Shown here in pieces: positions 1 through 64,000 of a stretch of 64,000 nucleotides of DNA (positions are counted from its first letter, which is position 1; every line of letters starts with the position of its first letter). The notes beneath the pieces were generated by a model, which saw nothing but the letters and a program-made list of their open reading frames with translations, was not told the DNA's origin and did not search any database. This stretch comes from an uncultured bacterium (GTDB lineage: Bacteria > Bipolaricaulota > Bipolaricaulia > RBG-16-55-9 > DRJF01). The translations under genes were made by a program, and so were the position numbers. The stretch covers positions 2,239-66,238 of the forward strand of contig CAJXGD010000005.1 of assembly GCA_913053845.1 (NCBI GenBank). The letters are read 5' to 3'.

Positions 1-39
1 GATCTGAGCCAGGCCGGCAGCGTCAGCTCGCCCAACCTG

Positions 40-2463
40 TTGACCAACCCCGGTTTCGAAAATGACCTGAATGGCTGGTCAAAAATCCTCAATAAAGGCC
101 TTGATGTGCAGGTCGTCACTTCCGTGGCACACAGCGGTCGGGCGGCGTTGCAGTTTAGCAACAGCGCCGCGAAAATGGCCTTTGCCGCCTACAGCAGTGC
201 TTCGGTGAGCGTCACCCCAGGCCAGCGCTACCGCGTCTTTGGCTGGTTCCGCAGCAGCACCGGATACGTGAGCAGTCCTAGCGGTACGTCCGTTTTCTTG
301 CAGAGCGAACTTTGGCAATCACCACAGCGCACCAACGGGCTGTATCTGCAATGGCTCGACGGGGCGCAACTGCCCTTGGCAGACCCGCAACTGGCCGTGG
401 CCTTGCACGGCGAGGTCGCCCACTGGCGTCTGATCCGACGGGAGCTGCGCGCACCGGCCCAGGCGCGGTTTGCCCGCGTGATGGTGGCCGCAAAGCTGGG
501 CACCCAATCTCTGTGGGTAGACGACCTGTATCTGGTGGCCAGTCCCGAAGAAGAAATAGCCGTGCAGGGAACGCTAAGTCCCTGTCTCGATGCTGCCGAT
601 TGCCTGACCCAAAGCGCCGTTCTTTCCAATGGCCTGCAACTGCACATTCGCTACAGCGCCCAGGCCGATCATCTGACCGTTGTCGGACAAGTCACAGACA
701 CATCCGGGCAAGACCGCGCTCTGGATATCCGTTGGGGCCTTCCCCTCTCGGCGGATCGGGGAGGAAGCTGGTGGGACGATGTCCACATCGTTCGTCCCCT
801 CAGCGCATCCGGTATTTATGCTAACGATGTTAGTGCCAGCTACGACGGCTGGCTGCCGATATCGCTCTACCCTTACGCTGGCATCACTCAGGCAAACAAG
901 GGGCTGGCCCTGGGACTGCCCTCGGATCGTCCTCAACTGGCCCTGCTCAGCTACGATGGCGCCACAGGCCGCTATGGCGCGACGTTCCATCTGGGAATCT
1001 CGCCGCAAGCTGGCAAGGTTGGCCCGCGGGCAGCCTTTGCTTTGGTCCTCTATCGCTTCGATCCGGCGTGGGGCTTTCGGGATGTCATCGCCCGTCACCA
1101 TGCTCTGTACCCCAAGGCTTATAGCACACCCCGCGCTCTTTATGGCTTCAGCGGCAGGTCCCAAGGCGCGTACTATACCCCCAAAGGGGCCCAAGAAGTG
1201 CTGGCCGAAGATCAAACAAACACTTATTCCGCCCAATACACCGACCCTCGGTTGCAACTAAGAATTGCTGCTAATGATGCACCTCGTCCCACACTTGATC
1301 AGGCCTTAGCCGTCGTTACGACTCAGCTTGCCAGCCCCAATGCCAGCGTCGCGGATTTCGCTCGGGCGATCAGTCACAGCGCCGTTGTGGGAGCCAATGG
1401 CGACTACTCGCTCAAGGGAATTGGCGTATTCGCCTGGGACCCTGGGCACTGGGAAGCGCTCTGGACAGCCAATCTAGATCCTGATCTGCAAGATGGCCTG
1501 GCCTCTTTTTTGCTCAACCGACGCATCGAGCCGGCGTTCCAAGCGGCCAAAAAAATCGACGCCCATCTGGACGGCGTGCAGATTGACAACTTTATGAGCG
1601 AGCCTGCTTTTGATCTGCGTCTCGAGGCCCTGGCCGCTGCCGATTGGCCACTTACTTACGAGCCGAACTCTTACCGACCCGCCGTGCACACCGGCTTTGC
1701 CCTGCGCGAATATCTACAATTCTTGCGCAGCTATTTGGACGATAACTGGGGCACGGATCGGGGCATCACAGTCAATTTTTGGGGACTGGGACACCCCAAC
1801 TATCTGAGTCAGTACCTGGACGCCTTCGGCAGCGAAGGTGGTCTAAAAGACAATGGACAAGGTCCCAACTTCAATCCAGCAATTCTGGACTACCGCCGTG
1901 CCATCGCCTACGACCGGCCCTACCTATTTGCCAACCAGACGCGGGGGCTGTCTGCCGCTGAAGCCCGCAGTGCCAGCCAGTTGGCCTTGCTCTACGGCGT
2001 GCTTGCCGGACATGGTCCTAACGGCGCCGCTTGGGAGCCGGGCGCAGCACAGATTGTTGACGATACGGCTGAATTGGTGAGGCGTTATTGGGCCAGCGGC
2101 TGGCGGCCGCTCACCTACGCGCGCGCCGATCAGCCGGAAATCTGGATCGAGCGCTTCGGCGGCGTGGGAGGCACTCAAACAGGACCCGCCCAGGCCGAGC
2201 TGTACTTCACTGTGCACAATCGCTCTGACATCGCGCGCACGGCCACGATCAGCATCGAGACGCTCCCCTTGGCACTTGGCGATCCGTCTTCGAGGACAAT
2301 TAGCGATCTGGTGAGCGATAGGCAGGTCCCTTTCGATACTAAAGCGGGTCAGATCGTGATCCGCTTGCAGTTGGATCCTGGGCAAACGAGGGTATTGCAC
2401 CTGATCAGGGCCCCTGCGGGCAGCTCTTCAGGTGGAATGCCGGCGCCGCTGTCGCTCCCTTAG
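40..2463 (+). CDS. Secreted protein with an N-terminal CBM4/9-like carbohydrate-binding module. Function unknown; probably truncated at the window edge.
   Basis: 807-aa ORF starting at TTG 40. The same frame is open from nt 1 (…DLSQAGSVSSPNLLTNPGFENDLNGW), so the gene probably continues upstream of the window. The N-terminal roughly 170 aa resemble CBM_4_9-type modules (GWS…ALQF…VFGWFR…WVDDLYLV). The remainder matches no family I recognise. Confidence 0.5.
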   Translation: MTNPGFENDLNGWSKILNKGLDVQVVTSVAHSGRAALQFSNSAAKMAFAAYSSASVSVTPGQRYRVFGWFRSSTGYVSSPSGTSVFLQSELWQSPQRTNGLYLQWLDGAQLPLADPQLAVALHGEVAHWRLIRRELRAPAQARFARVMVAAKLGTQSLWVDDLYLVASPEEEIAVQGTLSPCLDAADCLTQSAVLSNGLQLHIRYSAQADHLTVVGQVTDTSGQDRALDIRWGLPLSADRGGSWWDDVHIVRPLSASGIYANDVSASYDGWLPISLYPYAGITQANKGLALGLPSDRPQLALLSYDGATGRYGATFHLGISPQAGKVGPRAAFALVLYRFDPAWGFRDVIARHHALYPKAYSTPRALYGFSGRSQGAYYTPKGAQEVLAEDQTNTYSAQYTDPRLQLRIAANDAPRPTLDQALAVVTTQLASPNASVADFARAISHSAVVGANGDYSLKGIGVFAWDPGHWEALWTANLDPDLQDGLASFLLNRRIEPAFQAAKKIDAHLDGVQIDNFMSEPAFDLRLEALAAADWPLTYEPNSYRPAVHTGFALREYLQFLRSYLDDNWGTDRGITVNFWGLGHPNYLSQYLDAFGSEGGLKDNGQGPNFNPAILDYRRAIAYDRPYLFANQTRGLSAAEARSASQLALLYGVLAGHGPNGAAWEPGAAQIVDDTAELVRRYWASGWRPLTYARADQPEIWIERFGGVGGTQTGPAQAELYFTVHNRSDIARTATISIETLPLALGDPSSRTISDLVSDRQVPFDTKAGQIVIRLQLDPGQTRVLHLIRAPAGSSSGGMPAPLSLP

Positions 2464-2482
2464 CAAGCTGGCCCGTTCCTCC

Positions 2483-3079
2483 CTACTTCAACCCCTTAAG
2501 CTGTGATCTATGACGGCAGGCCGCGCCCTTACTCCCCTCTCCGTTGGCCGCAGAGGCCTCATTGGTGTTCTCGATGTGGGCTACCGCTGCGCGAGGAGCT
2601 ATCTTCCAGAACAACCCCCGATAATCAGGCCAATTTTTCAGAATCTGCCCGGCATGCTGGCTATGAGTCTCTGCGGCAAAGCGGCCGATATGCTGTCGTA
2701 ACTCCGCCAGCTCAGCAGGGGAGGGCCGCAGCAGTTGCACCAGTTGCGGATTATAGCGCTGGGGGAAATGGCCCGTTTCATCGAGTACATAGGCGCTCCC
2801 TCCGGTCATCCCCGCCCCGAAGTTCCGACCGGTCTCGCCCAGCACGATGACCGTCCCACCAGTCATGTACTCGCAGCCGTGGTCCCCCACGCCCTCCACA
2901 ATGGCCAGTGCCCCGCTGTTGCGCACTCCAAGGCACTCCAGCGCCCGTTGGAGAATCTCATGGCTGGGCGAACCGCTCAGTTGGGCGATGAAGCCGATTC
3001 CACAGCCGTTATGCTCTAATCGTGGATCATAAAGCAAGTTATTATCTTGGGTATTATACCCATACTCTTGCTCAGACAT
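2483..3079 (-). CDS. GXGXG-domain protein that looks like an internally deleted glutamate synthase large subunit (gltB remnant)
   Basis: 198 aa. The N-terminus carries the CGIGFIA motif typical of the GltB Ntn-amidotransferase start. It is joined directly to GDHGCEYMTGGTVIVLGETGRNFGAGMTGGSAYV (the GXGXG repeats of the GltB C-terminal domain) and a GltB-like C-terminal tail (…ILKNWPDYRGLFWKIAP). Confidence 0.55.
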   Translation of the reverse strand: MSEQEYGYNTQDNNLLYDPRLEHNGCGIGFIAQLSGSPSHEILQRALECLGVRNSGALAIVEGVGDHGCEYMTGGTVIVLGETGRNFGAGMTGGSAYVLDETGHFPQRYNPQLVQLLRPSPAELAELRQHIGRFAAETHSQHAGQILKNWPDYRGLFWKIAPRAAVAHIENTNEASAANGEGSKGAACRHRSQLKGLK

Positions 3080-3571
3080 GATGGACCTCCTGATTATGAA
3101 ATTAAAATTGGCTTATGCTGGTGCTGCAGCTTAGGGTGCGGGAGTCCTAGGGCGAGCTAGGCTCCTTTGCCCTCTTCGGTGGAGGTGCGTCGCGTGAGCT
3201 GCCCTCGCAGGAGCAGGATAATCGGGCAGGTTGAAATGGCAGCTGCGCTGGGACAGGCTGAGGACAACTCAAGCGAGCTATCTGAGGACACGACCAGTTT
3301 ACGGCTGTGCATGACCCGACCTCCTTCTGCAGAACTAAGACAGTCTAACACAAATCAGACTGCTTGTCAAGCACAGCGGCACGAATTCTGACGTTCGTTG
3401 CGTCTTAATCATCGATGGCCGGATATTGTGCGCGAATGTAGCCGACTATCGCACGAGAGTGACCGCCGCCTGATCCTGTTCAGCGGTGCGGATGCGGTAG
3501 ATTCTTTCCACTGGCAGGACGAAAACCTTGCCATCGCCTATCCGTACAGATATCTGGAGACAAACCTGTGC

Positions 3572-3600
3572 TTGTCCGAGTCGCCGGGCCGGGCTATAAT
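3572..3600 (+). promoter_or_regulatory. Putative sigma70-type promoter of pyrG (TTGTCC-N17-TATAAT)
   Basis: Read directly: TTGTCC at 3572-3577, a 17-nt spacer, TATAAT at 3595-3600, about 27 nt upstream of the pyrG ATG. Confidence 0.4.
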
Positions 3601-3626
3601 CACATTTAGGGAAGTCATCTAGCATC

Positions 3627-5222
3627 ATGATCAAATACCTCTTCGTCACCGGCGGTGTGCTTTCTGGTTTGGGCAAGGGGATAACCTCGGCCTCCATCGG
3701 CCTGTTGCTCCAATCGCGCGGGATCAAGATCACGGCCATCAAGATAGATCCCTACCTCAATTGCGATGCGGGTACCATGAACCCCTACCAACATGGCGAG
3801 GTCTTCGTGCTGGCCGACGGCGGCGAGGTGGACATGGACCTGGGCAGCTACGAGCGCTTTCTCAATATAGACCTGACCAGCGAGCATAATATCACCACCG
3901 GTAAGGTCTACCAGCGGGTGATCGAGAAGGAGCGCCAAGGGCGCTATCTGGGCCAGACGGTGCAGATCATTCCCCATGCTACCGATGAGATCCAGTCCAT
4001 GATCAAGCGCGTAGGCGAGGCGAGCGGTGCCGAGGTGGTGATCATCGAGCTGGGCGGCACTGTGGGCGACATCGAGTCGATGCCCTTCCTGGAGGCGGCG
4101 CGTCAGATGCGCCAAGAGCTGGGCCCCGAAGCCTGCGTCTTCGTGCATACGACTCTGGTGCCGGTGGTCCAGGTCGTCGGCGAACAGAAGACCAAGCCGA
4201 CCCAGCATTCGGTGCGGGAGCTGCGCGCCATCGGCATCCAGCCCGACGTGATCGTCGGGCGCAGCCATCAGCCGCTCCAAGAAGCTACCCGGCGTAAGAT
4301 CGCCCTCTTCTGCGACGTACCCCCGGAGGCGGTCATCTCCGCCCCGGACGCGGAGTTGATCTATCAGGTGCCCTCGATCTTTCAGGAACAAGGGCTGACC
4401 GACTATCTGCTCCAGCGCTTGCAACTGCACCCTGGCTCGCGAGACCTGACCGAATGGAAAGCCTATCTGACCGCCGCGCTCCATCCCTCCCGCCAACTGC
4501 AAGTGGCGCTGGTGGGCAAATATACCGCACTGAACGACAGCTATGTCAGTTATGCTGAAGCGCTGGCCCATGCCGGCGCCGCTTTGGGCCTCCGAGCCGA
4601 GATCCGCTGGATCGAGGCCGAGGATTTCAGTGAAGACGATCTCTCAGGGGTGCAGGGGCTGATCGTCCCGGTGGGCTTTGGCCGCCGCGGCTCGGAGGGG
4701 ATGATCCGGGCCATTCATTATGCCCGCACGCACGCTCTGCCCTTCCTGGGCATCTGTTATGGTTTTCAGTTGGCGGTCATCGAGTTCGCCCGCTACCAGT
4801 TGGGGATGAAAGGGGCGAACAGCACCGAATTCGAGGCCGAGGCCTCCCCGCCGGTGATAGACCTGATGCCGGAGCAGGCCGGCCTCTCCCGCTTGGGGGC
4901 CACTATGCGCCTGGGCGCTCAGCCGGTGCGCATTGCGCGCGGCACGGAGGCCTATCGGCTCTACGGCCAGACGGAGATCGAGGAGCGCCATCGCCACCGC
5001 TACGAAGTCAACCCCAAATATATCAAGCAACTTGAGGCCGGTGGCCTGCACTTCTCCGGCAAATCGCTCGATGGGCGCCGGATGGAAATCGCCGAAATAC
5101 CTGATCATCCCTTCTTCATCGCCTCACAGTTCCACCCGGAGTTCCTCTCCCGGCCCACGCACCCTCGCCCGCTCTTTCTGGGATTCTTGCGCGCATGTCT
5201 TGGCTGCGACGCCGCCGCCTGA
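3627..5222 (+). CDS. pyrG: CTP synthase
   Basis: N-terminus [25 protein letters not shown]. Glutamine amidotransferase C-domain with GICYGFQ…HPEF. 531 aa. Confidence 0.95.
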
Positions 5223-5767
5223 TCATCGCTCTGCTGCTCCTGTTGTCGGGGCTGGCCTGGTTGGCCTCTCGGGGGCTGTCAGGCGGCCAGAGCGCGATAG
5301 CGAACGCCGCTTCCCCAAACTCCAGTTTGGCCGCCAGCGTGGAGCTGAGCGACAGCCGCTTGAGCCATTATGACCAGCAAGGACGGCTGCTCTGGACCTT
5401 GGAGGCGCCACTGATGCGCTATCACCGGGAGACCGAAGAGAGCGTGGCTCAAGACGTCTTGGTGCAGTTCTTCAGCGCAGGGCGTCCCACGCTGCAGGTG
5501 CGCGCGGGCCGACTGGTGTTTTTTAATCGCTCTGGCGATCTGCTGCTCTCCGGCCGACTGGTCGCCGCAGACCCGGTGCAAGGCCTGCGCTTTCAGACCG
5601 AGGCCGCCCGCTGGAGCGATCATGAGCAGGTACTGCGCGGCTCAGGGCCCCTGGAGCTGGAGCGCCAGAACTTAAAACTGACCGGTCAGGGTTTCAGCTA
5701 CTGGCCGAGACAGGACCGGCTGGTCGTGCAGAGCGCCGCGCTGCGCTTCTGGCCCGGGGGACGATGA
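5195..5767 (+). CDS. LptC/LptA-family protein (LPS export, membrane-anchored periplasmic component)
   Basis: 190 aa with a single N-terminal TM helix and a beta-rich periplasmic domain. It overlaps the pyrG stop and the lptB start (translational coupling). Size and position match LptC immediately upstream of LptB. Confidence 0.5.
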
Positions 5768-6486
5768 AGCTCTCCGGCCAGCACCTGGCCAAGCGTTACG
5801 GCCGAGCCCCCTTGGTGGTTGATGACATCTCGCTCGCGGTCGACAGCGGTCAGATAGTAGGCTTGCTTGGCCCCAATGGCGCGGGCAAGACGACCGTCTT
5901 TCATCTGATCATGGGCCTGATCGCCCCGGAGACCGGTGAGGTCCGGCTGGACGGGCGGGAGATCACCCGTCTGCCCTTCTATCGTCGCGCCCGGCTAGGG
6001 CTGGGCTATCTGGCGCAAGAGCCCTCGGTCTTCCGCCACCTGACCGTGCGGCAGAACCTGCTGGCCATCCTGGAGAATATGCCCCTCTCGTCTGCCCAGC
6101 GGCGCACGCGGGCGGACCAATTATTGGACAAGCTGGAGATCGGTGCCTTGGCAACCCGCCAGGCCGACCGGCTCTCTTCCGGCGAGCGTCGGAGGGTGGA
6201 GATCGCCCGCGCGCTGGCCCGTGAGCCCGGGTTTCTCCTGCTAGATGAGCCTTTCTCCGGCGTGGATCCCCTCTCGGTCGAAGCGGTGCAACAGATCGTG
6301 CGCCAGCTCAGCCAGGAGGGCATCGGCATCCTGCTCACCGACCACAACGTGCGGGAGGCGCTGCGGGTGACCGACTATGCCTATCTGATTTACAGTGGCA
6401 AGATCGTCTCTGAGGGTAGGCCAGACGAGATTGCCGCTGATCCCTTGGCGCGCCGGCTCTATCTGGGCGAGCGCTTTGAGCTTTAA
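5764..6486 (+). CDS. lptB: LPS export ABC transporter ATP-binding protein
   Basis: Walker A GPNGAGKTT. Signature LSSGERRRVEIARAL. LptB-like C-terminal region …ADPLARRLYLGERFEL. 240 aa. Confidence 0.8.
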   Translation: MKLSGQHLAKRYGRAPLVVDDISLAVDSGQIVGLLGPNGAGKTTVFHLIMGLIAPETGEVRLDGREITRLPFYRRARLGLGYLAQEPSVFRHLTVRQNLLAILENMPLSSAQRRTRADQLLDKLEIGALATRQADRLSSGERRRVEIARALAREPGFLLLDEPFSGVDPLSVEAVQQIVRQLSQEGIGILLTDHNVREALRVTDYAYLIYSGKIVSEGRPDEIAADPLARRLYLGERFEL

Positions 6487-8543
6487 CCGGCCGGCTCCAC
6501 CCGCGCGGCGCAGGCCTTGAACTCCGGAATGCCACTGGCCGGATCGAGCGCGTCGTTGGTGAGAATATTGGTGAGCGATTCGGAATAGTGCATCGGCATC
6601 CAGATCACCCCGGGCAGGATCGGGAAAACTCTCGCTTTGACCAGCAGCTCGCCCCGCCGGGTGCTGACTTTGACCGGCTGCTCGTCTTGGATGCCCAGGC
6701 GCTCGGCATCTTCAGCGCTGATCTGGACATAGTTCTCCGGCTCGGCCAGGCCCGATTTGGTGCGCCGGCTCATCGTGCCCGAGTTGTACTGCATAAACGA
6801 ACGGCCCGAAGTGAGCAACAGGGGATATTTAGCATCGGTCTCCTCGGCCGGCGGCCGATAGTCCACCGCGCTGAGCAGCCCCTTACCGCGCGTGAATTTT
6901 CCCACGTGCAGCGTGGGCGTGCCGGGATGATCTTCGCTGGGGCACGGCCATTGCAACCCATCATTCTCTTCTATGCGCCTATAAGTAATACCATGATAAA
7001 TCGGAATCAGTTGACGCATCTCTTCCCAGACGGCTTCGGCGTTCTCGTAGTGCATGGGCGAGCCCATCCGCTCGCTGAGCTCGCAGAGTATCGTCATATC
7101 GCTCTTGGAGTTGCCCAGGGGCTCGATGGCCTTACGCACCAGTTGCACCCGCCGCTCGGAGTTGACGAAGGTGCCCTCCTTCTCGGCATAGCTGGCCGCA
7201 GGCAAAATCACATCAGCATATTCGGCCGTTCGGTTCATGAATAGATCCTGTACGATGAGCAGATCCAGCTTCGCCAGCGCCCGATGCACCCTGCGCACGT
7301 TCCCCTCGCTGAGTGCAAGGTCCTCACCAATGGCGTAGACGCCGTGCAGCTGGCCGGCCTCGATCTGATCCCACATGCGCGTGGAGAAGAAATACTTGCC
7401 CGCTTGTGGGATGGGCATGGTAATGCCCCAAGCCTGTTCAAAGCGCCGAATAGCTTCGCTATCGCTCCACTGCTGATAGCCGGGCAAGGTCTCTGGGCGC
7501 ACCAGGTCGGTGGCCCCTTGCACGTTGTTCTGGCCACGCAGCGCGTTCAGACCGCCGCTGGCCACGCCCATGTTGCCGGTGATCATAGCTAGATTAGCCA
7601 ATGCTTTGACGTTCTGCGTGCCGCTGCGGTGCTCAGTGACCCCGATGCCGTAGGCGATCGAGGCCGGCTTGGCCCGGGCGTAGATCTCGGCGGCCCGTCT
7701 GATCAGATCGGCGGGCACGCCGCTGATCTTCTCGGCGAGCTCCGGGGTGTAGCGCTCCAGCCCTTGCCGGAAGGCCGCAAAGTTCTCGCAGCGCTCGGCG
7801 ATATATCTCTTATCCTGCCAATCGCTGTCAATAATGTGCCGGCAGATGGCATTGAAGAGCGCCACCTCCGAGCCCGGCCTCAGCTTGAGGTGCAGCACCT
7901 GGGCGCCGGCCCGTTCTCCCTCGCTGACCACCCGGGTGCGGCGCGGGTCAATCACGATCAGCGGGATGCCCTTACGTAGCCCGGGCAGTATCCAGCGGCT
8001 CCAAATAATCGGATGGCTGCCAGCGGTGTTGGAGCCGACGATCATCAGCGCCTGCGGCCCCGGATCGAGGAACTCCTTGATGGCATTGCTCATCGCCCCG
8101 GCCCCGAAGACTTCGGAGAGCGCGGCGACGGTGGACGAATGGCAGACGCGCTGGCATTGGTCGAGATTATTGGTGCCCAGCACCGCGCGGGCGAACTTCT
8201 GGGCCAGATAGTTCTCCTCTTGGGTAGAGCGGCTGCTGCTGATCAGGGCCACTGCATCTTGGCCATACTGTTTTTGGATGCGCCGCAGTCCGGCGACGAT
8301 GAAATCATAGGCTTCGTCCCAAGGTACCGGCACAAATTGGCCATTCTTCTTGATCAGGGGGTCGGTCAGACGATCGGGATGATTGACAAACTGGTGGGCG
8401 GTGGCCCCTTTAGGACAGAGAGTGCCCTGGCTCACCGGATGCTGCTCGTCAGGCTTGACGCCCGTGACGGTATCGCCTGCGGTAACGAGATAGAGACCAC
8501 AGCCAACGCCGCAGTAAGGACAGATGGTTCGCACCTCGGCCAT
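6483..8543 (-). CDS. fdhF: Molybdopterin oxidoreductase, formate dehydrogenase H-like catalytic subunit (Cys-type)
   Basis: N-terminal 4Fe-4S motif CPYCGVGCG. RVCHSSTVAALSEVFGAGAMSNAIKE aligns with the FdhF active-site region, with Cys in place of Sec. 686 aa. RBS AAGGAGGG upstream. Confidence 0.8.
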   Translation of the reverse strand: MAEVRTICPYCGVGCGLYLVTAGDTVTGVKPDEQHPVSQGTLCPKGATAHQFVNHPDRLTDPLIKKNGQFVPVPWDEAYDFIVAGLRRIQKQYGQDAVALISSSRSTQEENYLAQKFARAVLGTNNLDQCQRVCHSSTVAALSEVFGAGAMSNAIKEFLDPGPQALMIVGSNTAGSHPIIWSRWILPGLRKGIPLIVIDPRRTRVVSEGERAGAQVLHLKLRPGSEVALFNAICRHIIDSDWQDKRYIAERCENFAAFRQGLERYTPELAEKISGVPADLIRRAAEIYARAKPASIAYGIGVTEHRSGTQNVKALANLAMITGNMGVASGGLNALRGQNNVQGATDLVRPETLPGYQQWSDSEAIRRFEQAWGITMPIPQAGKYFFSTRMWDQIEAGQLHGVYAIGEDLALSEGNVRRVHRALAKLDLLIVQDLFMNRTAEYADVILPAASYAEKEGTFVNSERRVQLVRKAIEPLGNSKSDMTILCELSERMGSPMHYENAEAVWEEMRQLIPIYHGITYRRIEENDGLQWPCPSEDHPGTPTLHVGKFTRGKGLLSAVDYRPPAEETDAKYPLLLTSGRSFMQYNSGTMSRRTKSGLAEPENYVQISAEDAERLGIQDEQPVKVSTRRGELLVKARVFPILPGVIWMPMHYSESLTNILTNDALDPASGIPEFKACAARVEPAG

Positions 8544-8685
8544 AGCTTAACCCTCCTTTGCCGGAGTAGCTTAGCGATAACGCCACAGGGCATAGGCGAT
8601 ATAGCTGAGCGCCCCCAAGGTGATAACTAGCGCCAGATAACCGCCGGCTGAGCCGGGAGGATTGAAGATCCACATGAGCGTCAGA

Positions 8686-8880
8686 CTATTTTTTCTTGTC
8701 TTTCTTGACCACGGTCAGCACTTCCATCCCGTTGTAGTAGCCACACTTGCCGCAGACCCGATGGGGCAATTTGGCCTCGTGACAGTGGGGACATTCGGTT
8801 ACCGTCACCTGCGGCAGCTTCCAGTGGGCACGATGTAGACGCTTTTGCGAATGCGAACGCCGATATTTTGGCTCAGCCAT
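8686..8880 (-). CDS. rpmF: 50S ribosomal protein L32
   Basis: 64 aa: MAEPKYRRSHSQKRLHRAHWKL…CPHCHEAKLPHRVCGKCGYY. Classic L32 with a zinc ribbon. Confidence 0.9.
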   Translation of the reverse strand: MAEPKYRRSHSQKRLHRAHWKLPQVTVTECPHCHEAKLPHRVCGKCGYYNGMEVLTVVKKDKKK

Positions 8881-8924
8881 TTTTTAATTCCCCTCCAAGA
8901 GAGACTGGGCCGCTTGCCAGCCGC

Positions 8925-9401
8925 TTAGCTTATTGTAGCTTGACCCTTGCGCCTTTGCAACTCAGCGCTATCGAGCAGCAGCGTGACCGGACCATCGTTG
9001 AGCAGCGATACCTGCATCGTCTGGCCGAAAGCGCCCGTCTGCACCGGTGCCCCCGCGGCGCGCAGCGCCCGGACAAAATGCTCGAAGAGCGGCCGAGCCA
9101 GCTCGGCAGCGGCTGCGCCTGTGAAGTTGGGCCGCCTCCCCCGGCGACAGTTCCCATAGAGCGTAAACTGGGAGACGGCCAGAATCTCACCCCCGCTCCC
9201 CAGCAGCGAGCGATTCAGCTTGCCCGCTTCATCGGCAAAAATTCGCAAATTAACGCACTTATCGGCCAGCAACTCCGCCTGAGCTACGTCGTCCTGCCGG
9301 CCGATGCCGACCAGGATCAGCAGGCCGGGGCCAATCTGGGCGATGGTCTGCTCCGCGACGCGCACGGTCGCCTGGCGCACCCGTTGAATCACCAGTCGCA
9401 T
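8925..9401 (-). CDS. dtd: D-aminoacyl-tRNA deacylase
   Basis: MRLVIQRV…ILVGIG…SQFTLYG…GRRPNF. 158 aa. Dtd family. Confidence 0.9.
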   Translation of the reverse strand: MRLVIQRVRQATVRVAEQTIAQIGPGLLILVGIGRQDDVAQAELLADKCVNLRIFADEAGKLNRSLLGSGGEILAVSQFTLYGNCRRGRRPNFTGAAAAELARPLFEHFVRALRAAGAPVQTGAFGQTMQVSLLNDGPVTLLLDSAELQRRKGQATIS

Positions 9402-9499
9402 ACCTTGATGCTAAGCCGCTCCGGCGCCGCGCGCAACTTGCGGTCCGACTGCACAGGCTCTTATAATGCCTCAGCCCAAAAGATCAGGGAGCTGAAGAA

Positions 9500-9917
9500 T
9501 ATGCCGAAACTCAAGAAGATCGAGGCCGATCTGGGCCAGATATTCATCGCCGACCGAGCCTTGGAGATGATCGTCTATGGGGCGTTGCTCCAGGTAGAGG
9601 GGCTCAAGACGCCCGATCGGCTTACTCCCGAAGGGGTCTGGGGGCGTCTCGCCAAAGTCTACAAGGGCAATGGCATTCAGATCCTCAAAGACAACCCGGC
9701 CGCCGTAGAGACGGAGACGGAGACGAGTGAGCCGCGCCTGCACGTCAAGTTGGATTTGGTCGCCCAGTATGGGGTCAAGATCCACGAGGCCGCCGCCGAG
9801 GCGGTCCGTGAGGTCCGACGGCGGGTGAAAGAGCTGGCCGGCTTGGAGGTAGATGAGGTCAGCATCAAGGTCATCGGCATCGCCCAACCCCCAGAGAACT
9901 ATGCCCAAGCTAGCTGA
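9500..9917 (+). CDS. Asp23/Gls24-family alkaline-shock protein
   Basis: ATG at 9500 lies inside the longer ORF 8868-9917, whose 5' part is antisense to dtd. The sequence …IADRALEMIVYGALLQVEGL…VSIKVIG is typical of Asp23. Confidence 0.75.
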
Positions 9918-10623
9918 TCCCCTGGACAAGGCCCACTCACCTCAAGTCTTTTCCCCCCTCGCCCGCCGCTACGACCTGACCAATCGCCTGCTGAGCTGGG
10001 GGCAAGATGGCTGCTGGCGGCGGCGCTTGGTGCGCTGGGCCGACCCCCGGCCGGGAGAGCGGCTGCTCGATCTATGCACCGGCACCGCTGAGGTGGCTTT
10101 GGCCTTCGCCCACCATCAGCCTCGGCTGAAGATCATCGGCCTAGATCTCTCTGAAGAGATGCTGGCCGTAGGCCGGGCCAAGCTCGCTAAACTCCACCGG
10201 CCGGTTCAGATCACCCTCCAAGAGGGCGATGCACTCCAGCCGCCTTTCCCCGCTGCATCGTTCGATCTGGTGACCATCGCCTTTGGGCTGCGCAATCTGC
10301 CCGACTATCGGCGGGCGCTGCGTCAGATGCAGCGACTGCTCCGGCCGGGCGGCCGCTTGCTCATCTTGGAGTTCGCCCCGCCGAGCGGCCTGAGTTGGGG
10401 AGGGCTCTATCGCCTGTATCTGCGCCACTGGCTCCCGCGGCTGGGGGGCTGGCTCAGCGGAGCGGGCCGAGAGGCCTACGCCTATCTGGAGCGCTCCATC
10501 CGCGATTTCCCCCCGCCGGACCGGCTGGCAGACCTGATGAAAGAGGAGGGTTTTGCCCCGGTCCAGTTCCAGCATATGAGCGGCGGGATCGTCGCCCTCT
10601 ATCGCGGCGAGCGCCCATCCTGA
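9901..10623 (+). CDS. ubiE: Demethylmenaquinone/ubiquinone C-methyltransferase
   Basis: …FSPLARRYDLTNRLLSWGQDGCWRR…LDLCTGTA…LLILEF. UbiE/MenG family. Start taken at the internal ATG 9901, overlapping the Asp23 stop. Confidence 0.8.
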   Translation: MPKLADPLDKAHSPQVFSPLARRYDLTNRLLSWGQDGCWRRRLVRWADPRPGERLLDLCTGTAEVALAFAHHQPRLKIIGLDLSEEMLAVGRAKLAKLHRPVQITLQEGDALQPPFPAASFDLVTIAFGLRNLPDYRRALRQMQRLLRPGGRLLILEFAPPSGLSWGGLYRLYLRHWLPRLGGWLSGAGREAYAYLERSIRDFPPPDRLADLMKEEGFAPVQFQHMSGGIVALYRGERPS

Positions 10624-10626
10624 AGC

Positions 10627-11175
10627 TCAGCTTTCCTCCGACTCTTCCAGCAGGCGAGCGGCATAGCCGAGCAACTTGCGCTGATCGCTCTCGCTGAGCC
10701 GGGCTGCCTGGCGACTCAGTCGCTCCAGCAGTTCAGAACTACCCTTTAGCTCGCCGGAGGCACTCAGTTGCTCGTTGTGGCTTTGCAGCGCCTGTTGGGC
10801 CAGACGGTGGGCTCGCCAGTTGGCCGAGCGCTCCACATAACGCACCTGCCAGCGGGGCAGGCGGTCCAAGAGCTCTCTGGCGGCGCGGTTCAGCTTGGCC
10901 AGATGAGGGCGACGCAGCCGATAGAGTCCATTGATCTGGTTGGCCAACAGCTGGGAATCGGTGAAAAATATCGCCCGCTCCGGCCGATAGGGCAACACAG
11001 CACGCGCCGCTTCGATCAGAGCTTGATACTCCGCCACATTGTTGGTGGTGCGCCCGATGGGACGCGAGATCTCTTCCACCACATTGGCCTGTCCATCGGT
11101 GAGAACTATGCCCACCGCCGCCTCGCCGGGATTGCCGTGTGAGGCGCCATCAAAGTTGATCAACAGTTTGTCCAT
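10627..11175 (-). CDS. RNase H type-1 domain protein
   Basis: MDKLLINFDGASHGNPGEAAVGIVL…NNVAEYQALIEA…FTDSQLL. RNase HI-like fold with an acidic C-terminal tail. Confidence 0.75.
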   Translation of the reverse strand: MDKLLINFDGASHGNPGEAAVGIVLTDGQANVVEEISRPIGRTTNNVAEYQALIEAARAVLPYRPERAIFFTDSQLLANQINGLYRLRRPHLAKLNRAARELLDRLPRWQVRYVERSANWRAHRLAQQALQSHNEQLSASGELKGSSELLERLSRQAARLSESDQRKLLGYAARLLEESEES

Positions 11176-11188
11176 AGTATCTATGATA

Positions 11189-11264
11189 TGGTGGGCCCAG
11201 CAGGACTCGAACCTGCGACCGACCGCTTATGAGGCGGGAGCTCTAACCACTGAGCTATGGGCCC
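11189..11264 (-). tRNA. tRNA-Met (anticodon CAT; elongator type, or Ile2 if lysidinylated)
   Basis: The reverse complement reads GGGCCCATAGCTCAGTGGTTAGAGCTCCCGCCTCATAAGCGGTCGGTCGCAGGTTCGAGTCCTGCTGGGCCCACCA. This is a cloverleaf with anticodon loop CTCATAA and an encoded CCA end. Confidence 0.85.
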
Positions 11265-11304
11265 TGGCACCCAGCTTATATATAGCAAGGACCGCGGTCG
11301 GTTG

Positions 11305-11817
11305 TCAAGGGCAGAAACGGTCCAACAGTCGCAATACCACCCGCTCCAGCAGGCGCCGCGGCCTCATCGGCCAGGGTTCGGCGGCCAGCGCTAGCGAGGG
11401 GACCAGGATGGCCCAGAGGCCCAAGCGCTTGGCCCCCCAAATATCGGTGAAGAGCTGATCGCCCACTACCGCTACCTGCCTGGCCGGCAGTCCCATCAGC
11501 TCCAGCAGACGCAAGAAGCCGGTCGGACGAGGTTTGCGCGCCCCAAAGATCAGTGGCCGCCCACCGAGGCTCTCCCGCAACCCCTCGCGCCCCCATCCGC
11601 TGTGGTTGCTGAGGAAGGCCAGGCTGAACCCTTGGTGCTCCAGTCGGTCCAAGAAACCTGGCAGCCCAGGTGGCGGCCGGGTAAAACCCCAGGGGGCCAG
11701 CGTGGAGTCCAGGTCAAAGATGATCCCGCGGATGCCACGCGCCCTCAGTGCCTCCGGTTGGAGCTGAGCGGCCGAATCGAGCTGCTGATCCGGCTGCCAG
11801 TGGTCAAACCAACTCAC
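11305..11817 (-). CDS. HAD-superfamily phosphatase (subfamily IIIA, YqeG-like)
   Basis: Motif I IIFDLDSTL, a FLSN motif, and motif IV VVGDQLFTDI. Confidence 0.65.
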   Translation of the reverse strand: MSWFDHWQPDQQLDSAAQLQPEALRARGIRGIIFDLDSTLAPWGFTRPPPGLPGFLDRLEHQGFSLAFLSNHSGWGREGLRESLGGRPLIFGARKPRPTGFLRLLELMGLPARQVAVVGDQLFTDIWGAKRLGLWAILVPSLALAAEPWPMRPRRLLERVVLRLLDRFCP

Positions 11818-12082
11818 GCTGTTCGCCAGGTGGACCCAGCCTTATCTCGCCGATGGCCAGATGACCGCGTGCCCCCTCCAGCACCTGGCGAGTCTGAGCC
11901 AAAAAACCCGGCGGCACCAGCAGCAGACAATATTGCCGCCCCCGGTGGAGACGCCAGTCCCGACGGAGCTGAGCAATGCCATCATAACCGGAGATGATCG
12001 CATCCAGCAGATGAATCTCGTCTTCCGGCAACTCCACGTAGAGCTCCAAGGCCCGCTCGGCGGTCCGTGCTGCTAAGGGCAA
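11804..12082 (-). CDS. Hypothetical small protein
   Basis: 92-aa ORF overlapping the ends of its two neighbours by a few nt. No recognisable motif. Confidence 0.3.
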   Translation of the reverse strand: MPLAARTAERALELYVELPEDEIHLLDAIISGYDGIAQLRRDWRLHRGRQYCLLLVPPGFLAQTRQVLEGARGHLAIGEIRLGPPGEQRELV

Positions 12083-15000
12083 GCGGTCTCTTTCTCCGGG
12101 CCCTGGGCATTGATAAAGGCGTCGATGAAGGCGCTGACCTGCGCTTGATCATACTTATCCAGTTTGTCCAGGCGATCCCAAGCGGTCAGGGCCAGAGCTT
12201 TGTTCAGGCCAGGATAGGGTGCGAGCAGCAACTTGCAATATTTACGCTGCCCGCGCAGCCGCTGCACCAGTTGGGTCAACTGACTCAAGCTCTGCTTGGC
12301 GATATCGGGGCGATATTGCAACAGCACGCCCCCCTGTGCCAGATTATGCACCTGCAACTCAGGGGCCAGCGGCTGAGCACTGATCCCCCAAGGCGCCAGC
12401 TTCGGCGAATGACAACCGGAGGTCGGCGGCGAGGAGTTATAGACAGGCTTGCAGTCGGGCAGCAGCTTTTGACCCAGATCTGCCACCGGTTGACCCGGCT
12501 TGCCGTCCGGCGCCAGGGTGGCCGTCTTCTTCTTGCCGGAGAGCTGATCGGCCAACTTGGTGACCAGCTCAGGTTGATAGTCCGGATAGTCTTTTTGCAG
12601 TTGGTCCAGTTGCTTCTTGGCCTGTGCTTTATTGCCCTGTTTGGCGTATAAGTCGGCCAGCTGATAGAGGGCCTGTTGGCCATCGGGGCCAAACTTGTTC
12701 TTGAAACCGGCCCGCTGCTTGGCTGCATTCAGGATTTTCTCATCGATGGTGATCCGCACATTTGTCGGTGGCTTGAGCTGCAGCGCTGACTGGAAGTTGC
12801 TGATCGCTTTGTCCCAATCCAGCCGGCCGGCGTATACCTCCCCTAGCCCGCGATAGGCCTGGATAGAGTTGGGATTCTGCTGCAAGACGGCTTTGTACTG
12901 CGCCTCAGCTCCCTGGTAGACATGCTGCTTGAGATAGATGTCGGCCAGGGTCAGCCGCGTATCTTTGTCTTGCGGATCGAGAGTGATGATTCTCTTGGCC
13001 ACCTCAATGCGAGCCTCGTCGCTATAGCTGCGCTTGAGGGCATCACGGTACTGCTGCAGGGCATCTTTCTTCTTGCCTTGAGCTTGGTAGACCTCCCCCA
13101 GACCCACATAGGCCTGGGAAGCATAGGCGTCGCGGTTGATCACCTCTTGAAAAGTCTGCTGTGCCTGATCGGTCTGCTTGCCCGCCAGATAGGCCTGACC
13201 CAACTTGATCTGGACGCTCTCCCGCGCTCCGATCTTGAGAGCTTGGTGATACTGACCCTGAGCCGCTTGATAATCGCCCTGCTCCATCTTGAGATCACCC
13301 AGGTCGGTGAGCAGCTGCACCTCCAGCGTACTCTCCTTCTCCGAGGAGATAGCCTCTTTGAGCTTGAGCAGGATATCCTGGGCCGATTTGAGCGCATTCT
13401 GCCGGTCCGGCTCGGAGGCCGAGTCCAGCTTGGCCCAAGCCAGATAAGTCTCCCCTAATTTGAGCTGCACCTGCTTGGCCTGCTCCGGCTGCTTCTGATC
13501 CTGGACCAGTTTGAGCGCGGTGGCATAGTAGCCGATGGCCTGCCGATAATTGAACCGTTTGGCCTGCAGATCGCCCATGAGCAACTGAGCCTCGGTTAGA
13601 GTGGGGTCGAGATCAAGCGCCTGCTTCAGCTGGCCCAGGGCCTGGGTCTCCTTGCTTCGCTGCAAGAACCAGCGGGCATAGCGATAGCGCAGTTGAGCAT
13701 TCTTGGGAGAGGTGGCCAGCGCCGCCTCAAAGGCCGGTCCATCCGCCGAGCCGGCCGAGCGCAAGAAGCTTTCCGCTGCTTGACGGCGATCTAGGGCGAT
13801 CTGCTGCTCGATCGCCTTGAGTGCCGCGCTCTTTTTATCCGACTGTTTGGCCAGCTTGGCCTGTTTGTCCTGATCGAGCTTGAGCACCTGGGCGTAGAGC
13901 CGGCTGAGATAATAGCCCAGATAGGGGTCGGTACTGGGGCTATTCTGTTGGATTCTCTCGTAGGCTTGGATCGCCGGCTCCAGCGCGGCCCGCTTGGCGG
14001 TATCACCTTTGGCGCTGGTCGCTCGGGCCTCCAGCGCAAAGGCCCCCAACACCGGAGCGCCGACATAGTCGATCTTGGCCTGGCTCTTGAGCTGCTTGAA
14101 CCAGTCGGAGAAGCGTTGTTTGGTCTCGTCCTTGATATAGGCCTGGGTGACTTGCTTTTTAACTGTATCGCTCTCGCGTCGTCCGGTCAGCTCGATCAGG
14201 TGGAAGCCGAAGGAGCTGCGCACGATCGGGCTGACATCGCCCACTTTCTTCAGGGCAAAGGCCGCTTGGTCAAAGGCCGGATCCATCACCCCGTGGCCGA
14301 ACCAACCCAGGTCTCCGCCCTTGGCCTTGGTGGCCGGGGCGTCGTCGGATTTCTCCGTGGCCAATTGAGCAAAACCGGCTCCGGCTTGTAGCTGCTTTTG
14401 CAGGGCCTCGATCTTGCGGTAGGCCGTCTGGACCTGATCGGCAGGCGCGTCTTTGGCGACTTTGATTAAAATATGACTGGCCCGCACTTCGACCGTCTTG
14501 GGGAACACGCCGGCCTTCTGGGCCTGGCTCTGCCAGTGATCAAAGCGCTGATGCTCCAGTTCGTTGATATAATCGGTCTTGACCTGGCTCTTGACCGCAG
14601 CAAATTTCTTCTGGCGCCGATCGGTGACCTTGATCAGGCCGAAGCCTCGGGCGGTGCGGATGGGATCGCTGACTTGGCCCACCGGCAGCTTGAAGGCCAC
14701 CTTGGCGATCTGGGGGTCCATCTTATCCCGGCTCAGATAGCCCAGATCGCCACCGTTATTCTTAGAGAGATCTTGAGAATACTGCTTGGCCAGCTTGGCG
14801 AAGTCAGCTCCTTGGTCGAGCTGGGCTTTGATCCGGCCTATCTGCTCTGAGGCCGACTGCACCACGCTCTTAGGGGCGTCAGGCGCGACCTTGATCAGGA
14901 TATTGCTCAGGTTGACCTCTTCAGGAGCATACTTGTCCTGATGAGCCTTCAGATAAGTTTTTAATTCCTGATCGTCGGGCACCACCGGGGAGATGAGTTT

Positions 15001-15735
15001 TTTAATATATTGGTCTTGATGTTTCTGCAGATAGTCCAGCAGCTCCTGATCGCTGGGGTGGAGTTGGCCTACGACGGCGGTTTCCAGCTTCTGGGCCAGG
15101 AGAAAAGTCTCGTCCTGATGGCGCAGCTTGGCCTTGAAGGCCGCTACGGTGGCCTGCTGCAACCCCAGAGCCTGCTTGATCAGCTCTTGCTGCTGCGAGG
15201 TGGCGTCCTTGAGTATCTTGCGGAAGCTGTCCTCGGTCAGCTTCTGGCTGCGCAGGAACTGATCGTAGTCGTTCTGAAAAGCCTTATCCAACTCGACGCG
15301 CGAGACGCTCAAACCTCTCTTTTTAGCCTGTTGCCGGATCAGCAAGGCATCTATCAAAGCTATGGGGTTATTCGCGCGACTGGGGGGAAACTGGAAACCG
15401 GATATGCCATAAGCGGCCTGATAGCGCAACTGCAATTTTAGATGGGCGCCTTGCGTTCCTTCCAGTTGCTTGCGGAAGTCTTGGCCGAACTGGCGATAAA
15501 AACTGACCGCCTGTGAGACCAGGCTGTTATAGGCTGCGTCCAATTCGCCCTTGGTAATCTTGGCCCCCTCCACGGTGATCGCCGTCTGTTGCTCAGGGCT
15601 ATTCGCGTCGTTCGCGTTGTTTTTATTGTTGAAGGTCAGGCTGGGGGTGAAGAGCAAGATGCCTCCCAACAAAAACGCCACTACGACCACCCAGATCACC
15701 AAGTGCCCGTAACGGCCTACTAAAGCTCGCCACAT
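12073..15735 (-). CDS. Membrane-anchored PpiD/SurA-like chaperone (two parvulin PPIase domains) fused to a TPR array and a C-terminal DUF3105-like domain
   Basis: 1220 aa. N-terminal TM helix. Two PpiC-type segments (SHILIK…GGDLGWFGHGVMDPAFD…FGFHLIEL; SNILIKV…GGDLGYLSRDKMDP…FGLIKV). Multiple TPR-like repeats (YVGLGEVY…, AYRGLGEVY…). The C-terminus SSPPTSGCHSP…LQVHNLAQGGVLLQYRP matches the DUF3105 signature. Confidence 0.75.
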   Translation of the reverse strand: MWRALVGRYGHLVIWVVVVAFLLGGILLFTPSLTFNNKNNANDANSPEQQTAITVEGAKITKGELDAAYNSLVSQAVSFYRQFGQDFRKQLEGTQGAHLKLQLRYQAAYGISGFQFPPSRANNPIALIDALLIRQQAKKRGLSVSRVELDKAFQNDYDQFLRSQKLTEDSFRKILKDATSQQQELIKQALGLQQATVAAFKAKLRHQDETFLLAQKLETAVVGQLHPSDQELLDYLQKHQDQYIKKLISPVVPDDQELKTYLKAHQDKYAPEEVNLSNILIKVAPDAPKSVVQSASEQIGRIKAQLDQGADFAKLAKQYSQDLSKNNGGDLGYLSRDKMDPQIAKVAFKLPVGQVSDPIRTARGFGLIKVTDRRQKKFAAVKSQVKTDYINELEHQRFDHWQSQAQKAGVFPKTVEVRASHILIKVAKDAPADQVQTAYRKIEALQKQLQAGAGFAQLATEKSDDAPATKAKGGDLGWFGHGVMDPAFDQAAFALKKVGDVSPIVRSSFGFHLIELTGRRESDTVKKQVTQAYIKDETKQRFSDWFKQLKSQAKIDYVGAPVLGAFALEARATSAKGDTAKRAALEPAIQAYERIQQNSPSTDPYLGYYLSRLYAQVLKLDQDKQAKLAKQSDKKSAALKAIEQQIALDRRQAAESFLRSAGSADGPAFEAALATSPKNAQLRYRYARWFLQRSKETQALGQLKQALDLDPTLTEAQLLMGDLQAKRFNYRQAIGYYATALKLVQDQKQPEQAKQVQLKLGETYLAWAKLDSASEPDRQNALKSAQDILLKLKEAISSEKESTLEVQLLTDLGDLKMEQGDYQAAQGQYHQALKIGARESVQIKLGQAYLAGKQTDQAQQTFQEVINRDAYASQAYVGLGEVYQAQGKKKDALQQYRDALKRSYSDEARIEVAKRIITLDPQDKDTRLTLADIYLKQHVYQGAEAQYKAVLQQNPNSIQAYRGLGEVYAGRLDWDKAISNFQSALQLKPPTNVRITIDEKILNAAKQRAGFKNKFGPDGQQALYQLADLYAKQGNKAQAKKQLDQLQKDYPDYQPELVTKLADQLSGKKKTATLAPDGKPGQPVADLGQKLLPDCKPVYNSSPPTSGCHSPKLAPWGISAQPLAPELQVHNLAQGGVLLQYRPDIAKQSLSQLTQLVQRLRGQRKYCKLLLAPYPGLNKALALTAWDRLDKLDKYDQAQVSAFIDAFINAQGPEKETACP

Positions 15736-15856
15736 GAGTTCAATTCACCTCGAAATTTCCCTAGAAGATGGACCGCGCCGCCAGCGGCGTGGCCGGTGGC
15801 GGCGAAGCTCGCCTCGCCTGGAGGCAATCATAGGCAATAGATAGCTGGCTGTCAAC

Positions 15857-17392
15857 CTAGCGGGCGCTCTCGCTGAACCGGATGCTGCGGATGACCTGCA
15901 CCTTGATCTCGCCGGGATAATGCAGCTCCTCCTCGATGCAGCGGGCGATGTCATAGGAGAGCTTGGCGGCCAGATCATCGTTGACCTCCTCGGGGCGAAC
16001 CATCACCCGCACCTCACGGCCCGCCTGGATGGCATAGGCCTCCGAGACGCCGGGGAAGGCCTGACAGATGCTTTCCAGATCCGAGAGCCGTTGGATATAG
16101 CTGGTGAAGGTCTCCTGGCGGGCGCCCGGCCGAGCGGCCGAGAGGGCGTCGGCGGCTTGGATCAAGATGTCCAGCACCGCTTGGGGCTCGACCTCCTCAT
16201 TGTGGGCCAGGATGGCCTGCACCACCTCTTCCGATTCGCCGTAGCGGCGGGCCAGTTCGGTGCTGATCAGCGAGTGCGATCCCTCGACCTGATGGTCCAC
16301 CGCCTTGCCGATGTCATGGAGCAGCCCGGCGCGGCGCGCCTGCTTGGGATCCAGACCCAGCTCGGAGGCCAGTGCCCCGGCGATAAAACTCACTTCCAGA
16401 GAATGACGCAGTTGATTTTGGCCGTAGCTGGTGCGAAAGGCCAACCGGCCTAGCAGCATCACCAGCTCCGGATGGAGCCCTTCCAGGCCGGCCTCCAGGA
16501 CCGCCCGCTGACCTTCTTCCTTGATGCGTGCCGCCACCTGCTCCTTGGCCTTGTCCACCTGTTTCTTGATCTGAGCCGGATGGATGCGCCCATCCTCGAC
16601 CAATTTCTCCATGGCCATGCGGGCCACCTCGCGCCGGATGGGATGGAAACAGGAGAGCACCACCGTGTCCGGGGTGTCGTCCACCAACACCTCCACCCCG
16701 GTCAGGGCCTCAAATGCCCGAATATTGCGTCCTTCACGTCCGATCACCCGGCCCTTATAATCATCGTTGGGCAGGGGCACCAGGCTGACGGTCGAGATCT
16801 CCACCTCATCGGAGGCGTAGCGCTGGATGGCAGTGGCGATGATCTTGCGGGCTTCCCGCTCAGCCTGCGCCTGCGCCTGCTCCTTGAGCAGGCTAATGCG
16901 CTTGGCGAAGAAGCGCTGCGCCTCCGCCTCCACCAACTGGAGCAACTGCGCCCGTGCCTCAGCAGAGCTCAGGCCAGCCTGCGCCTCCAGCCGGACCTGC
17001 TCGCTGCTGAGCAGCAGTTCGCCTTGGCTGATCAGCGCCTCCACCCGCTGCAGATCCTCGCTGAGCGACTTCTCGGTCTGCTCTAACTGTCCGGCCTTGC
17101 TCTCCAGGCGGCTCTCGCGCTTGAGCAAGCGGCTTTCCAGCTCATCCAGCTTGGCTTCCCGTCGGTTGATCCGCTCCTCCAGTCCGGCCCGTTGCAGGGC
17201 GATTTGGCGCTCGGCCTGCAAGAGCCTCGCTTGCTGCTCGGCTTCGGCTTTAAGCCTCGCTTCCCGCAGCAGGTCGGCTGCGCGCCCCTTGGCCTGCGCC
17301 AACTGTCGATCATAGCGGTATCTCCCTAACTGATAGCCACCTCCCATCAACAACAGCACACCTAAAACCCCTAACACATAATAAAGCGTCAT
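15857..17392 (-). CDS. rny: Ribonuclease Y
   Basis: N-terminal TM helix, a coiled coil, a KH domain (GREGRNIRAFEALTGV) and an HD domain (HSLEVS…LLHDIGK). Confidence 0.9.
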   Translation of the reverse strand: MTLYYVLGVLGVLLLMGGGYQLGRYRYDRQLAQAKGRAADLLREARLKAEAEQQARLLQAERQIALQRAGLEERINRREAKLDELESRLLKRESRLESKAGQLEQTEKSLSEDLQRVEALISQGELLLSSEQVRLEAQAGLSSAEARAQLLQLVEAEAQRFFAKRISLLKEQAQAQAEREARKIIATAIQRYASDEVEISTVSLVPLPNDDYKGRVIGREGRNIRAFEALTGVEVLVDDTPDTVVLSCFHPIRREVARMAMEKLVEDGRIHPAQIKKQVDKAKEQVAARIKEEGQRAVLEAGLEGLHPELVMLLGRLAFRTSYGQNQLRHSLEVSFIAGALASELGLDPKQARRAGLLHDIGKAVDHQVEGSHSLISTELARRYGESEEVVQAILAHNEEVEPQAVLDILIQAADALSAARPGARQETFTSYIQRLSDLESICQAFPGVSEAYAIQAGREVRVMVRPEEVNDDLAAKLSYDIARCIEEELHYPGEIKVQVIRSIRFSESAR

Positions 17393-17524
17393 TCAGTTGC
17401 CACCCTTTCTCCAGCCCATGCAGGAGGGAATTCTGACCCCTCGATCTCAACAAGTTCATAGTCAGGCTAGCTTGCCTCATTGGATAATGATTATAAGCGC
17501 TTATAAGCGCTTCGTCCAGCGGAG

Positions 17525-20428
17525 TCAATTCCGCTTGGCCAGCAGGGAAAGAACGGCGGGGAGAAAGGTCAAGCTGAAGAGGGTGGTGAAGCCGATCCCT
17601 AGCAGAGCCACCTGGCCCAACACCTGCAAGGCGCTCATCTCGGCCAGAGCGAGGCTGCCCAGCCCGATCATGGCCGCCAGGGCGTTGGCCAGGATCGGCA
17701 CGGCGGTGGAGCTGGTCGCCCCCTCCACGTCGCGCTGCCCCAGGTCCTGATGGCGATGGAGCAGATAGACGCAGTTGTCCACACCCAAGCCCAGCAATAG
17801 CGGAGAGATCAGTATGTTGACGAAGTTGAACTGGATGCCCAGCCAGTGCATCGCGGCCAGCATCCAAATATAGCCCAGGATGAGCGGTGCCAAGGCCAGC
17901 AGCATCGCCCCGCGCAGCTTGACCCGGCGGAAGTCCAGCCAGATGATCAGCATGATCAGGGCGATGGCCAGTAGGGTGGAGCGCTGGAAGTCGCTCTCCA
18001 TGTAATCGCGCAGCCGGGCTTGCAACATCGGCGCACCCAGGTAGTCGGGCCAAATGGAGTTGAGTTGGCCGATAAACTGTTTGTAGAGATTGCTATCATA
18101 TATCCAAGCCGGTTGCACGTGGGCATAGATAATCATCGCCCCCTTAGCAGTGAAGAAATAGCGCTGCAACTGCCGCTGCAACTGGGGATTGTGCAGGCGG
18201 CCCTCGACATCTTGCGGGGTGGGGATCGAGCGCAGGATGGCCTGGGCCTCTTGGGCCAAGCGGTCCAACTGGTCGCTCAGCCGGGTGGCTTGCTCGGTGA
18301 GGGCCCGGCCGTTGAGCGCATCCAGCCGAGCGATCAGGTCCAGCACCTGGCTCTGCTGCTGGGCCAGCTTGGCGGCCAAACCCTCTTGGCCATTGATAGC
18401 CGCCTGATCACGGGCATCGCCCAGGTTCGCCTGCAAGCGCTCCCATTGCCGGCGCAGCTCGCTGCGATGGGCCAGATTATCGCGCAGCCATTTGAACTGG
18501 GCCCGCACCGGGGCCAGGGCCGACGCCAGGTCCAGCGACCGCACCTTGGCCAGCTTCCCCTTGATCTCTTCCACCTGACTGGGCAGGGGCATCACGCTGT
18601 AATAATTGATCACCTGATCTATCGCCGGCAGGGCTAAAAGCCGCCGGGATATCTGTTGGATCTGGCTGGGATCGTCCTTGACGAAGAAGACGAAAGCGTT
18701 TTGGGCATCAAATGAGCTACGCTCGAAGGCCCGATTGATCCGGGCACGCGTCTCCACGGTGGGCAGGTTCTTGGGGATCAGCTTGTCGGAGACGAACTCG
18801 AAACCCACCTGCGAGGCGCTAGTTAGCCCCACATAGAGGCTGGACCCCAGCACCAAAATGATCAGCGGCCAGCGCACCCGCAAGATCAGGTGCACCAGTG
18901 GGCGCACATTGAGCAGATAACGCGGAGGTCGACGACCGGGCCCCCGGCGCCCGAAGACCACCTGGGTGGCCATGATCAGCGCCGGCAGGACGAAGAGGGT
19001 CAGCAAGTTGGCTAACAGGATTCCCAGGCCAAGCAGAAGGCCCATCTGTTGGAGACCGGGCGAGCTGGCCAAGAGCAGGCCAAAGAGCACTGAGGAGGTG
19101 GCCAGGGAGGCGATCAGCATCGCGCTGCCCTTTTGCAGCAACGTGTTATGCAACGCCACGGTGAGCTTGTGGCCGGCCTGGCGTTCCTCGAGAAAATGGG
19201 TGATGAACTGAATGCCGTAGTCGATCCCCATCCCCAGCATCAAGGGGGGCAGGAAAGTTGTGAGCAGATTTAGGCTGCCCACGGTAAGCCTAACCAGGGC
19301 CAGGCTGATCAGCAGGCTCATAAAAATAGGCAAAGAAGCTAAAATAGGATAAAAAAGGCGCCCCAAGATGAGGATGAAGAGCAGGGAGATGCCGACAATA
19401 GCAATCAAAGTTGTCTTGTCGGTATCCCGCAGCAGGGCGGCCTGGCTTTCGGCATTGAAGACGTAGGAGCCGGTCAGGCCCACCTGGAAACCCTGTTTCT
19501 CTAGAGCGAGTCGGCGCAGCACCTGCCGCACGGTGCGGGTCACCTTGGTGTTATACGCTTCGGAGTCGGTAGAGGGACGGCGGAAATGGACGTTGACCAA
19601 GAGCGAGCGCCGGTCGCGCGAGAGCAAGAGATCGGGCGAGCTGGGCGGCTCTAGCTGCTGCAATCCCGCCTGAAACTGGCCGGTCAGCCTGAGCAAGGGG
19701 GTTATTCTGGCCTCCCCGCGCGCCAATTCTCCCGGCAGGTGCCCCAGTTGCAGGCCCACCTGCTTATTCAACTTGGCCAGGTCTACCAGGCTCTGGCTGA
19801 GCTGTTTGATGACTTGTTGCAGCTTCTTGGGGGCGATCACCGTCAAGCCGCCGGTTTTGATCGCTTGCTCCAGCCCTTGGTTGAGCTGGGCGTAAATCTG
19901 GTCCAGACGCTGCCCCTGATTCGCTGGTGGCTCCGCCGGGCTTGAGCCGGCCGGCGCTTTGCTCAATGCCTCTAGGCTTTGCTGCAAGTCACTCAGGTTC
20001 TGCTCGGAGAGCGCTTGCAGGTTGAAGGAGAGCGATTGGGGGTTGGGCAAGGCCGGACGATAGCTGGCGGAGGTTACTTCCGGTTGCGCCTGCAAAGCGG
20101 CGATCAGCCGCTCGGCTGTGGTGCGCAAGCGGTCCACCCCCTCCGCCCGACTGGAGGGCGTTTGGGTCAGGCTCAAGAGCACCGTGAGCACATCGGCGCC
20201 CTGCAAGGCGGCCTGGCGCTCGTTGAACTTCTGAATGAGCTTATCACCTGGAGGGAGCAGGTCTTTGAAGTCACTATCCAGCTTCAGGCCGCGCACATAA
20301 TAGAGCGAAAGTAATGCCGCCAAGCTGGCGATGACCAAAATCCACCAGCCCCGGCGTCGGGTAAGCTGATAGATCCATTCTAGCAACCGTTGGCGTATCG
20401 TTTCCGGTTTCAATAGCTTACCTTGCAA
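17525..20428 (-). CDS. MMPL/RND-superfamily exporter
   Basis: 967 aa with two 6-TM bundles, each followed by a large loop. The N-terminus and TM topology resemble HpnN/MMPL transporters. Confidence 0.8.
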   Translation of the reverse strand: MQGKLLKPETIRQRLLEWIYQLTRRRGWWILVIASLAALLSLYYVRGLKLDSDFKDLLPPGDKLIQKFNERQAALQGADVLTVLLSLTQTPSSRAEGVDRLRTTAERLIAALQAQPEVTSASYRPALPNPQSLSFNLQALSEQNLSDLQQSLEALSKAPAGSSPAEPPANQGQRLDQIYAQLNQGLEQAIKTGGLTVIAPKKLQQVIKQLSQSLVDLAKLNKQVGLQLGHLPGELARGEARITPLLRLTGQFQAGLQQLEPPSSPDLLLSRDRRSLLVNVHFRRPSTDSEAYNTKVTRTVRQVLRRLALEKQGFQVGLTGSYVFNAESQAALLRDTDKTTLIAIVGISLLFILILGRLFYPILASLPIFMSLLISLALVRLTVGSLNLLTTFLPPLMLGMGIDYGIQFITHFLEERQAGHKLTVALHNTLLQKGSAMLIASLATSSVLFGLLLASSPGLQQMGLLLGLGILLANLLTLFVLPALIMATQVVFGRRGPGRRPPRYLLNVRPLVHLILRVRWPLIILVLGSSLYVGLTSASQVGFEFVSDKLIPKNLPTVETRARINRAFERSSFDAQNAFVFFVKDDPSQIQQISRRLLALPAIDQVINYYSVMPLPSQVEEIKGKLAKVRSLDLASALAPVRAQFKWLRDNLAHRSELRRQWERLQANLGDARDQAAINGQEGLAAKLAQQQSQVLDLIARLDALNGRALTEQATRLSDQLDRLAQEAQAILRSIPTPQDVEGRLHNPQLQRQLQRYFFTAKGAMIIYAHVQPAWIYDSNLYKQFIGQLNSIWPDYLGAPMLQARLRDYMESDFQRSTLLAIALIMLIIWLDFRRVKLRGAMLLALAPLILGYIWMLAAMHWLGIQFNFVNILISPLLLGLGVDNCVYLLHRHQDLGQRDVEGATSSTAVPILANALAAMIGLGSLALAEMSALQVLGQVALLGIGFTTLFSLTFLPAVLSLLAKRN

Positions 20429-20496
20429 TCTCGCTCAAGATTTAGCTGCTGCGCAAGTTGCGCGGGAAAGATTGCCCGCCGGTTGACCGTGGTGTG

Positions 20497-21492
20497 CTAG
20501 CGCGAGCGAGCTTTGGCCCGTTGCGCCTCGGCCAGCTCCTCCGGGCTGGTCACGTCTATCTGGTAGCCGGTGAGCTTGGCGGTCAGGCGCACGTTTTGGC
20601 CACCGCGACCGATGGCCAGACTGAGCTGATCGTCGGGGACGATGACCAGCGCCTTGCGCTGCTCCCGGTCGAGCTCCATGCGGGTCACCGCTGCCGGCTC
20701 CAAGCTGGAGGCGATCAGTTGCTCCAGCTCGTCGCTCCAGCGGATGATATCCACTTTTTCACCGGAGAGCTCCTTGACCACCTCTTTGACCCGCGAGCCG
20801 GCCGCGCCAACGCAGGTGCCCACCGGTTCGATCTCCGGGCTGTTCGCCCGCACAGCCACCTTGGTGCGCACCCCGGCCTCCCGGGCGATGGCTACCACCT
20901 CCACCAACTCCCGCTCGACCTCCGGGACCTCCAAGGCCAGCAACTGGCGCACGAAGCTGGGATGAGCCCGCGAGACCAAAATACGCGGATCTCCTTGAGA
21001 TTTCTCTACTTTATAAAGATAGGTTTTGAGCTGGTCTCCCAGACGATACCGTTCGCCAGGGATGCGCTCCTTTTCGGCCAGGAGCGCCTCGGCCTGGCCC
21101 AGGTTGAGCCAGACATCGCCGCCTTCAAAGCGATGCACCGAGCCGTTGATCAACTGGCCCACCCGACGGCGATAGCGCTCATAGACCATCGTGCGCCGCT
21201 TGCGGGAGATCTCCTGCCGGATCGCCTCCTCGGCCCGCCGGGTGGCGATGCGCCCGAACTGCGCCAGGTCAATGCGCGTCTCCACCCCATCGGCGACGAT
21301 GCGGATATCTCCGGAGTGGCGATCGATGCGCACCGCCAACTCCTCTGCGGGGCCATACTGGGCAGTATAAGCGACCTCCAAACCCTTGGCCACCGCGTCA
21401 TAGAGATCGTCGCGTTCGATCCCCTCATCCTTGGCCATCTCTTCCAGTGCCTCTAGGAATTCAACGTTCATTGGCTCACACCTGAGCTTCAT
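20497..21492 (-). CDS. nusA: Transcription termination/antitermination factor NusA (no C-terminal AR domains)
   Basis: N-terminal domain MNVEFLEALEEMAKDEGI followed by S1, KH1 and KH2 (…SLAIGRGGQNVRLTAKLTGYQIDV). The start may be the internal Met at 21471. Confidence 0.85.
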   Translation of the reverse strand: MKLRCEPMNVEFLEALEEMAKDEGIERDDLYDAVAKGLEVAYTAQYGPAEELAVRIDRHSGDIRIVADGVETRIDLAQFGRIATRRAEEAIRQEISRKRRTMVYERYRRRVGQLINGSVHRFEGGDVWLNLGQAEALLAEKERIPGERYRLGDQLKTYLYKVEKSQGDPRILVSRAHPSFVRQLLALEVPEVERELVEVVAIAREAGVRTKVAVRANSPEIEPVGTCVGAAGSRVKEVVKELSGEKVDIIRWSDELEQLIASSLEPAAVTRMELDREQRKALVIVPDDQLSLAIGRGGQNVRLTAKLTGYQIDVTSPEELAEAQRAKARSR

Positions 21493-21571
21493 TATACCGA
21501 TCAGCCTCGGCGCTGCAATCTAGAGCCGGAGCTGTGGCGTCGGGCCGGTCGGCCGGTTATAGTCAGGTGTT

Positions 21572-22483
21572 ATGCCCCAAACCCACGCACCGGCCCTACA
21601 GCGGCAGTTGATCGTGCCCCCCGAGGCCGAAGGGCAACGGCTGGATCGCTGGCTAGCCGGCAGTCTGAAGACGATCTCACGCAGCCGGGTGCAGAAACTG
21701 ATCGCTTCCGGTCTAATCAAGCTGTCTGGAGAACCCACCAAGGCCGGCCGGCTGCTCCAAGGGGGCGAAGAGCTCCAGCTCACCGTTCCCGCCCCAGCTC
21801 CTACGCGGCTGATCGCCGAGACGATTCTCTTCGAGATACTGGCCGAAGACGATGATCTGGTCGTGGTGAACAAGCCCTCTGGCCTGGTAGTGCATCCGGG
21901 AGCGGGACATGCCCAGGGCACGCTGGTCAACGGCCTGCTCCGGGGACGTGAGCTGGCTCCGGTGAGCGGTGCGCCAGAGCGGCCTGGCATAGTCCACCGG
22001 CTTGACCGGGGGACCAGCGGGGTGATGGTGGTGGCCAAGACCGAGCTGGCCTATCGCAGCCTGGTCGCCCAGTTCAAGCGCCACGAAGTCTCTAAACACT
22101 ATCTGGCCTGGGTCCGCGGCGCTTTCAGCGAGACTGAGGGGCGCATCGAGGCGGCGATCGGCCGCGACCCACGCCAGCGGCAGCGGATGAAGGTGCTGGT
22201 GCAGCGCGGCAAGCCGGCGGTCACCGAGTTCAAGGTGCTGCAGCGTAGTCCGGAGCGCACACTGCTCGAGGTGCATCCCCTCAGCGGGCGCACCCATCAG
22301 ATCCGGGTGCACCTGAGCTCCATTGGCCATCCCATCTTGGGAGATCGCCTCTACGGCGGGGCCGGTGCGGCCGCGCCGCGGCTGATGCTGCACGCCTGGC
22401 AGTTGGAGCTGTGGCATCCCCGCTCTGGACGGCGCGTCTGCTGGATCGCTCCGCCCCCGGTGGAGTTCGAGTTAGCTCAGTAG
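21572..22483 (+). CDS. rluD: 23S rRNA pseudouridine synthase, RluA/RluD family
   Basis: S4 domain (RLDRWLA…SRSRVQKLI) plus catalytic HRLDRGTSGVMVVAK. Confidence 0.9.
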   Translation: MPQTHAPALQRQLIVPPEAEGQRLDRWLAGSLKTISRSRVQKLIASGLIKLSGEPTKAGRLLQGGEELQLTVPAPAPTRLIAETILFEILAEDDDLVVVNKPSGLVVHPGAGHAQGTLVNGLLRGRELAPVSGAPERPGIVHRLDRGTSGVMVVAKTELAYRSLVAQFKRHEVSKHYLAWVRGAFSETEGRIEAAIGRDPRQRQRMKVLVQRGKPAVTEFKVLQRSPERTLLEVHPLSGRTHQIRVHLSSIGHPILGDRLYGGAGAAAPRLMLHAWQLELWHPRSGRRVCWIAPPPVEFELAQ

Positions 22484-23001
22484 GAGCGGCCCAGCAAACG
22501 CCTGCGCAGTTGTAAGGCATAGTCCAGGCCGGCCAGATAAGAGAGAGCGATGCCCAGATAGAGTAGCCCCAAGCCCCAGGAGCTCAGCCTTTGGCCTCCC
22601 AGCAGGAGTATCAGGCTCAAGCCCAGCGCCAGCGAGGCACCCTTCCCCAAGGGACGCGCGGCCGGAATCTTGCACCTGTTAGCCCTGAACAGCAGCGCCC
22701 CCCAGAGCAAGCCTAACTGTTGAAAGACGAGCAGACCCAAAGCGACCCAGGGCAGCCTGCCCTGCCAAGCCAAGCTGGTCAATAACGAGGTGAAGAGCAG
22801 TTTGTCCACCAAGGGGTCAAGCACTTTGCCCAGAGGGGTGATCTCCCGCCGCCAACGGGCCAGGGCACCGTCAGCGAGGTCCCCGGCCAGGATAGCCACC
22901 AACAGTCCCAGCGCCATCTCACGCCGGCTTAGCAATAACTCCGCAATCAACCAGGGGATTAGCCCCAGGCGCACCAAGGTGATGGCATTGGCCGGCGTCA
23001 T
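22477..23001 (-). CDS. pgsA: CDP-alcohol phosphatidyltransferase (phosphatidylglycerophosphate synthase-like)
   Basis: DLADGALAR…GKVLDPLVDK motif. 174-aa membrane protein. Confidence 0.8.
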   Translation of the reverse strand: MTPANAITLVRLGLIPWLIAELLLSRREMALGLLVAILAGDLADGALARWRREITPLGKVLDPLVDKLLFTSLLTSLAWQGRLPWVALGLLVFQQLGLLWGALLFRANRCKIPAARPLGKGASLALGLSLILLLGGQRLSSWGLGLLYLGIALSYLAGLDYALQLRRRLLGRSY

Positions 23002-23061
23002 TCTCTTAAATATACTGGTCTATCTCCTAATAGGTTAATAATCCCCTGCCCGGTTGCCAGG

Positions 23062-25941
23062 TCAAAATGGCGCCCCCAGCGCCAGATAGAAGACCGGAGC
23101 CGGCTGGCCTAGCCCCTGGGCCACGCCGAGGCCGAGCGAGATACTGTTGAAGTAGCCCAGCGTAACATTGAGCAGTAGCTCGGTCCCGAAGCCGATCTTG
23201 ACCTGCTTCAGGCTGAGCCGCTCGCCGGCCAGGCCCGCATCTACGAAGAGCCGGCCATGCAGGCCGCTCAAGAAGAGCGAGTAACGGCTGATACCCCGCT
23301 CGATATCCATCAAGGGGAAGTCATATTGCAGTCCGGCGACCAATGCCAGCTTGCCCGATAGCACATCGGCCTTGAAGCCGCGCAGGGCGAACCGTCCGTA
23401 GGGGCCGCCGATATGAAACCCCTCGCGCTTGACGTCGCTGACATCGCTCCAGGCCCCCACGAACTTGAGCGAGAGGTGCTGGCTGCTGAGCAGCGGCAAG
23501 CGCCAGCTCTCCCGCCAGTCGAGCACCAGCGACCTGTGCCACACGCCGGAACCCGCCACCGTCTCCAGTTTGCCGTCCAGTAAGACGGAGAATGCATTGG
23601 CATACAGATCATGCTGGGTCAGGCGCTTCAGGCTCCAGGAGGCGGTGAACGTATGCCGGGTCTCTGGTAAGGCGAGAGGTGCCATCGCCGAGTCGGCCTG
23701 GCCCAACAGGGACAAGAGGCTAGCCGAGCCGGTCTGCACCTGAGAGATGCGCTGTGAACGCCGATAGCCGATGGTCAGCGTCTGGCTCCCGTCCAGGTGC
23801 AGCGAGAGCGGGAAGCTGGCACGCAACGACTGGCTGTTGCCGTGGCGATCGCCGGTCAGGCTCACGGTGAGCTCCGGGAAGAGTTGCAGGTTAATGTAGG
23901 TCAGATTATAGATCGGCCGAGCTTGCTGAAAATCATAGCCCAGCAGTGTGGTGTAGGCCTGCTGCACGGTGGCATCTTGGCCCTGGATCAGGACACCCGC
24001 CCCGCCAGGCAGGGGCAGCGGCAGCCAGAACTTAGGTGCTAGCGAGAGGGTCGGATCATAGGGCTTAACCGGATATTTGCTCTGGGGATAGCCCGACCAA
24101 ATCGGTATTTTCTTCATTGGAAGCTGGACCGGCCTCCAGGTCTTTGGGTCATAGGGCATCTTGTAGATGTTGTAGCCCACGCTGCTATAACCCGTAAAGG
24201 CCAGCCACTGACCATCGGGTGAGATGCTGGGATGGAAGGCCCCGCTGAGCATATTGGTCACCCGGAAGAAAGCTTTATCTTTAACCCGATAAGCGTAAAT
24301 ATTATAGACGCGGTCATGATCTGAGCTGAAGAGCACGAACTTGCCGTCGCGCGACCAGACCGGATCGGCATCCTGGGCTTTATCTTGAGTCACCGGAGTC
24401 AGGTTGCCCCCGGCCGCGGGCAGCAGATAAATATCTTGATAGCCGCCGCGCTTCCACAGTGCCAAGGCCAAAGTCTTACCGTCCGGAGAGACGGCCAGCG
24501 ATTGGATGATGCCATTGTCATCGGGAAAACGCTTGATGATGCTGATCTGGCCACTGGCCAAGTCGAGCCGCGCCAGGGCGGTGCTGCCATCGTGACTCAC
24601 CGTCTGAGCCAGATAGAGCGAGCGACCGTCGGGGGCGAACTGAGCGTAATAGGCCCGCGCGCCCCAGGTGAGCCGCCGCTCTTTCTTCGTCTGCAGATCA
24701 TAGAGATAGAGGTCGGAGAGCAGCGCGTAAGGCCCATCGAAGTCGAGCTTGGCGTAGACCAGCTTCTTCCCATCGGGCGACCAGGCCGGTAGATTGACGA
24801 AGCCATTGACCAGCTCGTGATCCCGGTCGCCCTGGGGAGTGATCAGCCTGATGTCATCGCGTCCGGAAGCATCCGAGTGATGATAAGCGATCCAGCCCTG
24901 AGCGCTCGCCGAGCCGCTCTGGGCGGCCTCAGGCGACCAGGCCGGCTGGTTACTGATGAACCCCAGCGAGCTGACCCGCAGCGCCGGGGTGAGCCCCTTT
25001 GCAGTGATAGCCCGGATCTGCTTGGTGAAGCGGGCGCGCAGCCACTGCTTAAAATCCTGATAGAGCTTGCTGCGCGAGACGCCCAGCGCCTTTTGCAGCA
25101 CTTGGTCGAAGTCTGCCCCATAGCCGGAGAGAGGCGCGAGCAGATTGAGTGGCTTGCCGGCGTTGATCTGATCGATCTGGGCCAGCTTGTCTTGTCCATA
25201 GCGCTCTTCGATGTAGCGATCGAGCCAGGAGCCATAGTTATAGACCAGCAAGCCGCTCGTCGGCCAGCGGGCGCGCCCATAATATGAAGTCGTCTGATCA
25301 TAAGGTGGCAGGGCGTTATCGAGCACCATCTGGCGCAGCAGCATCTCGGTGCGGGCGCCGTTGAGGCGTGACTGACCCAGATGCTTATATGTCTCATAAA
25401 CGGCCAGCCCCTCGATAAAAGTAATCGGCTTATGTATTTCCGGCAGCACGATGGTGCCCAGCAACCGGCGTAAAGCTTTATTCACCCCACGCACCTGGGA
25501 CAGATCAACCGCATGGACATACTCATGGAAGGTCACCATCTTCCACCAAGAGGCGAGCCGCACATTAAAATTATCTGAGAGACGACCCTGGTAAGCGAAG
25601 ATCATGATCTCGCCAGAGAGCGGATTGGTGGAGCCATTGGAGAGATCGAGTGGATCTACCAGCACGATCTCGGTCTTCTGCGGCGCCTGACCGAACTCTT
25701 TTTTCAGGGTCCGATAAAAACCCTCGACCTGAGAGGCGATCTCCTGGGCCGGGCCGCCCATCCCCTGCTGATAAGTAATGCGGAAATGCGGGGTCTCGAT
25801 CGTCTGCCATCTCAAGCTGGGATCTATGCGTAGCTGGCCGTAACCTACCACGCTCCCCACCGTTAATATCAAGATAAGTGCGCTCAAGATCGCCGCTCGC
25901 CGGGCTAGCTGACACGCTTGCATCTGGTGATGCCTCCTCAT
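23062..25941 (-). CDS. Outer-membrane-targeted protein: HExxH peptidase-like domain + TolB-like PD40 beta-propeller + C-terminal beta-barrel (cassette 1)
   Basis: 959 aa with a signal peptide. HEYVH at residues 139-143 with a downstream GLAVYETY. Repeated PD40-type blades (…SPDGK…LYL… ×5-6). The C-terminal roughly 300 aa are beta-rich and end …GLGQPAPVFYLALGAPF (aromatic C-terminus as in OMPs). Confidence 0.7.
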   Translation of the reverse strand: MRRHHQMQACQLARRAAILSALILILTVGSVVGYGQLRIDPSLRWQTIETPHFRITYQQGMGGPAQEIASQVEGFYRTLKKEFGQAPQKTEIVLVDPLDLSNGSTNPLSGEIMIFAYQGRLSDNFNVRLASWWKMVTFHEYVHAVDLSQVRGVNKALRRLLGTIVLPEIHKPITFIEGLAVYETYKHLGQSRLNGARTEMLLRQMVLDNALPPYDQTTSYYGRARWPTSGLLVYNYGSWLDRYIEERYGQDKLAQIDQINAGKPLNLLAPLSGYGADFDQVLQKALGVSRSKLYQDFKQWLRARFTKQIRAITAKGLTPALRVSSLGFISNQPAWSPEAAQSGSASAQGWIAYHHSDASGRDDIRLITPQGDRDHELVNGFVNLPAWSPDGKKLVYAKLDFDGPYALLSDLYLYDLQTKKERRLTWGARAYYAQFAPDGRSLYLAQTVSHDGSTALARLDLASGQISIIKRFPDDNGIIQSLAVSPDGKTLALALWKRGGYQDIYLLPAAGGNLTPVTQDKAQDADPVWSRDGKFVLFSSDHDRVYNIYAYRVKDKAFFRVTNMLSGAFHPSISPDGQWLAFTGYSSVGYNIYKMPYDPKTWRPVQLPMKKIPIWSGYPQSKYPVKPYDPTLSLAPKFWLPLPLPGGAGVLIQGQDATVQQAYTTLLGYDFQQARPIYNLTYINLQLFPELTVSLTGDRHGNSQSLRASFPLSLHLDGSQTLTIGYRRSQRISQVQTGSASLLSLLGQADSAMAPLALPETRHTFTASWSLKRLTQHDLYANAFSVLLDGKLETVAGSGVWHRSLVLDWRESWRLPLLSSQHLSLKFVGAWSDVSDVKREGFHIGGPYGRFALRGFKADVLSGKLALVAGLQYDFPLMDIERGISRYSLFLSGLHGRLFVDAGLAGERLSLKQVKIGFGTELLLNVTLGYFNSISLGLGVAQGLGQPAPVFYLALGAPF

Positions 25942-25954
25942 GTTGAACTTTGGA

Positions 25955-27001
25955 TTAAAAATTCATCAGGAACTGGAACTGTCCGTCCTGGGTGAAGACG
26001 AAGTCGGCACGCAACTGGAACTGGCTGACCGAGACTATCGCTGCCAGACCCCAGCTAAAGAGCGTACCGGTCTCCTGAGGTTTGGCGGCTTTTGCTTGGC
26101 TCCCCTGAGCCACCGGGGTTGCCTCCGGTCGGTCATGGGTGGCCGAGCCGGCCTGAAAGGTCAGCGCGCCGGAGAGCTTGAGGGGTACACCTTGGCCCAA
26201 AGCGGGCAAGAGCGCCGACGGCAGCAGGTTGGACGGGAGAGAAATCTTGGTCTGGTAAAGAATAAAGCGCCGTTCCAGTTCGAAGCTCCAGAAGTCATGG
26301 CCGCGCAGCGCTTTAGCGATGCCTCGCACGCTGGTGCTGAACTCAAAGCCCTTCAGTCCGGCTAGATTACTCAGATGGCCCCAGCGGCCGCTCAGCCGCA
26401 GCTCACCTATATTCAAAGTCAGGTTCTGGCTGCTGGCCTGGAAGAGCTGCTCGCTCCGCCGGCCGTCATGGCCCAGCAGTGCGCCTATGATCATGTTGGA
26501 GCTGCTGCTGAGATAGATCTGGTAGGGCAAGCTGTAGCTGCTGCCTCGGTCCAGGCTGAGATAGGCCACTTGAGGACCGGGGCCCTGCTCGTCCCAGAAG
26601 CGCCCTAGGAAGGCCCGGGCCTTATCGCCGTTGCGGCTGAGCACCAGTGCCAGGCCGCGCTCACCGAACTGGCCCAAAATCGGGGAGGAGGGCCAATCGA
26701 GCCAGGAGAGGCGCAGGCCGCCTTGGCCCTTGATCAGGGGCAGCTGGGCCAGGTTCAAACCCAGACCGGCCTCATATCTGAACGCCTTGCTCTTGAGCCC
26801 GTAGGCCGCGCTGCCGAAGGGCTCCCAATTGCCCAGGTGACAATCGGCCTTGGCGCCCACCAAGCTGCCATCTACTGCGTTTTGCGAGAAGACCGGTTGA
26901 GGTCGGCAGGGGAATGACTGCGCCAGAGCGGCCGGCACCGGAGTCAGCAGGAGCACCAGTAGTGAGCACCAGACCGTCAAAGCCAATTGAGATCGTCTCA
27001 T
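25955..27001 (-). CDS. Putative outer-membrane beta-barrel protein (cassette 1 partner)
   Basis: 348 aa with a signal peptide (…AALAQS). Alternating amphipathic beta-strands. C-terminus FQFLMNF. Stop is 14 nt before the cassette-1 large gene. RBS AAGGAGG. Confidence 0.55.
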   Translation of the reverse strand: MRRSQLALTVWCSLLVLLLTPVPAALAQSFPCRPQPVFSQNAVDGSLVGAKADCHLGNWEPFGSAAYGLKSKAFRYEAGLGLNLAQLPLIKGQGGLRLSWLDWPSSPILGQFGERGLALVLSRNGDKARAFLGRFWDEQGPGPQVAYLSLDRGSSYSLPYQIYLSSSSNMIIGALLGHDGRRSEQLFQASSQNLTLNIGELRLSGRWGHLSNLAGLKGFEFSTSVRGIAKALRGHDFWSFELERRFILYQTKISLPSNLLPSALLPALGQGVPLKLSGALTFQAGSATHDRPEATPVAQGSQAKAAKPQETGTLFSWGLAAIVSVSQFQLRADFVFTQDGQFQFLMNF

Positions 27002-27136
27002 TAGAGATCAGAACCTCCTTTAACCCTTGCATTATAGACCCAGAGAAAATGGCCGGTCAAACCGATTGACTCTCGCCGGCTCAATTTGCTATGATAATCC
27101 GATAGCGGGCGACGTGACCCAAAGGGGGGAAGCGCG

Positions 27137-27766
27137 ATGTCACGGAGCACCCTGGGTGCTCAGGAGATCAAAGCCATCTACGACCGGCTAGCAACCCAAT
27201 ATGATCGCCGCGAGCGGCTGCTGGAATGGCTGCTCTTGCGGCGCCACCGCCGCAAGTTGCTCAGCCGGGCCCGCGGCGAAGTGCTGGAGGTGGCGATCGG
27301 CACCGGCCTCAATCTGCCCTTTTATCCCCCCGAGTGCAGCATCAGCGGCACCGATCTCTCCCCGGTCATGCTCCAACTCGCTCAGCGGCGGGCCGAGCGC
27401 TTGAGGCGTGTTGTCCGACTGCAAGAGATGGACACCCAGCAACTGGCCTTCGCCGATGAGAGCTTCGATACGGTAGTCAGCACCTTGGCGCTCTGCACCG
27501 TGATTGATCCTCTGCGGGCGCTGGGTGAGATGGCCCGGGTCACTCGCCCCCAGGGGCAGCTCTTGCTCTTCGAGCATGGGCGCTGTCGCTACGGCACCAT
27601 CGCCCGCTGGCAGGATCGTCTCACCCCCCACCAGGTGCTGCGCTTCGGCTGTCACCTCAATCGCAACGTTCTGGCGCTGGTCCAGGCGGCCGACCTGCAA
27701 ATCATCTGGCGGGAGAGCCATCTGGGAGGCATGCTGCGGCTAATTCAAGCTATACCCTTCCGCTGA
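27137..27766 (+). CDS. Class I SAM-dependent methyltransferase
   Basis: Motif I VLEVAIGTGLN, then DTQQLAFADESFDTVV, then LLLFEHG. 209 aa. Confidence 0.8.
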   Translation: MSRSTLGAQEIKAIYDRLATQYDRRERLLEWLLLRRHRRKLLSRARGEVLEVAIGTGLNLPFYPPECSISGTDLSPVMLQLAQRRAERLRRVVRLQEMDTQQLAFADESFDTVVSTLALCTVIDPLRALGEMARVTRPQGQLLLFEHGRCRYGTIARWQDRLTPHQVLRFGCHLNRNVLALVQAADLQIIWRESHLGGMLRLIQAIPFR

Positions 27767-27775
27767 ATCGCTCGG

Positions 27776-30559
27776 CTAAAAAGAGCCGGACCAGCGCAGA
27801 TAGAGCTGCGGGCCGGGCTGCCCCAGCCCCTGAGCCAGCCCCAAGCGCAAGCTGAGCGGCAGAGAGCGCTCTAAAATGAATCCCAGGCGCAGTTCGCCCC
27901 CCCAACTGACCCTCAGCCGGCTTAGATCGATCCGGTCGGCGGCGCTGCCGACGGTCAAGAAAAGCGCACCGGAGAGTTTGTCCAGGAACAGTGGCCAGAG
28001 ACCCAGACCACGCTCGATGGCCAGCAGCGGGAAGCTGTATTCCAGCTTGCCCCAGAGCAACTGCTTTCCCCTCAGCAACCCCGAAGGAAAGCCGGGCAAG
28101 GCATAAGGACCGTCGGTGCCACCCAGTTGAAAAGCCCCGGGCAGGTCGCTCCAGCCGGCCACCAAGTGTGTAATCAGCGCCTGCCGGGGCATGCCAGGCA
28201 GGCGCACCTGCTCCTGCCAATCCAACAGAACCCGGCGTGCCGCCGTTTGCACCCCGGAGCCGGTCGCCCGGGACCAGCCCCATTGGCCGGAGAGCGAGAT
28301 ATTCACCGAGTCGCGCCACAGGCCCAGCCCCTGCTGGGCCGAGTATTTCCAAGAGCCGAAGAGTTGCTGCTGGCTCTCTCCTGGTGAAGTGGAGCGGCGA
28401 TAGCCCAACTTCACCGTCTGGCGCCTGGTCAGCTCCACGACTAGGGGCCAGCTCAGCGCCAGCGAGGTATGGCTGCTGAGCAGATCGCCGCCGGCCTGCA
28501 AAGCCAACGTGGCTCCCAGTTGGGAGTTGAGGTAGCTCAGCTCGAAGAAGGGCGATGCCCGCCGCCAGGCGTAGCCGAGCTGCAAGCGGAAGCGTTGCTC
28601 ATCCAGCGCATCTTGGCCCCAGGTGAAGAGGCCCAGCCGACCGGCCGCCGGATCGAGCCAGGGCAGCCAGAGCTTGGGCAATAGCGAGGGGATCGGATTG
28701 TAGGGCCGGATAGGCCAGGATAGCTGGGGATAGCCGGGCCAAGGGGAGATATGCTCATAGTGCTGCTCCACCGGCGTCCAAGATTGAGGATCATAGGGCA
28801 TGAGGCGCAGATCATAGCCGGAGGCCGAATAAGCCACGAAGGCGATGTTCACCCCGTCGGGGGAGACGGCCGGAGCGAAGGCCCCGCCAAAGGAGCGGGT
28901 CACCCGGAAGAGCCGGGCGTCGGCAATCCGATAGGCATAGAGATCATAGCCGCCAGACCGATCGGAGCTGAAGAGCACGTAGCGCCCGTCGGCCGAAAAA
29001 CTGGGGTCCAGATCGGTGGCCCGGTCGCGGGTCGCCGACCAGAGCAGGCGGCCGTCCCTGCTGAGCAGATAGATATCTTGATAGCCACCCCACTGCCAGA
29101 GGGAGAGGGCGATCGTCTGACCATCGGGCGAGATGGCCAGGGACTCGATGGTAGCCTGGCCACCCAGTTCGAGCAGGATCTGGCGACTATGGCTCACCAG
29201 ATCATAGACGATCAGTGAGCTGCCCGGCCCGGCTTGCCCGGGCAGATAGCTATCATCGTCGCGGGCGATCAGCAGATGCCGTCCGTCGGGGAAAGGAGCC
29301 ACGGCGTAGGCCCGCTCGCCGGTGGTCAGTCGTCTCTCCTGCCGGGTGACCAGATCATAGCTATAGAGATCATAGAAAAGATAGTAGCGCTTAAAGATAC
29401 CCAGCTTGGGATAAATCAGGGTAGGGTGAGCCTGGTGCGGCAACCAGGCGGGCGCCGCGAACCTGCCGGATAGCAGGGCTATATCATGCTGGCCTGCCGA
29501 GTCCACCAGGCGCAGGCCGGCAGTCCGTGCCGGGTCGCTGTGCCGATAGACCAGCGTTTTCCCATCCGGTGACCAGGCCGGCGCCCCGCTCCAGTGACCC
29601 AGATGGGTCAGCGCCCGACTGGGCGTCTCGCCGCCCGCTGCTTGCAGCGCTCGCCGAAAGGCCTTCATCTGGGCTTCACTCCAGTCCTGAAAGCCTCGAT
29701 AGAGCTTTTCTGGCTTGACGCCGGTCACACCTCTCAGAGCCTGGCCGAAGTCGCTCAAGAAGCCCAGGGAGAGCAGGGCGGGCAGGTTCTCGGCTTGGGC
29801 CGTGTCCAGGCGGGCCAAGCTGTCCCGCCCGTAGCGTTCGCCCAGATAGCGCAGCAGCCAAGGGCCCAGATCTTGGGCGAGGATGTCGGACGGGGGCCAC
29901 TCCTGCCGGCGATAATATGTCCCCAGTTGGGCCAGCGTCGGCCAGCGGCCCGATTGGGTCAGCAGGCGCAGGATCATCGCCGTGCGCGGATCATCGGCGC
30001 GCGAGTGGCCAGATTTCAGAAAAACCCCATAGTCGGGGATGCCCTCGCGCCAGACGGTGGGTTTGAAGGCGTTGGGCGCTACGATCGAGCCGAAGACGGC
30101 CCTAAGATAGCGGGCGAAGCCCTGAACGCCACTTAGATCAACGATGTGGCCGTACTCCAGGGTGATCAGCCGCTCCGGCCAAGCGGAGAAGCGGGAGCCC
30201 GTCCGGCGGCTCGCGTCCCAGGCGGCCAGGTAGATTACGATGGTGTTGCCAGGCAGGATGCTAGCGTAGCCGGCGCTAAAATCGCTGGCATCGGCCAGCA
30301 CGATATTGGTCCTGCCCGGCGGCACATAGGCCAGCTCAGCGGTCCAGAATTTATAAGCCCTCTCGGCGATCTGAGCCGCCTCGCGCGCCGGGCCGGCCAG
30401 GCCGGTGTGATAGCTGACCCAGAAGTGCGGCGTCTCCAGCGTCTGCCAGGAGAGCTGGGGATCGAAGGGCAGCGGCTGCGCCTGAGAGGCCAGGGCGATG
30501 AGCAGCAGGCCGACCAATGCCAAGCCCATCCCTCGGAGCAGCTGCTTGTAAGAGCGCAT
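27776..30559 (-). CDS. Paralog of the HExxH-PD40-barrel protein with a degenerate peptidase motif (cassette 2)
   Basis: Start placed at ATG 30559 (MRSYKQLLRGMGLALVGLLLIALASQAQP), preceded by a GGAGGAGG RBS. The longer ORF reaching 30850 is Arg/Gly-rich read-through. About 35 % identity to cassette 1 over the N-terminal domain. Same PD40 repeats and barrel end …YLRWSGSF. The HExxH position reads LEYGH. Confidence 0.7.
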   Translation of the reverse strand: MRSYKQLLRGMGLALVGLLLIALASQAQPLPFDPQLSWQTLETPHFWVSYHTGLAGPAREAAQIAERAYKFWTAELAYVPPGRTNIVLADASDFSAGYASILPGNTIVIYLAAWDASRRTGSRFSAWPERLITLEYGHIVDLSGVQGFARYLRAVFGSIVAPNAFKPTVWREGIPDYGVFLKSGHSRADDPRTAMILRLLTQSGRWPTLAQLGTYYRRQEWPPSDILAQDLGPWLLRYLGERYGRDSLARLDTAQAENLPALLSLGFLSDFGQALRGVTGVKPEKLYRGFQDWSEAQMKAFRRALQAAGGETPSRALTHLGHWSGAPAWSPDGKTLVYRHSDPARTAGLRLVDSAGQHDIALLSGRFAAPAWLPHQAHPTLIYPKLGIFKRYYLFYDLYSYDLVTRQERRLTTGERAYAVAPFPDGRHLLIARDDDSYLPGQAGPGSSLIVYDLVSHSRQILLELGGQATIESLAISPDGQTIALSLWQWGGYQDIYLLSRDGRLLWSATRDRATDLDPSFSADGRYVLFSSDRSGGYDLYAYRIADARLFRVTRSFGGAFAPAVSPDGVNIAFVAYSASGYDLRLMPYDPQSWTPVEQHYEHISPWPGYPQLSWPIRPYNPIPSLLPKLWLPWLDPAAGRLGLFTWGQDALDEQRFRLQLGYAWRRASPFFELSYLNSQLGATLALQAGGDLLSSHTSLALSWPLVVELTRRQTVKLGYRRSTSPGESQQQLFGSWKYSAQQGLGLWRDSVNISLSGQWGWSRATGSGVQTAARRVLLDWQEQVRLPGMPRQALITHLVAGWSDLPGAFQLGGTDGPYALPGFPSGLLRGKQLLWGKLEYSFPLLAIERGLGLWPLFLDKLSGALFLTVGSAADRIDLSRLRVSWGGELRLGFILERSLPLSLRLGLAQGLGQPGPQLYLRWSGSF

Positions 30560-30588
30560 CAAAAACCTCCTCCCCCTGCAAGATATTG

Positions 30589-31623
30589 CTAGAAATTTAA
30601 CAGTGCACCGCTCAGATGCAACCGCGGCCGGCCCGCGGCGTTGAAGGCCGCGTCCAGCCGCAGGTCCAGATCGGGAAAGAGCAGCGCGACCCCCCAGCCA
30701 AAGAGCACCCCGCCCTGCGCGACGCCGTCCAGCCACACCTCTCCACCCTCGAAGAAGAGCGCCCCCTGCGTGCGCAACAGTACCGGCACCCGCCCCAAGG
30801 GCAACCCCAACAGCCGCGAGAGATCTATCGCGGCAAAGTGAATCGTCCAAAGATCAAAGCGCCGCTCCAGCGAGGCCACCAGGATGCGATCGCCCTGCAA
30901 GGTGGCCGGATAACTGCGCAGGCTAAAGCGGAAACGCAGGTCGGCCAAGCCGGCCGGGTTGGCCAATCGGCCCAGTTGCAGCCGGACGGTAGTGTGGCCC
31001 AGCTCAAGCTGGGCTGAGCCCAACAGCGTGCGGAAGTACTCCGCCGGCGGAGCCGCAAGCCGCCACCCCAGCAGTGCCTCCCCCTGGAGCCGCAACCTCG
31101 CACCCAGCGGCAGTGTCCATTGAAACTGTCTGTTAAGCTGCAGATAACCTACGGCAGGAGCCTGGGCCTCGCGGGGGGTCGGCCAGAGCGTGCCGTAGAA
31201 GCCGTTCAAGGAAACCCCTTGCCACTCCAGGCCCAGGTGCAGGCCTCGTTCACCTTCGCGTCCCAACACCAGGCTGCCTGGCCAATCGCGGTACCCCAAT
31301 GAGAGCAAAGAGGCGATGCTCAAGCTATAGCGATAGTAGATCGCCCGACTGCCGAAGCCATAGATGGCACCCAGGCCGGGCTCCCAGTTGAGGTCACCCA
31401 GGACCACGCTGAGGCGCAACTCGCAGCCGAGCAGCAGTCCATCGCGGCTGGTCTGCGAGATCAGGGGGCAGCGCCAATGGGGGGTGGCTTTGCGCGGCGC
31501 GCTCTGCACCGCGGGCGCATTTTGGGCGACCAAAGTGGGCGACCAGCCCCAGAGCAATGCCAGGAGCGCCAGGCCGACTATCCAGCCCTTCTTACCTCCA
31601 CAAACTCCCCCCGCTGCAAACAA
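30589..31623 (-). CDS. Putative outer-membrane beta-barrel protein (cassette 2 partner, paralog of 25955-27001)
   Basis: 344 aa with a signal peptide and a C-terminus LSGALLNF. Shares blocks with the cassette-1 OMP (NWEPG, LERRF). Its stop lies 29 nt upstream of the ATG at 30559. Confidence 0.55.
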   Translation of the reverse strand: MFAAGGVCGGKKGWIVGLALLALLWGWSPTLVAQNAPAVQSAPRKATPHWRCPLISQTSRDGLLLGCELRLSVVLGDLNWEPGLGAIYGFGSRAIYYRYSLSIASLLSLGYRDWPGSLVLGREGERGLHLGLEWQGVSLNGFYGTLWPTPREAQAPAVGYLQLNRQFQWTLPLGARLRLQGEALLGWRLAAPPAEYFRTLLGSAQLELGHTTVRLQLGRLANPAGLADLRFRFSLRSYPATLQGDRILVASLERRFDLWTIHFAAIDLSRLLGLPLGRVPVLLRTQGALFFEGGEVWLDGVAQGGVLFGWGVALLFPDLDLRLDAAFNAAGRPRLHLSGALLNF

Positions 31624-31701
31624 TCGCGTTCCTCCTTACGAGCAGGTTCTTATTCTAGGGAACAGGCTCCGGGGGGGCAAGCGGCTCGCGGTTGGCCGGC
31701 G

Positions 31702-32511
31702 TTAGGATTTGCCGAGTTGGTCGGGCAGGAAGAGCTGGTCGGGCAGCTCTTTGATCTCAACCTGGAGCACCGTAAGCTGGGTGACCGAGCCCTGATACAA
31801 GAGATTTTCGATCTCTTGCCGGCGCAGATACTGGTCATCGCCCTGCCTGGCGTACTCCTGATAGAGCACCCGGTCTAACGGCTGGCCGGAGAGGGCGAAG
31901 AGCTCAGCTTGAATAGGCTGAAAACTATTGGGCTTGACCCAGAGGGTGACCTGCTGGAAGGCCACGGAGGGATCGGTGGCGATCAGGCTGAGGGCCAGGG
32001 CCGGTTGGTCATTGAGCGAGGTTTCCTTCTTGGCCTTGATTACATAATTTCCGGCGAAGCGGATTCCGGCCGTCTCGGCCACACTGGAATCACCGAAGAC
32101 GGTGGTCGAGCCGGCGGAGACCTTGAGCGGTTGGCCAGGCAGCAGGTTGGGGCCCCAGAAGAAGCTGCAAGATTTATCGCCCTGGCACAGCTTTTTGTTC
32201 TGCACGGTGAGAAAAATCTGGCCCTGCATACTGGCCGGCTTGAGGAACTCGATGCGGGTGCGAAAGCCGTCACCACCATCGCCAGGGAATTTCTTGAAGA
32301 GGGTGCGCACGGTGGCCTGTTGAGGGCCGCTGGGCCGCTGGGCGGTGATCTCGACCGTCATAGCAAAAGAATCTGCTTCTAGGGTGCGCGCCCGGTCGGC
32401 GGCCTGGAGTATCTGCTCATCGGAGACGCCTTCGGACAGTGACCAGGCTCCGAATGGCCCGAGGAGCACCAGCAGGGACAGAATAAAAAAAACACGCTTG
32501 GCCAGTTTCAT
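31702..32511 (-). CDS. LolA-like outer-membrane lipoprotein-sorting/carrier family protein
   Basis: 269 aa with a signal peptide (…GAWS-LSEG). Size and beta-rich composition fit the LolA-like fold. The start overlaps the ABC ATPase stop. Confidence 0.55.
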   Translation of the reverse strand: MKLAKRVFFILSLLVLLGPFGAWSLSEGVSDEQILQAADRARTLEADSFAMTVEITAQRPSGPQQATVRTLFKKFPGDGGDGFRTRIEFLKPASMQGQIFLTVQNKKLCQGDKSCSFFWGPNLLPGQPLKVSAGSTTVFGDSSVAETAGIRFAGNYVIKAKKETSLNDQPALALSLIATDPSVAFQQVTLWVKPNSFQPIQAELFALSGQPLDRVLYQEYARQGDDQYLRRQEIENLLYQGSVTQLTVLQVEIKELPDQLFLPDQLGKS

Positions 32512-33230
32512 TAGGCCTCCTCTGCAGCCAGATACTCCTGAGCCGGGGGGGAAGTTTCACCCGGCTGCTGCAAGCGGCCGTCGAGAATCTTCACCGCCCG
32601 CTCGGCATAGGCGCTGATGGCCGGATCGTGGGTCACCAGGACCACGGCCACCTGATGCTCCCGATTGAGGCGCTGCATGATGGCCATCACCTTCTGGCCC
32701 GTCTCCGAATCCAGGTTGCCGGTGGGCTCATCGGCCAAGACCAGCCGGGGCCGGGCCACCAGGGCGCGGGCCAAGGCCACCCGCTGCTTCTCTCCGCCGG
32801 AGAGCTCATCGGGGCGGCGCCCGGCTAGCCGGCCCAATCCGACCTCTTCCAGGAGCCCCATCACCCGGCTGCGGCGCTCCTTGCGAGGGATGCGCTGCAA
32901 GAGCAAGGGATATTCCACGTTCTCGTAGGCCGAGAGCACCGGGATCAAGTTGAAAGCCTGGAAGACCAGGCCGATCATATCCCGCCGCAGCTCAGCCAGT
33001 CGAGCTGAGGAAAGGTTGTTCACCCCGTGTCCCTCGATCAGCACCTCGCCTGAGGTTGGCTCGTCTATGCAGGCGATCAAATTGAGAAAGGTCGTCTTGC
33101 CTGAGCCGGAAGGACCGTTGAGGGCCACGAAATCGCCCTGTTCCAACTGAAAGTCTATCCCGCGCAAGGCGTGGACCATCTCTTTGCCGGCCCGATAATC
33201 TTTGGTGAGCGCCTTGGTCTCTAAGAGCAT
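32511..33230 (-). CDS. ABC transporter ATP-binding protein, LolD/MacB/FtsE type
   Basis: Walker [10 protein letters not shown]. Signature [15 protein letters not shown]. Walker [13 protein letters not shown]. Start placed at the Met of [12 protein letters not shown] (about 33230). The ORF upstream of it has no SD sequence. Confidence 0.8.
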
Positions 33231-33700
33231 CTTCGTCTCTTTATATGCTCTGATCATGGGGCTGTCAACCGACGGGCTTGAAGCCCAACTGTTCCAGCAG
33301 AGCTTCGGCCTGCGGTTATCAACCGTCCTGAGCTGTGAGCACGATATCTCTATGGGCATGGAGAGTATACCTTACGGCAAACCGACTTATGTTGCTCACG
33401 CGTATCCCTCGCCGCGAGAGGTCTGGACTAACTCCGCATAGTCTATCGGCCCACGCGGAAGGTAGTCTGTCACCTAGCAAGGTTTCCGCCTTCTCGCCTC
33501 CAGGTGTTTGATATGCGCATAGTAGCGCTGCTGATTGGCATTATGATCCAGTATAGCGGCCGCCCGGCCGGCGATGCCAATTCTGAGCCTAGGTGGGAGA
33601 GGAAGGCTTGACGATCCCTAGCGTCTTATCGGGGCACGACCGTCCGAAGTTGAAAGAGAAAAGCCCGCTTCTATTACGGGTTGTTCGCTCGCGATCCGGC

Positions 33701-33729
33701 TTGTCAACGAGGGTGACTGGTGCTATATT
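33701..33729 (+). promoter_or_regulatory. Putative promoter of tRNA-Pro (TTGTCA-N17-TATATT)
   Basis: TTGTCA at 33701-06, 17-nt spacer, TATATT at 33724-29, about 47 nt before the tRNA 5' end. Confidence 0.4.
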
Positions 33730-33775
33730 GAAGTCCCCAGTAGGCAGAGCAGCAGCTTGCTGAAAAGTAGTCAAA

Positions 33776-33852
33776 CGGGACGTGGCGCAGCCTGGTAGCG
33801 CACTGGTCTGGGGGACCAGGGGTCACCGGTTCAAATCCGGTCGTCCCGACCA
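33776..33852 (+). tRNA. tRNA-Pro (anticodon GGG)
   Basis: CGGGACGTGGCGCAGCCTGGTAGCGCACTGGTCTGGGGGACCAGGGGTCACCGGTTCAAATCCGGTCGTCCCGACCA. 7-bp acceptor stem, anticodon loop CTGGGGG, CCA encoded. Confidence 0.85.
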
Positions 33853-33925
33853 CAAGCGGAGGGGGAGGCTCGCAGGCCACCCCCTATATCAGAGCAGATC
33901 GCCCTACCTGAGTAAGGAGGATCGC

Positions 33926-34609
33926 TTGACCCAAATTACCTTCATCGGTCACGCCGCCATCGAGATAGAGAGCGGTGGGGTTTCCATCCTGATCGACCCG
34001 TTCATCAGCCAGAATCCGGCCGCCGTGCAGCAGCCGGAGGATTTTAAGCCTCAGGCCATCCTGCTCAGCCATGGCCACTTCGATCACCTGGGCGATGCCG
34101 TCCAGTTGGCCAAGACCCACCGCTGTCCGATCATCGCCATCTTCGAGCTGGCCAACTACTGCCAGGCCCAAGGTGCTCCGGCCGTCGAGGGGCTCAATAT
34201 CGGCGGCCCGCGCCGCTTCGACTTCGGCCAGTTGACGCTTACCCCGGCCTTCCACAGCTCCAGCAGCCCCGAGGGCCAATATCTGGGTCAGCCCTGTGGC
34301 CTGCTGCTCCAGACCAACGAAGGCCAGCGCATCTACCATGCCGGCGATACCTCGCTCTTCAGCGATATGGCCCTCATCGGACGGGGCGGGCTGGATCTGG
34401 CACTCTTGCCCATCGGCAGCACCTACACCATGGACCCAGCGGCCGCCCTGGAGGCGGTTAAGCTACTCCAACCTAAGCGAGTTATTCCCATTCATTATAA
34501 TACTTTTCCTGCGATCGAGCAAGATGCCACCGCCTTCAAGCGGGCGGTGGAGTCGGCCACCGAGAGCCAGGTCATCGTCCTGCAACCGGGAGAGCATTAC
34601 GATTGGTAG
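33926..34609 (+). CDS. MBL-fold metal-dependent hydrolase (UPF0173 family)
   Basis: TTG start at 33926, five nt after an AAGGAGGA RBS. LTQITFIGHAAIEIESGG…LLSHGHFDHLGD. The longer ORF from 33782 overlaps the tRNA and is not used. Confidence 0.75.
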   Translation: MTQITFIGHAAIEIESGGVSILIDPFISQNPAAVQQPEDFKPQAILLSHGHFDHLGDAVQLAKTHRCPIIAIFELANYCQAQGAPAVEGLNIGGPRRFDFGQLTLTPAFHSSSSPEGQYLGQPCGLLLQTNEGQRIYHAGDTSLFSDMALIGRGGLDLALLPIGSTYTMDPAAALEAVKLLQPKRVIPIHYNTFPAIEQDATAFKRAVESATESQVIVLQPGEHYDW

Positions 34610-34687
34610 ACCAGCGATATTCTGCCGTCTGAATCAAGCTGAAGCTTAGCGGCAGCAGCAGCATTTTAAGGGGGGGTTATAGAGCAG

Positions 34688-37036
34688 ATGGCTCAGCACC
34701 AGGTCAAGACCCAGCGGATCAGGCCCGAAGAGGAGACCAGCGAGTTTTTCGGGGGGGATGAGCTACGGGTGCGCGTCTTTCTCGACAAGTACGCCCTGCG
34801 CGATCTGGAGGGGCAGATAGTGGAAAGCAGGCCCGACCAGATGTGGCAGCGGGTGGCCCGTGAGATCGCCTCGGTCGAGCCGGACAAGGCTCAGCGAGCC
34901 GAATGGCGCAAGAGGTTCAATTGGCTGCTGGAAGATTTCCGCTTCATCCCCGGGGGCCGGATCATGTTCGGAGCCGGCCAGCCACGCCGCGCGACCCTCT
35001 TGAACTGCTACGTGATTCCCATCCAAGAGGATTCACTAGAAGGTATCTTCGGATGGTGCAAGGAGGCCGCGCGCACCTACTCTTATGGCGGTGGCGTCGG
35101 CACAGATATAAGTGCTTTGCGCCCTAAGGGTGCCCCGGTCAACAATTCGGCCATCCATTCCACCGGTTCGGTCTCTTTCATGGACCTCTTCTCCACCACG
35201 ACCGGGACGATCGGGCAATCAGGCCGCAGGGGAGCACTGATGATCACCCTGCGGATCGATCATCCCGATGTGCTCGACTTCATCGAGATCAAGAACGATC
35301 CCGCCCGTAGCAAGGTGCAGTATGCCAACATCAGCCTACGCTTGACCGATGAGTTCATGCACGCAGTCGAGGCCGACCGGGATTACACCCTGCACTACGA
35401 GAACGAGATCGTCGGTCGCATCGAGAGAGAGATCAATGCCCGTAAGGTTTGGGACAGGTTAATTAAAAATGCCCACGCCTCGGCCGAGCCTGGCCTGATC
35501 TTCTGGGACAACGTCAAAAAATACTCTACGACCGAGTACAATGGCATGAATGTAGTCACGACCAACCCATGCTCTGAGATTCCACTTGAGAATTACGGGT
35601 GTTGCTGCTTGGGAAATATTAATTTATCCCAGTTCGTCAAGCAGGAGTACAGCGGTGAGAGCCAGGTCAACTGGCAGCAGTTGGAACAGGCGCTGCGCTA
35701 TGCCGGCCGCTTCTTGGACGATGTGCTCGACTATAATAGCGAAAAGCACCCCCTGCCGCAGCAGAAGGCAACCTCGCTCAACTCAAGGCGCATCGGGGTA
35801 GGCTTCACTGGCTTCGGCGATATGTTAGTCAAATTGGGTTATAAGTACGACAGCGAGGAGGCCATCAGCTTCACCGACAAACTCTTCGACCGGATCAAGA
35901 ACATCGTCTATCAGGCGAGTTGCGCGCTGGCCGGTGAGAAAGGGACCTTCCCCGCTTATGACCAAGAAAAGCACCTAAAGAGCCCCTTCATCCAGGGGTT
36001 AAGCCCCGAGACCCGGCAGCAGATCGCCGAGCGAGGCTTGCGCAATGCCGCGCTGCTCACCGTACCGCCGGTGGGTTCGGGGTCGGTGCTGGCCGGCACC
36101 AGCTCTGGCATCGAGCCGATCTTCTCGCTCAGTTATGTGCGCAAATCCAAGTCGCTGAGCAAGGGTGAGTTCCACGTCTATCATCCACTGGTGCACGACT
36201 ATCTACAACGTAAGGGGTTGGAATCCACCGCTAAGCTGCCGGAGATCTTCGTCACCGCGCACCAGATCGACCCGGAGTTTCGCGTGCGCATGCAGGCCAC
36301 CATCCAACGGCACATAGATCATGCCATTTCCAGCACCTTGAATCTCCCACGGGAGATTACCCCCGAGGAGGTCGGCCGGATCTATCTGCGGGCTTGGCAG
36401 TTGGGCTGTAAGGGGATCACCGTCTATCGCGAGGGCTCGCGGGAGGGCATCCTGCTCACCGAGAAGGAGGCGCTGGCCGCGCGGCGCGGCACCCGCGCCC
36501 CCCGTCCCCGACCACAAGTCACCAGGGGCAAGACCTTCAAGATGAAGACCGAGATGGGCAATATGTACGTGACTGTCAACGAGGATGAGCGTGGCATGTT
36601 CGAGCTCTTCGCCAACCTGGGTAAGTCTGGCTCTTCGGCGATGGCCTTCACCGAGGCGATCGGGCGCTTGATCTCGCTGGCCCTACGCTCCGGGGTCAAG
36701 CCCACGGCGATCATAGATGAGCTGAGCCTGATCCGCGGACTGCGCCCAGTGATTCAGACTGATGGGGTGGTCGTCTTCTCCGTCCCTGACGCCATCGCCA
36801 AGGCCATGGAGGCCTATCTGCGCGGTGGTCAGCAGCTGGCCCTGCTCGATGAAGTAGGCGCACGACATGCCTCACCCCTGGTCGGCACCGCCCCCGCCCT
36901 GGCGCTGCGGGAGACGACCAGCAACGGCCACCAGCAGCAGCGCGGCACCGAGCTATGCCCCCACTGCGGCGGGCTGCTGATCTTCACCAATGGCTGTTAT
37001 GTCTGCAACGATTGCGGCTTTTCCGAATGTGACTAG
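34688..37036 (+). CDS. nrdJ: Adenosylcobalamin-dependent ribonucleoside-diphosphate reductase (class II)
   Basis: 782 aa. FIPGGRIMFGAG…LNCYV…SYGGGVGTDISALRP. C-terminal zinc ribbon CPHCGG…CNDCGFSEC. Confidence 0.9.
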   Translation: MAQHQVKTQRIRPEEETSEFFGGDELRVRVFLDKYALRDLEGQIVESRPDQMWQRVAREIASVEPDKAQRAEWRKRFNWLLEDFRFIPGGRIMFGAGQPRRATLLNCYVIPIQEDSLEGIFGWCKEAARTYSYGGGVGTDISALRPKGAPVNNSAIHSTGSVSFMDLFSTTTGTIGQSGRRGALMITLRIDHPDVLDFIEIKNDPARSKVQYANISLRLTDEFMHAVEADRDYTLHYENEIVGRIEREINARKVWDRLIKNAHASAEPGLIFWDNVKKYSTTEYNGMNVVTTNPCSEIPLENYGCCCLGNINLSQFVKQEYSGESQVNWQQLEQALRYAGRFLDDVLDYNSEKHPLPQQKATSLNSRRIGVGFTGFGDMLVKLGYKYDSEEAISFTDKLFDRIKNIVYQASCALAGEKGTFPAYDQEKHLKSPFIQGLSPETRQQIAERGLRNAALLTVPPVGSGSVLAGTSSGIEPIFSLSYVRKSKSLSKGEFHVYHPLVHDYLQRKGLESTAKLPEIFVTAHQIDPEFRVRMQATIQRHIDHAISSTLNLPREITPEEVGRIYLRAWQLGCKGITVYREGSREGILLTEKEALAARRGTRAPRPRPQVTRGKTFKMKTEMGNMYVTVNEDERGMFELFANLGKSGSSAMAFTEAIGRLISLALRSGVKPTAIIDELSLIRGLRPVIQTDGVVVFSVPDAIAKAMEAYLRGGQQLALLDEVGARHASPLVGTAPALALRETTSNGHQQQRGTELCPHCGGLLIFTNGCYVCNDCGFSECD

Positions 37037-37095
37037 CAATCTGCGTTTAAATCGGGGTTTGAAGCTCCACTATTTTCTGTACCTTGCAAGAGGCC

Positions 37096-37124
37096 TTGAC
37101 AAAAGGCCTGTCCAGGTGTATAAT
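37096..37124 (+). promoter_or_regulatory. Consensus sigma70-type promoter of hup (TTGACA-N17-TATAAT)
   Basis: TTGACA at 37096-37101, 17-nt spacer, TATAAT at 37119-37124, 36 nt upstream of the hup ATG. Confidence 0.5.
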
Positions 37125-37159
37125 CTGGTCAACTTATCAGCAAGGGAGTGGAGTTTTCT

Positions 37160-37483
37160 ATGAACAAGGAAGATCTGATCGTACAGTGGGCCAAAAAGAC
37201 CGGCCTGACCAAAAAAGACTCTAAGGAAGCGCTGGAGTCGTTGACCAGCCTGATCACCGATACGCTCAGCCGAGGTGAAGAGGTGCGAATCACCGGCTTT
37301 GGCAAGTTCAGCCCGCGGGGTCGCAAGAGCAGCATGCGCATCAACCCCCAGACCCGACAGCGCATGCGAGTGGCGGCACGAGTGGTGCCCACCTTCAAGC
37401 CTGGAAAGAACCTGCGCGAGCAGTTGGAGAGCCGACTGACCGCTGTAGAGTCCAGCGGGAAAGTGCGAGTGAAACGGCGCTAA
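37160..37483 (+). CDS. hup: HU-family DNA-binding protein with a short basic C-terminal extension
   Basis: MNKEDLIVQWAKKTGLTKKDSKEALESL…ITGFGKFSPRGRK…RVVPTFKPGKNL. Start placed at the internal ATG 37160, after a GGGAG RBS. Confidence 0.85.
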   Translation: MNKEDLIVQWAKKTGLTKKDSKEALESLTSLITDTLSRGEEVRITGFGKFSPRGRKSSMRINPQTRQRMRVAARVVPTFKPGKNLREQLESRLTAVESSGKVRVKRR

Positions 37484-37534
37484 GCGCATCCTGACCATAC
37501 AGACTATCCCAACCCAACCAACCAGCCTACCAGA

Positions 37535-37569
37535 GGGCTCCGGATGGAGATACCGGAGCCTTCTGTTTT
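37535..37569 (+). terminator. Rho-independent terminator downstream of hup
   Basis: GGGCTCCGG-atggagata-CCGGAGCC stem-loop followed by TTCTGTTTT. Confidence 0.6.
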
Positions 37570-37582
37570 GCCTCAGGCAGGA

Positions 37583-39013
37583 TTATTTCAGCGCAGCCCG
37601 CAGGACTTCGGTCGCCAGCTTGGGGTTGGCCTGCCCCCCCGTCTTGGCCATCAGCTTGCCGATGAGGAACCCCAGCACCTTGGCGTTGCCGGAGCGGTAA
37701 CCGGCGGCCGCCTCCGGATTCTCGCGCAGCACCTCGGTGGCCAGGCTCATCAGCGTCGCTTCATCTGAGATCTGGGCCCAACCCTGCTCGGCTACGATCT
37801 GCTGCGGGGTGCGGTCGCTCTTAAACGCCTCGGCGATGACCTGCTTGGCTTTATTGCGATTGAGTTGGCCTTGGGAGACCATTTGCAGCACCTGGGCAAA
37901 ATCGTCAGGCGCGAGGGCCAGTCCCCGCTGCGGCTCCTCACCCAGCAGGCGCAAAAGCTCAGACATCATCCAGTTGCTGACCTCCTTGGGCTGGGGGAAA
38001 CACCTGACGACCTGCTCGAAGTAATCGGCCAGCTCACGCTCCTCGCTGAGCAGCCGGATGTCATAATCGGGCAAGCGGTATTCTCGCTGCCAGCGAGCTC
38101 GCCGCTGTGCCGGCAGTTCGGGCATGGCCTGGCGCAGGCGCTCTGTCCGATCGGCAGCGATCTCCAGCGGCAGCAGATCGGGCTCGGGGAGATAATGATA
38201 GTCCTCGGCTTCTTCCTTCTCGCGCTGCAGCTCCACCTGGCCGCTGGCAGGGTTCCAGCCCAAGGTCGCCTGAATGATCGGCTCGCCGACCGCCAACAGC
38301 CGTCGTTGGCGCCGGGCCTCGGCGCTCAGCGCGGCCTCGACGGCCTGAAAGGAGTTCATGTTCTTGATCTCCGTCTTGGTGCCCCGCTGGCCGTTTACAC
38401 TGAGTGAGATGTTGGCATCGCAGCGCAATTCGCCCTTTTCCATCTCGGCGTGCGACACGCCTAGATAGCGCAGCAGTTGGCGTAGCTCGCGCATGAACTG
38501 CGCCGCCGCTTCCGGCGAGCTCAAATCGGGCTCGGTGACGATCTCGATCAGCGGCACCCCGGCGCGATTGAGGTCCACCAGGCTGCGGCCCGAGCGCTCA
38601 TCGTGGACCAGCTTACCGGCGTCCTCTTCCAGGTGCACCCGCCGGATGCGGACCTCCTCTCCCCCTGAGGGCCGGAAATGGCCTCTCTGGGCCAAGGGCT
38701 GATCGTACTGGGAGATCTGGTAGCCCTTGGGCAGGTCAGGGTAGAAATAGTTCTTGCGATCGAACTTGCAGCGCCGGGGGATCTCACAGTCCAAGGCCAG
38801 TGCCGCCTGCAAAGCCAACTCCACCGCCCGCTCATTGAGTACCGGCAGCGCGCCGGGCATCCCCAGACAGACTGGGCAACTATGCGTATTGGGCGGAGCA
38901 CGAAAGTAGTCGCTGGAGCAGTTGCAGAAGAGCTTGGTCCGGGTGGCTAGTTGGGCGTGGATCTCCAGGCCGATGACCATGCGTATTTCGCTAATCGTCG
39001 TTCCTTTTGGCAT
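37583..39013 (-). CDS. gatB: Asp-tRNA(Asn)/Glu-tRNA(Gln) amidotransferase subunit B
   Basis: MVIGLEIHAQL…KLFCNCS…GMPGALPVLN. 476 aa. Confidence 0.95.
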   Translation of the reverse strand: MPKGTTISEIRMVIGLEIHAQLATRTKLFCNCSSDYFRAPPNTHSCPVCLGMPGALPVLNERAVELALQAALALDCEIPRRCKFDRKNYFYPDLPKGYQISQYDQPLAQRGHFRPSGGEEVRIRRVHLEEDAGKLVHDERSGRSLVDLNRAGVPLIEIVTEPDLSSPEAAAQFMRELRQLLRYLGVSHAEMEKGELRCDANISLSVNGQRGTKTEIKNMNSFQAVEAALSAEARRQRRLLAVGEPIIQATLGWNPASGQVELQREKEEAEDYHYLPEPDLLPLEIAADRTERLRQAMPELPAQRRARWQREYRLPDYDIRLLSEERELADYFEQVVRCFPQPKEVSNWMMSELLRLLGEEPQRGLALAPDDFAQVLQMVSQGQLNRNKAKQVIAEAFKSDRTPQQIVAEQGWAQISDEATLMSLATEVLRENPEAAAGYRSGNAKVLGFLIGKLMAKTGGQANPKLATEVLRAALK

Positions 39014-39043
39014 CGCAGTTGCGCCCTCTCACAGCTCTGCCAA

Positions 39044-39397
39044 CTAGTTTTTACAGTCGCACTCTCCACCGCAGTCGTGGTCCTCGGCCTGAGCCGGCCC
39101 GATGAGGAACCCCTCGCCCTGCTCCGGGTGGCTGACGAAGTCTATCTTGACCCCCTCGAGCAGCGGCAGGCTTGTCTGATCGATGAAGAGCTTGACGCCC
39201 TGTTCTTCCACCACGGTATCCTCCGCTTGGGCGCTGGGCTCAGGATAGAGACCATAAGCTGTGTCTCCGCTGCAGCCAGAGCCGCAGCCGCACTCGGACT
39301 GCTGGACTACCAGCCGCAGACCGTAGTCCGGTTTGCCTTCCGCTTGTAGGGCTTGCTTCATCTTGGCGGCCGCCTCGGCCGTAATCGTCAGTTGCAT
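39044..39397 (-). CDS. HesB/IscA-family iron-sulfur assembly protein, Cys-rich variant
   Basis: FIDQTSLPLLEGVKIDFV core. An internal CGCGSGCSG and a C-terminal DHDCGGECDCKN replace the canonical single C…CGC arrangement. Confidence 0.75.
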   Translation of the reverse strand: MQLTITAEAAAKMKQALQAEGKPDYGLRLVVQQSECGCGSGCSGDTAYGLYPEPSAQAEDTVVEEQGVKLFIDQTSLPLLEGVKIDFVSHPEQGEGFLIGPAQAEDHDCGGECDCKN

Positions 39398-39556
39398 GGT
39401 TGATCACGCTCCTCTGCGAGAATAGGCCTCCATGCACAGGGCCGGCAATTATTATACACGAAAATGACCTAGGCCACAGGCCGGCGATCTGACCAAGCTA
39501 ACTTGATCTCCTGGCCGAAATCGCTTAGTCTACCTGCTAGAGTGGGGAGGCCAAGC

Positions 39557-40666
39557 ATGGACGAGGCAAGTCGGGTACCCCTCGGTCCCCAGGTTGAGGG
39601 CGAGCCGATCAACGGGCAAGAGACGACGGATGAGCTGATCGCCAAGGCTTTTCAAGCCTTCGTGGGCCGCGAGCTGGCCAGCGGCTACCGGATCATCAGG
39701 CGCATGATCGCTGAAGACCATACCATCGTGCTGACGCTCTCCGGGGCGATGACCCCGGCCAACCTGGCGGCCACCTCGGTCATCCCCCTGATCCGGGCCG
39801 GCCTGGTAGACCTGATCAGCACCACCGGTGCCAATATCTATCATGACCTGCAGCGGCTGATCCAGGGAGAGTTTTACACCATTGACCCCAACTTCGGCGA
39901 TCGCCGGCTGCGCCAAGAGGGCTACACCCGCATCTATGACCTGGTCTTCCGCGAGGAGGATCTTTATCGGACCGACCGCTTCGTCTCCGAATTATTGCAA
40001 AAAGAACCCTTTCAGCAGCGGATGACCACCCCACAGTTTCACGATTTATTGGGGCGGTATGTCAGCCGGATCGAGCAGCAGCGCTTCGGGCGAGACCCGT
40101 ATAACTCCAAAAGCCTGGTCGTACAGGCCCATCTCCACCGGGTACCCATCTTCTGCGGCGCTCCGCAGGACGGCTCGATCTATCTCAACGTGGCGCTGCT
40201 GCAGCGTCGGCTGCGCGAGCGATTCCGCTTCGACCTCGACCTGGCTGGAGATATCCATGAGTTCGCCGCTTACCACTATCTGGCCAAGGCGCGCTGGTCC
40301 CAGCAGCTCAGCATCGTCATTCTGGGGGGCGGGGTGCCCAAGAACTATGCCTTGCAGCCTGAGCCCTATCTCTCCCAGATCTGCGGCCTGGAGGTGGGAG
40401 GCTACGACTGCGACGTGCAGATCTGCGATGCGCATGTCCAAGACGGGGGGCTGAGCTCTTGCACCGCCGGCGAGGCGCACACCTGGGGCAAGACCAGCGC
40501 CGAGTTTCAGGTCAACTCGCAGTACGTCTTCGCTGATGTGACCGCCGTCTTCCCCTGGATGGTCCACGGGTTGCTTCAGGCAGGGCTGAAGAAAAACCCG
40601 CGCCGCTTGCTGGAGCTGCGCGAGCAGGCCCTGCAAGCTCTGGACGGCGCCCTGGGACTGGAGTAG
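39557..40666 (+). CDS. Deoxyhypusine synthase-like (homospermidine synthase-like) protein
   Basis: ATG 39557 after a GGGGAGG RBS. …IVLTLSGAMTPANLAATSVIPLIRAGLVDLISTTGANIYHDL. DHS-family fold. Confidence 0.75.
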   Translation: MDEASRVPLGPQVEGEPINGQETTDELIAKAFQAFVGRELASGYRIIRRMIAEDHTIVLTLSGAMTPANLAATSVIPLIRAGLVDLISTTGANIYHDLQRLIQGEFYTIDPNFGDRRLRQEGYTRIYDLVFREEDLYRTDRFVSELLQKEPFQQRMTTPQFHDLLGRYVSRIEQQRFGRDPYNSKSLVVQAHLHRVPIFCGAPQDGSIYLNVALLQRRLRERFRFDLDLAGDIHEFAAYHYLAKARWSQQLSIVILGGGVPKNYALQPEPYLSQICGLEVGGYDCDVQICDAHVQDGGLSSCTAGEAHTWGKTSAEFQVNSQYVFADVTAVFPWMVHGLLQAGLKKNPRRLLELREQALQALDGALGLE

Positions 40667-40704
40667 GGGCACGGCGCGCCGTGCCCCTACATCAAGGAGG
40701 TCCT

Positions 40705-42246
40705 ATGCCAACGGTAGAAGTAGTCCCGCAGCAAGATCAGATCCGAGCGCGAATGATCACGGTCAAGAATCCGGCCAGCGGCGAGCAGGTGGCCCAGGTG
40801 CCGGTCAGCTCAGCCCTTGATGTCCAAGAAGCGGTGGCACGAGCTCGGCGGGCTGGGGCAGGCTGGCGTGAGCTCTCACCCAAAGAGCGCGCTGGCTATC
40901 TGCTGGCCGCGCGCGACTGGCTGGTCACGCATGATCAAGAAGTGGTGGAGATAATTTGCGCCGAGACGGGCAAGCCGCGCTCCGAAGCACTGCTGGCCGA
41001 GGTCTTCTATGGCTGTGATCTGCTGGGCTTCTACGCCAAGCGGGCGAGCAAATTCTTGCGCGACGAACCGCACTCGCCGGGGCTGCTCAAGACCAAGCGC
41101 GTCTACCTGCGCTATGCCCCGCTGGGTGTAGTGGGAATTATCTCGCCCTGGAACTATCCCTTCGCCCTCACCTTCGGCGAGGTGGTGCCGGCGCTCTTGG
41201 CCGGCAACGCGGTCATTTTGAAGCCCTCCGAAGTAACGCCGCTTTCCGGCTTATTGGTCGAACGGCTCTGGCGCGAGTGCGGCCTGCCCGACGGCCTGAT
41301 GCAGACGCTCGCTGGCTACGGTGAGACGGGGACGGCGCTGGTTGATCACTGTGATGCCATCGCCTTCACCGGCTCGGTGGCCACCGGCAAGAAGGTCGCC
41401 CAGCGGGCAGCGGCGCGGCTGATACCGGTCCTGCTGGAGCTGGGAGGCAAGGACCCCATGATCGTCCTGGCCGATGCTGATCTGGAGCGGGCGGCCAATG
41501 GGGCAGTCTGGGGGGCTTTTTCCAATGCCGGCCAGATCTGCATCTCGGTCGAGCGGGTCTATGTCGAGGCGTCGGCATATGAGCCCTTCGTGGCCAAGGT
41601 CGTAGAGAAGACCAAGCGGCTGCGCCAAGGCTACCACCCAGAATACGGTCAGATAGACGTGGGAGCGATGATCCGACCGGAGCAACTGGATATCGTTGAC
41701 TCCCAGGTGCAAGAGGCGCTGGCTCAGGGAGCTAAGGCGCTCACCGGTGGCCGGCGCAATGAGGCGCTGGCGGGGCTTTTCTATCAACCGACGGTGCTGG
41801 TCAACGTAGACCACTCGATGCGGATCATGCGCGAAGAGACCTTCGGGCCGGTCTTGCCGATCATGCGCGTGCGTGATGCCCAAGAGGCGCTGCGCCTGGC
41901 CAACGACTCCTCCTATGGGCTGAACGCCAGCGTCTGGACGCGCAACAAACGATTGGGTCAAAGGCTGGCGGCTCAGGTGGAGTCGGGCAGCGTCTGCGTC
42001 AACGACTGTCTGGCCAACTATTTGGCACTGGACGTTCCCTTTGGCGGGGTGAAGCAGAGCGGTCTGGGGCGCAGGCATGGGCTGTGGGGCATTCGCCAGT
42101 TCTGCCAGCCGCAGACCGTCCTGGTTGATCGAGCGGGCCTGAAGCGCGAGCCGATCTGGTTTCCCTATACGCCGCGCACGGCTAGGTTACTGCGCCGGAC
42201 GATGCGGCTGCTCTTCCGGCGGGGGATCAAAGGCAAACTGCGCTAG
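40705..42246 (+). CDS. NAD(P)-dependent aldehyde dehydrogenase
   Basis: ATG 40705 after an AAGGAGG RBS. ELGGKDP, FSNAGQIC and EETFGPV motifs. Confidence 0.85.
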   Translation: MPTVEVVPQQDQIRARMITVKNPASGEQVAQVPVSSALDVQEAVARARRAGAGWRELSPKERAGYLLAARDWLVTHDQEVVEIICAETGKPRSEALLAEVFYGCDLLGFYAKRASKFLRDEPHSPGLLKTKRVYLRYAPLGVVGIISPWNYPFALTFGEVVPALLAGNAVILKPSEVTPLSGLLVERLWRECGLPDGLMQTLAGYGETGTALVDHCDAIAFTGSVATGKKVAQRAAARLIPVLLELGGKDPMIVLADADLERAANGAVWGAFSNAGQICISVERVYVEASAYEPFVAKVVEKTKRLRQGYHPEYGQIDVGAMIRPEQLDIVDSQVQEALAQGAKALTGGRRNEALAGLFYQPTVLVNVDHSMRIMREETFGPVLPIMRVRDAQEALRLANDSSYGLNASVWTRNKRLGQRLAAQVESGSVCVNDCLANYLALDVPFGGVKQSGLGRRHGLWGIRQFCQPQTVLVDRAGLKREPIWFPYTPRTARLLRRTMRLLFRRGIKGKLR

Positions 42247-42268
42247 GCGCCAAACTTAGGGACGATGC

Positions 42269-43204
42269 GTGAGTGAGAATATGTTTAGCCCTGATATACT
42301 AATAGCAGAAAGATTCGATCCGAGTGAGCGCGTGGTGCTCCACCGGGGGAGTTGTCTGGAGCTATTGCGGGAGATACCAAGCAGGTCGATGCAATTAATC
42401 GTCACCTCGCCACCTTACAACATTGGCAAAGAGTACGAGCGAAAACTCAAAATAGAGACCTATCTTGAGCAACAGGCTCAAATAATCAGCGAGTGTGTGC
42501 GGGTGCTCTCCGATAGAGGGAGCATCTGCTGGCAGGTTGGCAACTATGTAAGCAATGGGACTATTATTCCGCTTGATACCGTCCTATATCCGATATTCGA
42601 CAGCTTGCACCTGGTGATGAGGAACAGGATTATCTGGCATTTTGAACATGGTCTTCATTGTTCTAAAAGGTTCTCCGGGCGCTATGAGACAATCAGTTGG
42701 TTCACTAGGAGAACTAAGGATTATGTTTTTAACCTCGATACTATTAGAGTACCACAGAAGTATCCGGCAAAGAAATACTTCAAAGGCCCAAAGGCAGGGC
42801 AGTATTCCTGCAATCCTCTGGGTAAGAATCCGGGTGATGTTTGGAACATACCGAACGTGAAAAACAATCACGTGGAAAAGACGGAACACCCCTGCCAATA
42901 CCCGGTAGAATTGATCGAACGACTGGTATTGGCAATGACCAATGAAGGTGATTGGGTCTTCGACCCGTTCCTGGGCACAGGGACCTCAATCATAGCTGCA
43001 ATGCTGCATAACCGGCGGGGTGCCGGTGCAGAAATAGAAGATAAATACGTTGATATAGCTAGAGATAGAATACGACGAGCCATTGACGGAACGTTAAGAA
43101 CCAGGCCTATGAATAGAGCCATATATGATCCCAAATTACCTGGTCAGGGACTGAAAGGCGATACCATTGCCGTGCCCCTGGTGATTGTCGGTATGGACAC
43201 CTAA
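42269..43204 (+). CDS. Beta-class DNA amino-methyltransferase (SPPY motif; N4-cytosine or N6-adenine), orphan, in a low-GC segment
   Basis: Motif IV LIVTSPPYNIGKEY precedes motif I DPFLGTGTS (beta-class order). The local GC is visibly lower than the flanks. No restriction endonuclease gene is adjacent. Confidence 0.8.
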   Translation: MSENMFSPDILIAERFDPSERVVLHRGSCLELLREIPSRSMQLIVTSPPYNIGKEYERKLKIETYLEQQAQIISECVRVLSDRGSICWQVGNYVSNGTIIPLDTVLYPIFDSLHLVMRNRIIWHFEHGLHCSKRFSGRYETISWFTRRTKDYVFNLDTIRVPQKYPAKKYFKGPKAGQYSCNPLGKNPGDVWNIPNVKNNHVEKTEHPCQYPVELIERLVLAMTNEGDWVFDPFLGTGTSIIAAMLHNRRGAGAEIEDKYVDIARDRIRRAIDGTLRTRPMNRAIYDPKLPGQGLKGDTIAVPLVIVGMDT

Positions 43205-43355
43205 TTCCGCTATACCGACAGTATGGAAGAACGGTCGCACGGAATTGCAGAGCAGCCCCAGCACACCGGGCCCAGCCGGGGCGAGTTGCCGTCCGGCCTC
43301 GCCCCAGACTCAGCCCAGAGGGTGGAGAGGGGATTCTTAGGGCTACGCGCCCCTA

Positions 43356-43790
43356 TCAGGGACCGGCCAGCGTGACCAGCGCCAAGCCTAGCACGCCAAA
43401 ATCGCGGGCTACAATATCGCTCAGACCATGACCAACCAGCAGCATCAGGATGATCTCCAACATGACCCCCACGCTGAGCAGCGCAGCAGTGCGAGGCGCA
43501 ATGCCCAAGATCAAGGCTGTGGCCAGCATCCAGAGCAGTCCCCCATGCAATAGCACCAAGAACAAGGCAGCGCTCGACCCTGACGCCAGCAGCGGCACAT
43601 AGCCGGTCCACATATGCGGTTGCAGGAGCTCAGCAACTCCGAACCACAAGAAGATCAATCCCAAGGTGATCCGAACCGCCGTTGGGGTCCACGCCTCCAG
43701 CCAAGTTAGCCAGGACGCGGGGATCAGCGCAGGTTGTCCTCTCACTGCTTGTCGGTCAATTGCGGCAACTGTGGCGATAGCTTTGCTCAT
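43356..43790 (-). CDS. Small integral membrane protein (DoxX-like)
   Basis: 144 aa with four predicted TM helices. Confidence 0.4.
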   Translation of the reverse strand: MSKAIATVAAIDRQAVRGQPALIPASWLTWLEAWTPTAVRITLGLIFLWFGVAELLQPHMWTGYVPLLASGSSAALFLVLLHGGLLWMLATALILGIAPRTAALLSVGVMLEIILMLLVGHGLSDIVARDFGVLGLALVTLAGP

Positions 43791-44374
43791 GAGCCCCTCC
43801 TGGGTGGCAAGAGAATGCGACCAGCGGCGTTGGTGATGACCAGCCCATCGTCGCCGAAGTTGTCCTCCCCAGTGTAGCCCGAATCATCCCCGAAGCGGGC
43901 CTCGATGAAGTAGACCTTGCCGCTGGCAGCGAAGCTGCGTTGGTACGGAGGCCGTGAGCTACCCATCACGGAAATACTCAGGGTGACTTGCTGCTTTTGG
44001 CGCTTGAAACTGATCGTGAAGCCGGCCAAGGCACGCCGGGTTCTGTCGTTAAGTGAGCCGGGGTAGAGCTGATAAGCCGCTCGCGCGTAGGGCGTGCTGG
44101 AGAGCAGCGGACCCAGGCGTACAGCCTGAGCGGATTGAGGCGCAGCAGGAGTGCTCTTCGCTTTGGGCTGAGGCCGGGTGCCGGGCTGCGAATCGCCCGG
44201 TGCGCTCGCCGCGCTGGCCTGTGGCTGCGGGTCGGTCAAGCTGCTCTGTAGGCTCAAAGAATGGTTATTCAAGCCCCATAACCCCAGCGACAGGGCGATC
44301 AAAGCCGAAGCCCCCAACGCCACCAGCCCCCGCAGGCCAATTGTTTCTTTATTGTGATGAGTTTTCTTCATCAT
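43787..44374 (-). CDS. Hypothetical membrane-anchored/secreted protein
   Basis: 195 aa with an N-terminal hydrophobic segment and a Pro/Gln/Ala-rich linker. Confidence 0.35.
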   Translation of the reverse strand: MMKKTHHNKETIGLRGLVALGASALIALSLGLWGLNNHSLSLQSSLTDPQPQASAASAPGDSQPGTRPQPKAKSTPAAPQSAQAVRLGPLLSSTPYARAAYQLYPGSLNDRTRRALAGFTISFKRQKQQVTLSISVMGSSRPPYQRSFAASGKVYFIEARFGDDSGYTGEDNFGDDGLVITNAAGRILLPPRRGS

Positions 44375-44452
44375 CGGATCACGATTCCTTTTGCTTACAT
44401 GGGGGATTATAGCCGGCCGAGATGAACGGAAGATGAATGACGGCCAGCGGAT

Positions 44453-45877
44453 TCAGTGTGACCGGGTCGCCGTCCGGTAAAGTGGCAAACGGACCGTGAA
44501 AATGGTCCCTTCGCCCGGTGTGCTCTCCACCTCAATCTGACCTTGATGCACCCGTACGATCTCACGGACGATCGCCAGCCCTAGGCCGGTGCCCCCGGTG
44601 CGCTGCTGGGAACGAGCCTGGTCGGCGCGGTAGAAACGCTCGAAGACATGTGACAGCTCTTCAGCCGGGATACCCAGCCCGGTGTCGGCCACGCTCAGCC
44701 GGGCTCGGTCGCCCTGGAGCTCCAGGCTCAGCCGCACCTGCCCCCCTGGCTGCGTATACTGGATCGCGTTGTCCAGCAGATTCGCGATCATGCGGCGCAA
44801 TAGCAGCGGATCGCCATAGACAACCGGTCTCTTGGCACAGGCGACCTCTAGCGTGATTTGCCGCTGCTCCGCCAAGGTTTTGATCTCGCCGGCGATCTCG
44901 GCGCAGAGCTGAGCCAGTTCGATCGGTTGAAAATCAGGCTGCCATTTGCCGGAGTCGGCGCGCGCCAAGAGCAGCAGCTCTTGAACCAAGCGAGAGAGCC
45001 GTTCGGCTTGCCCCAAGCTGGTCTCTAACACCTGACGGTACTCCTGGGCCGAGCGTCGCCGGCGCAGCGCCACCTCCAGTTGGCCACGCAGCACCGTCAG
45101 CGGGGTGCGCAGCTCGTGGGAGGCGTCGGAGACGAAGCGCTTCTGCTGCTCAAAAGCCCGCTGCAAACGCCCGAACATCCGATTGAACGTCCCGGCCAAT
45201 TGGCCGATCTCATCCTCTGGGTTGGCAACAGGCAGACGCTCGGAAAGACTGCGCTCACCGATGCTCTCCGCGGTCTGTGCCATGGTCTTGAGCGGTCGGA
45301 GCAGGCGGTCGGCCAGAAAGAAGCTTCCCAGACTGGAGAGCAACAGCAGAGTGGGCGCGATAATCAACAACCAAAAGCGGAGCCTTCCTAAGGTGCTCTC
45401 GACCCGTTTGAGGGAGATTCCCACCTGGACCAACAAGCCGGCTGAGGTGCCATCGCCGGTGTCCACCACTGTCAACAATCTTAGCGGTGGACCCTGGCCA
45501 ACCGAGACTGTCGCCAAGCTGCCGGCAGGACCGTCCTTCAGGGCTTGCGCACGGATTGTCGCGTTAAGCGGCAGGCGCTTTTTCCCCAGGTTGGCCGATC
45601 GTGCTAAGATGTTCCCTCCCAGGTCGCTAAGCTGAATCAAGAGATCCGCCGCGCTAAAGTCATTCTCTTCTTGAGGGAAATTCCATCGCCCTGCCTCGAA
45701 ATCAAGCCCGCTGTTGATCTCTGCGGCCTTGGAGAGCAAGGTCATGTCTACTCCCCGGTAGAGGCTGTCGGCCACGGTGGAGAAGAGGATAAGACTGAAG
45801 GCGGTGATGAGCAGAGCGGTTACCAGCAGATGCCAAGACATGATCCTGGCGCGAATCGATCTAAACATCAGGGACAT
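44453..45877 (-). CDS. Sensor histidine kinase (2 TM, HAMP, HisKA, HATPase_c)
   Basis: H-box SHELRTPL. N-box LLDNAIQYT. G boxes DTGLGI and GGTGLGLAIV. Confidence 0.85.
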   Translation of the reverse strand: MSLMFRSIRARIMSWHLLVTALLITAFSLILFSTVADSLYRGVDMTLLSKAAEINSGLDFEAGRWNFPQEENDFSAADLLIQLSDLGGNILARSANLGKKRLPLNATIRAQALKDGPAGSLATVSVGQGPPLRLLTVVDTGDGTSAGLLVQVGISLKRVESTLGRLRFWLLIIAPTLLLLSSLGSFFLADRLLRPLKTMAQTAESIGERSLSERLPVANPEDEIGQLAGTFNRMFGRLQRAFEQQKRFVSDASHELRTPLTVLRGQLEVALRRRRSAQEYRQVLETSLGQAERLSRLVQELLLLARADSGKWQPDFQPIELAQLCAEIAGEIKTLAEQRQITLEVACAKRPVVYGDPLLLRRMIANLLDNAIQYTQPGGQVRLSLELQGDRARLSVADTGLGIPAEELSHVFERFYRADQARSQQRTGGTGLGLAIVREIVRVHQGQIEVESTPGEGTIFTVRLPLYRTATRSH

Positions 45878-45878
45878 C
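45822..45878. repeat. 57-bp direct repeat, copy A (RR-stop/HK-start junction sequence, here at the gatD 3' end / HK start)
   Basis: accagcAgatgccaagacatgatcctggcgcgaatCgaTctaaacatcagggacatcc. It matches 48161-48217 at 54 of 57 positions. Confidence 0.8.
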
Positions 45879-46691
45879 CTTCATCGTATCACGACCGCCC
45901 CTCAATGGGCTTCCGTCTCTCTTCTTTATGAGGTGGGCTCCCAGGTACTTGGGGTGAGATTTAAGCGCCAGGCGCAACGCGGCATCATGCGCCTCTGTTT
46001 CCAAGCTGTCGTCCAGCGGGGCGAGCTCAGTGACACCATAGCGGCGATTTAGCGCCTTCTGGAGCAAGAAGTCCGCTAAGACAGGATTTTTCGGTAGCAG
46101 GGCCCCGTGGAGATAGGTGCCGATGGCATTACGATAGATGACACCTTCGGTGTGGTCACGGCCGTTGTTGCCACTACCCCGGCGTCGCACCCGACCAAGC
46201 GGTCGAGCACCCGGCTTGAGGTAGGTACAACCGTTGTGGTTTTCGAAGCCGACTAGCGTCCGGCGCGCGCCGAACAAGTCGGTCTCGACGATGATATTGC
46301 CGATGTAGCGTACGGGCTCCGCTATGGTCTCGACCGGCAAGATGTCGACACCAGGCAAACGGTCACCATCGTTCATCTGATAGTACTCGCCTAAGAGTTG
46401 ATAACCACCGCAGACGGCCAGGGTCGGCAGTCCATCCTCGATGGCCGCTCGTAGCGCAGGTCCCTTGGTTTTGATGAGGTCCTGAACCAGCATTCGTTGC
46501 TGTCTGTCCTGGCCTCCACCGAGGAAAATGATGTCCAAGAGGTCAGGATCGAACGGATCACCCCTGGAGAAAGTGCGCAGCTCCGTGATGATCCCCCGCC
46601 ATTCGGCACGGCGCTGCAAGGTGAGGACGTTGCCTCGGTCGCCGTAGATATCCATCCGGCTAGGAAAGAGCCAAGCGATGGTCAACTTCAC
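45861..46691 (-). CDS. gatD: Lipid II isoglutaminyl synthase, glutamine amidotransferase subunit
   Basis: CobB/CobQ-type GATase: IFLGGGQDRQQ…LAVCGGYQLLG…FENHNGCTY…YLHGALLPKN, closely resembling GatD. Its last residues KDVPDV and stop are encoded by repeat copy A. Confidence 0.8.
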   Translation of the reverse strand: MKLTIAWLFPSRMDIYGDRGNVLTLQRRAEWRGIITELRTFSRGDPFDPDLLDIIFLGGGQDRQQRMLVQDLIKTKGPALRAAIEDGLPTLAVCGGYQLLGEYYQMNDGDRLPGVDILPVETIAEPVRYIGNIIVETDLFGARRTLVGFENHNGCTYLKPGARPLGRVRRRGSGNNGRDHTEGVIYRNAIGTYLHGALLPKNPVLADFLLQKALNRRYGVTELAPLDDSLETEAHDAALRLALKSHPKYLGAHLIKKRDGSPLRGGRDTMKDVPDV

Positions 46692-48089
46692 TTAGCTCTC
46701 CTGCCAAAAAGCGGGCACGTGACCGCTGCGAGCCAGATGGTTGTGCAATGTCAGCAGCGCCGTGTAGGTCGGCAGTATGTAGAGTGAGCTGCCCGCTGGC
46801 AATTGGGCCATTGCGGCCTCCAATGCCGGCACAGGTTTCGGTATGATCGTCACGCGCACCTGATCGATGCCGGCATATTTGAGGCGCAAGGCCACCTCCA
46901 GGGCACGGGTGCCCGACGCGGTGATCGAGACGGCTCGGTCGGACAACAGCTCGAAGTCCACATCCCAGAGCCAAGAGATGTCGTGACCATCTGCATCGTT
47001 ATCATTGACCAGGATAAGCAGATGAGCCTCTTGAGCACTGGTGGCTCGGGTGATCAGCTGTATCACCTGGTTGAAGCTGGCGGGGTTCTTCACCAGGAAG
47101 AGATGCAGTTCATGGTCTCCCAGCAGGATGCGCTCGCCCCGTCCGAAGACGGCTCGGAATTCGCTCAAGGTCTCTGCCACAACCTGCGACGGGATGCCCA
47201 GCGAAAGGGCAGTAGCAGCAGCGGCTAGGGCGTTATAGACGTCGTAGAGACCGGGCAGCGGCAAATGGACCTTCAACTCAGCGGATGGAGAGCCGATGTG
47301 GACCTCGAAGCTTCCTTCCTGGCATGGGACCACCCGATCGGCGAAGACCTGTGGGGTGGGACGAGCCTCGCCGCACTGAGGACAGACATAGATGCCCAGA
47401 TGACTAAAGTAACGCTTCGTGTACTCAAAGGCGGTGCTGCAGCGCCGGCAATCGGTGGCATCTGCCGCATATAGCCCCGTCTCTCCGGCCAGGCAATGAT
47501 CTTCAATGCCATAGAAAAGGGGTGACTGGGCACAATCTCGGGCTAGGTTGGCCACCGTAGGATCGTCGGCGTTGAGGACGGCGCGACTGCCGACGGGCAG
47601 CGCTTGCAGTGCTTGAGCCACACGATCCGTGACTGCATCGAGCTCACCGTAGCGATCAAGCTGGTCGCGAAAGAAGTTGTGAACGATCAGCCGCCGGGGG
47701 CGCAACTGGGCAGAGACACTAGGGGTCCAGGCCTCATCAACCTCGATGATGGCGATGGTATTGCCGTGGCCTGCCAGCCGCGGTAGCTCTAGCAAGGCCG
47801 TGGTCACCCCGCTGGCCATGTTCGCACCCGCACCGTTGCTGACTACCTGCCAACCGATTCGCTGGCAGATGGCAGTTAGCATCCGCGTGGTCGTCGTCTT
47901 CCCGTTGGTGCCCGTGACTACGACCACGCCCTGGGAAGCAAGCGAGGCCAGTTTGCGCATGGCCTGGGGGTCCAGACGCGAGGTGACCGCACCGGGCATG
48001 ACGGTGCCGCCGCCTGTGCCCAGGACCTGCGAGAGCCAGCGGACCAGCCGCCCACTCCCTATCGCCAGTCGCAAGCGAAGATCAATCAT
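46692..48089 (-). CDS. murT: Lipid II isoglutaminyl synthase, Mur-ligase-like subunit
   Basis: GTNGKTTTT P-loop. Cys4 ribbon (CRRCSTAF…CPQCGE). DUF1727-type C-terminal domain (LVNDNDADGHDISWLWD). Confidence 0.85.
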   Translation of the reverse strand: MIDLRLRLAIGSGRLVRWLSQVLGTGGGTVMPGAVTSRLDPQAMRKLASLASQGVVVVTGTNGKTTTTRMLTAICQRIGWQVVSNGAGANMASGVTTALLELPRLAGHGNTIAIIEVDEAWTPSVSAQLRPRRLIVHNFFRDQLDRYGELDAVTDRVAQALQALPVGSRAVLNADDPTVANLARDCAQSPLFYGIEDHCLAGETGLYAADATDCRRCSTAFEYTKRYFSHLGIYVCPQCGEARPTPQVFADRVVPCQEGSFEVHIGSPSAELKVHLPLPGLYDVYNALAAAATALSLGIPSQVVAETLSEFRAVFGRGERILLGDHELHLFLVKNPASFNQVIQLITRATSAQEAHLLILVNDNDADGHDISWLWDVDFELLSDRAVSITASGTRALEVALRLKYAGIDQVRVTIIPKPVPALEAAMAQLPAGSSLYILPTYTALLTLHNHLARSGHVPAFWQES

Positions 48090-48216
48090 GAGATAAAGGA
48101 GGGAGGAGAGCCGGGTGCCGGGCTGGTCGTCGCTCGTCCGGAACCCGGAGCATCGCGGTCACCAGCGGATGCCAAGACATGATCCTGGCGCGAATTGACC
48201 TAAACATCAGGGACAT
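48082..48216 (-). pseudogene. Chimeric leader ORF: histidine-kinase 5' fragment (18 codons) read through into junk, ending across the murT start codon
   Basis: MSLMFRSIRARIMSWHPLV is 16/18 identical to the HK N-terminus. The ORF then continues …TAMLRVPDERRPARHPALLPPLSHD and stops at 48082, 7 nt past the murT ATG. Confidence 0.6.
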
Positions 48217-48217
48217 C
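48161..48217. repeat. 57-bp direct repeat, copy B (original junction at the RR 3' end, carrying an HK 5' fragment)
   Basis: accagcGgatgccaagacatgatcctggcgcgaatTgaCctaaacatcagggacatcc. It encodes the RR C-terminus …IPDVPDV* and, overlapping it, the HK start MSLMFRSIRARIMSWH. Confidence 0.8.
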
Positions 48218-48901
48218 CGGGATCGGGGGATCTTCATCTTGCAATACGTAGCCGACGCCTCGGATGGTGTGCAATAACTTGACTGACGCGCCCTTGTCGA
48301 TCTTTTGCCGCAAGCGGTAGATAAACACATCAATCAGATTGGAAAAGCTGTCGAAATCACCGGCCCAGACGTGCTCACTCAGCTCGGTTCGGGTAATGAC
48401 CCGGTGAGGGTGGCGCATGAAATACTCCAGTACCTCGTACTCCTTCCCGGTCAAGTTGATCTCCCTCCCGCTGCGGCGGACCCGGTGGGTGATCAAATCC
48501 AAGCTCAAGTTAGCTACCTGCAGCAAGCGAGGCTCAGGCTGCGCACCTCGACGCAGCAAGGCCCGCAGGCGCGCCAAGAGCTCTGCGAAGGCAAAGGGCT
48601 TGGTCAGGTAGTCATCGGCACCGTAATCCAAGCCGCGTACCTTGTCCTCTAAAGAGTCTTTGGCGGTCAGAAGCAATACGGGCGTGAGGCGCCCCGCTTG
48701 CCGCAGCTCGCCGAGCATGGTCAAGCCATCTTTCTTGGGCAGCAGGATGTCGAGGATGACCAGATCATACTCGTTCAGTTGAGTGAGAAAAAGCCCCTCC
48801 TCGCCATCGTAGGCGACGTCTACCGCATAATGCTCCTCCTGCAAACCTTGCCGGATGAAGCTGGCCAGCTCAGGCTCATCTTCGACGATCAGGATACGCA
48901 T
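48200..48901 (-). CDS. OmpR-family response regulator
   Basis: MRILIVEDEPEL…DLVILDILLPKKDG…TAKD. Winged-helix C-terminal domain. Confidence 0.85.
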   Translation of the reverse strand: MRILIVEDEPELASFIRQGLQEEHYAVDVAYDGEEGLFLTQLNEYDLVILDILLPKKDGLTMLGELRQAGRLTPVLLLTAKDSLEDKVRGLDYGADDYLTKPFAFAELLARLRALLRRGAQPEPRLLQVANLSLDLITHRVRRSGREINLTGKEYEVLEYFMRHPHRVITRTELSEHVWAGDFDSFSNLIDVFIYRLRQKIDKGASVKLLHTIRGVGYVLQDEDPPIPDVPDV

Positions 48902-48964
48902 AATTTTACCTATACTATGCAATACAATCTAGCCAATCTCAAAGCGACCAAGTATAGCACCCTG

Positions 48965-49456
48965 TTAGGCGCGTTTTTTGCGAAACTGATACTCGCGCCA
49001 AATGAAATACACAACAACGAAATCGAAAATGCTGAGTAACAGCAGGAAAAGAGAATGAGTGTGGGTGAAGCGGTAGAGCATGTAAGCAATGAAGATGCCA
49101 AGAAACCAGAGTGCGGTCGGATATGCCCACAGTCGGTCTCGCAACAAGCCTGCAACCAAAAAGACCTTGATAAGACCGTGCACGAGAAGATAAACGCTCG
49201 CGAAAAGCTGAGTGTCTGATGAAAGGCTTTGCACGGAGTGGCGCAACAAATTGGCAATCAAGTCATGGGGGTCTTCCGATAGCTCATGCGCCGTCAGAAA
49301 GAAAATGGTGGCATTGAGGACCCTAGGGCTCATAAAGAGGAGGAGCGAGCCACCGATGATCTCCAGTATGCCGTCCACGCCCTTAAACAAGACGATAATC
49401 TCAAACAGCCGGTGTGTAGTTTTCTCCTGTGTTGTCCTATTTAGGGGTTGAAACAT
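48965..49456 (-). CDS. DUF2127-type small membrane protein (low-GC segment)
   Basis: Start placed at the internal ATG 49456 (MFQPLNRTT…). Three to four TM helices. The region is clearly lower in GC than the flanks. Confidence 0.45.
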   Translation of the reverse strand: MFQPLNRTTQEKTTHRLFEIIVLFKGVDGILEIIGGSLLLFMSPRVLNATIFFLTAHELSEDPHDLIANLLRHSVQSLSSDTQLFASVYLLVHGLIKVFLVAGLLRDRLWAYPTALWFLGIFIAYMLYRFTHTHSLFLLLLSIFDFVVVYFIWREYQFRKKRA

Positions 49457-49503
49457 ACCTAACACCTGAATACCTGAGTTCAGCGGCGGGTGGTGCTGGC
49501 AGA

Positions 49504-49539
49504 GTGTACTTCGACAAAGAGCCAACTTGCAAACGCCAA
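49504..49539. repeat. 36-bp direct repeat, copy 1 (tgtacttcgacaaagagccaacttgcaaacgccaaa)
   Basis: Matches 50410-50445 at 34 of 36 positions. Confidence 0.7.
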
Positions 49540-49648
49540 ACCAACCAGAGCGCACGAGGGGAGGCCGCGGAGTCTCAAGTCGAGAATCCATCATGGCATC
49601 CCCTCGCGCATTGGCCATCGTTAGGTTAGCGAACGGCTCCTCGCCAGC

Positions 49649-49993
49649 TTAATCTTGCGGGCCGTCCTGTGGACCGTCCGGGCCATCCTTCTGCTGGGTG
49701 TTGTCGGTGTCTGTAGCCGAATCCGGAGCTTCAGTCTTGCTCTCCGATTCAGCCGCCGAATCCGGAGCCTCAGTCTTGCTCTTTGATTCAGTCGCCGACT
49801 CTGGAGCTTCGGTCTCGCTCGCCGCAGCCGTGGCATTGGTCACGTTGGCATTAGCCTGAACCGCTGCTGTCGTTTGCACAGGCGTAGTGCTGGCCGCGAA
49901 CATCTGATGAGAGGCGCTTAGAGCTAGGCCACCCACCAGGAGTAGCGCGGCCATGCCGAAGACCGCGATCAGTGTTCCTTTTCTCATGTTCAA
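49649..49993 (-). CDS. Small secreted acidic tandem-repeat protein
   Basis: Signal peptide MNMRKGTLIAVFGMAALLLVGGLALSA. Contains (SKTEAPDSA/ESA) repeats. Confidence 0.45.
   Translation of the reverse strand: MNMRKGTLIAVFGMAALLLVGGLALSASHQMFAASTTPVQTTAAVQANANVTNATAAASETEAPESATESKSKTEAPDSAAESESKTEAPDSATDTDNTQQKDGPDGPQDGPQD
49716..49830. repeat. About three tandem 36-39-bp DNA repeats inside the secreted-repeat-protein gene
   Basis: gccgaatccggagcttcagtcttgctctccgattca, followed by two imperfect copies. Confidence 0.6.
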
Positions 49994-50208
49994 CTCACCT
50001 CACTTTCGCTGCTAGTTGGGCAGCGAGCCCAGTATAGTAAATCGGAGATGAACCCACGGTGAATCGGAGATGAACATGCAGTCATGGCAATCCGCCATCA
50101 CCGTGGCCTGGCTCCAACTCCTCATGACAAGGCCTCCCGGCGGCGTTGTCCCAGTAAGTCCATTTTACTCAGTCGGCCAGACCTAGTAGTATACTGGCAG
50201 CGCGAGAT

Positions 50209-50401
50209 ATGGACCTACTCAGTTGGATCACCGCGGTCTTCGTCCAATACGGCTATTGGGTTATCTTTTTCGGCGTGATGCTGGAGAACGCTGGCATCCC
50301 TCTGCCGGGCGAGACGGTCCTACTGGCAGCGGCTTTCTTCGCCTGCCAGGGGCACTTCAATCTGGTTATCGTCATCGCTGTGGCTGCCGTAGGCGCAGTG
50401 T
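50209..50401 (+). pseudogene. Duplicated 5' fragment of the dedA gene (first 64 codons plus promoter region), truncated
   Basis: 50164-50401 is about 85-90 % identical to 51146-51382. It encodes MDLLSWITAVFVQYGYWVIFFGVMLENAGIPLPGET…AVGAV, then diverges into the 36-bp repeat copy 2. Confidence 0.6.
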
Positions 50402-50680
50402 TCGCAGACTGTACTTCGACAAAGAGCCCACTTGCAAACGCCAGATCAGTCTCGGCTGCAGCGCGGTCAAGTGCAGCGCCTGGTTAGACATGTAGCTCTG
50501 GTGAGCTTGACCCGACCCCCCGGCTCGAAAGCCGATGTTGAAGGTAAGAAATCCAGGAACGAGTGACAAGCCGATGCTCCTGAGCTCTGTTCGACAACAG
50601 AGGCCGACAATTCGAGCAAGGGGCGAGCCCATTGCTCGTGTGATTCGATTCACCAGACGAGAGTAGGTTTGTGCTTTCAT
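50372..50680 (-). CDS. Hypothetical 103-aa protein
   Basis: ATG 50680 preceded by an AGGAGGTG RBS: MKAQTYSRLVNRITRAMGSPLARIVGLCCRTELRSIGL… No recognised family. Confidence 0.3.
   Translation of the reverse strand: MKAQTYSRLVNRITRAMGSPLARIVGLCCRTELRSIGLSLVPGFLTFNIGFRAGGSGQAHQSYMSNQALHLTALQPRLIWRLQVGSLSKYSLRTLRLRQPQR
50410..50445. repeat. 36-bp direct repeat, copy 2
   Basis: tgtacttcgacaaagagcccacttgcaaacgccaga. Confidence 0.7.
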
Positions 50681-50831
50681 AGAAGCACCTCCTTTCTCGA
50701 TCCTAGGAATCGGGTCCGACTCGGGGGTCGAGTCCAGTTCACCAATGCAACTTTGCTCCACACTTTGCATGCGTAACGTTACCTTCAGCGGAGCAGGCGC
50801 GCAAGCGACTGCGTCCGTGGATAGAGGCACA

Positions 50832-50912
50832 ATGAACAAACGCCCCAAGAAGCTTCTCAACCGGGTCCGCGACCCGATCCGCCTCAAACACTACGTCGCG
50901 GCATCGACGTAA
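50832..50912 (+). pseudogene. 27-codon remnant resembling the N-terminus of an integron-type tyrosine recombinase
   Basis: MNKRPKKLLNRVRDPIRLKHYVAAST*. The block LLxRVRDxIRLKHY matches the conserved start LLDxVRDxIRxxHYSxRTE of IntI-like integrases. It is interrupted after HY. Confidence 0.35.
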
Positions 50913-51189
50913 AATCAAGCACTCAAGGCCTATAGAGGGCAAGCCGCTCTCCCAGGTGGCCCATCCGCCCCGCCCACTTGAGCCATATCCATAGGTTGTG
51001 TAACATCACCGCGATCCCCAGCAGTAGCAAGCGCAGCCCCACCCGCCGCTACGCAGTGCGTGCTCGTGCCTGTTCCTACACCCGGTGGTTGCTCTCGATC
51101 CCGAACCGCCTGCGGTACTTTCCCCCCAAGTGAGTGCAAGAAAGTTCTTTACTCAGTCAGCTAGCCCTGGTATACTGGCGGCGCGAGAT

Positions 51190-52497
51190 ATGGATCTACT
51201 CAGTTGGATCACTGCGGCCTTTGTCCAGTACGGCTATTGGGTCGTCTTCTTAGGTGTCATGCTGGAGAACGCCGGCATCCCCTTGCCGGGGGAGACGATC
51301 CTGCTGGCGGCGGCTTTCTTCGCCTACCAGGGGCACTTCAATCTGGTTATCGTCATCGCTGTGGCCGCCGTAGGCGCAGTGCTCGGTGACAACGCCGGCT
51401 ACTGGATCGGTCGCCGCGGCGGGAGATCGCTGCTCGAGCGCTACGGAGGTTATCTGCTCCTGAACGCGAAGCGACTAGCTGGCTTGGAGCGCTTTTTCGA
51501 GCGTTACGGCGCCAAGGCGGTCTTCTTCGCCCGCTTCGTCACTGGATTTCGCGTCTTTACCGCCCTCTTCGCCGGAGCCGGGCAGATGCCCTGGCCGAAG
51601 TTTGTGTTCTATAATGCCGCCGGTGCGCTCATCTGGAGCATTACCATGGGGTCCTTGGGCTATCTTTTCGGCTACAGCTGGGAGGCACTGGCCCATTGGC
51701 TGGGGCGTGGCAGCTTGGTCGCCGGGGCGGCGCTGCTGCTCATCTTTGCGCTTGTCTGGATTCGCCGTCGCCTGCCGGCCTGGCAACGTGCACTCGATGG
51801 CTGGCTGCCCCGCACCCTGGGCCTGCGCGAGCTGCTGATCAGCTTCGCCACTCTGCTCAGCTTGGGGCTCTTCTCCAAAGTAGCTCAGGACGTGGCAGCC
51901 AACGAGTCGCAGCGCTTCGACCTGACTATCTTACAGACCATCCACCGGGATCTGCCCGCTGGTTGGGAGTCGCTGATGAAGGCCATCACTGCTCTGGGGT
52001 CGTTTAAAAATCTCGGCGGACTTTTGATCATCATCCTGCTAGTCCTGCTCTGGCGGCGGCGCTGGAGGATCGCGCGATTTCTGGCCGTCACCGGTCTGCT
52101 CACCCCAGTTTTTATCGAGGGGCTCAAGCTGGCTTTCCATCGGGCTCGTCCCCATCTCTGGCCCGCACCATTCGAAGCTTCGTACAGCTTTCCCTCTGGC
52201 CACGCGCTGGGCTCGCTGGTCATCTACGGTGTGCTGGCCTATCTGGTCGACAAGACCTGGCCGCGCTGGCGGCCGGCCATCTGGAGCGTCTACCTGGTGC
52301 TGGTGTTGACGATCGGCTTCAGCCGACTATATCTGGGTGTGCACTGGCCTACCGACATCTTGGGTGGTTGGGCCGCCGGAGGACTGCTGCTCTTCGGGCT
52401 GATCTACTGGCGCGAGGGACGCTATCGCCTGCCGGCGCTGGTTTGGCTTGAGCTGCGCAAGTTGTGGAACCGAGTAGGGACGAATAGCCGTAGCTGA
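51190..52497 (+). CDS. DedA (VTT/SNARE-associated) domain fused to a PAP2 phosphatase domain
   Basis: Start placed at ATG 51190 (MDLLSWITAAFVQYGYW…), 36 codons into the longer ORF from 51085. N-terminal DedA segment (…DNAGYWIGRRGG…). C-terminal PAP2 motifs KLAFHRARP…SFPSGHA…SRLYLGVHWPTD. Confidence 0.8.
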   Translation: MDLLSWITAAFVQYGYWVVFLGVMLENAGIPLPGETILLAAAFFAYQGHFNLVIVIAVAAVGAVLGDNAGYWIGRRGGRSLLERYGGYLLLNAKRLAGLERFFERYGAKAVFFARFVTGFRVFTALFAGAGQMPWPKFVFYNAAGALIWSITMGSLGYLFGYSWEALAHWLGRGSLVAGAALLLIFALVWIRRRLPAWQRALDGWLPRTLGLRELLISFATLLSLGLFSKVAQDVAANESQRFDLTILQTIHRDLPAGWESLMKAITALGSFKNLGGLLIIILLVLLWRRRWRIARFLAVTGLLTPVFIEGLKLAFHRARPHLWPAPFEASYSFPSGHALGSLVIYGVLAYLVDKTWPRWRPAIWSVYLVLVLTIGFSRLYLGVHWPTDILGGWAAGGLLLFGLIYWREGRYRLPALVWLELRKLWNRVGTNSRS

Positions 52498-52533
52498 GCG
52501 TGCAGGCAGCCGGAGCCAGGCGTCACTAGCCGC

Positions 52534-52562
52534 TTGACAGCAGGAAAAATCTTTGCTAAAGT
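52534..52562 (+). promoter_or_regulatory. Putative sigma70-type promoter of the dynamin/Ehr operon (TTGACA-N17-TAAAGT)
   Basis: TTGACA at 52534-39, 17-nt spacer, TAAAGT at 52557-62. A 150-nt leader follows, with a G/C hairpin just before the ATG at 52711. Confidence 0.4.
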
Positions 52563-52710
52563 TTAGGCCAATCCAGCGTGATGGAGTCCACAAGCAAGTG
52601 CCCTAGCGGGCTAATGACTCCTACCCAGGTGAATAACCTCTGGTAGGAGCGAGCCGGCATAGGGTATCCCTAGCTAGTGCTAGAAGACCCCTGCCAGGGA
52701 AGGGGTTTCT

Positions 52711-54534
52711 ATGGACCATAGCCAGCAAGATTCAATGGCCCAGGCGGTGCTCAGCCGGCAAGAGAGGAAGGCCGACGCGGGGCTCAAATCTCTCCTGGAG
52801 CAGAGTTTAATAATCCTTAACCAGCTCGGTCCGGAGTTCACCACCGACGGTGAAAACCTGCTGGCCTTACAGTCGCGTCTGCTGGCTGACCGCTTTCAGT
52901 TGGCCGTGCTGGGCCAGTTCAAACGGGGCAAGAGCACGCTGCTCAACGCGCTGCTCGGCGAGGAGCTCCTGCCCACCTCCGTCCTGCCTCTCACCGCTAT
53001 TCCTACTTTCTTGCAGTGGGGTCCCAGACTCCGCGCCCGGGTCGTCTATCAGGATGGTCGCTCGGCAGAAGAGTTCTGCGGAGAGGTACCCGCTGAGCTG
53101 GCGGCCTTTTTGGCGAAGTTCGTCACCGAGGAGGTCAATCCCCGGAACCGCTTGGGCATCTCGCAGGTGGAGGTCTTCCATCCGGCTCCCCTGCTGAAGG
53201 GTGTAGTGCTGATCGACACGCCGGGCATCGGCTCGACCCTGCGGCATAATACGGAGACCACCCTGAGCTTCTTGCCCCAGTGCGATGCGGCCCTGTTCGT
53301 CGTATCGGCCGATCCGCCGATCACCGAGGTCGAAGTGAAGTTCCTCCAGGCCATTCTGCCCCAGGTGGCTCGGCTCTTCGTCGTGCTGAACAAGATAGAT
53401 TACTTGAGAGAGACGGAGCGCAAGACCGCGCTGAATTTTCTCGCCCAGGTGCTGAACCAGGAGGTGGGGCTTAAGGGGGAGATCCCGATCTTCTCCGTCT
53501 CGGCGCGCCAGGGGCTTGAGGCCCGCAGCTCTGGGGATAGCCGGCGCTGGTCCCAGAGCGGTGTGGAAGCTCTCGAACGCTACCTACTGGACTTCCTGGC
53601 CTATGACAGATCTCGGGCGCTCAAGCAAGCCCTAGCGCAGAAGGTCGCCGACATCCTCGCCGACGTCTTGATGCGACTGGAGATCTCGATTCGCTCGCTG
53701 CAGTTGCCGTTGACAGAGCTGGAAGAGCGCTTGCAGCTTTTCCAGCAACAGCTCCAGGAGGCAGAAGCCCAGCGCATCATCGCCGCTGACCTGCTGCAGG
53801 GAGATCAGCGGCGCTTGGCCGCCCGTCTCGAGGAGCAGGCCGAGAGCTTGCGCCGAGGGGCCCGGGATCATCTTGGGGAGATCGCCAAGAGAGAACTGGC
53901 CCGGCAGGGCGATCAGCTCGATGAAGGTGCTGTAGAGCGCGTCTTAGCTGAGGCGATCCCGGCCTTCTTCGCCGGGCAGCTCGAAGCGCTCTCGGGGGAG
54001 TTCGCGCAGCAGGTGGCCGAGACGCTGCGCCCTCACGAACAGCGGGCTGATGAGCTAGTTGAGGCCATACGCCGCGGGGCGGCGGAGCTCTTTGAAGTGC
54101 CCTATCGCGCGCCGCAGAGCGTCCGTGCCTTCGAGGTGCGCCGCCGGCCATACTGGGTGACTCAACGGCCGGATGCCTCTTTAACCTCGATCTCTGCCGG
54201 CCTGGCGGAGCGGCTGTTGCCTGCCCACCTGCACCGCGTGCGTGCGGCAAAACGGCTAATGGCTCAGGTCGAGTCACTGGTGCTGCAGAACGTGGAGAAC
54301 CTGCGTTGGGCGACCCGGCAGAACCTGGATCAGGCCTTCCGTCGCTTCGCCGCTAGCCTGGAAGAGCGCCTCCAGGAGACGATCGCCGCCACCCAGGGGG
54401 CCATTCAAGCGGCCTGGACCAAACGCCAGGAGAGCGCTCCGGCCGTCTCCGCCGAGGTCAAGCGCCTGGAGTCGGTGGCCGCAGAGCTGCGCCAGGTCCA
54501 AGCTCGACTGGAAAAGGCAAACTTATGGAGCTGA
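52711..54534 (+). CDS. Bacterial dynamin-like GTPase
   Basis: G1 GQFKRGKSTLLNALLG. G3 VLIDTPGIGS. G4 LNKID. Long coiled-coil stalk. 607 aa. Confidence 0.8.
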   Translation: MDHSQQDSMAQAVLSRQERKADAGLKSLLEQSLIILNQLGPEFTTDGENLLALQSRLLADRFQLAVLGQFKRGKSTLLNALLGEELLPTSVLPLTAIPTFLQWGPRLRARVVYQDGRSAEEFCGEVPAELAAFLAKFVTEEVNPRNRLGISQVEVFHPAPLLKGVVLIDTPGIGSTLRHNTETTLSFLPQCDAALFVVSADPPITEVEVKFLQAILPQVARLFVVLNKIDYLRETERKTALNFLAQVLNQEVGLKGEIPIFSVSARQGLEARSSGDSRRWSQSGVEALERYLLDFLAYDRSRALKQALAQKVADILADVLMRLEISIRSLQLPLTELEERLQLFQQQLQEAEAQRIIAADLLQGDQRRLAARLEEQAESLRRGARDHLGEIAKRELARQGDQLDEGAVERVLAEAIPAFFAGQLEALSGEFAQQVAETLRPHEQRADELVEAIRRGAAELFEVPYRAPQSVRAFEVRRRPYWVTQRPDASLTSISAGLAERLLPAHLHRVRAAKRLMAQVESLVLQNVENLRWATRQNLDQAFRRFAASLEERLQETIAATQGAIQAAWTKRQESAPAVSAEVKRLESVAAELRQVQARLEKANLWS

Positions 54535-54959
54535 GCGAGGGCGATCGTTCAGAGGTGAACCTGCGGCACCGCCGTGTGATTCGCCTAAATCTGCTCATCT
54601 TGGAGGAGACGATGGCCGAGGTCGAGCGGCTGATCGGCGCTGAAGGAGAGGGGATCCTGCGGCGACGGCGCAACCCGCTGAGCACCGCCACGCGCCAGGA
54701 GCTCTTGGACCGGATCGAGCAGGTGCGCCGAACATTGGTCGAGCTGAAGGATTCCTTCGGCTTTGCGGTCGAAGAGCAGGATGTGACGCGGATGATCCGC
54801 GCGCTGCTCTCCCATCAATGGACGGTGCTCTGCGACACTGAATCGCGCCGGCTGCGGGGTTATGGGGAGCCGGCGCCGGAGTTGGCGGCGCGGCTAGATC
54901 CCTCAATTGCCAAGTTGATCCGGCTCGTCGAAGGGATGGAAGCGTGCCTGGTGAGGTGA
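54525..54959 (+). CDS. Hypothetical 144-aa protein (translationally coupled to the dynamin gene)
   Basis: Overlaps the dynamin stop by 10 nt. Predicted helical, no motif. Confidence 0.4.
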   Translation: MELSEGDRSEVNLRHRRVIRLNLLILEETMAEVERLIGAEGEGILRRRRNPLSTATRQELLDRIEQVRRTLVELKDSFGFAVEEQDVTRMIRALLSHQWTVLCDTESRRLRGYGEPAPELAARLDPSIAKLIRLVEGMEACLVR

Positions 54960-54963
54960 GCTG

Positions 54964-55959
54964 ATGGGACAAAGTGTGAGCAGGGAGGTCGATCTCATGC
55001 CATGTCTCTTCCGCGAGCAGGCGCTGGACGAGGCCGGCCGGGCGGTCTATCACTGCCGGGCGGGAGGAGACTTCGTGCTGGGAACCGTGGGAAGTTTGGC
55101 CGTCCAGCAGATCTGTGGGAGCTGTCTCGTGCCGGCGGAGTATGCGCCGGAGCGCCAGCCCTGTCTGTACCTGGTGCCGCTGCGGGTATTTGGGTCAGCA
55201 GGAACCCCAACCTTCCTGCTCTGCCGCTGGTTTTACCACAGTGGGCCGCGCAGCTGGGTGCACAGTGCTGAGCAGCAGTGTCCTTGTCCTCACTGGTTTC
55301 CCCATCCAGGGAGACAGCACTCGCCGGCGATCGAGGCGATGAACGCGGGGGTGATTCGGGACGCGCTGGCGCTCTACCGAGAAAGGGAGGCACTCCTCAG
55401 CGCGCTGGGCACCCCAGAGGGCGGTTGCCCGATCTGTCAGCGGGTGAGCTGCAAGTCAAGCTCGTTCCTGAACGGTTTGAGCGCTGCTGAGCGGACGCAC
55501 CTCTGCCAAGCGCACCGCGCTCAGCAGGGGAGTGCTCTGCGCCTACCCTCGCAAGAGGAGCAGTTGCAGCTTTTGGAGGAGGCAGAGCGTGCGCTGGAGC
55601 AACTGGCACAGCAATTGGCACAGCCTGGGCAGTTACCCAATCATCGGATAAATATACCCTTTTGGCTAAAGCGGCACCTGCGGCGTCGGCGGACGAGAGC
55701 TGAGCTGGGGGAGGCGATCTGCCCGGCCTGCACGCGGGAGACTGAATGGATCGCTCCGGCGATGAAGGAATTGATCGGCTTACTGCTGCGTGATCCGGCT
55801 GGACCTCGGCTCTATACGCACTCCGCCGGCCTGTGCGCCAACCATTTCGGTCAGCTGCTGGCGCAGGTAGGCCAACCGTGGCATGAACACCTACTCTCTC
55901 TGCAGCGGCAGGCGCTCGCGCAACAAAGGGCCAGGCTGGAGCAGCTGCAGCGCGGCTGA
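54964..55959 (+). CDS. Cys-rich protein with repeated CPxC…LCxxH modules
   Basis: CGSC, CPCPH, CPICQ…(21 aa)…LCQAH, and CPACT…(32 aa)…LCANH. 331 aa. Starts 5 nt after the previous stop. Confidence 0.5.
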   Translation: MGQSVSREVDLMPCLFREQALDEAGRAVYHCRAGGDFVLGTVGSLAVQQICGSCLVPAEYAPERQPCLYLVPLRVFGSAGTPTFLLCRWFYHSGPRSWVHSAEQQCPCPHWFPHPGRQHSPAIEAMNAGVIRDALALYREREALLSALGTPEGGCPICQRVSCKSSSFLNGLSAAERTHLCQAHRAQQGSALRLPSQEEQLQLLEEAERALEQLAQQLAQPGQLPNHRINIPFWLKRHLRRRRTRAELGEAICPACTRETEWIAPAMKELIGLLLRDPAGPRLYTHSAGLCANHFGQLLAQVGQPWHEHLLSLQRQALAQQRARLEQLQRG

Positions 55960-55969
55960 GGCACACATA

Positions 55970-56920
55970 ATGACCACACGAATCCTCTACAACTTGCTCC
56001 AAGTCGCGGTCGTGATGACCTTTGCCCCCCTGATGGCCGGTGTGCTGGCCAAACTCAAGGAGATGGTGCAGTCCAGGCGTGGGCCGAGCGTCTTCCAGCC
56101 CTACCGGGATCTGTGGAAGCTCTTCCACAAGGATGAGGTCATCCCTGAGGAGAGCTCCTGGATCTTTCGGGTGACGCCCTATATCGTGTTCGTCACACCC
56201 ATCTTTGTGACACTGCTCATCCCCGTGCTCACCAGCTACCCGCTCTTCTTCGCCTTTATGGGCGACATGCTCGGCGTGGGGTTCGTCTTGGCGCTGGGCG
56301 GGTTCTTCGCGGCACTGGCTGCGGTGGACACGGCCAACCCCTACGGCCCAATGGGAGCCAGTCGCACGCGCATGGTGAGCTTCTTGGCCGAGCCGGTCTT
56401 CATGATCGTCTTCTTCACCGTCTCCTTCGTGGCCGGCTCCACCATCCCCTACATCGTGCAGCAGAGCTGGGTGACCCCTCTCGCAAATTTCTTTGAGCCG
56501 GCGCACGTGCTGCTGCTGCTCGCGTTCTTCATGCTGATTACCGCCGAGACTGGGCGCATCCCCGTGGACAACCCCTCGGGCCACTTTGAGCTGGCTATGA
56601 TTGACGAGTCCAAAGGACTGGAGTATTCAGGTCAAGGCGCGGCACTGATGAAGTGGGGCGGTTGGATGAAGTTCTTCGTGTTGGTCTGCATCTATCTCAA
56701 CGTGCTGGTCACGCCCTGGGGCCTGGCGGGCGGCCAGGCAGCGGGCGAGGTATTTCTGGCAATCCCGCTGGTGCTGCTCAAGATATTGGCCTTCGTGCTC
56801 GTGCTGGTGGTGATCGAGTCGTCGCTGGCCAAGCTGCGTCTCTTTCGCATCAGCGAATTTCTCGGCGCGGCGTTTGTCACCGCAGTGGCGGCGATGATCG
56901 CCCAATTGTTCGCGCTCTAA
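55970..56920 (+). CDS. NuoH/HyfC(HycD)-like membrane subunit of an energy-converting hydrogenase-related complex
   Basis: MTTRILYNLLQVAVVMTFAPLMAGVLAKLKEMVQSRRGPSVFQPYRDLWKLF is the NuoH/HycD signature. Eight TM helices. Confidence 0.8.
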   Translation: MTTRILYNLLQVAVVMTFAPLMAGVLAKLKEMVQSRRGPSVFQPYRDLWKLFHKDEVIPEESSWIFRVTPYIVFVTPIFVTLLIPVLTSYPLFFAFMGDMLGVGFVLALGGFFAALAAVDTANPYGPMGASRTRMVSFLAEPVFMIVFFTVSFVAGSTIPYIVQQSWVTPLANFFEPAHVLLLLAFFMLITAETGRIPVDNPSGHFELAMIDESKGLEYSGQGAALMKWGGWMKFFVLVCIYLNVLVTPWGLAGGQAAGEVFLAIPLVLLKILAFVLVLVVIESSLAKLRLFRISEFLGAAFVTAVAAMIAQLFAL

Positions 56921-56938
56921 ACGGGAGGGAGTCACAAA

Positions 56939-57634
56939 ATGTCGCAAGGGTTCGAGCCGCTGTTGAGCGCACTGAATGCCCTGGCTGGAGGGCTCTTCCT
57001 GCTGTCGGCCTTCGGGATGGTGGCCACGCGCCAGGTGCTGGGATGTCTGCGCTTCTTCATCGCCCAGTCGCTGCTACTGGCCGCCAGCGCTTTTCTGCTA
57101 GGAGCCGCTCCTCTCTCGGCCCACCTGATCGCCGTGGGCCTGCTGACTATAATTACCAAGTCCTGGTTGTTGCCCTGGCTGCTGCGGCGCATGGTGCGCC
57201 AGGAGGTCTACACCCGGCGCGAGATCACCCAAGCGGTCAACATCCCCAGCTCGCTGCTCATCGCCTTGGGCCTGGTGCTGGGAGCCTATTTCCTGAGCGC
57301 TCCTTGGCTGCCGGCCGGGGCGGCTGCGGGTGCCGGTTTCGTAAGGATCAACCTGCCGATCGGCCTGGCCGGCCTGCTGCTGGGAGCTTACACCCTGGCG
57401 GTGCGTCGCGAGGCGCTGCCGCAGCTCTTGGGCCTGCTGGCCATGGAGAACGGGGCCTTCTTCGCCGGGATCGCTGTCGCGCCGGGGTTGTCGCTTATCG
57501 CCGAGCTGGCCGTGGCCTTCGACGTGCTCGTCTTGGCCTTTGTCCTGGGCGTGCTCACCCGCATGATCCATGAGCGAACCGGCAGCACCGAGGTCGGTCG
57601 GCTGGCCGCACTCAAGGAGGAGCCCTTCCGATGA
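56939..57634 (+). CDS. HyfE-like small membrane subunit
   Basis: 231 aa, about seven TM helices. Its position and size correspond to HyfE/MbhD-type subunits. Confidence 0.65.
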   Translation: MSQGFEPLLSALNALAGGLFLLSAFGMVATRQVLGCLRFFIAQSLLLAASAFLLGAAPLSAHLIAVGLLTIITKSWLLPWLLRRMVRQEVYTRREITQAVNIPSSLLIALGLVLGAYFLSAPWLPAGAAAGAGFVRINLPIGLAGLLLGAYTLAVRREALPQLLGLLAMENGAFFAGIAVAPGLSLIAELAVAFDVLVLAFVLGVLTRMIHERTGSTEVGRLAALKEEPFR

Positions 57635-59073
57635 TCCTGATCGCTATTCTAGCGCTGCCGCTGCTGGCGGCAGCAGTTTGCGGCCTGTCCGGCTCCGAGC
57701 GGTGGTCCCCGCGGGTGACGCTGCTGGCGGCGCTGGCGAACTTGCTGCTGGCCGGAGAGGTAGCGCTGCGGGCGGCCGGCGGAGAGACCATCGTCGCCTT
57801 GCCCCACTGGATCGCCGCCGACGGCCTGAGCGCCTTGATCGCGCTGCTGATCACCGCCGTGGGGACGAGCGCCGCGCTCTTCTCCTGGGGCTATATGGCA
57901 CACTCGACTCAAAAGCCACGGGCACTGCGACTCTACTACGTTAATTTCAACTTGTTCCTCTTTGCCATGCTGGCCGTTCCCCTGCTGGCCGAGCCCAATC
58001 TGGTCTGGATCGCCGTGGAGCTGACCACGCTCTTCTCGGTATTATTAGTCTCTTTCGCTGACACCCATGACGCCCTGGAGGCGGCCTGGAAGTACGCGGT
58101 GCTCACCTTGTCCGGGGCGGCGATCGCCCTCTTCGGCTTCTTGCTGCTCTTTTGGGCCTGGCAGACCGCCGGGGGCGGGCCGTATAGCTGGGCCACTCTG
58201 CGCGCCGCGGCCGGCGCTATGCCACCTCGGCTGCTGCAGGCGGCCTTCTTGCTCATCCTGGTGGGCTTTGGGGCCAAGGTGGGCCTGGTGCCACTGCACA
58301 CCTGGCTGCCCGATGCCCATAGCCAGGCCCCCACACCGGTCTGCGCTCTGCTCTCCGGCGTGGAGACCTCAGCAGTGCTCTACGTGATATTGCGCCTGTT
58401 GCCCCTGCTGGGCCCCGCCAGCCAAGGGCGTGCCTGGGCGCTGGCCTTCGGCCTGCTCTCGGCGGGCGTGGCCTCATTCTTGCTGCTGCGGGTGCGCGAC
58501 TATAAGCGACTTTTCGCCTTTTCTACTGTAGAACAGATGGGGATCGTGCTGGCCGCTGCCGGGCTGGGCTCCGGCGCGGCTAGCTATGCCGCCCTGCTCC
58601 AAATCGTAGCTCATGCGCTCGGCAAATCATTCTGCTTCTACGCCGCCGGCTCGGCGGCGCTCTTGAGCGGGACCACCGAGATCGCCGGGGTGCGCGGTCT
58701 GCTGCGCAGCTCGCCGCTCGGCGGTATCGCCCTGCTGCTGGGAGGTCTGACCATCGCCGGGGCGCCCCCCTTGGCGCTCTTTTTGAGCGAGTTTTCCATC
58801 CTGAAGGCCGGCCTGTCCGGCGGGCAATACCTGGCAGTAGCGCTGCTCACGCTGTTCATTGCAGTAGCTTTCTTCGGCATCTTACGCCACATACTGCCCA
58901 TGGTCTTCGGTAAGCCCCTGCCGCAATCTGTCAACAGGAAACTGCCCCGCAGTGTTGTGCTGACACTGCTGCTGGCCGCGCTGCCGCTCTTCGTGCTGGG
59001 GGTCTATCTCCCGGAGCAGCTTAGCGCGCTATTACGCGTTGCGGCCGCGGCTCTGACCCACTTGGCGAGGTGA
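57631..59073 (+). CDS. NuoN/NuoM/HyfF-like antiporter-type membrane subunit
   Basis: 480 aa with 14 TM helices. Contains the conserved TWLPDAHSQAPTPV motif (…LHTWLPDAHSQAPTPVCALLSG). Confidence 0.8.
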   Translation: MILIAILALPLLAAAVCGLSGSERWSPRVTLLAALANLLLAGEVALRAAGGETIVALPHWIAADGLSALIALLITAVGTSAALFSWGYMAHSTQKPRALRLYYVNFNLFLFAMLAVPLLAEPNLVWIAVELTTLFSVLLVSFADTHDALEAAWKYAVLTLSGAAIALFGFLLLFWAWQTAGGGPYSWATLRAAAGAMPPRLLQAAFLLILVGFGAKVGLVPLHTWLPDAHSQAPTPVCALLSGVETSAVLYVILRLLPLLGPASQGRAWALAFGLLSAGVASFLLLRVRDYKRLFAFSTVEQMGIVLAAAGLGSGAASYAALLQIVAHALGKSFCFYAAGSAALLSGTTEIAGVRGLLRSSPLGGIALLLGGLTIAGAPPLALFLSEFSILKAGLSGGQYLAVALLTLFIAVAFFGILRHILPMVFGKPLPQSVNRKLPRSVVLTLLLAALPLFVLGVYLPEQLSALLRVAAAALTHLAR

Positions 59074-59080
59074 TCGCATC

Positions 59081-60661
59081 ATGAAAGATATGCAAGCGCT
59101 CTGCGAGCAGGCCCGGCAGCTTTGGCCCAGCGAGGTCCAGGCTCTCAGGATCGACGAGGCCGGCCGGCTGGGCGAGCTGCGCTGCGCTCCCCAGACGCTG
59201 CCTGAGCTGGCGGACTGGTTGTTCAACGAGTTGAGCTATCAGTTTGCCGGGCTGATCGTCGAAGAGGCTGGGCGGCACTGGGAGCTGCGCTACCTATTTT
59301 ACGGTCAGGCCGGCCGGCTCTATCTCTTGAGCGAGCAACCCTTGGCCGAGAGGAGTTTTCCCAGCCTCAGCACCAGGGTGCATGCCGCCGACTGGCAGGA
59401 GCGTGAGGCCGAAGACCTGTTCGGATTGGTCTTCAGCGGCCATCCCCGTTTGGGAGATTTTGTTCTGCATGATGACCTCTGGCCGGAGGGACTGGAGCCC
59501 ATGCGCCGCTCATTCACCGGCACCCGGCCGGTGAGCGACCGCCAGGCGCGCACCGATTGGCGACCGAGACGGATCGTGCAGGCCCCAGGGGCGTTCGTCA
59601 TGCCCATTGGACCCATCTATGGGGGAGCCACCGAGTCGGCCCACTTCCTGCTGGAGACGGTCGGTGAAGAGGTGATTCGCGCCTTCCCACGGCTTTTCTA
59701 TCAATACCGTGGGGTCGAAAAACGCGCCGAGGGTGCGCCGTTCTCCCAGGGCTTGCTGCTGGCCGAGCGCTTCGCTGCCCGCAGTGCTTTCGCCCACGCG
59801 CTGGCCTACTCGCGCGCCATTGAGGCTTTGAGTGCGGTTGAGCTGCCCCCGCGCGCCCGGCAGTTGCGGGTCTTCTTCGCCGAGCTGGAGCGCTTCCGGC
59901 ATCACCTGGGCACCATTGAGGGGATCTGCACCTCGACCGGGCTGGCCGTGGCCGCCAGTCAAGCAGCCCTGCTGGAAGAGGAGGCGCTGAGGCTCTCCGG
60001 CGCGCTGGCGGGCCATCGTTATCTCTTCGGCCTGGCAGCGCCCGGCGGATTGGCCCACGATGTGCCGGCGGCGGCCTGCCGCGAGGCGGTCAGTCAGGCC
60101 CAGGCTATCCGGCGACGCGCGCAGGAGCTGCACCAGCGCCTGCGCCGCTCCTCCAGCTTCCTCGATCGCTTGGAGCAAGTGGGCCTCATCTCCCCGGAGC
60201 AGGCCCGCGATCATGGCCTGGTCGGCCCGGTGGCCCGCGCTTCGGGGCTCTCTCGCGATCTGCGGCAGGCACAGCCCTACTCCGGCTATCCATCGTGCTC
60301 ATTTAGAGTTCCCTGTGAGCGGGAAGGGGATGGCTACGCGCGACTGCGGGTCTTCTTCGCCGAGATTGATCAAGCGGTGGAGCTCATGGCTCAAGCGGCG
60401 CAAGATCTGCCGCGCGGCCCGGTCAGGGCAGAGTGCCGGCCGGCGGCAGGAGCGGCGCTGGGCTGGGTCGAGGCTCCGGTGGGTGCGGCCTTCCATTGGG
60501 TCCGTCTGGATGAGAGCGGCCGGATCATGCGCTATCGGCTGATGACGCCGTCCTTTGCCAACTGGCACGGCTTCCACCTGGCCGCCGAGGGCTTTGCCTT
60601 TCAGGATTTTCCGATTATCCTGGCCACCTTTGGGCTGTCGGTGGCCGAGAACGATCGTTAG
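59081..60661 (+). CDS. Fused NuoC-NuoD / HycE-like large subunit lacking the NiFe-binding cysteines
   Basis: The N-terminal roughly 170 aa are NuoC-like (…ELRYLFYG…RVHAADWQEREAEDLFG). The remainder is NuoD/HycE-like. The RxCGxCxxxH site reads GGATESAH. The C-terminal DPCxxCxxH/R site reads GLSVAENDR. Confidence 0.8.
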   Translation: MKDMQALCEQARQLWPSEVQALRIDEAGRLGELRCAPQTLPELADWLFNELSYQFAGLIVEEAGRHWELRYLFYGQAGRLYLLSEQPLAERSFPSLSTRVHAADWQEREAEDLFGLVFSGHPRLGDFVLHDDLWPEGLEPMRRSFTGTRPVSDRQARTDWRPRRIVQAPGAFVMPIGPIYGGATESAHFLLETVGEEVIRAFPRLFYQYRGVEKRAEGAPFSQGLLLAERFAARSAFAHALAYSRAIEALSAVELPPRARQLRVFFAELERFRHHLGTIEGICTSTGLAVAASQAALLEEEALRLSGALAGHRYLFGLAAPGGLAHDVPAAACREAVSQAQAIRRRAQELHQRLRRSSSFLDRLEQVGLISPEQARDHGLVGPVARASGLSRDLRQAQPYSGYPSCSFRVPCEREGDGYARLRVFFAEIDQAVELMAQAAQDLPRGPVRAECRPAAGAALGWVEAPVGAAFHWVRLDESGRIMRYRLMTPSFANWHGFHLAAEGFAFQDFPIILATFGLSVAENDR

Positions 60662-60677
60662 TCGGAGAGGAGGAATA

Positions 60678-61448
60678 ATGAGCGAATGGGTCTTGCAAGG
60701 TCTGCGCACCGGGATCAAAACCACGCACTATCCCGACGCCAGAGAGCGCGCGCCGGGCGTCTCACCCGGTCGGCCGGTCGGGGGCAGTTATCCCGCAGAT
60801 CAAGCTGAAGCGCTGCTGGCCCGCTGTCCCACCGGCGCGCTGCGCTATCAGGATGGGCAGGTGATCATTGACTATCGGCGTTGCGTGCATTGCTTCCGCT
60901 GCGCTCGGGAGCTGAAAACGCCCCTCACCTGGGAGATGGATTACGAGTGGGCTGGGGCCAATACGCCAGGATTGACCGGGCCTTTCGGCCGCTCGGTGCA
61001 TATTCTGGTAGTGGACACCGGGGACTGCGGTGCCTGCCTCAATGAGGTGAAGCAGCTCAATAACCCATACTACAACATGCACCGATTGGGCTTCTTCATC
61101 ACGCCCACCCCCCGACAGGCGGACATTCTGCTCGTCGTCGGAGCGCTGAGCGCTCCGATGCGCGAGCCGCTCCTACAAGCCTACCAGGCGATGCCCGACC
61201 CCAAGCGGGTGGTGGCCGTGGGAGCCTGCGCCCTGTCAGGCAGCCTATTTGGGCCCAGCTTCGCCTGCGGCACGGGCGTGAGCGAGCTGCTCCCGGTGGC
61301 GGTAGAGGTGCCGGGCCAGCCGCCGCCGCCGCTGGCCATCCTGCACGGCCTGCTGGTCGCTGTGGGACGCCGGCCGGCCGTCCCGCTCAGCTCACCGAAC
61401 TTGCCTATGCCCATACCTGTAATAGAGGAAGTGCACAGCCGGCCATGA
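60678..61448 (+). CDS. Single-cluster ferredoxin-like module fused to a NuoB/HycG-like small subunit
   Basis: ATG 60678 after a GGAGAGGAGG RBS. N-terminus CPTGAL…RRCVHCFRCA (one 4Fe-4S binding motif). Then DTGDCGAC…AVGACALSG…FACGTG (NuoB-type cluster ligands). Confidence 0.75.
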   Translation: MSEWVLQGLRTGIKTTHYPDARERAPGVSPGRPVGGSYPADQAEALLARCPTGALRYQDGQVIIDYRRCVHCFRCARELKTPLTWEMDYEWAGANTPGLTGPFGRSVHILVVDTGDCGACLNEVKQLNNPYYNMHRLGFFITPTPRQADILLVVGALSAPMREPLLQAYQAMPDPKRVVAVGACALSGSLFGPSFACGTGVSELLPVAVEVPGQPPPPLAILHGLLVAVGRRPAVPLSSPNLPMPIPVIEEVHSRP

Positions 61449-63589
61449 CCCTTGCCACCTTGATCGGGATCTTTTTCGCCCTCTGCGGCGCCGGCCTGCT
61501 GGCTACCCTGGCGCTCCCGGAGCGTCAGGCGCCGCGCGTGCTGGCCTGGAGCGGGGCGCTGGCTTCGTTCTTTATCCTCTGGGCTGGCGCGGCTGCCCTG
61601 CTGGGCGGAGAGAGTTTCCGGCTCTCACTCTGGACGCTGCCCCTGCTGGGACGATTGAGCTTGGGTCTGGACCGGATGGGAGGGCTCTTCCTGCTGATCG
61701 GTGGGCTGGTGACGCTGCCCGTCTCCGTCTTCTCCCTGGGCTACTTGCAGCGCTATCAGGGCAAGTATAACCTGCGCGCTTTCGGGCTGCTCTATCTGGC
61801 GCTGCTGGCCTCACTGGCGCTGATCCCCTTGGCCGCGGACGCCTTCACCTTCCTGATCGCCTGGGAGGCGATGTCGCTGCTCAGCTTCTTCTTGGTCGCC
61901 TTCGAGCATGAGCGCCAGAGAGCGGTCCAAGCGGGCTATCTGATGCTGGCCGTAGGTGAGCTGGGCACGCTGGCCGTCGCCTTGGCCTTCCTGCTGCTGG
62001 CAGGCGCCGCCGGAGGGCTAGATTTTCCCGCGCTGCGAGCGTCGTCCGTCGGGCTGGGCGCGACCATGCGCTGGACCATCTTCCTGCTCTCGTTCTTCGG
62101 ATTTGGGGTCAAAGCCGGACTGGTGCCGGTCAACTTCTGGCTGCCGCGCGCCCACCCGGAGGCCCCGGGCAACGTCTCCGCGCTGCTCTCCGCCGTGATC
62201 CTCAACCTGGGTATCTACGGCATCTTGCGCTTCAATGGTGATCTCTTGCCGATCAACTCAGTCGGGCCGGGCCTGGTCGTCCTGGCGATCGGTGTGCTCT
62301 CCGCGCTGGTGGGCATTCTCTATGCCACCATCGAGAACGATCTGAAAACTCTGTTGGCCCACAGCTCGATCGAGAACATGGGCATCATCACCGCCAGCCT
62401 GGGCGCGGGGTTTATTTTCACCGCTACCGGCCATCCGGTGCCGGCGGCCATCGCCTTCTTAGCGGCTCTCTATCATTTGGTCAATCATTCGGTCTATAAG
62501 GCGTTGCTCTTTCTGGGGGCCGGGACGCTCGATGCCCAACTGGGCACCCGTGATCTCGACCGTTTGGGCGGCCTGCTGAAGCGTATGCCGTGGCTGGGGC
62601 TGTTCATGCTGATCGGGGCCTTGTCCATCGCCGGGCTGCCACCGCTGGGCGGCTTCGTCAGCGAGTGGTTGAGCTTACAGGTGATGCTGCGCAGCGTCGA
62701 GCTGGCCTCCGTAGGGATCAAAGTCGCCTTCGCCTTGGCCGGGGTGGGACTGGCGCTCACCCTGGCGCTGGCGGTCACCTGCTTTGTGAAGACTTTTGCG
62801 ATGGGCTTCTTAGGCTTGGCACGCTCTGAGGTAGCCGAAGCAGCACGGGAGGGGCCGCGCTCGGCGCTGATCCCTCTGGGCTTTCTGGCCGGTCTCTGCC
62901 TGCTGTTGGGACTGGGGGCCACCTACGTCATTCCGGCGCTGGACGGTGTCGTCAGGCCCTTAGCGGGGACCAGCGCAGCCGCAGCCTTGGTGCCACCGTT
63001 CTTCGCCACCCATCCCAAGCAGGCTGAGCTGCCACCGGCCTTCGCCGCCGATTTTCATGATTTGGGCGCTCAACTGGGCAAGAATTTTCTGCCGGGGCGA
63101 GGGCTGGTAGTGCTGCATCGCGGTGGAGCGAAGAACCCGGTAATATTCGCCATGTCCACCGCCTACACTTTTGTGGTGCTCCTGCTGCTGCTGCTCGTCG
63201 TCTATCTGGCTGTGCACTGGGGTCCGGCCTGGCGGCGTCAGGTGACCTACCAGCCGCGCTGGGCAGGGGGGCTGAAAAAGCTCTTGCCGGAGATGACCTA
63301 TACCGCCACGGGCTTTGCCAATCCGGTGCGCGTGATCTTTGAGGCGATCTTCCGGCCCACGGTCGTCGAGAACACCCAAGACGCGGCGCGAGAGCACTTT
63401 CGCACGCTGATCCGGCGGGAGCACCGGCAAGTCCATCTGATCGACCGATTGGTGCTGAAGCCGATCGCCTGGGGTGCTTTGGCCATCGCGGACGGCCTGG
63501 CGCGGATGCATCATGGGCGGATCAACGCCTACGCCGGCTATGGGCTCCTGGTGTTGCTGATCGTCTTGATTCTGGCCCGACTGCTCTAG
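61445..63589 (+). CDS. NuoL/HyfB-like antiporter-type membrane subunit with a long C-terminal extension
   Basis: 714 aa. NFWLPRAHPEAP motif. Sixteen or more TM helices. Start overlaps the previous stop (ATGA). Confidence 0.8.
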   Translation: MTLATLIGIFFALCGAGLLATLALPERQAPRVLAWSGALASFFILWAGAAALLGGESFRLSLWTLPLLGRLSLGLDRMGGLFLLIGGLVTLPVSVFSLGYLQRYQGKYNLRAFGLLYLALLASLALIPLAADAFTFLIAWEAMSLLSFFLVAFEHERQRAVQAGYLMLAVGELGTLAVALAFLLLAGAAGGLDFPALRASSVGLGATMRWTIFLLSFFGFGVKAGLVPVNFWLPRAHPEAPGNVSALLSAVILNLGIYGILRFNGDLLPINSVGPGLVVLAIGVLSALVGILYATIENDLKTLLAHSSIENMGIITASLGAGFIFTATGHPVPAAIAFLAALYHLVNHSVYKALLFLGAGTLDAQLGTRDLDRLGGLLKRMPWLGLFMLIGALSIAGLPPLGGFVSEWLSLQVMLRSVELASVGIKVAFALAGVGLALTLALAVTCFVKTFAMGFLGLARSEVAEAAREGPRSALIPLGFLAGLCLLLGLGATYVIPALDGVVRPLAGTSAAAALVPPFFATHPKQAELPPAFAADFHDLGAQLGKNFLPGRGLVVLHRGGAKNPVIFAMSTAYTFVVLLLLLLVVYLAVHWGPAWRRQVTYQPRWAGGLKKLLPEMTYTATGFANPVRVIFEAIFRPTVVENTQDAAREHFRTLIRREHRQVHLIDRLVLKPIAWGALAIADGLARMHHGRINAYAGYGLLVLLIVLILARLL

Positions 63590-63607
63590 GGCGACGAAGG
63601 GAGGACT

Positions 63608-64000
63608 ATGGCGCTCTTTACCGGAGAGTTGCAGCGGGCGCTGGCCGCGCCGGGCTGTCCGCTCTGTCGGCTGGTGCGCCATCAGGAGGAGGCCTGGATC
63701 TGGCATACGCTCTATGAGTTCACCGGTGACCCGGGGGTGCGCAGTCGGCTAGATGCCAGCTATGGCCTCTGTCATGAGCACGCGCATCTGCTGCGCCGGG
63801 TGCTGACCGGCCACCGGCTGCTGGGCGGCAGCGGGGTAGCGCGCATCTACGAGACGGTGGTGCTCAGATATAGCGAGCAGTTGGCCGCACTCCAGGGGGC
63901 AGGGGGCAGACTGAAGCAGTGGCTGGGCTCTGAGCGCCAGCAGCTAGCCAAGCTGGAGCTCAAGGGTTGTCCGCTCTGCCTGTCCAGTCAGCAGGCAGAG
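63608..64000 (+). CDS. Cys-rich CPxC…LCxxH-module protein (paralog of 54964-55959), 3'-partial at the window end
   Basis: CPLCRLVRHQEE…(36 aa)…LCHEH. A second CPLC sits at the window edge. RBS GGGAGGA. Confidence 0.45.
   Translation, partial: MALFTGELQRALAAPGCPLCRLVRHQEEAWIWHTLYEFTGDPGVRSRLDASYGLCHEHAHLLRRVLTGHRLLGGSGVARIYETVVLRYSEQLAALQGAGGRLKQWLGSERQQLAKLELKGCPLCLSSQQAE

Follow-up and report, generated by a model that had tools for sequence, protein, structure and literature searches.

The window, a 64,000-nt stretch of DNA, ends in a ten-gene operon that is probably a fluoride-inducible stress operon, joining a dynamin-like GTPase module and a six-subunit hydrogenase-related complex lacking a NiFe site behind a single riboswitch. 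The linkage of this riboswitch class with the complex, and with the dynamin, is well supported across phyla by two surveys, one centered on each module.

The operon and its leader RNA

The operon is composed of ten co-directional open reading frames (ORFs) on the + strand, g1 to g10, extending from a promoter at 52534–52562 to the window end at 64000, and all ten are present in the ORF list, as the original prediction had proposed. The promoter anticipated at 52534 was also recovered as a putative σ70-like element on the + strand (TTGACA-17-TAAAGT), with a TG extension and 10 of 12 consensus matches. The junctions are tight: g1 and g2 overlap by 10 nt at 54525 and ATGA overlaps occur at 57631 and 61445, all as predicted, while the remaining intergenic gaps measure 4, 7, 18, 7, 16, and 18 nt (maximum 18), so that two of them slightly exceed the 5–17 nt first given. 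The starts of g4 and g8 were assigned to ATG codons within ORFs opening at 55883 and 60555, respectively. A consensus scan placed internal promoter-like and terminator-like signals near the chance level, with 10 terminator-like matches inside the operon against 8.2 ± 3.1 expected, and a single transcription unit is plausible. The predicted products were backed by Pfam, with weak matches for g3, g5, and g10 and no family for g2, and none of the operon proteins reached an equivalog cut-off in the NCBIfam search.

The 150-nt leader carries, at 52568–52630 on the + strand, a match of 32.6 bits to the Rfam covariance model of the fluoride riboswitch aptamer (crcB motif, RF01734), which is the only match of this model within the whole 64 kb. 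The score is 1.4 bits short of the Rfam gathering cut-off of 34; the search at the gathering threshold missed the aptamer, which was found only in E-value mode, with E 7.9e-6 over the 14 kb searched and 1.2e-7 over the leader only. The match covers the full 64-position model with one non-standard pair, preserving P3 intact and three of the four P1 pairs, and it departs from the consensus by a C-A mismatch in P1 and by a GU linker in the place of CC. In an alignment of 15 sequences, of which the window sequence is one row, it retains 14 of the 14 invariant columns. The aptamer lies on the gene strand, 6 nt 3′ of the –10 hexamer and 80 nt 5′ of the g1 ATG, and dynamin and complex orthologues elsewhere present the same element in the same position. 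The original prediction had made no mention of this aptamer.

These features make the leader element most likely a fluoride-binding switch of operon expression. That the match is decayed or fortuitous, and the operon constitutive or otherwise controlled, is very improbable: the score under the cut-off, the mismatched pair, and the lack of a clear terminator or anti-sequestor would fit such an account, whereas the E value of about 1e-7 in the leader, the conserved invariant columns, and the location between promoter and first gene argue against it. Moreover, the nearest dynamin relative, in locus L082 (55% identity), has an above-cut-off aptamer 72 nt 5′ of its start, and aptamers that pass the cut-off vary at the same positions at which the window aptamer deviates from the consensus.

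The leader is predicted to fold with a minimum free energy of –72.4 kcal/mol (z –4.9 relative to shuffled sequences), and a predicted alternative hairpin at 52598–52665 (+), in which the 3′ half of the aptamer pairs with 52632–52665, is a candidate expression platform. No U-tract follows this competing hairpin, and the scan of the leader revealed no terminator. Further downstream, a predicted GC-rich hairpin at 52685–52708 (+) covers the Shine-Dalgarno-like GGAAGGGG, after which come UUUCU and the ATG; in the modelled structures it persists in the free fold as well as in the aptamer-sequestered one, and the comparison of free and aptamer-blocked folds yielded no clear terminator/anti-terminator or sequestor/anti-sequestor pair. 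Transcription from the σ70-type promoter would produce an RNA whose leader folds into the aptamer, and a rise in cytoplasmic fluoride would keep the 3′ half of the bound aptamer from the competing hairpin, allowing the expression of the ten genes.

The six-subunit complex and its riboswitch-led relatives

The membrane arm of the complex is encoded by four of the six genes g4–g9, all on the + strand. The g4 product (55967–56920) is a NuoH/HycD/HyfC-like membrane subunit (Pfam NADHdh, 119 bits) and the best conserved of the six, with a median identity of 81% in 69 loci. The HyfE-like membrane subunit g5 (56939–57634) gave only matches below the cut-off (Pfam Oxidored_q2, 21.4 bits against 26.1; NCBIfam hydrogenase-4 membrane subunit HyfE, 54.6 against 136) and was assigned from these and from its kept position, both position and sequence being conserved (median identity of 59%, 71 loci). 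Two antiporter-like subunits complete the arm, namely the NuoN/HyfF-like g6 (57631–59073; Pfam Proton_antipo_M, 157 bits), whose top NCBIfam match, hydrogenase-4 subunit F, is under its cut-off, and the NuoL/HyfB/HycC-like g9 (61445–63589; Proton_antipo_M, 177 bits), whose best solved relative is HycC (7Z0S_C, 7e-59). The g9 sequence preserves the motifs WEAMS, GVKAGLVP, HLVNHSVYK, and FVSEW. From what is known of complex I and Mrp, we take these motifs to be the channel residues of TM5, TM7, TM8, and TM12.

The peripheral arm is formed by g7 and g8. The first (59081–60661, +) encodes a fused NuoC-NuoD/HycE-like subunit (Pfam Complex1_30kDa and Complex1_49kDa), in which RvCgiCgfaH of HycE (7Z0S_E) is replaced by ERFAARSAFAH, with the loss of the NiFe cysteines, and the C-terminus reads LSVAENDR, with no cysteine, in each of the 14 aligned homologues. 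None of these 14 aligned large subunits retains any of the four NiFe cysteines, which confirms the earlier claim of a respiratory-type complex without a NiFe site. The positions typical of complex I were also lost, since relative to the 49-kDa subunits GPQHP became GPIYGG and LDYVS became FAARS; these NuoD positions presumably correspond to the quinone-site His and Tyr of complex I. The g8 product (60678–61448, +) combines a single-cluster ferredoxin-like domain with a NuoB/HycG-like subunit (Pfam Oxidored_q6; HycG 7Z0S_G, MbhJ 6CFW_J). Its residues C50, C69, C72, C75, C117, C120, and C184 are invariant in 52 homologues, and the fourth proximal-cluster cysteine is a glutamine in the window, position 214 being N in 19, C in 13, Q in 8, and H in 5 homologues. 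With regard to the ligands of cluster N2, three cysteines are therefore invariant and the fourth is variable, and the four-cysteine set of NuoB is not preserved.

Judged by these sequences, the g4–g9 complex is of the Ehr type, with group-4-like and antiporter-like subunits and no NiFe ligands. The passages of PMC6349859 that cite Marreiros 2013 describe Ehr complexes as group-4-hydrogenase-like subunits without Ni/Fe ligands combined with Mrp antiporter-like subunits, their function being not established, and the same article includes proposals that pair Ehr with a formate dehydrogenase (FDH). The present complex shares with them the NiFe-ligand-free large and small subunits and the Mrp antiporter-like membrane subunits, and differs in having no FDH partner and in being almost always found behind a fluoride riboswitch. 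It likewise resembles the Mrp antiporter and the MBH/MBS membrane arms in its MrpA/D-like g6 and g9 with the class motifs, whereas, in contrast to Mrp, it has a peripheral arm of the NuoCD/NuoB type that bears Fe-S ligands, and Pfam revealed no equivalent of MrpB, E, F, or G in the operon. Since the Fe-S ligands are so strongly conserved, redox chemistry would still matter, and a purely secondary antiporter would be too simple a description.

Homologues of HycD/HyfC, HyfE, HyfF, HycE/HyfG, HycG/HyfI, and HycC/HyfB relate the operon to FHL-1 and FHL-2 of E. coli (Hyc/Hyf, 7Z0S), the formate hydrogenlyases (FHL), from which it differs by the absence of the NiFe cysteines, of FdhF, of HycB/HyfA, and of a separate HycF/HyfH, as well as by the fusion of its single-cluster ferredoxin to the NuoB-like subunit and the non-conserved fourth proximal cysteine. 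A true FHL was accordingly rejected, both the N- and C-terminal [NiFe] CxxC being absent and neither FDH-H nor HycB/HyfA being encoded in the operon; with no NiFe site and no recognizable quinone site, the complex cannot be an FHL. The absence of an FDH partner from the operon agreed with the original prediction, and the only FdhF-like gene of the window, a molybdopterin oxidoreductase at 6483–8543 on the minus strand, proved to be about 44–46 kb away instead of 47 kb.

It is still conceivable that the complex works as an energy-conserving redox enzyme, either as an FHL or as an FDH-Ehr system fed by that distant FdhF-like protein, and that its control by fluoride reflects a fermentation shift. 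This view was taken in a review (PMC11139923) and in the FDH-Ehr proposal (PMC6349859), and it finds some support in E. coli FHL HycE, HycG, and HycC being the closest solved relatives, in a subunit order resembling hyfCEFG(H)IB, in the seven invariant Fe-S cysteines, and in the presence of the molybdopterin oxidoreductase itself. Nevertheless, it is decidedly unlikely, considering that every aligned homologue lacks the four NiFe cysteines, that the quinone-site His and Tyr are missing, that the fourth proximal-cluster residue drifts among N, Q, H, and C across the family, and that the FdhF-like gene is on the opposite strand, at a distance of more than 44 kb. In addition, no FDH-like, HycB/HyfA, or maturation family recurs in the 80 loci surveyed around the complex.

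This survey covered 80 GTDB loci from more than 12 phyla (1.46 Mb), most of them from metagenome-assembled genomes, with genes called by a purpose-built per-locus codon-usage score, which replaced longest-ORF calling after the latter chose wrong frames in GC-rich loci. The H-E-N-CD-B-L gene order was kept in the 80 loci, with sequence identities of about 60% that reach 81% in the H subunit. Among the 66 complex loci with at least 450 nt 5′ of the NuoH-like gene, 65 had a same-strand riboswitch upstream, within 500 nt in 56 of them and farther in the other nine, with only co-directional genes intervening. Rfam's own model at its cut-off detected 14 fluoride riboswitches in seven complex loci, and a custom covariance model built from those hits detected 124 in the 1.46 Mb, with scores that are inflated for complex loci because its training set came from loci of the same family; of six weak hits of this model in complex loci, four were confirmed by Rfam above the cut-off. 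The neighboring genes were those of the classic fluoride regulon and encoded CrcB (20 loci), DUF190 (21), enolase (22), and a MutS-V pair (11), besides Usp, MFS, metallophosphoesterase, Na/H exchanger, PFK, and Na/Pi-PhoU.

The dynamin-like GTPase, its partner, and the DUF6062 proteins

The first gene, g1 (52711–54534, +), encodes a soluble protein of 607 aa with a Pfam Dynamin_N match of 95 bits (cut-off 27), whose best-matching relatives of solved structure are Nostoc BDLP (2J68, 6e-23), M. tuberculosis IniA (6J72), and a Campylobacter DLP (5OWV). Its P-loop GQFKRGKST, DTPG, and NKID motifs (G1, G3, and G4) are invariant in the dynamin alignment, and no hydrophobic segment or paddle was detected in the protein. 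By its sequence, g1 is a bacterial dynamin-like protein, with a putative role in membrane remodelling. It has in common with BDLP, IniA, DLP1/2, and LeoABC the Dynamin_N domain with G1, G3, and G4 and a long helical region, and its family differs from these known bacterial dynamins in its fluoride riboswitch control, in a g2 domain that is either separate or an N-terminal fusion, and in its frequent association with enolase and DUF6062. IniA is likewise induced by chemical stress.

The next gene, g2 (54525–54959, +), encodes a helical protein of 144 aa whose family has no name, with 639 cluster representatives at E ≤ 1e-3 and no match in Pfam, NCBIfam, or PADLOC; its single-sequence structure model was too poor for use (pLDDT 54). 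An HMM made from five homologues matched residues 1–145 of dynamin paralogs of 675–709 aa in nine loci, indicating that the g2 domain corresponds to the N-terminus of long dynamin paralogs; the drift of the iterated g2 HMM search into dynamins was due to this real g2-dynamin fusion, as the inspection of round 1 revealed.

The third gene, g3 (54964–55959, +), encodes a 331-aa protein with 15 cysteines, in which a Cys-rich N-terminal part of 140 aa precedes a C-terminal DUF6062 domain that was weakly matched by Pfam and recognized by hhalign (residues 143–330 against the DUF6062 alignment, probability of 97.9%, E 6e-13), with two CPxC...LCxxH modules. The last gene, g10 (63608–64000, +), encodes a second DUF6062 protein, which the window end cuts after 131 of its 248 aa (the fragment scores 23.5 bits with Pfam DUF6062). 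The overlapping contig L001 supplied the full-length gene at 4144–4890, where 94 nt that include a TTGACA-17-TAGAAT match separate it from the next gene; the complete 248-aa product has a precomputed PF19538 match and two CPxC...GLCxxH modules. The duplicated C/C/C/H set of DUF6062 is invariant or at least 90% conserved in 39 homologues, and DUF6062 genes occur in riboswitch-led runs alongside the dynamin, the complex, or a Na+/H+ exchanger.

The second survey examined the dynamin's 80 closest metagenomic relatives, which were retrieved by dynamin alignment and thus independently of the complex. At least one fluoride riboswitch was found in 64 of the 80 dynamin loci, and in 49 of the 74 with usable upstream DNA a riboswitch ended no more than 500 nt before the dynamin start; seven of ten dynamin-locus riboswitches were confirmed by Rfam at the cut-off. 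An adjoining enolase gene was present in 28 of the 80 loci, and complex genes near the dynamin in only three.

The original prediction had implied a specific coupling between the GTPase and the complex, and the dynamin might indeed be a dedicated partner that inserts, assembles, or clusters the complex or shapes the surrounding membrane. The neighborhood does recur: the two share an operon in the window and in one other locus, L053 (Actinomycetes), with the same fused dynamin-complex order, and 22 of 81 loci have a dynamin gene no more than 10 kb from the complex. Yet a partnership of this kind is quite improbable, given that at this distance no dynamin is present in 59 of the 81 complex loci, and that the dynamin of most complex-centered loci follows a riboswitch of its own and stands beside an enolase, an AAA protein, or a phosphoesterase. 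Together with the three complex-bearing loci among the 80 dynamin loci, this rarity does not sustain the implied coupling and indicates that what links the two modules is shared fluoride control.

It is exceedingly improbable that g1, g2, and g3 form a LeoABC-type anti-phage dynamin system placed beside the complex by chance. PADLOC did match g1 to LeoA (63 bits) and LeoBC (48 bits), but matches of this kind reflect the dynamin fold in general; PADLOC gave nothing for g2, g3, or g10, and the LeoA plus LeoBC protein set was not found. Furthermore, this dynamin subfamily is riboswitch-led in two thirds of its loci and neighbors enolase rather than defence genes.

A probable fluoride response with two modules

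The operon would therefore unite two modules that elsewhere mostly stand behind separate fluoride riboswitches: the soluble dynamin-like GTPase with its partner g2 and the DUF6062 Cys/His protein g3, and the Ehr-type complex I/hydrogenase-4-like complex followed by the second DUF6062 protein, g10. The complex would most likely move protons or sodium by means of its retained antiporter-like subunits, countering the acid load that results from HF entry and the fluoride accumulation driven by the pH gradient, much like the Na+/H+ antiporters often seen among riboswitch targets, and the two remaining Fe-S sites would supply the energy for this transport or else gate it. The dynamin module, in turn, would most likely maintain or remodel the membrane under fluoride stress; alternatively, it may compensate for the inhibition of a Mg-dependent NTPase by fluoride, a role apparently shared by co-regulated enolase, phosphofructokinase, MutS-like ATPases, and phosphoesterases. 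A more radical possibility, and an unlikely one, is that the riboswitch-linked Ehr clade is a dedicated fluoride-defence pump and not a respiratory or fermentative enzyme, in which the former NiFe/quinone pocket, the three-cysteine cluster, and the extremely well conserved NuoH-like subunit were repurposed to expel protons or even HF/fluoride, with the dynamin, g2, and DUF6062 as hitherto unrecognized fluoride-resistance factors at the membrane.

The preferred reading, a fluoride-inducible stress operon, accords with what has been published on the fluoride riboswitch (crcB-motif) regulon, by Weinberg 2010 (PMC2864571) and by Baker 2012 as cited in PMC11139923. "Formate hydrogen lyase" has figured among its targets since 2010, and Na+/H+ antiporters are its second commonest target class (PMC2864571, PMC11139923). 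The complex is probably this "formate hydrogen lyase" of the riboswitch literature, in which our search found it discussed nowhere beyond that label. The original prediction knew of no described system that co-transcribes a dynamin with such a complex; the complex itself is an already listed target, and the literature search found no paper linking fluoride riboswitches with dynamin and none placing the dynamin, the g2 protein, or DUF6062 in the fluoride regulon. These three are members of the regulon for which no description was found in the literature.

Ehr complexes, which are relatives of complex I and of the membrane hydrogenases without NiFe, and one bacterial dynamin subfamily, both lacking an assigned physiology, gain a defined inducing signal, so that knockouts, reporter fusions, and sodium fluoride can now serve to test what they do. 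The label itself is also corrected: the fluoride literature takes the regulon's "formate hydrogen lyase" as a sign of a fermentation shift, whereas genes that could not yield a NiFe hydrogenase and lack an FDH partner better fit the ion/pH-homeostasis arm. If the dynamin, the g2 domain, and DUF6062 aid fluoride tolerance, the resistance toolkit would be extended, which is relevant to the engineering of organofluorine-degrading microbes.

Compared with the known regulon, the operon is atypical in having no exporter, since no fluoride exporter gene was found in it or in the entire 64 kb, in its aptamer scoring just under the Rfam cut-off, and in the single riboswitch heading two modules that usually have one each. 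The missing exporter and the sub-cut-off aptamer score weigh against the preferred reading, as does the lack of a clear expression platform in the leader. On the other hand, the operon conforms to the regulon in its leader aptamer on the gene strand and in a downstream gene class already on the target lists, and in related loci the same aptamer precedes genes for crcB, DUF190, enolase, MutS-like proteins, Usp, and a Na/H exchanger.

Operon layout and the fluoride riboswitch in its leader

The operon is a fluoride-riboswitch unit that fuses an energy-converting hydrogenase-related (Ehr) type membrane complex with a module comprising a dynamin-like GTPase, a 144-aa protein and DUF6062 proteins. 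The region carried exactly the ten co-directional + strand ORFs of the original prediction (g1 to g10, starting at 52711, 54525, 54964, 55967, 56939, 57631, 59081, 60678, 61445 and 63608), with tight junctions (one 10-nt overlap, two ATGA overlaps and remaining gaps of 4 to 18 nt, against 5-17 nt in the prediction). The proposed promoter-like site was also found ahead of the operon, as TTGACA-17-TAAAGT at 52534-52562, and within the operon promoter-like and terminator-like matches occurred at a frequency near chance. Pfam profile searches recovered the anticipated products, namely a Dynamin_N GTPase, a NuoH-like subunit, a fused NuoC-NuoD-like subunit, a ferredoxin-NuoB fusion and two Proton_antipo_M subunits, and gave no family for the 144-aa protein (g2). 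The HyfE-like assignment of g5 came from Pfam and NCBIfam matches below cut-off together with its conserved position, and both Pfam matches to DUF6062 in the operon were weak. According to an overlapping public contig, the last gene (g10) encodes 248 aa and is followed by a 94-nt spacer carrying its own promoter-like hexamers. Upstream of the operon, a 221-nt direct repeat of 89% identity was observed (50189-50409 and 51170-51390), whose upstream copy duplicates, in truncated form, the 5′ end of a VTT/DedA-PAP2 fusion gene (51085-52497) and yields a 92-aa ORF (50209-50487).

The prediction had described genes and products correctly and had overlooked a fluoride riboswitch aptamer in the leader. 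This element (52568-52630, + strand) was a full-length match to the Rfam model RF01734 (crcB motif), scoring 32.6 bits where the curated cut-off is 34, with E-values of 7.9e-6 over 14 kb and 1.2e-7 when the search is confined to the leader. It departs from the model by one mismatched P1 pair and two linker substitutions, is the only RF01734 match within 64 kb, and starts 6 nt past the –10 hexamer, in a leader of 150 nt. The leader fold was predicted to be unusually stable (z –4.9), with the 3′ half of the aptamer paired with downstream sequence in a long hairpin. Opposing the aptamer 3′ half to a downstream pairing is the usual logic of expression platforms, and this predicted hairpin is a candidate platform that might exert transcriptional or translational control. 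The sole Rfam matches above cut-off in the window were two tRNA genes (11192-11264, – strand; 33776-33849, + strand).

The membrane complex and its distribution

Relatives of the NuoCD-like protein number in the thousands; the closest, ~60-65% identical, are spread over many phyla. Scanning one genome per GTDB species yielded 400 relatives, and in the best 80 loci of these 400 the gene order NuoH-HyfE-NuoN-NuoCD-FdNuoB-NuoL was conserved, with a median identity to the window of 81% for the NuoH-like subunit and of 57-62% for the other five. Across phyla, the NuoH-like subunit (55967-56920 and its homologues) was 75-84% identical. When neighbouring genes were re-called by a codon-usage model and clustered, CrcB, DUF190, enolase, a MutS domain V ATPase pair and a 240-aa P-loop protein recurred around the complex, as did metallophosphoesterase, Usp, MFS, dynamin, g2 and DUF6062 genes; this recurrent set is the known fluoride regulon.

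Seven loci were tested with the Rfam model at its own cut-off and yielded 14 fluoride riboswitches; a covariance model built from such hits in complex loci gave 124 matches in 1.46 Mb. Sixty-six loci include 450 nt or more 5′ of the NuoH-like gene, and in 56 of them a same-strand riboswitch lay within 500 nt upstream of that gene; in 9 more it lay farther upstream, with all intervening genes co-directional, and in one no upstream riboswitch was found. Nine of these 65 hits scored below 30 bits with the covariance model. Four of the nine, plus loci L005 (34.5 bits) and L029, were re-tested with the Rfam model: the riboswitches of L007, L048, L074 and L005 exceeded its cut-off, that of L029 scored 26.1 bits and that of L011 went undetected. 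Fluoride regulation is the well-supported part of our reading.

Several of these loci showed further peculiarities. A Verrucomicrobiia locus (L002, 5817-20388) holds five fluoride riboswitches inside 15 kb, each atop a different unit: crcB-DUF190, the complex, a dynamin, an M20 peptidase with enolase, and a MutS-like gene. Tandem NuoL-like genes, in place of a single one, follow the NuoB-like gene in many loci, as two copies (including L017, L021, L025, L030 and L035) or three (L045), and ORFs of 1445-1543 aa lie directly 5′ of the riboswitch and complex in L042, L056 and L057 (Casimicrobiaceae, betaproteobacterial). A subthreshold match to an Rfam CRISPR direct repeat ~400 nt 5′ of the L007 riboswitch (6326-6362; 37.4 bits, cut-off 45) occurs as a single copy and is probably spurious.

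The absence of a NiFe site, claimed for the complex from its sequence, was borne out by the large subunit. Compared with E. coli HycE (7Z0S), the N-terminal RvCgiCgfaH of the fused NuoCD-like protein (g7) is replaced by ERFAARSAFAH and the C-terminal CxxC is missing; the NiFe cysteines were likewise absent, and the C-terminus LSVAENDR present, in 14 of 14 aligned relatives. Compared with 49-kDa subunits of complex I, g7 has replacements at two positions that presumably correspond to the quinone-site His and Tyr. In the NuoB-like domain of g8, three of the four proximal-cluster cysteines were invariant among 52 homologues, and the fourth (PGCPP; residue 214) is Gln in the window and variable elsewhere (N 19, C 13, Q 8, H 5 among the 52, from L002-L081), pointing to a cluster with three Cys ligands or of the 3Fe type, or to an open coordination site. 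The ferredoxin-like N-terminal half of g8 retains four invariant cysteines, enough for one cluster. The NuoL-like g9 is closest to HycC and MbhH, and its motifs WEAMS, GVKAGLVP, HLVNHSVYK and FVSEW presumably hold the channel residues of transmembrane helices 5, 7, 8 and 12, judging from complex I and Mrp. AT skew is strongly negative (–0.19 to –0.25) over 56001-64000, where the membrane-subunit genes lie, which fits the T-rich codons of hydrophobic + strand proteins.

No formate dehydrogenase, HycB-like or maturation genes recurred near the complex in the best 80 loci, and the window has a single FdhF-like gene, located at 6483-8543 on the – strand, in agreement with the predicted lack of a formate dehydrogenase partner. 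Given the missing NiFe and quinone-site residues and the lack of a recurrent partner, the complex falls within the definition of Ehr complexes (PMC6349859). It lacks what defines formate hydrogenlyase (FHL), namely NiFe cysteines, formate dehydrogenase and a HycB-like protein, and also what defines complex I, the putative quinone-site His and Tyr of the 49-kDa subunit being replaced in g7 and the fourth proximal-cluster Cys in g8.

The dynamin and the accompanying soluble proteins

The sequence of g1 marks it as a true bacterial dynamin-like protein, with Nostoc BDLP, IniA and Campylobacter DLP as best solved relatives and G motifs invariant in an alignment of 12 dynamins; no hydrophobic segment was detected in g1. 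This alignment, drawn from the window and the complex loci, was scanned against metagenome contigs and returned 80 loci at 27-55% identity, with 117 riboswitch matches in 630 kb. At least one riboswitch was present in 64 of the 80. Of the 74 loci that include upstream DNA, 49 had one ending within 500 nt, typically 20-150 nt, of the estimated dynamin start; the Rfam model at its own cut-off confirmed 7 of 10 loci tested. Neighbours in the 80 loci included enolase (28), Usp (9), DUF6062 (8), MutS-V (7), a longer dynamin paralog (7), CrcB (6) and g2 (5), and just 3 contained any gene of the complex. Since these riboswitch-led loci mostly lack the complex, the dynamin subfamily is a fluoride-regulon member in its own right. 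Moreover, in complex-centred loci, 22 of 26 dynamin genes followed a riboswitch on the same strand, in most cases one of their own, and the dynamin and complex stood behind a single one in the window and in L053 (Actinomycetes). The adjacency of dynamin and complex thus reflects shared regulation. The operon itself is confirmed, and its original interpretation is supported in part and re-centred on the overlooked riboswitch.

The g2 family (639 cluster representatives, mostly 130-180 aa) is unnamed and has no Pfam match. An HMM of five g2 homologues matched the first ~145 residues of dynamin paralogs of 675-709 aa in nine loci, which makes g2 a dynamin partner domain, either fused or encoded alongside. 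A DUF6062 gene follows a riboswitch-led Na+/H+ exchanger in L164, and in L162 (6655-8690), where no riboswitch was detected, another overlaps the 3′ end of the gene for the magnesium transporter MgtE; the family may be tied to cation transport more generally.

Proposed roles under fluoride stress

Genes encoding formate hydrogen lyase had already been listed among crcB motif targets (PMC2864571), and a 2024 review interpreted FHL in the regulon as a turn to fermentation (PMC11139923); Ehr complexes were described as having unknown function, with a formate dehydrogenase partner as a guess (PMC6349859). No paper was found connecting fluoride riboswitches with dynamins, or noting the missing NiFe site of the riboswitch-linked FHL; the key 2012 paper, outside the literature covered, might mention either. 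The main value of the association is that several orphan proteins become open to experiment.

For the complex and the dynamin we infer the following roles. In the published view, cytoplasmic pH falls as HF enters, and among the gene classes under riboswitch control antiporters rank second in frequency (PMC11139923). Cation and proton transport being common to the complex, to the Na+/H+ exchangers and to the settings of DUF6062, an ion-translocating role is favoured, in which the complex would serve pH and ion homeostasis during fluoride stress and its two Fe-S sites might power or gate transport. Other co-regulated genes encode enolase, phosphofructokinase, kinase-like proteins, phosphoesterases, MutS-like and AAA ATPases, and the dynamin. 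These are all Mg-dependent phosphoryl-transfer enzymes, a class inhibited by fluoride, so the dynamin is perhaps expressed for membrane maintenance under stress or to make up for its own inhibition.

Follow-up and report, generated by a model that had tools for sequence, protein, structure and literature searches.

Cysteine-rich DUF6062 and Cys8 proteins flank an Ehr-type membrane complex in Candidatus Fraserbacteria and are candidate accessory factors

An operon in a Candidatus Fraserbacteria genome encodes two soluble Cys/His-rich proteins, one on either side of a membrane complex of the Ehr type. The window (the whole stretch of DNA that was analysed, 64,000 nucleotides in length) carries in succession the genes of a dynamin-like GTPase, a 144-aa protein, a fusion of an eight-cysteine domain (here called Cys8) with a DUF6062 domain, six Ehr-type subunits and a DUF6062 protein. 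Judged by sequence, the fusion protein of 331 aa is a Cys8 domain joined to a divergent DUF6062 domain without the tail of that family, and the downstream protein belongs to Pfam DUF6062 (PF19538) proper; of the identity and domain architecture of both flanking proteins we are close to certain. Relatives of these proteins recur beside hydrogenase-like complexes, dynamin-like GTPases and MoxR ATPases, and they are therefore candidate accessory factors. That they serve as accessory or adaptor factors for the membrane complex is the best explanation of the observations as a whole, and one that we hold with slightly more doubt than conviction.

The operon is compact and all of its features lie on the forward strand, with intergenic gaps or overlaps of at most 18 nt throughout from position 52711 to the window end, and a terminator scan within it returned matches at background level only. 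Upstream of the GTPase gene lies a promoter-like site (TTGACA-17-TAAAGT with a TG extension, 52534..52562), a consensus match only and a possible operon start; 4 such matches were found in the region against 1.6 expected. The first gene (52711..54534) encodes the 607-aa GTPase (Pfam Dynamin_N, 95 bits), and its stop is overlapped by 10 nt by the gene of the 144-aa protein (p144; 54525..54959), which belongs to an unnamed family and has no match in Pfam or NCBIfam. The gene of the 331-aa fusion follows (54964..55959; the NCBI call, with its start at Met12, gives 320 aa), and the complex begins 10 nt past its stop. The downstream DUF6062 gene (63608..64000), with a GGGAGG Shine-Dalgarno sequence upstream of its ATG, is truncated by the window end after the first 131 of about 248 aa; in a relative (L042) the DUF6062 gene closes the operon, and an unrelated AAA_14/DUF4143 gene comes after it. 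Both Cys-rich reading frames are real genes and are co-transcribed.

Between them stand a NuoH-like membrane subunit (55970..56920; Pfam NADHdh, 118.7 bits), a 231-aa membrane subunit with a weak NuoK-like match (56939..57634) that is kept with the complex in loci L050 and L060, a 480-aa antiporter-like subunit of the NuoN/M type (57631..59073; Proton_antipo_M, 157 bits), a NuoC-NuoD fusion equivalent to the hydrogenase large subunit (59081..60661; Complex1_30kDa and Complex1_49kDa), a NuoB-like subunit with an N-terminal ferredoxin-like extension (60678..61448; Oxidored_q6 at 69 bits and weak Fer4 matches; called as 256 aa in contig L001) and a 714-aa antiporter-like subunit of the NuoL type (61445..63589; Proton_antipo_M, 177 bits), which has orthologues (E as low as 2e-149) in L057 and L061, close to Cys8 genes. 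The complex thus shares NuoB-, NuoCD-, NuoH- and NuoL/M/N-like subunits with Ehr complexes and with the group 4 [NiFe] hydrogenases Mbh, Mbx and Ech. Its NuoCD protein has lost all four NiFe cysteines, with RFAARSAFAH and GLSVAENDR in place of the RICGICSVSH and DPCIACMDR of the NiFe enzyme in L038, and this loss of the NiFe-ligating cysteines is what defines Ehr (PMC6349859). The operon has no obvious electron-donor module, with neither NuoEFG nor NuoI. Ehr complexes are widespread and related both to complex I and to energy-converting hydrogenases, and their substrates, partners and biogenesis are described as open (PMC6349859). Cys-rich flanking proteins were not found in the Ehr/Mbh literature that the search covered.

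The preliminary description had pointed to paralogous Cys-rich proteins with repeated modules bracketing the complex, and the motif was confirmed at both reading frames, in its coordinates and in its spacing. In the 331-aa protein, module 1 (CPIC-x22-HLCQAH, 55426..55515; C155, C158, C181, H184) has a shortened spacer and a His, instead of Gly or Ala, before the LC, and module 2 is CPAC-x34-GLCANH (55720..55845; C253, C256, C291, H294). The partial downstream protein has CPLC-x34-GLCHEH as module 1 (63656-63781) and then the CPLC of the second module (63968-63979), the matching GLCNPH of which lies just beyond the window end, in contig L001. When all six frames of the 64 kb were searched, the strict pattern CPxC-x15-45-LCxxH occurred 3 times, always within these two genes, and the looser CxxC-x15-45-CxxH 4 times. 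An orthologue of the fusion (P0166; 58% identity) has the same architecture and retains all Cys and His residues. Given that the strict motif is so rare, that none of the eight ligands varies among 38 homologues of the downstream protein and that the Cys/His residues are kept in P0166, chance does not account for the motif.

The proposed paralogy of the two proteins also held, as a remote relationship. Profile comparison of its C-terminal half, in the 331-aa protein, with DUF6062 gives an alignment that spans the two modules (hhalign 98.7%, E 2.4e-16, 175 columns), with both CxxC and both CxxH pairs in register. Against PF19538 itself this half scores 18.7 bits (E 1.2e-3) over module 2 only (aa 242-307), under the gathering cut-off of 27 bits, and it is therefore a remote DUF6062 relative and not a member at the Pfam threshold. 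It further differs from DUF6062 in its shortened first spacer, in its fusion to Cys8 through a linker helix and in the loss of the conserved C-terminal tail (RKQRYDV...WRFxGM), as it ends at the position aligned to residue ~203 of 248. A word-index homologue search with the 331-aa protein recovered only the protein itself, and an exhaustive phmmer search with it recovered only relatives of the N-terminal domain.

For the downstream protein, which could not be assigned to a named family at the outset, an HMM search gave the name DUF6062. The 131-aa fragment in the window scores 23.5 bits against PF19538, the full-length P0002 (96% identical) scores 40.4 bits, and a 213-aa version of the protein has a precomputed PF19538 match. 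The family is carried by all 54 of 54 homologues of the downstream protein and matched by each of the 38 aligned members, and the ligands C17, C20, C55, H58, C121, C124, C160 and H163 are invariant in the 38 sequences and present in the sequence of the window together with L001, as the expectation of conserved Cys/His positions in homologues had it. The two modules are a true repeat; the first half of DUF6062 aligned with the second gives 97.9%, which marks an internal duplication. The tail (ELQRKQRYDV...SWxEAxWRFxGM in the Fraserbacteria/Bipolaricaulota clade) is nearly invariant in the clade alignment A2. DUF6062 was named in no paper of the literature searched.

The first reading had overlooked that the N-terminal domain of the 331-aa protein belongs to a family of its own, with eight cysteines. 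The Cys8 domain (aa 12-120; 54997..55323) contains C14, C31, C51, C54, C67, C87, C106 and C108 together with W111 and P113; the CGSC and CPCPH that had been noted in this protein are present, at C51/C54 and C106/C108. Six of the cysteines are invariant in 29 sequences and C106/C108 are nearly so. The domain has about 50 representatives among 1.84 billion proteins (74 clusters) and no model in Pfam-A or NCBIfam. A mixed alignment (A5) that placed DUF6062 proteins onto Cys8 through matching cysteines was discarded and is no evidence of homology. The protein P0103 is at first sight a DUF6062-Cys8 fusion in reverse order. In its interior, however, lies the 'MASD...' with which a stand-alone Cys8 gene begins, and its middle section is of low complexity; two genes were probably merged in the call, and P0103 was therefore counted as adjacency only.

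Structure prediction does not agree with the zinc-ribbon or treble-clef fold that had been suggested for these modules. Zinc ribbons and treble clefs likewise have CxxC pairs tens of residues apart, whereas they hold zinc at beta-hairpin knuckles, and the AlphaFold2 model of DUF6062 is entirely helical (pLDDT 90.9, pTM 0.86, zero strands), with helices that begin at residues 18, 56, 122 and 161, at or right after the ligands, so that the CxxC and CxxH pairs sit at helix N-termini. Both folds were rejected for DUF6062 on the strength of the helical model, and zinc-finger matches among the 38 members are scattered and all below threshold. Each half of the domain would bring a CxxC at one helix N-terminus together with a CxxH at another, and two Cys3His sites per DUF6062 domain are therefore predicted. 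Each site may bind one metal ion, with Zn2+ the most likely candidate and an Fe-S cluster a less likely one. All-helical domains with short Cys/His pairs at helix ends that form tetrahedral sites are known in the TAZ domains (HCCC sites between helices) and the ZAS anti-sigma domains. With DUF6062 this is an analogy only, as motif order and spacing differ and there is neither a PDB match nor a partner sigma factor. No PDB relative of DUF6062 was found by fold (Foldseek) or by sequence. For Cys8 the AlphaFold2 model is of mixed alpha/beta structure (pLDDT ~92-97 over aa 11-90), and here too Foldseek and sequence comparison gave no PDB match. A ZAS-type anti-sigma or transcription factor was set aside, with no DNA-binding or sigma genes in the inspected neighbourhoods, as was a role in Hyp-type NiFe maturation; neither protein matches a Hyp family in Pfam or NCBIfam, and the adjacent complex is without a NiFe site.

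Gene neighbourhoods were scanned with the narrower alignments A2 and A4 as queries, since A1 and A3 were too diverse. Among dereplicated loci of at least 5 kb, Cys8 and DUF6062 are neighbours in 12 of 16, and in this genome and in P0166 they are fused. Within 8 kb of Cys8, 6 of the 16 dereplicated loci have orthologous Ehr-type genes; a further case is L080, with the gene order NuoL-like, dynamin, Cys8. Of the 22 DUF6062 loci that measure 5 kb or more, 4 have Ehr/Mbh-type clusters. In L038 the DUF6062 gene comes immediately after a true NiFe Mbh-like operon, and in L020, L021 and L026 it is followed by Rex and an Mbx-like cluster. As a rough estimate, a random 16-kb window overlaps a complex-I-like cluster in ~1-2% of cases. 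The GTPase and p144 families are also part of this context. Dynamin-like GTPase homologues directly adjoin DUF6062 or Cys8 in ten loci (L006, L024, L027, L029, L030, L041, L051, L052, L064 and L080), while L058 and L060 encode fusions of a dynamin GTPase with a complete DUF6062 domain, and in at least six further loci the two are adjacent; p144 homologues adjoin DUF6062 or Cys8 in L004, L012, L014, L039, L050, L057, L061, L064, L066 and others. Other recurrent neighbours are MoxR-DUF58-DUF4129 genes, Usp/CBS proteins and Na+/H+ exchangers; these and the dynamin-like GTPases accompany Cys8/DUF6062 at least as often as Ehr does.

Ehr genes are absent from the majority of loci, and next to the closest orthologues none were seen. 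At the nearest orthologue of the 331-aa protein (L039) the order is p151, Cys8-DUF6062, HEAT and a gene labelled 'CARR300', with no Ehr genes seen in the 1.4 kb covered downstream, and within 10 kb of the nearest DUF6062 genes from Fraserbacteria (L004/L015 and L005) there is no Ehr gene, and MoxR-DUF58 lies close by instead. The earlier proposal of dedicated assembly factors or redox partners thus stands in part: relatives do recur beside Ehr/Mbh-type complexes in several lineages, but with the closest orthologues lacking Ehr in the flanks covered and other partners as frequent, the word dedicated does not hold. An accessory role for the Ehr complex that is not exclusive to Ehr is plausible.

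As a mechanism we tentatively propose that Cys8 and DUF6062 would jointly form metal- or thiol-dependent adaptor or regulatory subunits, which would couple NTPase machines (the dynamin-like GTPase here; elsewhere the MoxR AAA+/DUF58 pair) to membrane ion-translocating complexes. The complex served in this genome would be the NiFe-less Ehr-type complex encoded between the two genes, and the proteins would aid its assembly, membrane insertion or activity control and would not take part in catalysis. Such a role may involve physical contact of the Cys8/DUF6062 proteins with the complex or with the GTPase. A precedent comes from MoxR AAA+ ATPases and their VWA/DUF58 partners, recurrent beside Cys8/DUF6062 as MoxR-DUF58-DUF4129; MoxR ATPases are chaperone-like factors by which respiratory complexes are matured or modulated, and the pair RavA-ViaA binds Nuo (PMC3893208). 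The differences are that the NTPase here is a dynamin-like GTPase, and that neither Cys8 nor DUF6062 is related in sequence to ViaA or other VWA proteins; a profile search found no MoxR gene in the window.

The absence of Ehr from many loci raises an alternative, namely that the proteins are unrelated to Ehr and belong to an NTPase-centred stress or conflict neighbourhood (dynamin-like GTPase, MoxR-DUF58-DUF4129, NACHT, WD40, Usp/CBS) for which Ehr is a frequent neighbour or a local insertion. Besides the orthologous loci without Ehr, it would account for the six Ehr genes standing here where L039 has HEAT and 'CARR300'. The neighbourhoods also contain NACHT, WD40, MutS_V and HAD-like genes, as well as DUF6062 paralogues in arrays that reach 8 members, and this mosaic content with its expanded paralogues fits a stress/conflict system as well as an accessory role. 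The GTPase has weak PADLOC matches to LeoA/LeoBC, but these reflect generic dynamin homology only, and the 331-aa protein, P0002, p144 and CARR300 match no defence-system model in PADLOC. Moreover, the genes are translationally tight with the complex in the window, and Ehr/Mbh clusters accompany the two families across different phyla, in NiFe-containing as well as NiFe-less form, for which chance is hard to credit. We consider the alternative unlikely.

Rather improbable, in our view, is a role as electron-transfer partner, in which Cys8 and/or the Cys3His sites would hold Fe-S clusters and supply what the Ehr operon lacks, a cytoplasmic module for electron input or redox function. The idea draws on the missing donor module and on the partners of Ehr being an open question (PMC6349859), on the eight conserved cysteines of Cys8 and the four Cys3His sites predicted across the two proteins, and on the co-transcription of the Cys-rich genes with the complex and the recurrence of Ehr genes near Cys8. 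However, the cysteines are widely spaced, with no CxxCxxCxxxCP or other known Fe-S signature; Cys8 lacks the ferredoxin-type CxxCxxCxxxC(P) in particular, and a classical 2x[4Fe-4S] ferredoxin was excluded, with neither the motif nor a Fer4-type profile match. No ferredoxin-type Pfam family (Fer4 included) matches any of 49 Cys8 or 38 DUF6062 members. Fusion of DUF6062 to a dynamin GTPase, paralogue arrays and frequent distance from redox complexes are all unexpected for a dedicated electron carrier, and DUF6062 is predicted to be a helical bundle with its ligands at helix caps, an arrangement more typical of structural or regulatory Zn sites. The proteins could also be redox- or metal-sensing regulators of transcription or anti-sigma-like factors, acting as zinc-thiolate switches on neighbouring transport and respiratory genes. 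They are helical and rich in Cys/His, the Rex redox repressor adjoins DUF6062 in L020, L021 and L026, and stress-related neighbours (Usp and CBS proteins) are frequent; yet there is no DNA-binding or sigma-factor domain in the proteins or the inspected neighbourhoods, the order CxxC...CxxH differs from the HxxxCxxC of ZAS domains, and the dynamin GTPase fusion would be unexpected, which together leave such regulators very improbable.

What is new is that the flanking proteins now have names, as DUF6062 and as Cys8, a family without a model, both with predicted folds that find no Foldseek match in the PDB library searched, and that a genetic linkage exists between the two, and from them to dynamin-like GTPases (true fusions included), to MoxR systems and repeatedly to Ehr/Mbh complexes. 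A bolder reading, which we regard as distinctly improbable, is that Cys8/DUF6062 supply the cytoplasmic redox or sensor module that Ehr-type complexes lack, with Fe-S or redox-active Zn-thiolate sites, and that a dedicated dynamin-like GTPase brings them to the membrane arm or controls them there; if true, complex-I-like machines would have an accessory system of a new kind. The accessory reading that we favour provides concrete candidates for Ehr accessory or partner proteins and places a Pfam DUF in a functional context for the first time, and if the Ehr link should prove spurious, there would still be a clean description of an uncharacterised gene neighbourhood shared by multiple phyla.

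The open reading frame at 54964-55959 (+) encodes a protein of 331 aa with a total of 15 cysteines. NCBI annotates it from Met12 as a 320-aa protein of a Candidatus Fraserbacteria MAG, while the longer start is also used by its orthologue P0166 ("MG...") and Shine-Dalgarno-like sequences precede both candidate starts. The N-terminal cysteines are C14, C31, C51, C54 (CGSC), C67, C87, C106, and C108 (CPCPH), and they are followed by CPIC-x22-HLCQAH (C155/C158 then C181/H184, with an additional Cys163 in this region) and by CPAC-x34-GLCANH (C253/C256 then C291/H294). In the partial reading frame at 63608-64000, CPLC-x34-GLCHEH is followed by another CPLC that falls right at the window's edge. The publicly available contig L001, from the same organism, lengthens this protein to 213 aa and reveals the GLCNPH that completes the second module. 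The strict motif CPxC-x15-45-LCxxH has three matches across the six frames of the 64-kb window, solely in these two genes. The repeated modules of the preliminary description, together with the CGSC and CPCPH of the upstream protein, are thus present as reported.

The downstream protein belongs, as an ordinary member, to DUF6062 (PF19538), a Pfam family that is named but uncharacterised; the preliminary description had not been able to assign it to a named family. Its full-length homologue P0002 (248 aa, 96% identical) has a score of 40.4 bits (cut-off 27 bits), and PF19538 is carried by 54/54 homologues found in Fraserbacteria, Bipolaricaulota/Acetothermia, and Chloroflexi, and matched by 38/38 aligned members. 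Eight ligand positions (C17, C20, C55, H58, C121, C124, C160, and H163) are invariant in the 38-member alignment. Aligned with hhalign, the two halves of DUF6062 prove homologous (97.9%, E 5.8e-13), so that the "module" noticed earlier is a genuine repeat unit. An AlphaFold2 model built with 30 sequences (pLDDT 90.9, pTM 0.86) is all-helical, with helices predicted to start at residues 18, 56, 122, and 161, at or just after each CxxC or CxxH, and on the strength of this predicted fold the zinc-ribbon or treble-clef assignment that had been suggested is rejected. Neither Foldseek of the model against the PDB (best E 1.3, TM <0.25) nor a profile search of PDB sequences gave a match, and DUF6062 is mentioned in no paper of the literature searched.

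The 331-aa protein represents a new architecture, in which an unnamed eight-cysteine domain, here called Cys8, is joined to a sub-threshold, tail-less DUF6062. Searched exhaustively with phmmer, a set of 1.84 billion representatives yielded approximately 50 relatives, all aligned over residues 10-150 only and the majority of them stand-alone proteins of 140-230 aa. Among 29 Cys8 sequences C14, C31, C51, C54, C67, and C87 are invariant, C106 and C108 are nearly so, and W111 and P113 are conserved too; in a 49-sequence alignment every cysteine shows full or at least 90% conservation. Pfam matches 0/49 of these members, NCBIfam gives no match, and no PDB relative was found by fold or sequence search; AlphaFold2 predicts a mixed alpha/beta structure, confident over residues 11-145 (pLDDT 75-97). 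The C-terminal half reaches just 18.7 bits on PF19538. Aligned together with its P0166 counterpart against the DUF6062 profile, it gives 98.7% probability (E 2.4e-16) over 175 columns with both CxxC and both CxxH in register, and the two Cys-rich proteins are therefore remote paralogues, as first proposed. The first spacer of this C-terminal half is shortened, and the half stops where the conserved C-terminal tail of the family would start. A 366-aa protein of the representative library (P0103) was considered as a fusion in reverse order; its sequence includes, internally, the "MASD..." with which a stand-alone Cys8 gene starts, its middle section is of low complexity, and it is probably two adjoining genes joined by a frameshift or gene-call error. 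It is firmly established that both reading frames are genuine genes of conserved families, that their Cys/His pattern is under strong constraint, and that the predicted DUF6062 fold is helical without a solved relative.

All genes between 52711 and the end of the window share the + orientation, neighbours being separated by or overlapping by no more than 18 nt, and a promoter-like site occupies the gap 5' of the first gene. The order is a dynamin-like GTPase (Dynamin_N, 95 bits), a 144-aa protein (p144, 54525-54959), Cys8-DUF6062, NuoH-like, a 231-aa membrane protein, NuoN/M-like, a NuoCD fusion, NuoB-like (60555-61448) with an N-terminal ferredoxin-like extension, NuoL-like (714 aa), and DUF6062, all (+); in a close relative (L042) the operon ends with the DUF6062 gene. 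The NuoCD fusion retains 0/4 NiFe-ligating cysteines (RFAARSAFAH and GLSVAENDR versus RICGICSVSH and DPCIACMDR in the NiFe enzyme of the Acetothermia contig L038), and the complex thus fits the published definition of Ehr (PMC6349859). The NuoB-like extension (approximately 100 aa) has ferredoxin-like Cys motifs (CVHCFRC...) with weak Fer4/FdxA matches and may stand in for a separate NuoI-type subunit in the six-gene complex. Just 5' of the operon, 51085-52497 (+) encodes a 470-aa protein that joins a DedA/VTT membrane domain to a PAP2 phosphatase, and in L039 a PAP2 gene is likewise found upstream of the Cys8-DUF6062 orthologue. The p144 family, for which neither Pfam nor NCBIfam has a model, has members next to DUF6062 and Cys8 genes at many loci (L012:9212-9706; L014:7921-8313; L039:3940-4395).

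Neighbourhoods were compared in 25 genome loci (DUF6062), 62 metagenome loci (Cys8), and approximately 12 contigs obtained by exact protein look-up; all reading frames in them were searched with profiles derived from both the window and these loci. Dereplication of the Cys8 loci gave 33 clusters, and the 16 of at least 5 kb were used for counts. DUF6062 is near Cys8 in 12/16, DUF58 in 7/16, and MoxR, DUF4129, p144, and a HAD-like 155-aa protein in 6/16 each; Usp or Usp+CBS proteins occur in 6-9/16, Na+/H+ exchangers and a HEAT-repeat protein each in 5/16, and a dynamin-like GTPase in 3/16, plus three in shorter loci. Dynamin_N is moreover fused to a complete two-module DUF6062 (PF19538 46 bits) in proteins of 615-621 aa (L058:14583-16427 (-); L060:14232-16094 (-)), and since these are two distinct metagenome contigs the fusion is no gene-calling artefact. 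Fusion and adjacency firmly couple both Cys8 and DUF6062 genetically to dynamin-like GTPases, and the functional coupling of Cys8 with DUF6062 is equally firm, based on fusion and near-constant adjacency.

Several further features were observed in these loci. Up to eight DUF6062 profile matches are arrayed around one Cys8 gene (L067:1777-12913; L079:6375-15262), some as proteins of 480-500 aa with four modules in tandem, a form also seen at L040:9162-10598 and L061:8573-10042. A protein of approximately 620 aa with two Usp and four CBS domains lies directly 3' of the NuoL-like gene in orthologous Ehr clusters (L050:4506-6371; L057:2147-3988; L061:5766-7622), often followed by a Cys-rich protein of 115 aa that resembles DUF2180 and by a WD40 protein. 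Genes for a NACHT-domain NTPase and paired MutS_V-domain ATPases (L060:11386-14097 (-); L105:11260-14291) hint at a wider NTPase-rich module.

The preliminary description suggested that the two proteins might be dedicated assembly factors or redox partners of the complex, and the association itself is recurrent. Ehr-type subunits orthologous to those of the window (NuoL-like E down to 2e-149) are near Cys8 in 6/16 clusters and also in L080, where NuoL-like, dynamin-like GTPase, and Cys8 genes follow one another on a single strand. Of the Bipolaricaulota-type DUF6062 loci, 22 are 5 kb or longer; Mbh/Mbx-like clusters occur in 4/22 of these, dynamin-like GTPases in 3/22, and CARR300, an unnamed family of approximately 300 aa, in 10/22. 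In L038 a DUF6062 gene comes immediately 3' of an Mbh-like operon with a true NiFe enzyme, and in L020, L021, and L026 one lies upstream of Rex and an Mrp/Mbx-like cluster that lacks NiFe. The L038 operon, after which the DUF6062 gene stands, encodes at 7484-9358 (+) a NiFe group-4 hydrogenase small subunit (Oxidored_q6) fused to Fer4_20 and Pyr_redox_2, a GltD/SudA-like NAD(P)H oxidoreductase part. CARR300 (L039:5820-6743; L014:8310-9281; L038:10699-11592) has the motif TLRVCARRAYT and no Pfam match, and also adjoins the orthologue of the 331-aa protein. What counts against a dedicated link is L039, whose 58%-identical orthologue of the 331-aa protein stands in the order p151, Cys8-DUF6062, HEAT, CARR300, with no Ehr genes seen in the 1.4 kb of downstream sequence available, and the nearest Fraserbacteria DUF6062 genes (L004 and L005), which have MoxR-DUF58 and no Ehr within 10 kb. 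Coupling of both families to Ehr/Mbh-type complexes and MoxR systems is firm as a recurrent, not an obligatory, relation.

Each CxxC and CxxH pair is proposed to form a tetrahedral metal site, for which Zn is the most likely metal because the ligands are predicted to sit at helix caps and Fe-S signatures are absent; these same features weigh against an Fe-S redox partner, a rival to which the recurrence beside Ehr-type complexes would lend some plausibility. The Ehr-free loci would suit a stress or conflict module independent of Ehr, set against the recurrent clusters, and the helical, Cys/His-rich build and the Rex gene beside DUF6062 in L020, L021, and L026 would be compatible with a redox-sensing regulator. 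The reading we propose is that Cys8/DUF6062 proteins serve as adaptors or regulators, possibly also in assembly, and would connect NTPase machines with ion-translocating complexes of the membrane, among them the Ehr complex whose genes they flank. MoxR systems provide a precedent for such an accessory role in that they bring about the maturation of respiratory complexes or modulate them, one example being RavA-ViaA with Nuo (PMC3893208). As far as our searches show, the Cys8-DUF6062-dynamin/MoxR-Ehr neighbourhood was previously undescribed, and it provides testable candidate partners for Ehr complexes.

Follow-up and report, generated by a model that had tools for sequence, protein, structure and literature searches.

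The gene examined here encodes a 526-residue large subunit and lies in a cluster that runs to the 3′ end of the window, by which we mean the whole stretch of 64,000 nucleotides of bacterial DNA that was analyzed (Table 1). The cluster begins with a probable fluoride riboswitch aptamer, followed by genes for a dynamin-like GTPase, a 144-residue protein and a DUF6062-like protein (DUF6062a). Then come NuoH-, HyfE- and HyfF-like membrane subunits, the NuoCD-type large subunit, a ferredoxin–NuoB fusion and a HyfB-like subunit, and the series closes with a second DUF6062-like gene (DUF6062b). Neighboring genes overlap by up to 10 nt or lie up to 19 nt apart, and co-transcription of the cluster is therefore likely. 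The six genes from the NuoH-like to the HyfB-like subunit form a core, the order of which is strictly conserved in ~80 loci. Homologs of the dynamin-like GTPase adjoin this core in 19–20 of those ~80 loci, and homologs of the 144-residue protein are found next to dynamin genes in loci L015 and L019. The translation of DUF6062a contains CxxC...LCxxH motifs. In the public copy of the locus that carries DUF6062b at full length (L087), an unrelated AbiEi-like gene lies 3′ of it.

Table 1. Features of the gene cluster and of the large-subunit gene, with positions in the window
Feature	Position	Strand	Evidence or remark
Sigma-70-like promoter, TTGACA-17 nt-TAAAGT with TG extension	52534..52562	+	10/12 match; 0.1 expected in shuffles
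Fluoride riboswitch aptamer (crcB motif, RF01734), slightly weak P1	52568..52630	+	32.6 bits
Candidate expression platform	52617..52710	+	MFE -69.8 kcal/mol, z=-4.35
Dynamin-like GTPase, first gene 3′ of the aptamer	52711..54534	+	Dynamin_N 6.6e-27; weak DynA-type match
144-aa protein without family	54525..54959	+	10-nt overlap with dynamin gene
Cys-rich DUF6062-like protein (a)	54964..55959	+	PF19538 0.0012, below cut-off
NuoH/HycD-like membrane subunit, EhrB-type	55970..56920	+	NADHdh 3e-34
HyfE-like membrane subunit, EhrC-type	56939..57634	+	hydrogenase 4 membrane subunit 1.3e-14
HyfF/NuoN-like antiporter-type subunit, EhrD-type	57631..59073	+	Proton_antipo_M 5.9e-46, HyfF 3.8e-98
Large subunit, NuoC+HycE/NuoD-like fusion without NiFe cysteines, EhrL-type	59081..60661	+	526 aa
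β1–β2 loop PIYGGATESAHFLLE (aa 178-192)	59612..59656	+	aligned to HycE PLHVTSDEPGHF
RxCGxCxxxH remnant, ERFAARSAFAH (aa 229-239)	59765..59797	+	Cys to A232, S235
DPCxxCxxR remnant, GLSVAENDR	60632..60658	+	Cys to S520, E523; no C-terminal extension
Small subunit, EhrS-type: one-cluster ferredoxin-like N-terminal domain + NuoB/HycG domain	60678..61448	+	
HyfB/HycC/NuoL-like antiporter-type subunit, EhrA-type	61445..63589	+	HyfB 1.5e-164, HycC 6.9e-59
DUF6062-like gene (b), truncated by window end	63608..64000	+	full 248-aa form with PF19538 match in public copy L087

The first-pass annotation of this DNA had described the large subunit as a HycE/NuoD-like protein with a NuoC-like N-terminal fusion, while allowing that its frame or start might be wrong. 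The fusion is borne out by a Complex1_30kDa (NuoC) match at residues 34–148 (Pfam, 2.4e-15), alongside a Complex1_49kDa (NuoD/HycE) match (3.3e-45). The reading frame begins and ends exactly where the annotation had placed it, and conservation among 81 orthologs dispels the concern about a frame error. With the NiFeSe_Hases profile of Pfam the protein scores 20.1 bits, under the 25.8-bit cut-off, and its scores with the NCBIfam NuoD equivalogs fall below the respective cut-offs as well (214.5 versus 360 bits for NF004739; 180 versus 459 for TIGR01962). The closest solved relative is Escherichia coli HycE (7z0s_E, 1.5e-63), which is also the top Foldseek match of the AF2 model (TM 0.82); model confidence is low at the pocket segments, residues 125–207 and 520–526.

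The NiFe ligand positions were mapped by residue-wise alignment to HycE and by a MAFFT alignment with four-Cys hydrogenases. In both alignments all four positions are substituted, in agreement with the earlier claim that both cysteine pairs have been lost. The HycE motif R-V-C-G-I-C-G-F-A-H corresponds to R230-F-A232-A-R-S235-A-F-A-H239, in which the arginine and the histidine are retained and both cysteines are exchanged. At the other end, D-P-C-Y-S-C-T-D-R of HycE corresponds to G518-L-S520-V-A-E523-N-D-R526, and the stop codon follows R526 directly, so the C-terminal motif had been read correctly. The counterpart of RxCGxCxxxH, however, had been sought in the wrong place: the segment proposed for it, PIYGGATESAHFLLE, is the β1–β2 loop, which keeps the conserved residues Glu185 and His188 (present in 79/81 and 73/81 orthologs, respectively). 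In the alignments to NuoD chains, the quinone ligands His38 and Tyr87 of complex I (Thermus thermophilus numbering) are replaced by T184 and A233, and these two positions hold Thr or Ala and Ala or Gly across the 81 orthologs. Cys283 is invariant among the orthologs; from the pairwise alignment, it probably lies adjacent to the NuoD histidine that contacts cluster N2.

Judged from the alignments, loss of the NiFe cysteines is a fixed trait of the family. Across the 81 orthologs, which span many phyla and belong to a family with matches in 482 species-level genomes, the four ligand positions read A59/S11/C7/N4, T66/S14/A1, S81 and E81, so that each protein keeps none or one of the four cysteines. 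Ser520, Glu523 and Asp525 are each present in 81/81, every ortholog ends at the position of residue 526, and invariance reaches at least 97% at 135 of the 526 positions. Nothing except the absent cysteines speaks for the decay of a hydrogenase gene or for an artifact of sequencing or frame, and the conservation of the same substitutions rules both out; the reading frame is intact, and the identical protein is found on five public contigs. A recent loss confined to the source lineage was also considered and rejected: the closest homologs carry a precomputed NiFeSe_Hases Pfam match, yet all of them lack the cysteines on alignment.

The Ehr name, for energy-converting or Ech-hydrogenase-related complexes, dates to about 2004–2013. 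It denotes complexes with a group-4-hydrogenase-type large subunit that lacks the NiFe cysteines, and papers published from 2019 to 2023 report their function as unknown throughout (PMC6349859, PMC10284858, PMC7894505, PMC10432482). The first-pass annotation had assigned the protein to this group, and the gene context fits: a Cys-less large subunit of group-4 type is encoded together with NuoH-, HyfE- and NuoB-like subunits and two antiporter-like ones. We regard it as virtually certain that the protein is the large subunit of a complex of Ehr type and descends from group-4 membrane-bound [NiFe] hydrogenases. Because the metal site has been permanently replaced by Ala/Ser, Thr/Ser, Ser and Glu, the complex cannot be a [NiFe] hydrogenase. 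No hyp maturation genes were found within the 64-kb window. Ehr comprises more than one clade. A second Cys-less clade has the C-terminus NLSY(A/S)GNDL, a small subunit without a ferredoxin domain and the gene order NuoB-HyfB-NuoH-HyfE-HyfF-NuoCD; in the single genome context of this clade that was examined, which can be indicative only, we found no fluoride aptamer.

The small subunit (residue numbers count from Met60678) contains seven conserved cysteines, C50, C69, C72 and C75, then C117, C120 and C184, of which six are invariant and the seventh is present in 79/81 orthologs; they fit two Fe–S clusters. In the window, the proximal cluster has lost its canonical fourth ligand, as PGQPP (Q214) stands in place of PGCPP. 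A cysteine occupies this position in 14/81 orthologs, and Asn, Gln, His, Ser, Phe and other residues do so in 67/81. An alternative cysteine, C197, is present in 46/81 and never together with the canonical one (0 proteins have both; Fisher p=1.3e-6, a value not corrected for phylogeny), and 21/81 have neither. On this sequence evidence the fourth ligand is evolutionarily labile, and the proximal cluster may serve as the catalytic site, may be altered or may be missing. In the fold search, the match of the small subunit is limited to its NuoB half, and AF2 confidence is low at residues 185–198. In the NuoH-like subunit, 159 of 316 positions, many charged residues among them, are invariant in 71 orthologs, as is the NuoH-type coupling loop. 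The key residues of both antiporter-like subunits are invariant too: E130, K216, K332 and E387 in the HyfF-like protein, and E141, K223, K352 and E407 in the HyfB-like protein.

The lead toward a riboswitch came from the families of the flanking genes. The aptamer in the window is absent from an Rfam scan at the gathering threshold and was recovered in E-value mode: its score is 1.4 bits short of the 34-bit cut-off, with a window-wide E-value of 3.6e-5. Its pseudoknot, GGAGU/ACUCC, is paired at 5/5 positions, P2 at 4/4 and P1 at 3/4, and it fits a strict aptamer pattern that has 0 matches in shuffled sequences. In an alignment of 14 aptamers, the pseudoknot is 100% paired with three compensatory pairs; the window itself supplies one of these sequences, so its possession of all invariant nucleotides is by construction. 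The promoter ends 6 nt 5′ of the aptamer match. The candidate expression platform comprises a hairpin that would compete for the 3′ strand of the pseudoknot, followed by a G+C hairpin and UUUCU just 5′ of the start codon; in the minimum-free-energy fold, ACUCCUACC is predicted to pair with the downstream GGUAGGAG. We found no canonical terminator in the aptamer leader, and no crcB, eriC or enolase gene within the window.

Each of 27 related loci searched with Rfam contains at least one RF01734 match at or above the gathering score, with 34–57 bits at the orthologous loci, and the strict pattern with its pseudoknot check gives 86 matches in 61/84 sources and 0 in shuffles. A same-strand aptamer lies at most 2.6 kb from the NuoH-like gene in 67 of the 68 loci with enough upstream sequence (one of the 67, L072, scores 33.4 bits, slightly below the cut-off), and in 47 cases the NuoH-like gene is the first gene downstream of the aptamer. 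Locus L056 has the same order as the window, with aptamer, dynamin gene and core. The recurring neighbors of the core are those of the classic fluoride regulon, namely CrcB, DUF190, enolase, a MutS-like protein and USP. We consider it highly probable that the complex is produced from an operon under fluoride-riboswitch control and that a rise in cytoplasmic fluoride therefore turns its production on; such control is evident for the family and probable for the window. Riboswitch control here and in ~70 other bacterial lineages suggests that Ehr aids survival of fluoride rather than production of H2. The first-pass statement on the substrate of Ehr still stands, but that interpretation is incomplete rather than wrong, as this clade is nearly always controlled by a fluoride riboswitch. 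In the literature searched, we found no link of Ehr to fluoride.

'Formate hydrogen lyase' genes have been listed behind crcB-motif RNAs since Weinberg 2010 (PMC2864571) and again in a 2024 review (PMC11139923). As in those lists, the genes at the present loci, which carry the annotation formate hydrogenlyase subunit 5 or Ni,Fe-hydrogenase III, are found directly 3′ of RF01734 aptamers, in the company of crcB, DUF190, enolase and mutS-like genes. The literature takes this class for a true formate hydrogenlyase (FHL) and for a shift to fermentation, whereas the proteins at our loci have neither NiFe ligands nor a formate dehydrogenase partner; the true-FHL reading therefore cannot hold for them. 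On this evidence, one large Ehr clade and the riboswitch-linked 'FHL' genes at the loci examined appear to be the same thing.

What might such a complex do during fluoride stress? The best overall explanation, to which we assign a probability of roughly 0.55, is a redox-driven ion pump, induced by fluoride, that would help to keep pH and membrane potential in balance. Incoming HF lowers the cytoplasmic pH and dissipates the proton-motive force, and expulsion of F- by Fluc/CrcB needs a membrane potential; the pump would expel the proton half of HF and sustain the potential that drives F- export. Homeostasis of pH and proton-motive force is a recognized second line of fluoride defense (PMC11139923). 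The component step, that the six-subunit core is still a redox-driven ion pump with an acceptor other than protons, is one we put forward more tentatively, at somewhat less than even odds. A low-potential donor such as ferredoxin would deliver electrons to a single N6b-like [4Fe–4S] cluster in the N-terminal domain of the small subunit, from where they would pass to the proximal, N2-like cluster. A non-proton acceptor, most plausibly membrane quinone, would be reduced in a remodeled pocket at the NuoD/NuoB/NuoH interface, and H+ (or Na+) would be translocated via the intact NuoH-type coupling loops and the two antiporter-like subunits. The seven conserved cysteines of the small subunit, which suit two clusters, the invariant Glu and Lys residues of the antiporter-like subunits, and the invariance of half of the NuoH-like positions speak for a redox-competent pump. 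Against it count the absence of equivalents of the complex I quinone ligands, the absence nearby of a conserved donor module (Fdh, NuoEFG or HycB), the missing canonical fourth cysteine of the proximal cluster in 67/81 orthologs with no obvious substitute in 21/81, and the uncertainty of AF2 at the pocket segments. The explanation as a whole is further weakened by the sub-threshold window aptamer with its three P1 pairs and by the window's lack of crcB, eriC and enolase genes.

Two other readings we judge to be unlikely. One is an enzyme similar to the Pyrococcus furiosus MBS complex, in which a proximal [4Fe–4S] cluster held by three fixed cysteines would be the catalytic site for a substrate in the old NiFe pocket, for instance sulfane sulfur or a small molecule that accumulates in fluoride stress, with catalysis coupled to ion pumping. 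Three invariant cysteines with a labile fourth (Cys in 14/81, other residues in 67/81) recall the three-Cys cluster of MBS, for which a catalytic role has been proposed (PMC7684303). As in MBS, the quinone-binding His/Tyr pair is missing from the large subunit, and the invariant Cys283 would lie near the N2-contacting His position. However, the disengaged ligand in MBS is the first cysteine of the N-terminal pair rather than the CPP cysteine, and the 46/81 orthologs with C197, which excludes the canonical cysteine, resemble a relocated ligand more than an open site. MBS also keeps two of the four NiFe cysteines, where the present family keeps none or one, and lacks the proton-relay Glu that this family retains.

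The other is a redox-independent transporter, such as an Mrp-like secondary cation/proton antiporter, with the peripheral arm as a structural or regulatory cap. Na+/H+ antiporters rank next after exporters among fluoride-riboswitch genes (PMC11139923), a donor or acceptor module is not encoded, and the fourth cluster ligand varies. Yet the seven cluster cysteines are kept in different phyla (six are invariant and one is present in 79/81), the pocket residues E185, R230, H239, C283, S520, E523 and D525 are invariant or nearly so, and the NuoH coupling loop is invariant as well; this constraint exceeds the needs of a passive cap, and Mrp antiporters function without such an arm. The redox-driven pump remains our preferred reading over both.

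We think it improbable that the complex is an ordinary respiratory one of ferredoxin:quinone type with no special fluoride link in the source organism, the aptamer being a relic or a chance match. The sub-gathering score, the weakened P1 and the fact that a fluoride exporter gene was not found in the window would fit this, but the window-wide E-value, the correct position and strand, the promoter in front and the perfect pseudoknot argue otherwise, as do the aptamers in 67/68 orthologous loci and the matching gene order in L056. Just as improbable, in our estimate, is a putative site in the old NiFe pocket that handles fluoride itself, binding HF or a Mg–fluoride species and expelling or trapping it with redox energy or proton-motive force. 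The pocket is lined by the hard-ligand residues Ser520, Glu523, Asp525, Thr/Ser235 and Glu185, which are invariant or nearly so. In that reading, it would adjoin a proximal Fe–S cluster with a variable fourth ligand, and the dynamin-like GTPase and the DUF6062 proteins would belong to the same apparatus. If true, this would be the first complex-I-type machine dedicated to halide detoxification.

Very unlikely, finally, is docking of a formate dehydrogenase, whereby the complex would oxidize formate in the manner of formate hydrogenlyase, a role also proposed for the Ehr of Margulisbacteria (PMC6349859). The window does contain an FdhA-type gene above the TIGR01591 cut-off (6483–8543, minus strand), and Ehr subunits of Geobacter are more abundant on formate (PMC7894505). 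That gene, however, is 47 kb from the core and on the opposite strand, no electron-input partner (Fdh, NuoEFG or HycB) is conserved in the ~80 neighborhoods, and without a hydrogenase site the electrons would still need an acceptor.

Many bacteria and archaea of environmental importance carry Ehr complexes, among them nitrifiers, NC10, Acidobacteriota, Verrucomicrobiota and Geobacter. Its role becomes testable with fluoride as inducer and with fluoride tolerance, cytoplasmic pH and membrane potential as phenotypes. In the fluoride field, 'formate hydrogen lyase' has since 2010 been counted with the genes most often under riboswitch control and has been taken for a fermentation shift; the indicated identity of one large Ehr clade with this class corrects an inference driven by annotation. 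It also suggests what may be a missing half of fluoride defense, in which Fluc exports F- and a dedicated pump would export the H+ brought in by HF.

Among known systems, E. coli formate hydrogenlyase (Hyc/Hyf, PDB 7Z0S) provides the best match of the large subunit, of the small subunit (HycG-type, 3.1e-28) and of the HycC/HyfB-like subunit, and shares with the present complex the NuoC-type N-terminal domain, the CxxC-type first cluster motif and the proton-relay Glu. Unlike it, the present complex lacks a NiFe site, a C-terminal extension for maturation by a protease, and HycB, HycF and FdhF; its small subunit is fused to a single-cluster ferredoxin domain and has lost the fourth proximal-cluster cysteine. 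P. furiosus MBS (PDB 6U8Y) is likewise a hydrogenase-derived relative of complex I without H2 chemistry, with a three-Cys proximal cluster and without the complex I quinone-binding His/Tyr (PMC7684303). It differs in its two NiFe cysteines, its 13 subunits against a core of six here, its Mrp-type Na+ module and the identity of the lost cluster ligand, and its large subunit is much less similar (1.5e-30). Complex I and photosynthetic NDH-1 share the core architecture (NuoB, C, D, H and L–N) and the NuoCD fusion (7q5y_B, 7awt_D), and NDH-1 sets a precedent, as ferredoxin feeds it in the absence of NuoEFG; the present complex has only six subunits and lacks the tandem-Cys N2 motif, His38/Tyr87 and separate NuoA, NuoJ, NuoK and NuoI genes. 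The subunit set is that of the Ehr complexes of Geobacter sulfurreducens (GSU0739-45) and comammox Nitrospira, which consist of NuoL-like EhrA, NuoH-like EhrB, HyfE-like EhrC, antiporter-like EhrD, the large subunit EhrL and the small subunit EhrS (PMC7894505, PMC10284858), and a Nitrospira japonica metagenome-assembled genome (L015) has a member of the present clade. The complex is of a known kind, Ehr, and what is new is that its role can now be tested.

The ORF at 59081-60661 (+) lies where the first-pass annotation placed it. It encodes a large subunit of 526 residues that fuses a NuoC-type domain (PF00329, aa 34-148) to a NuoD/HycE-type domain (PF00346, 3.3e-45). Its NiFeSe_Hases Pfam score lies below the cut-off, and it met no NCBIfam equivalog cut-off, the top model being NuoD (214 bits versus 360). 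Among proteins of solved structure, HycE of E. coli (7z0s_E) is nearest in sequence (1.5e-63), and the same chain is the best fold match (TM 0.82) of an AlphaFold model with a pTM of 0.81. The identical database entry is a hypothetical protein from a Candidatus Fraserbacteria MAG. We mapped the cysteines by HMMER alignment to HycE and MAFFT alignment with four-Cys hydrogenases, with concordant results. HycE RVCGICGFAH corresponds to R230-FAARSAFA-H239, where both cysteines are replaced (A232, S235), and DPCYSCTDR corresponds to G518-LSVAEND-R526, where they are replaced by S520 and E523 and followed by the stop codon. Both alignments thus bear out the loss of both NiFe-binding cysteine pairs claimed in the first-pass annotation. 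The C-terminal motif quoted there was in the right place; the N-terminal one, PIYGGATESAHFLLE (aa 178-192), is instead the beta1-beta2 loop, which aligns to HycE PLHVTSDEPGHF and retains the conserved Glu185 and His188. Cys283 is invariant in 81/81 orthologues, and its equivalent is also frequent in true group-4 hydrogenases (LACHFTG in HycE). By alignment it adjoins the position of the NuoD histidine that contacts cluster N2 in complex I, and it may act as a cluster ligand between subunits or as a redox residue.

The substitutions are common to more than 100 database proteins with 58-66% identity to the large subunit. When one genome was scanned for each species, 482 genomes proved to have relatives, the carriers spanning Verrucomicrobiota, Acidobacteriota, Planctomycetota, Nitrospirota, NC10, several proteobacterial classes, Desulfobacterota and others. 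Across 81 orthologues, the four ligand positions hold Ala (59), Ser (11), Cys (7) or Asn (4); Thr (66), Ser (14) or Ala (1); Ser (81); and Glu (81). The protein ends at residue 526 in all 81, and invariance reaches at least 97% at 135 of the 526 positions. Cysteine loss is a fixed trait of the family. Among 50%-identity cluster representatives, the LSVAExDR clade stands apart from another Cys-less clade, which is larger and ends in NLSY(A/S)GNDL, and the closest four-Cys hydrogenases show ~39% identity. In three second-clade loci (L084 3475-11584, L085 and L086), the gene order differs, the small subunit lacks a ferredoxin domain, and genes for an ArsR-type regulator and a pentapeptide-repeat protein lie upstream; a fluoride aptamer was sought in one second-clade context and not found. 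Because these clades are distinct, Ehr comprises more than one clade and is a heterogeneous label.

The N-terminal domain of the small subunit contains C50 and C69-x2-C72-x2-C75 (numbered from Met60678), the ligand set for one cluster of a two-cluster ferredoxin and the equivalent of that of complex I N6b, the cluster adjoining N2. Its NuoB/HycG domain retains C117, C120 and C184, and the canonical PGCPP reads PGQPP. This fourth proximal-cluster position is a cysteine in just 14/81 orthologues. An alternative, C197, which the window has, lies 17 residues upstream of the canonical position in 46/81, and 21 have neither. No orthologue has both (0/81; Fisher p=1.3e-6, uncorrected for phylogeny), and this exclusivity suggests that the ligand has relocated or that the cluster is site-differentiated.

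All loci fetched keep the same order of core genes, and the HyfB-like gene is present in one to three tandem copies. The antiporter-type subunits possess the Glu and Lys residues that line up with key ones in HycC and MbhH, and these do not vary; half of the positions of the NuoH-like subunit are invariant. From their sequences, the membrane subunits look functional. The HyfB-like subunit is doubled in tandem in 14 loci and tripled in one (L047 12687-19411 and 14 others in all), and added pumping modules would alter the ion/electron ratio.

Features of the window
Feature	Coordinates	Strand	Remark
Glutamate synthase GXGXG-domain ORF	2483-3079	-	198 aa
FdhA-type formate dehydrogenase alpha subunit	6483-8543	-	cytoplasmic
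Direct repeat, upstream copy	50189-50409		221 nt
Direct repeat, downstream copy	51170-51390		221 nt
VTT/DedA+PAP2 gene	51085-52497
Fluoride aptamer (RF01734)	52568-52630	+	E-value mode
Dynamin-like GTPase gene	52711-54534	+	starts 80 nt after aptamer
Dynamin-like, 144-aa and DUF6062-like genes	52711-55959, 63608-64000
NuoH/HycD-like subunit	55970-56920	+	profile matches
HyfE-like subunit	56939-57634	+	profile matches
HyfF-like subunit	57631-59073	+	profile matches
Large subunit (NuoC+NuoD/HycE-like)	59081-60661	+	Pfam PF00329, PF00346
Cys283 codon	59927-59929
Small subunit	60678-61448	+	256 aa; profile matches
Small-subunit segment C184..Q214	61227-61319	+	fourth-ligand region
HyfB/HycC-like subunit	61445-63589	+	profile matches

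A gathering-threshold Rfam scan of the window reported two tRNAs only and not RF01734, the fluoride riboswitch (crcB motif). In E-value mode, RF01734 matches at 32.6 bits versus a cut-off of 34 (3.6e-5 for the whole window, 1.7e-7 locally), with P2 and the pseudoknot perfectly paired and three of four P1 pairs formed. A promoter-like TTGACA-17-TAAAGT ends 6 nt 5' of it. In the MFE fold, the 3' pseudoknot strand pairs with a downstream GGUAGGAG (z=-4.35), which would look like a candidate expression platform. The aptamer is followed by the dynamin-like gene, a 144-aa ORF, a Cys-rich DUF6062-like gene, the six-gene core and then another DUF6062-like gene, after which the operon ends in public copies of the locus; neighbouring genes overlap by up to 10 nt or are separated by up to 19 nt. 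The related locus L056 has the same aptamer-dynamin-core order. Fluoride-riboswitch control in the window is probable.

The dynamin-like, 144-aa and DUF6062-like (CPxC...GLCxxH twice) proteins are probably co-transcribed with the core. Genes of these types adjoin it in 19-20 of ~80 loci (among them L001 14673-18655, L017 16560-20987 and L082 15550-20623), sometimes as fusions (Dynamin_N with DUF6062 in L001) and often with their own fluoride aptamer, which would place a membrane-remodelling GTPase in a fluoride response. Elsewhere in the window, the FdhA-type gene (TIGR01591, 784 bits versus a cut-off of 666) lies 47 kb from the Ehr operon on the opposite strand. One copy of an 89%-identical direct repeat, the upstream one, duplicates the start of the VTT/DedA+PAP2 gene (its 5' end) in truncated form and is probably a gene fragment. 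Of the large subunit of glutamate synthase, the 198-aa ORF contains only the C-terminal domain (1.6e-46 to model residues 1348-1479); it is a fragment or else a domain that stands alone.

Clustering the flanking ORFs of ~80 loci into families yielded dynamin-like GTPase (19-20 loci), enolase (19) and DUF190 (17, directly upstream of the core), with metallophosphoesterase, MutS-like ATPases, CrcB and USP also recurring, a set that matches the fluoride-riboswitch regulon. In each of the 27 related loci searched with Rfam, one or more RF01734 matches reached the gathering score. A stringent aptamer pattern that included a test of the pseudoknot matched 86 times, in 61/84 sources, and never in shuffles. 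With both methods combined, a same-strand aptamer lies within 2.6 kb of the NuoH-like gene in 67 of the 68 loci where 400 nt or more precede that gene, including L072, whose aptamer scores slightly below the cut-off (33.4 bits); in the 68th it is on the opposite strand of a divergent intergenic region. In 47 cases, no gene intervenes between the aptamer and the NuoH-like gene. An alignment of 14 aptamers shows 100% pairing of the pseudoknot and compensatory changes at 3/5 of its pairs. The association is not circular, because loci were picked on protein similarity only. The aptamers place the family under fluoride-riboswitch control. Several loci have two or three aptamers; a 21-kb Verrucomicrobiia locus (L004) has four (5817-5883, 14588-14660, 17476-17548 and 20312-20388), heading crcB-DUF190-core, dynamin genes and enolase-side genes in a 'fluoride island'.

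The family has lost the NiFe site and conserves a six-subunit architecture, two cluster-ligand sets and intact pump residues. We infer that the complex is a redox-driven pump for H+ (or Na+) that is induced by fluoride. A low-potential donor would feed electrons through the two clusters to an acceptor other than protons, perhaps quinone, and the pump would offset the acidification that HF causes and maintain the potential behind F- export. The absence of the complex I His/Tyr ligands speaks against a quinone acceptor, and the lability of the fourth cluster ligand argues against simple electron transfer. The cluster might instead catalyse an MBS-like reaction: in P. furiosus MBS, a proximal cluster with three Cys ligands is the proposed catalytic site (PMC7684303). 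A redox-independent antiporter and an FDH-coupled complex are further rivals, as is a remodelled pocket that itself handles fluoride.

Work on the crcB-motif RNA lists 'formate hydrogen lyase' (FHL) among the controlled genes (PMC2864571), and a 2024 review takes riboswitch-linked FHL as a turn to fermentative metabolism (PMC11139923). The proteins described here lack NiFe ligands and a formate dehydrogenase partner and therefore cannot be FHL, which corrects this label in the fluoride literature; none of the papers searched links Ehr to this 'formate hydrogen lyase'. Ehr complexes themselves are already known as hydrogenase relatives of unknown function (PMC6349859, PMC10284858, PMC7894505, PMC10432482). 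The new element is the near-universal fluoride-riboswitch link of this Ehr clade, which offers a testable hypothesis in place of 'function unknown'. The earlier assignment to Ehr is supported by the absent NiFe ligands and by a subunit set that is the same as that named Ehr in Geobacter (PMC7894505). The small subunit, with its variable fourth ligand, recalls P. furiosus MBS and the three Cys ligands of its proximal cluster, but the ligand lost is not the same one.
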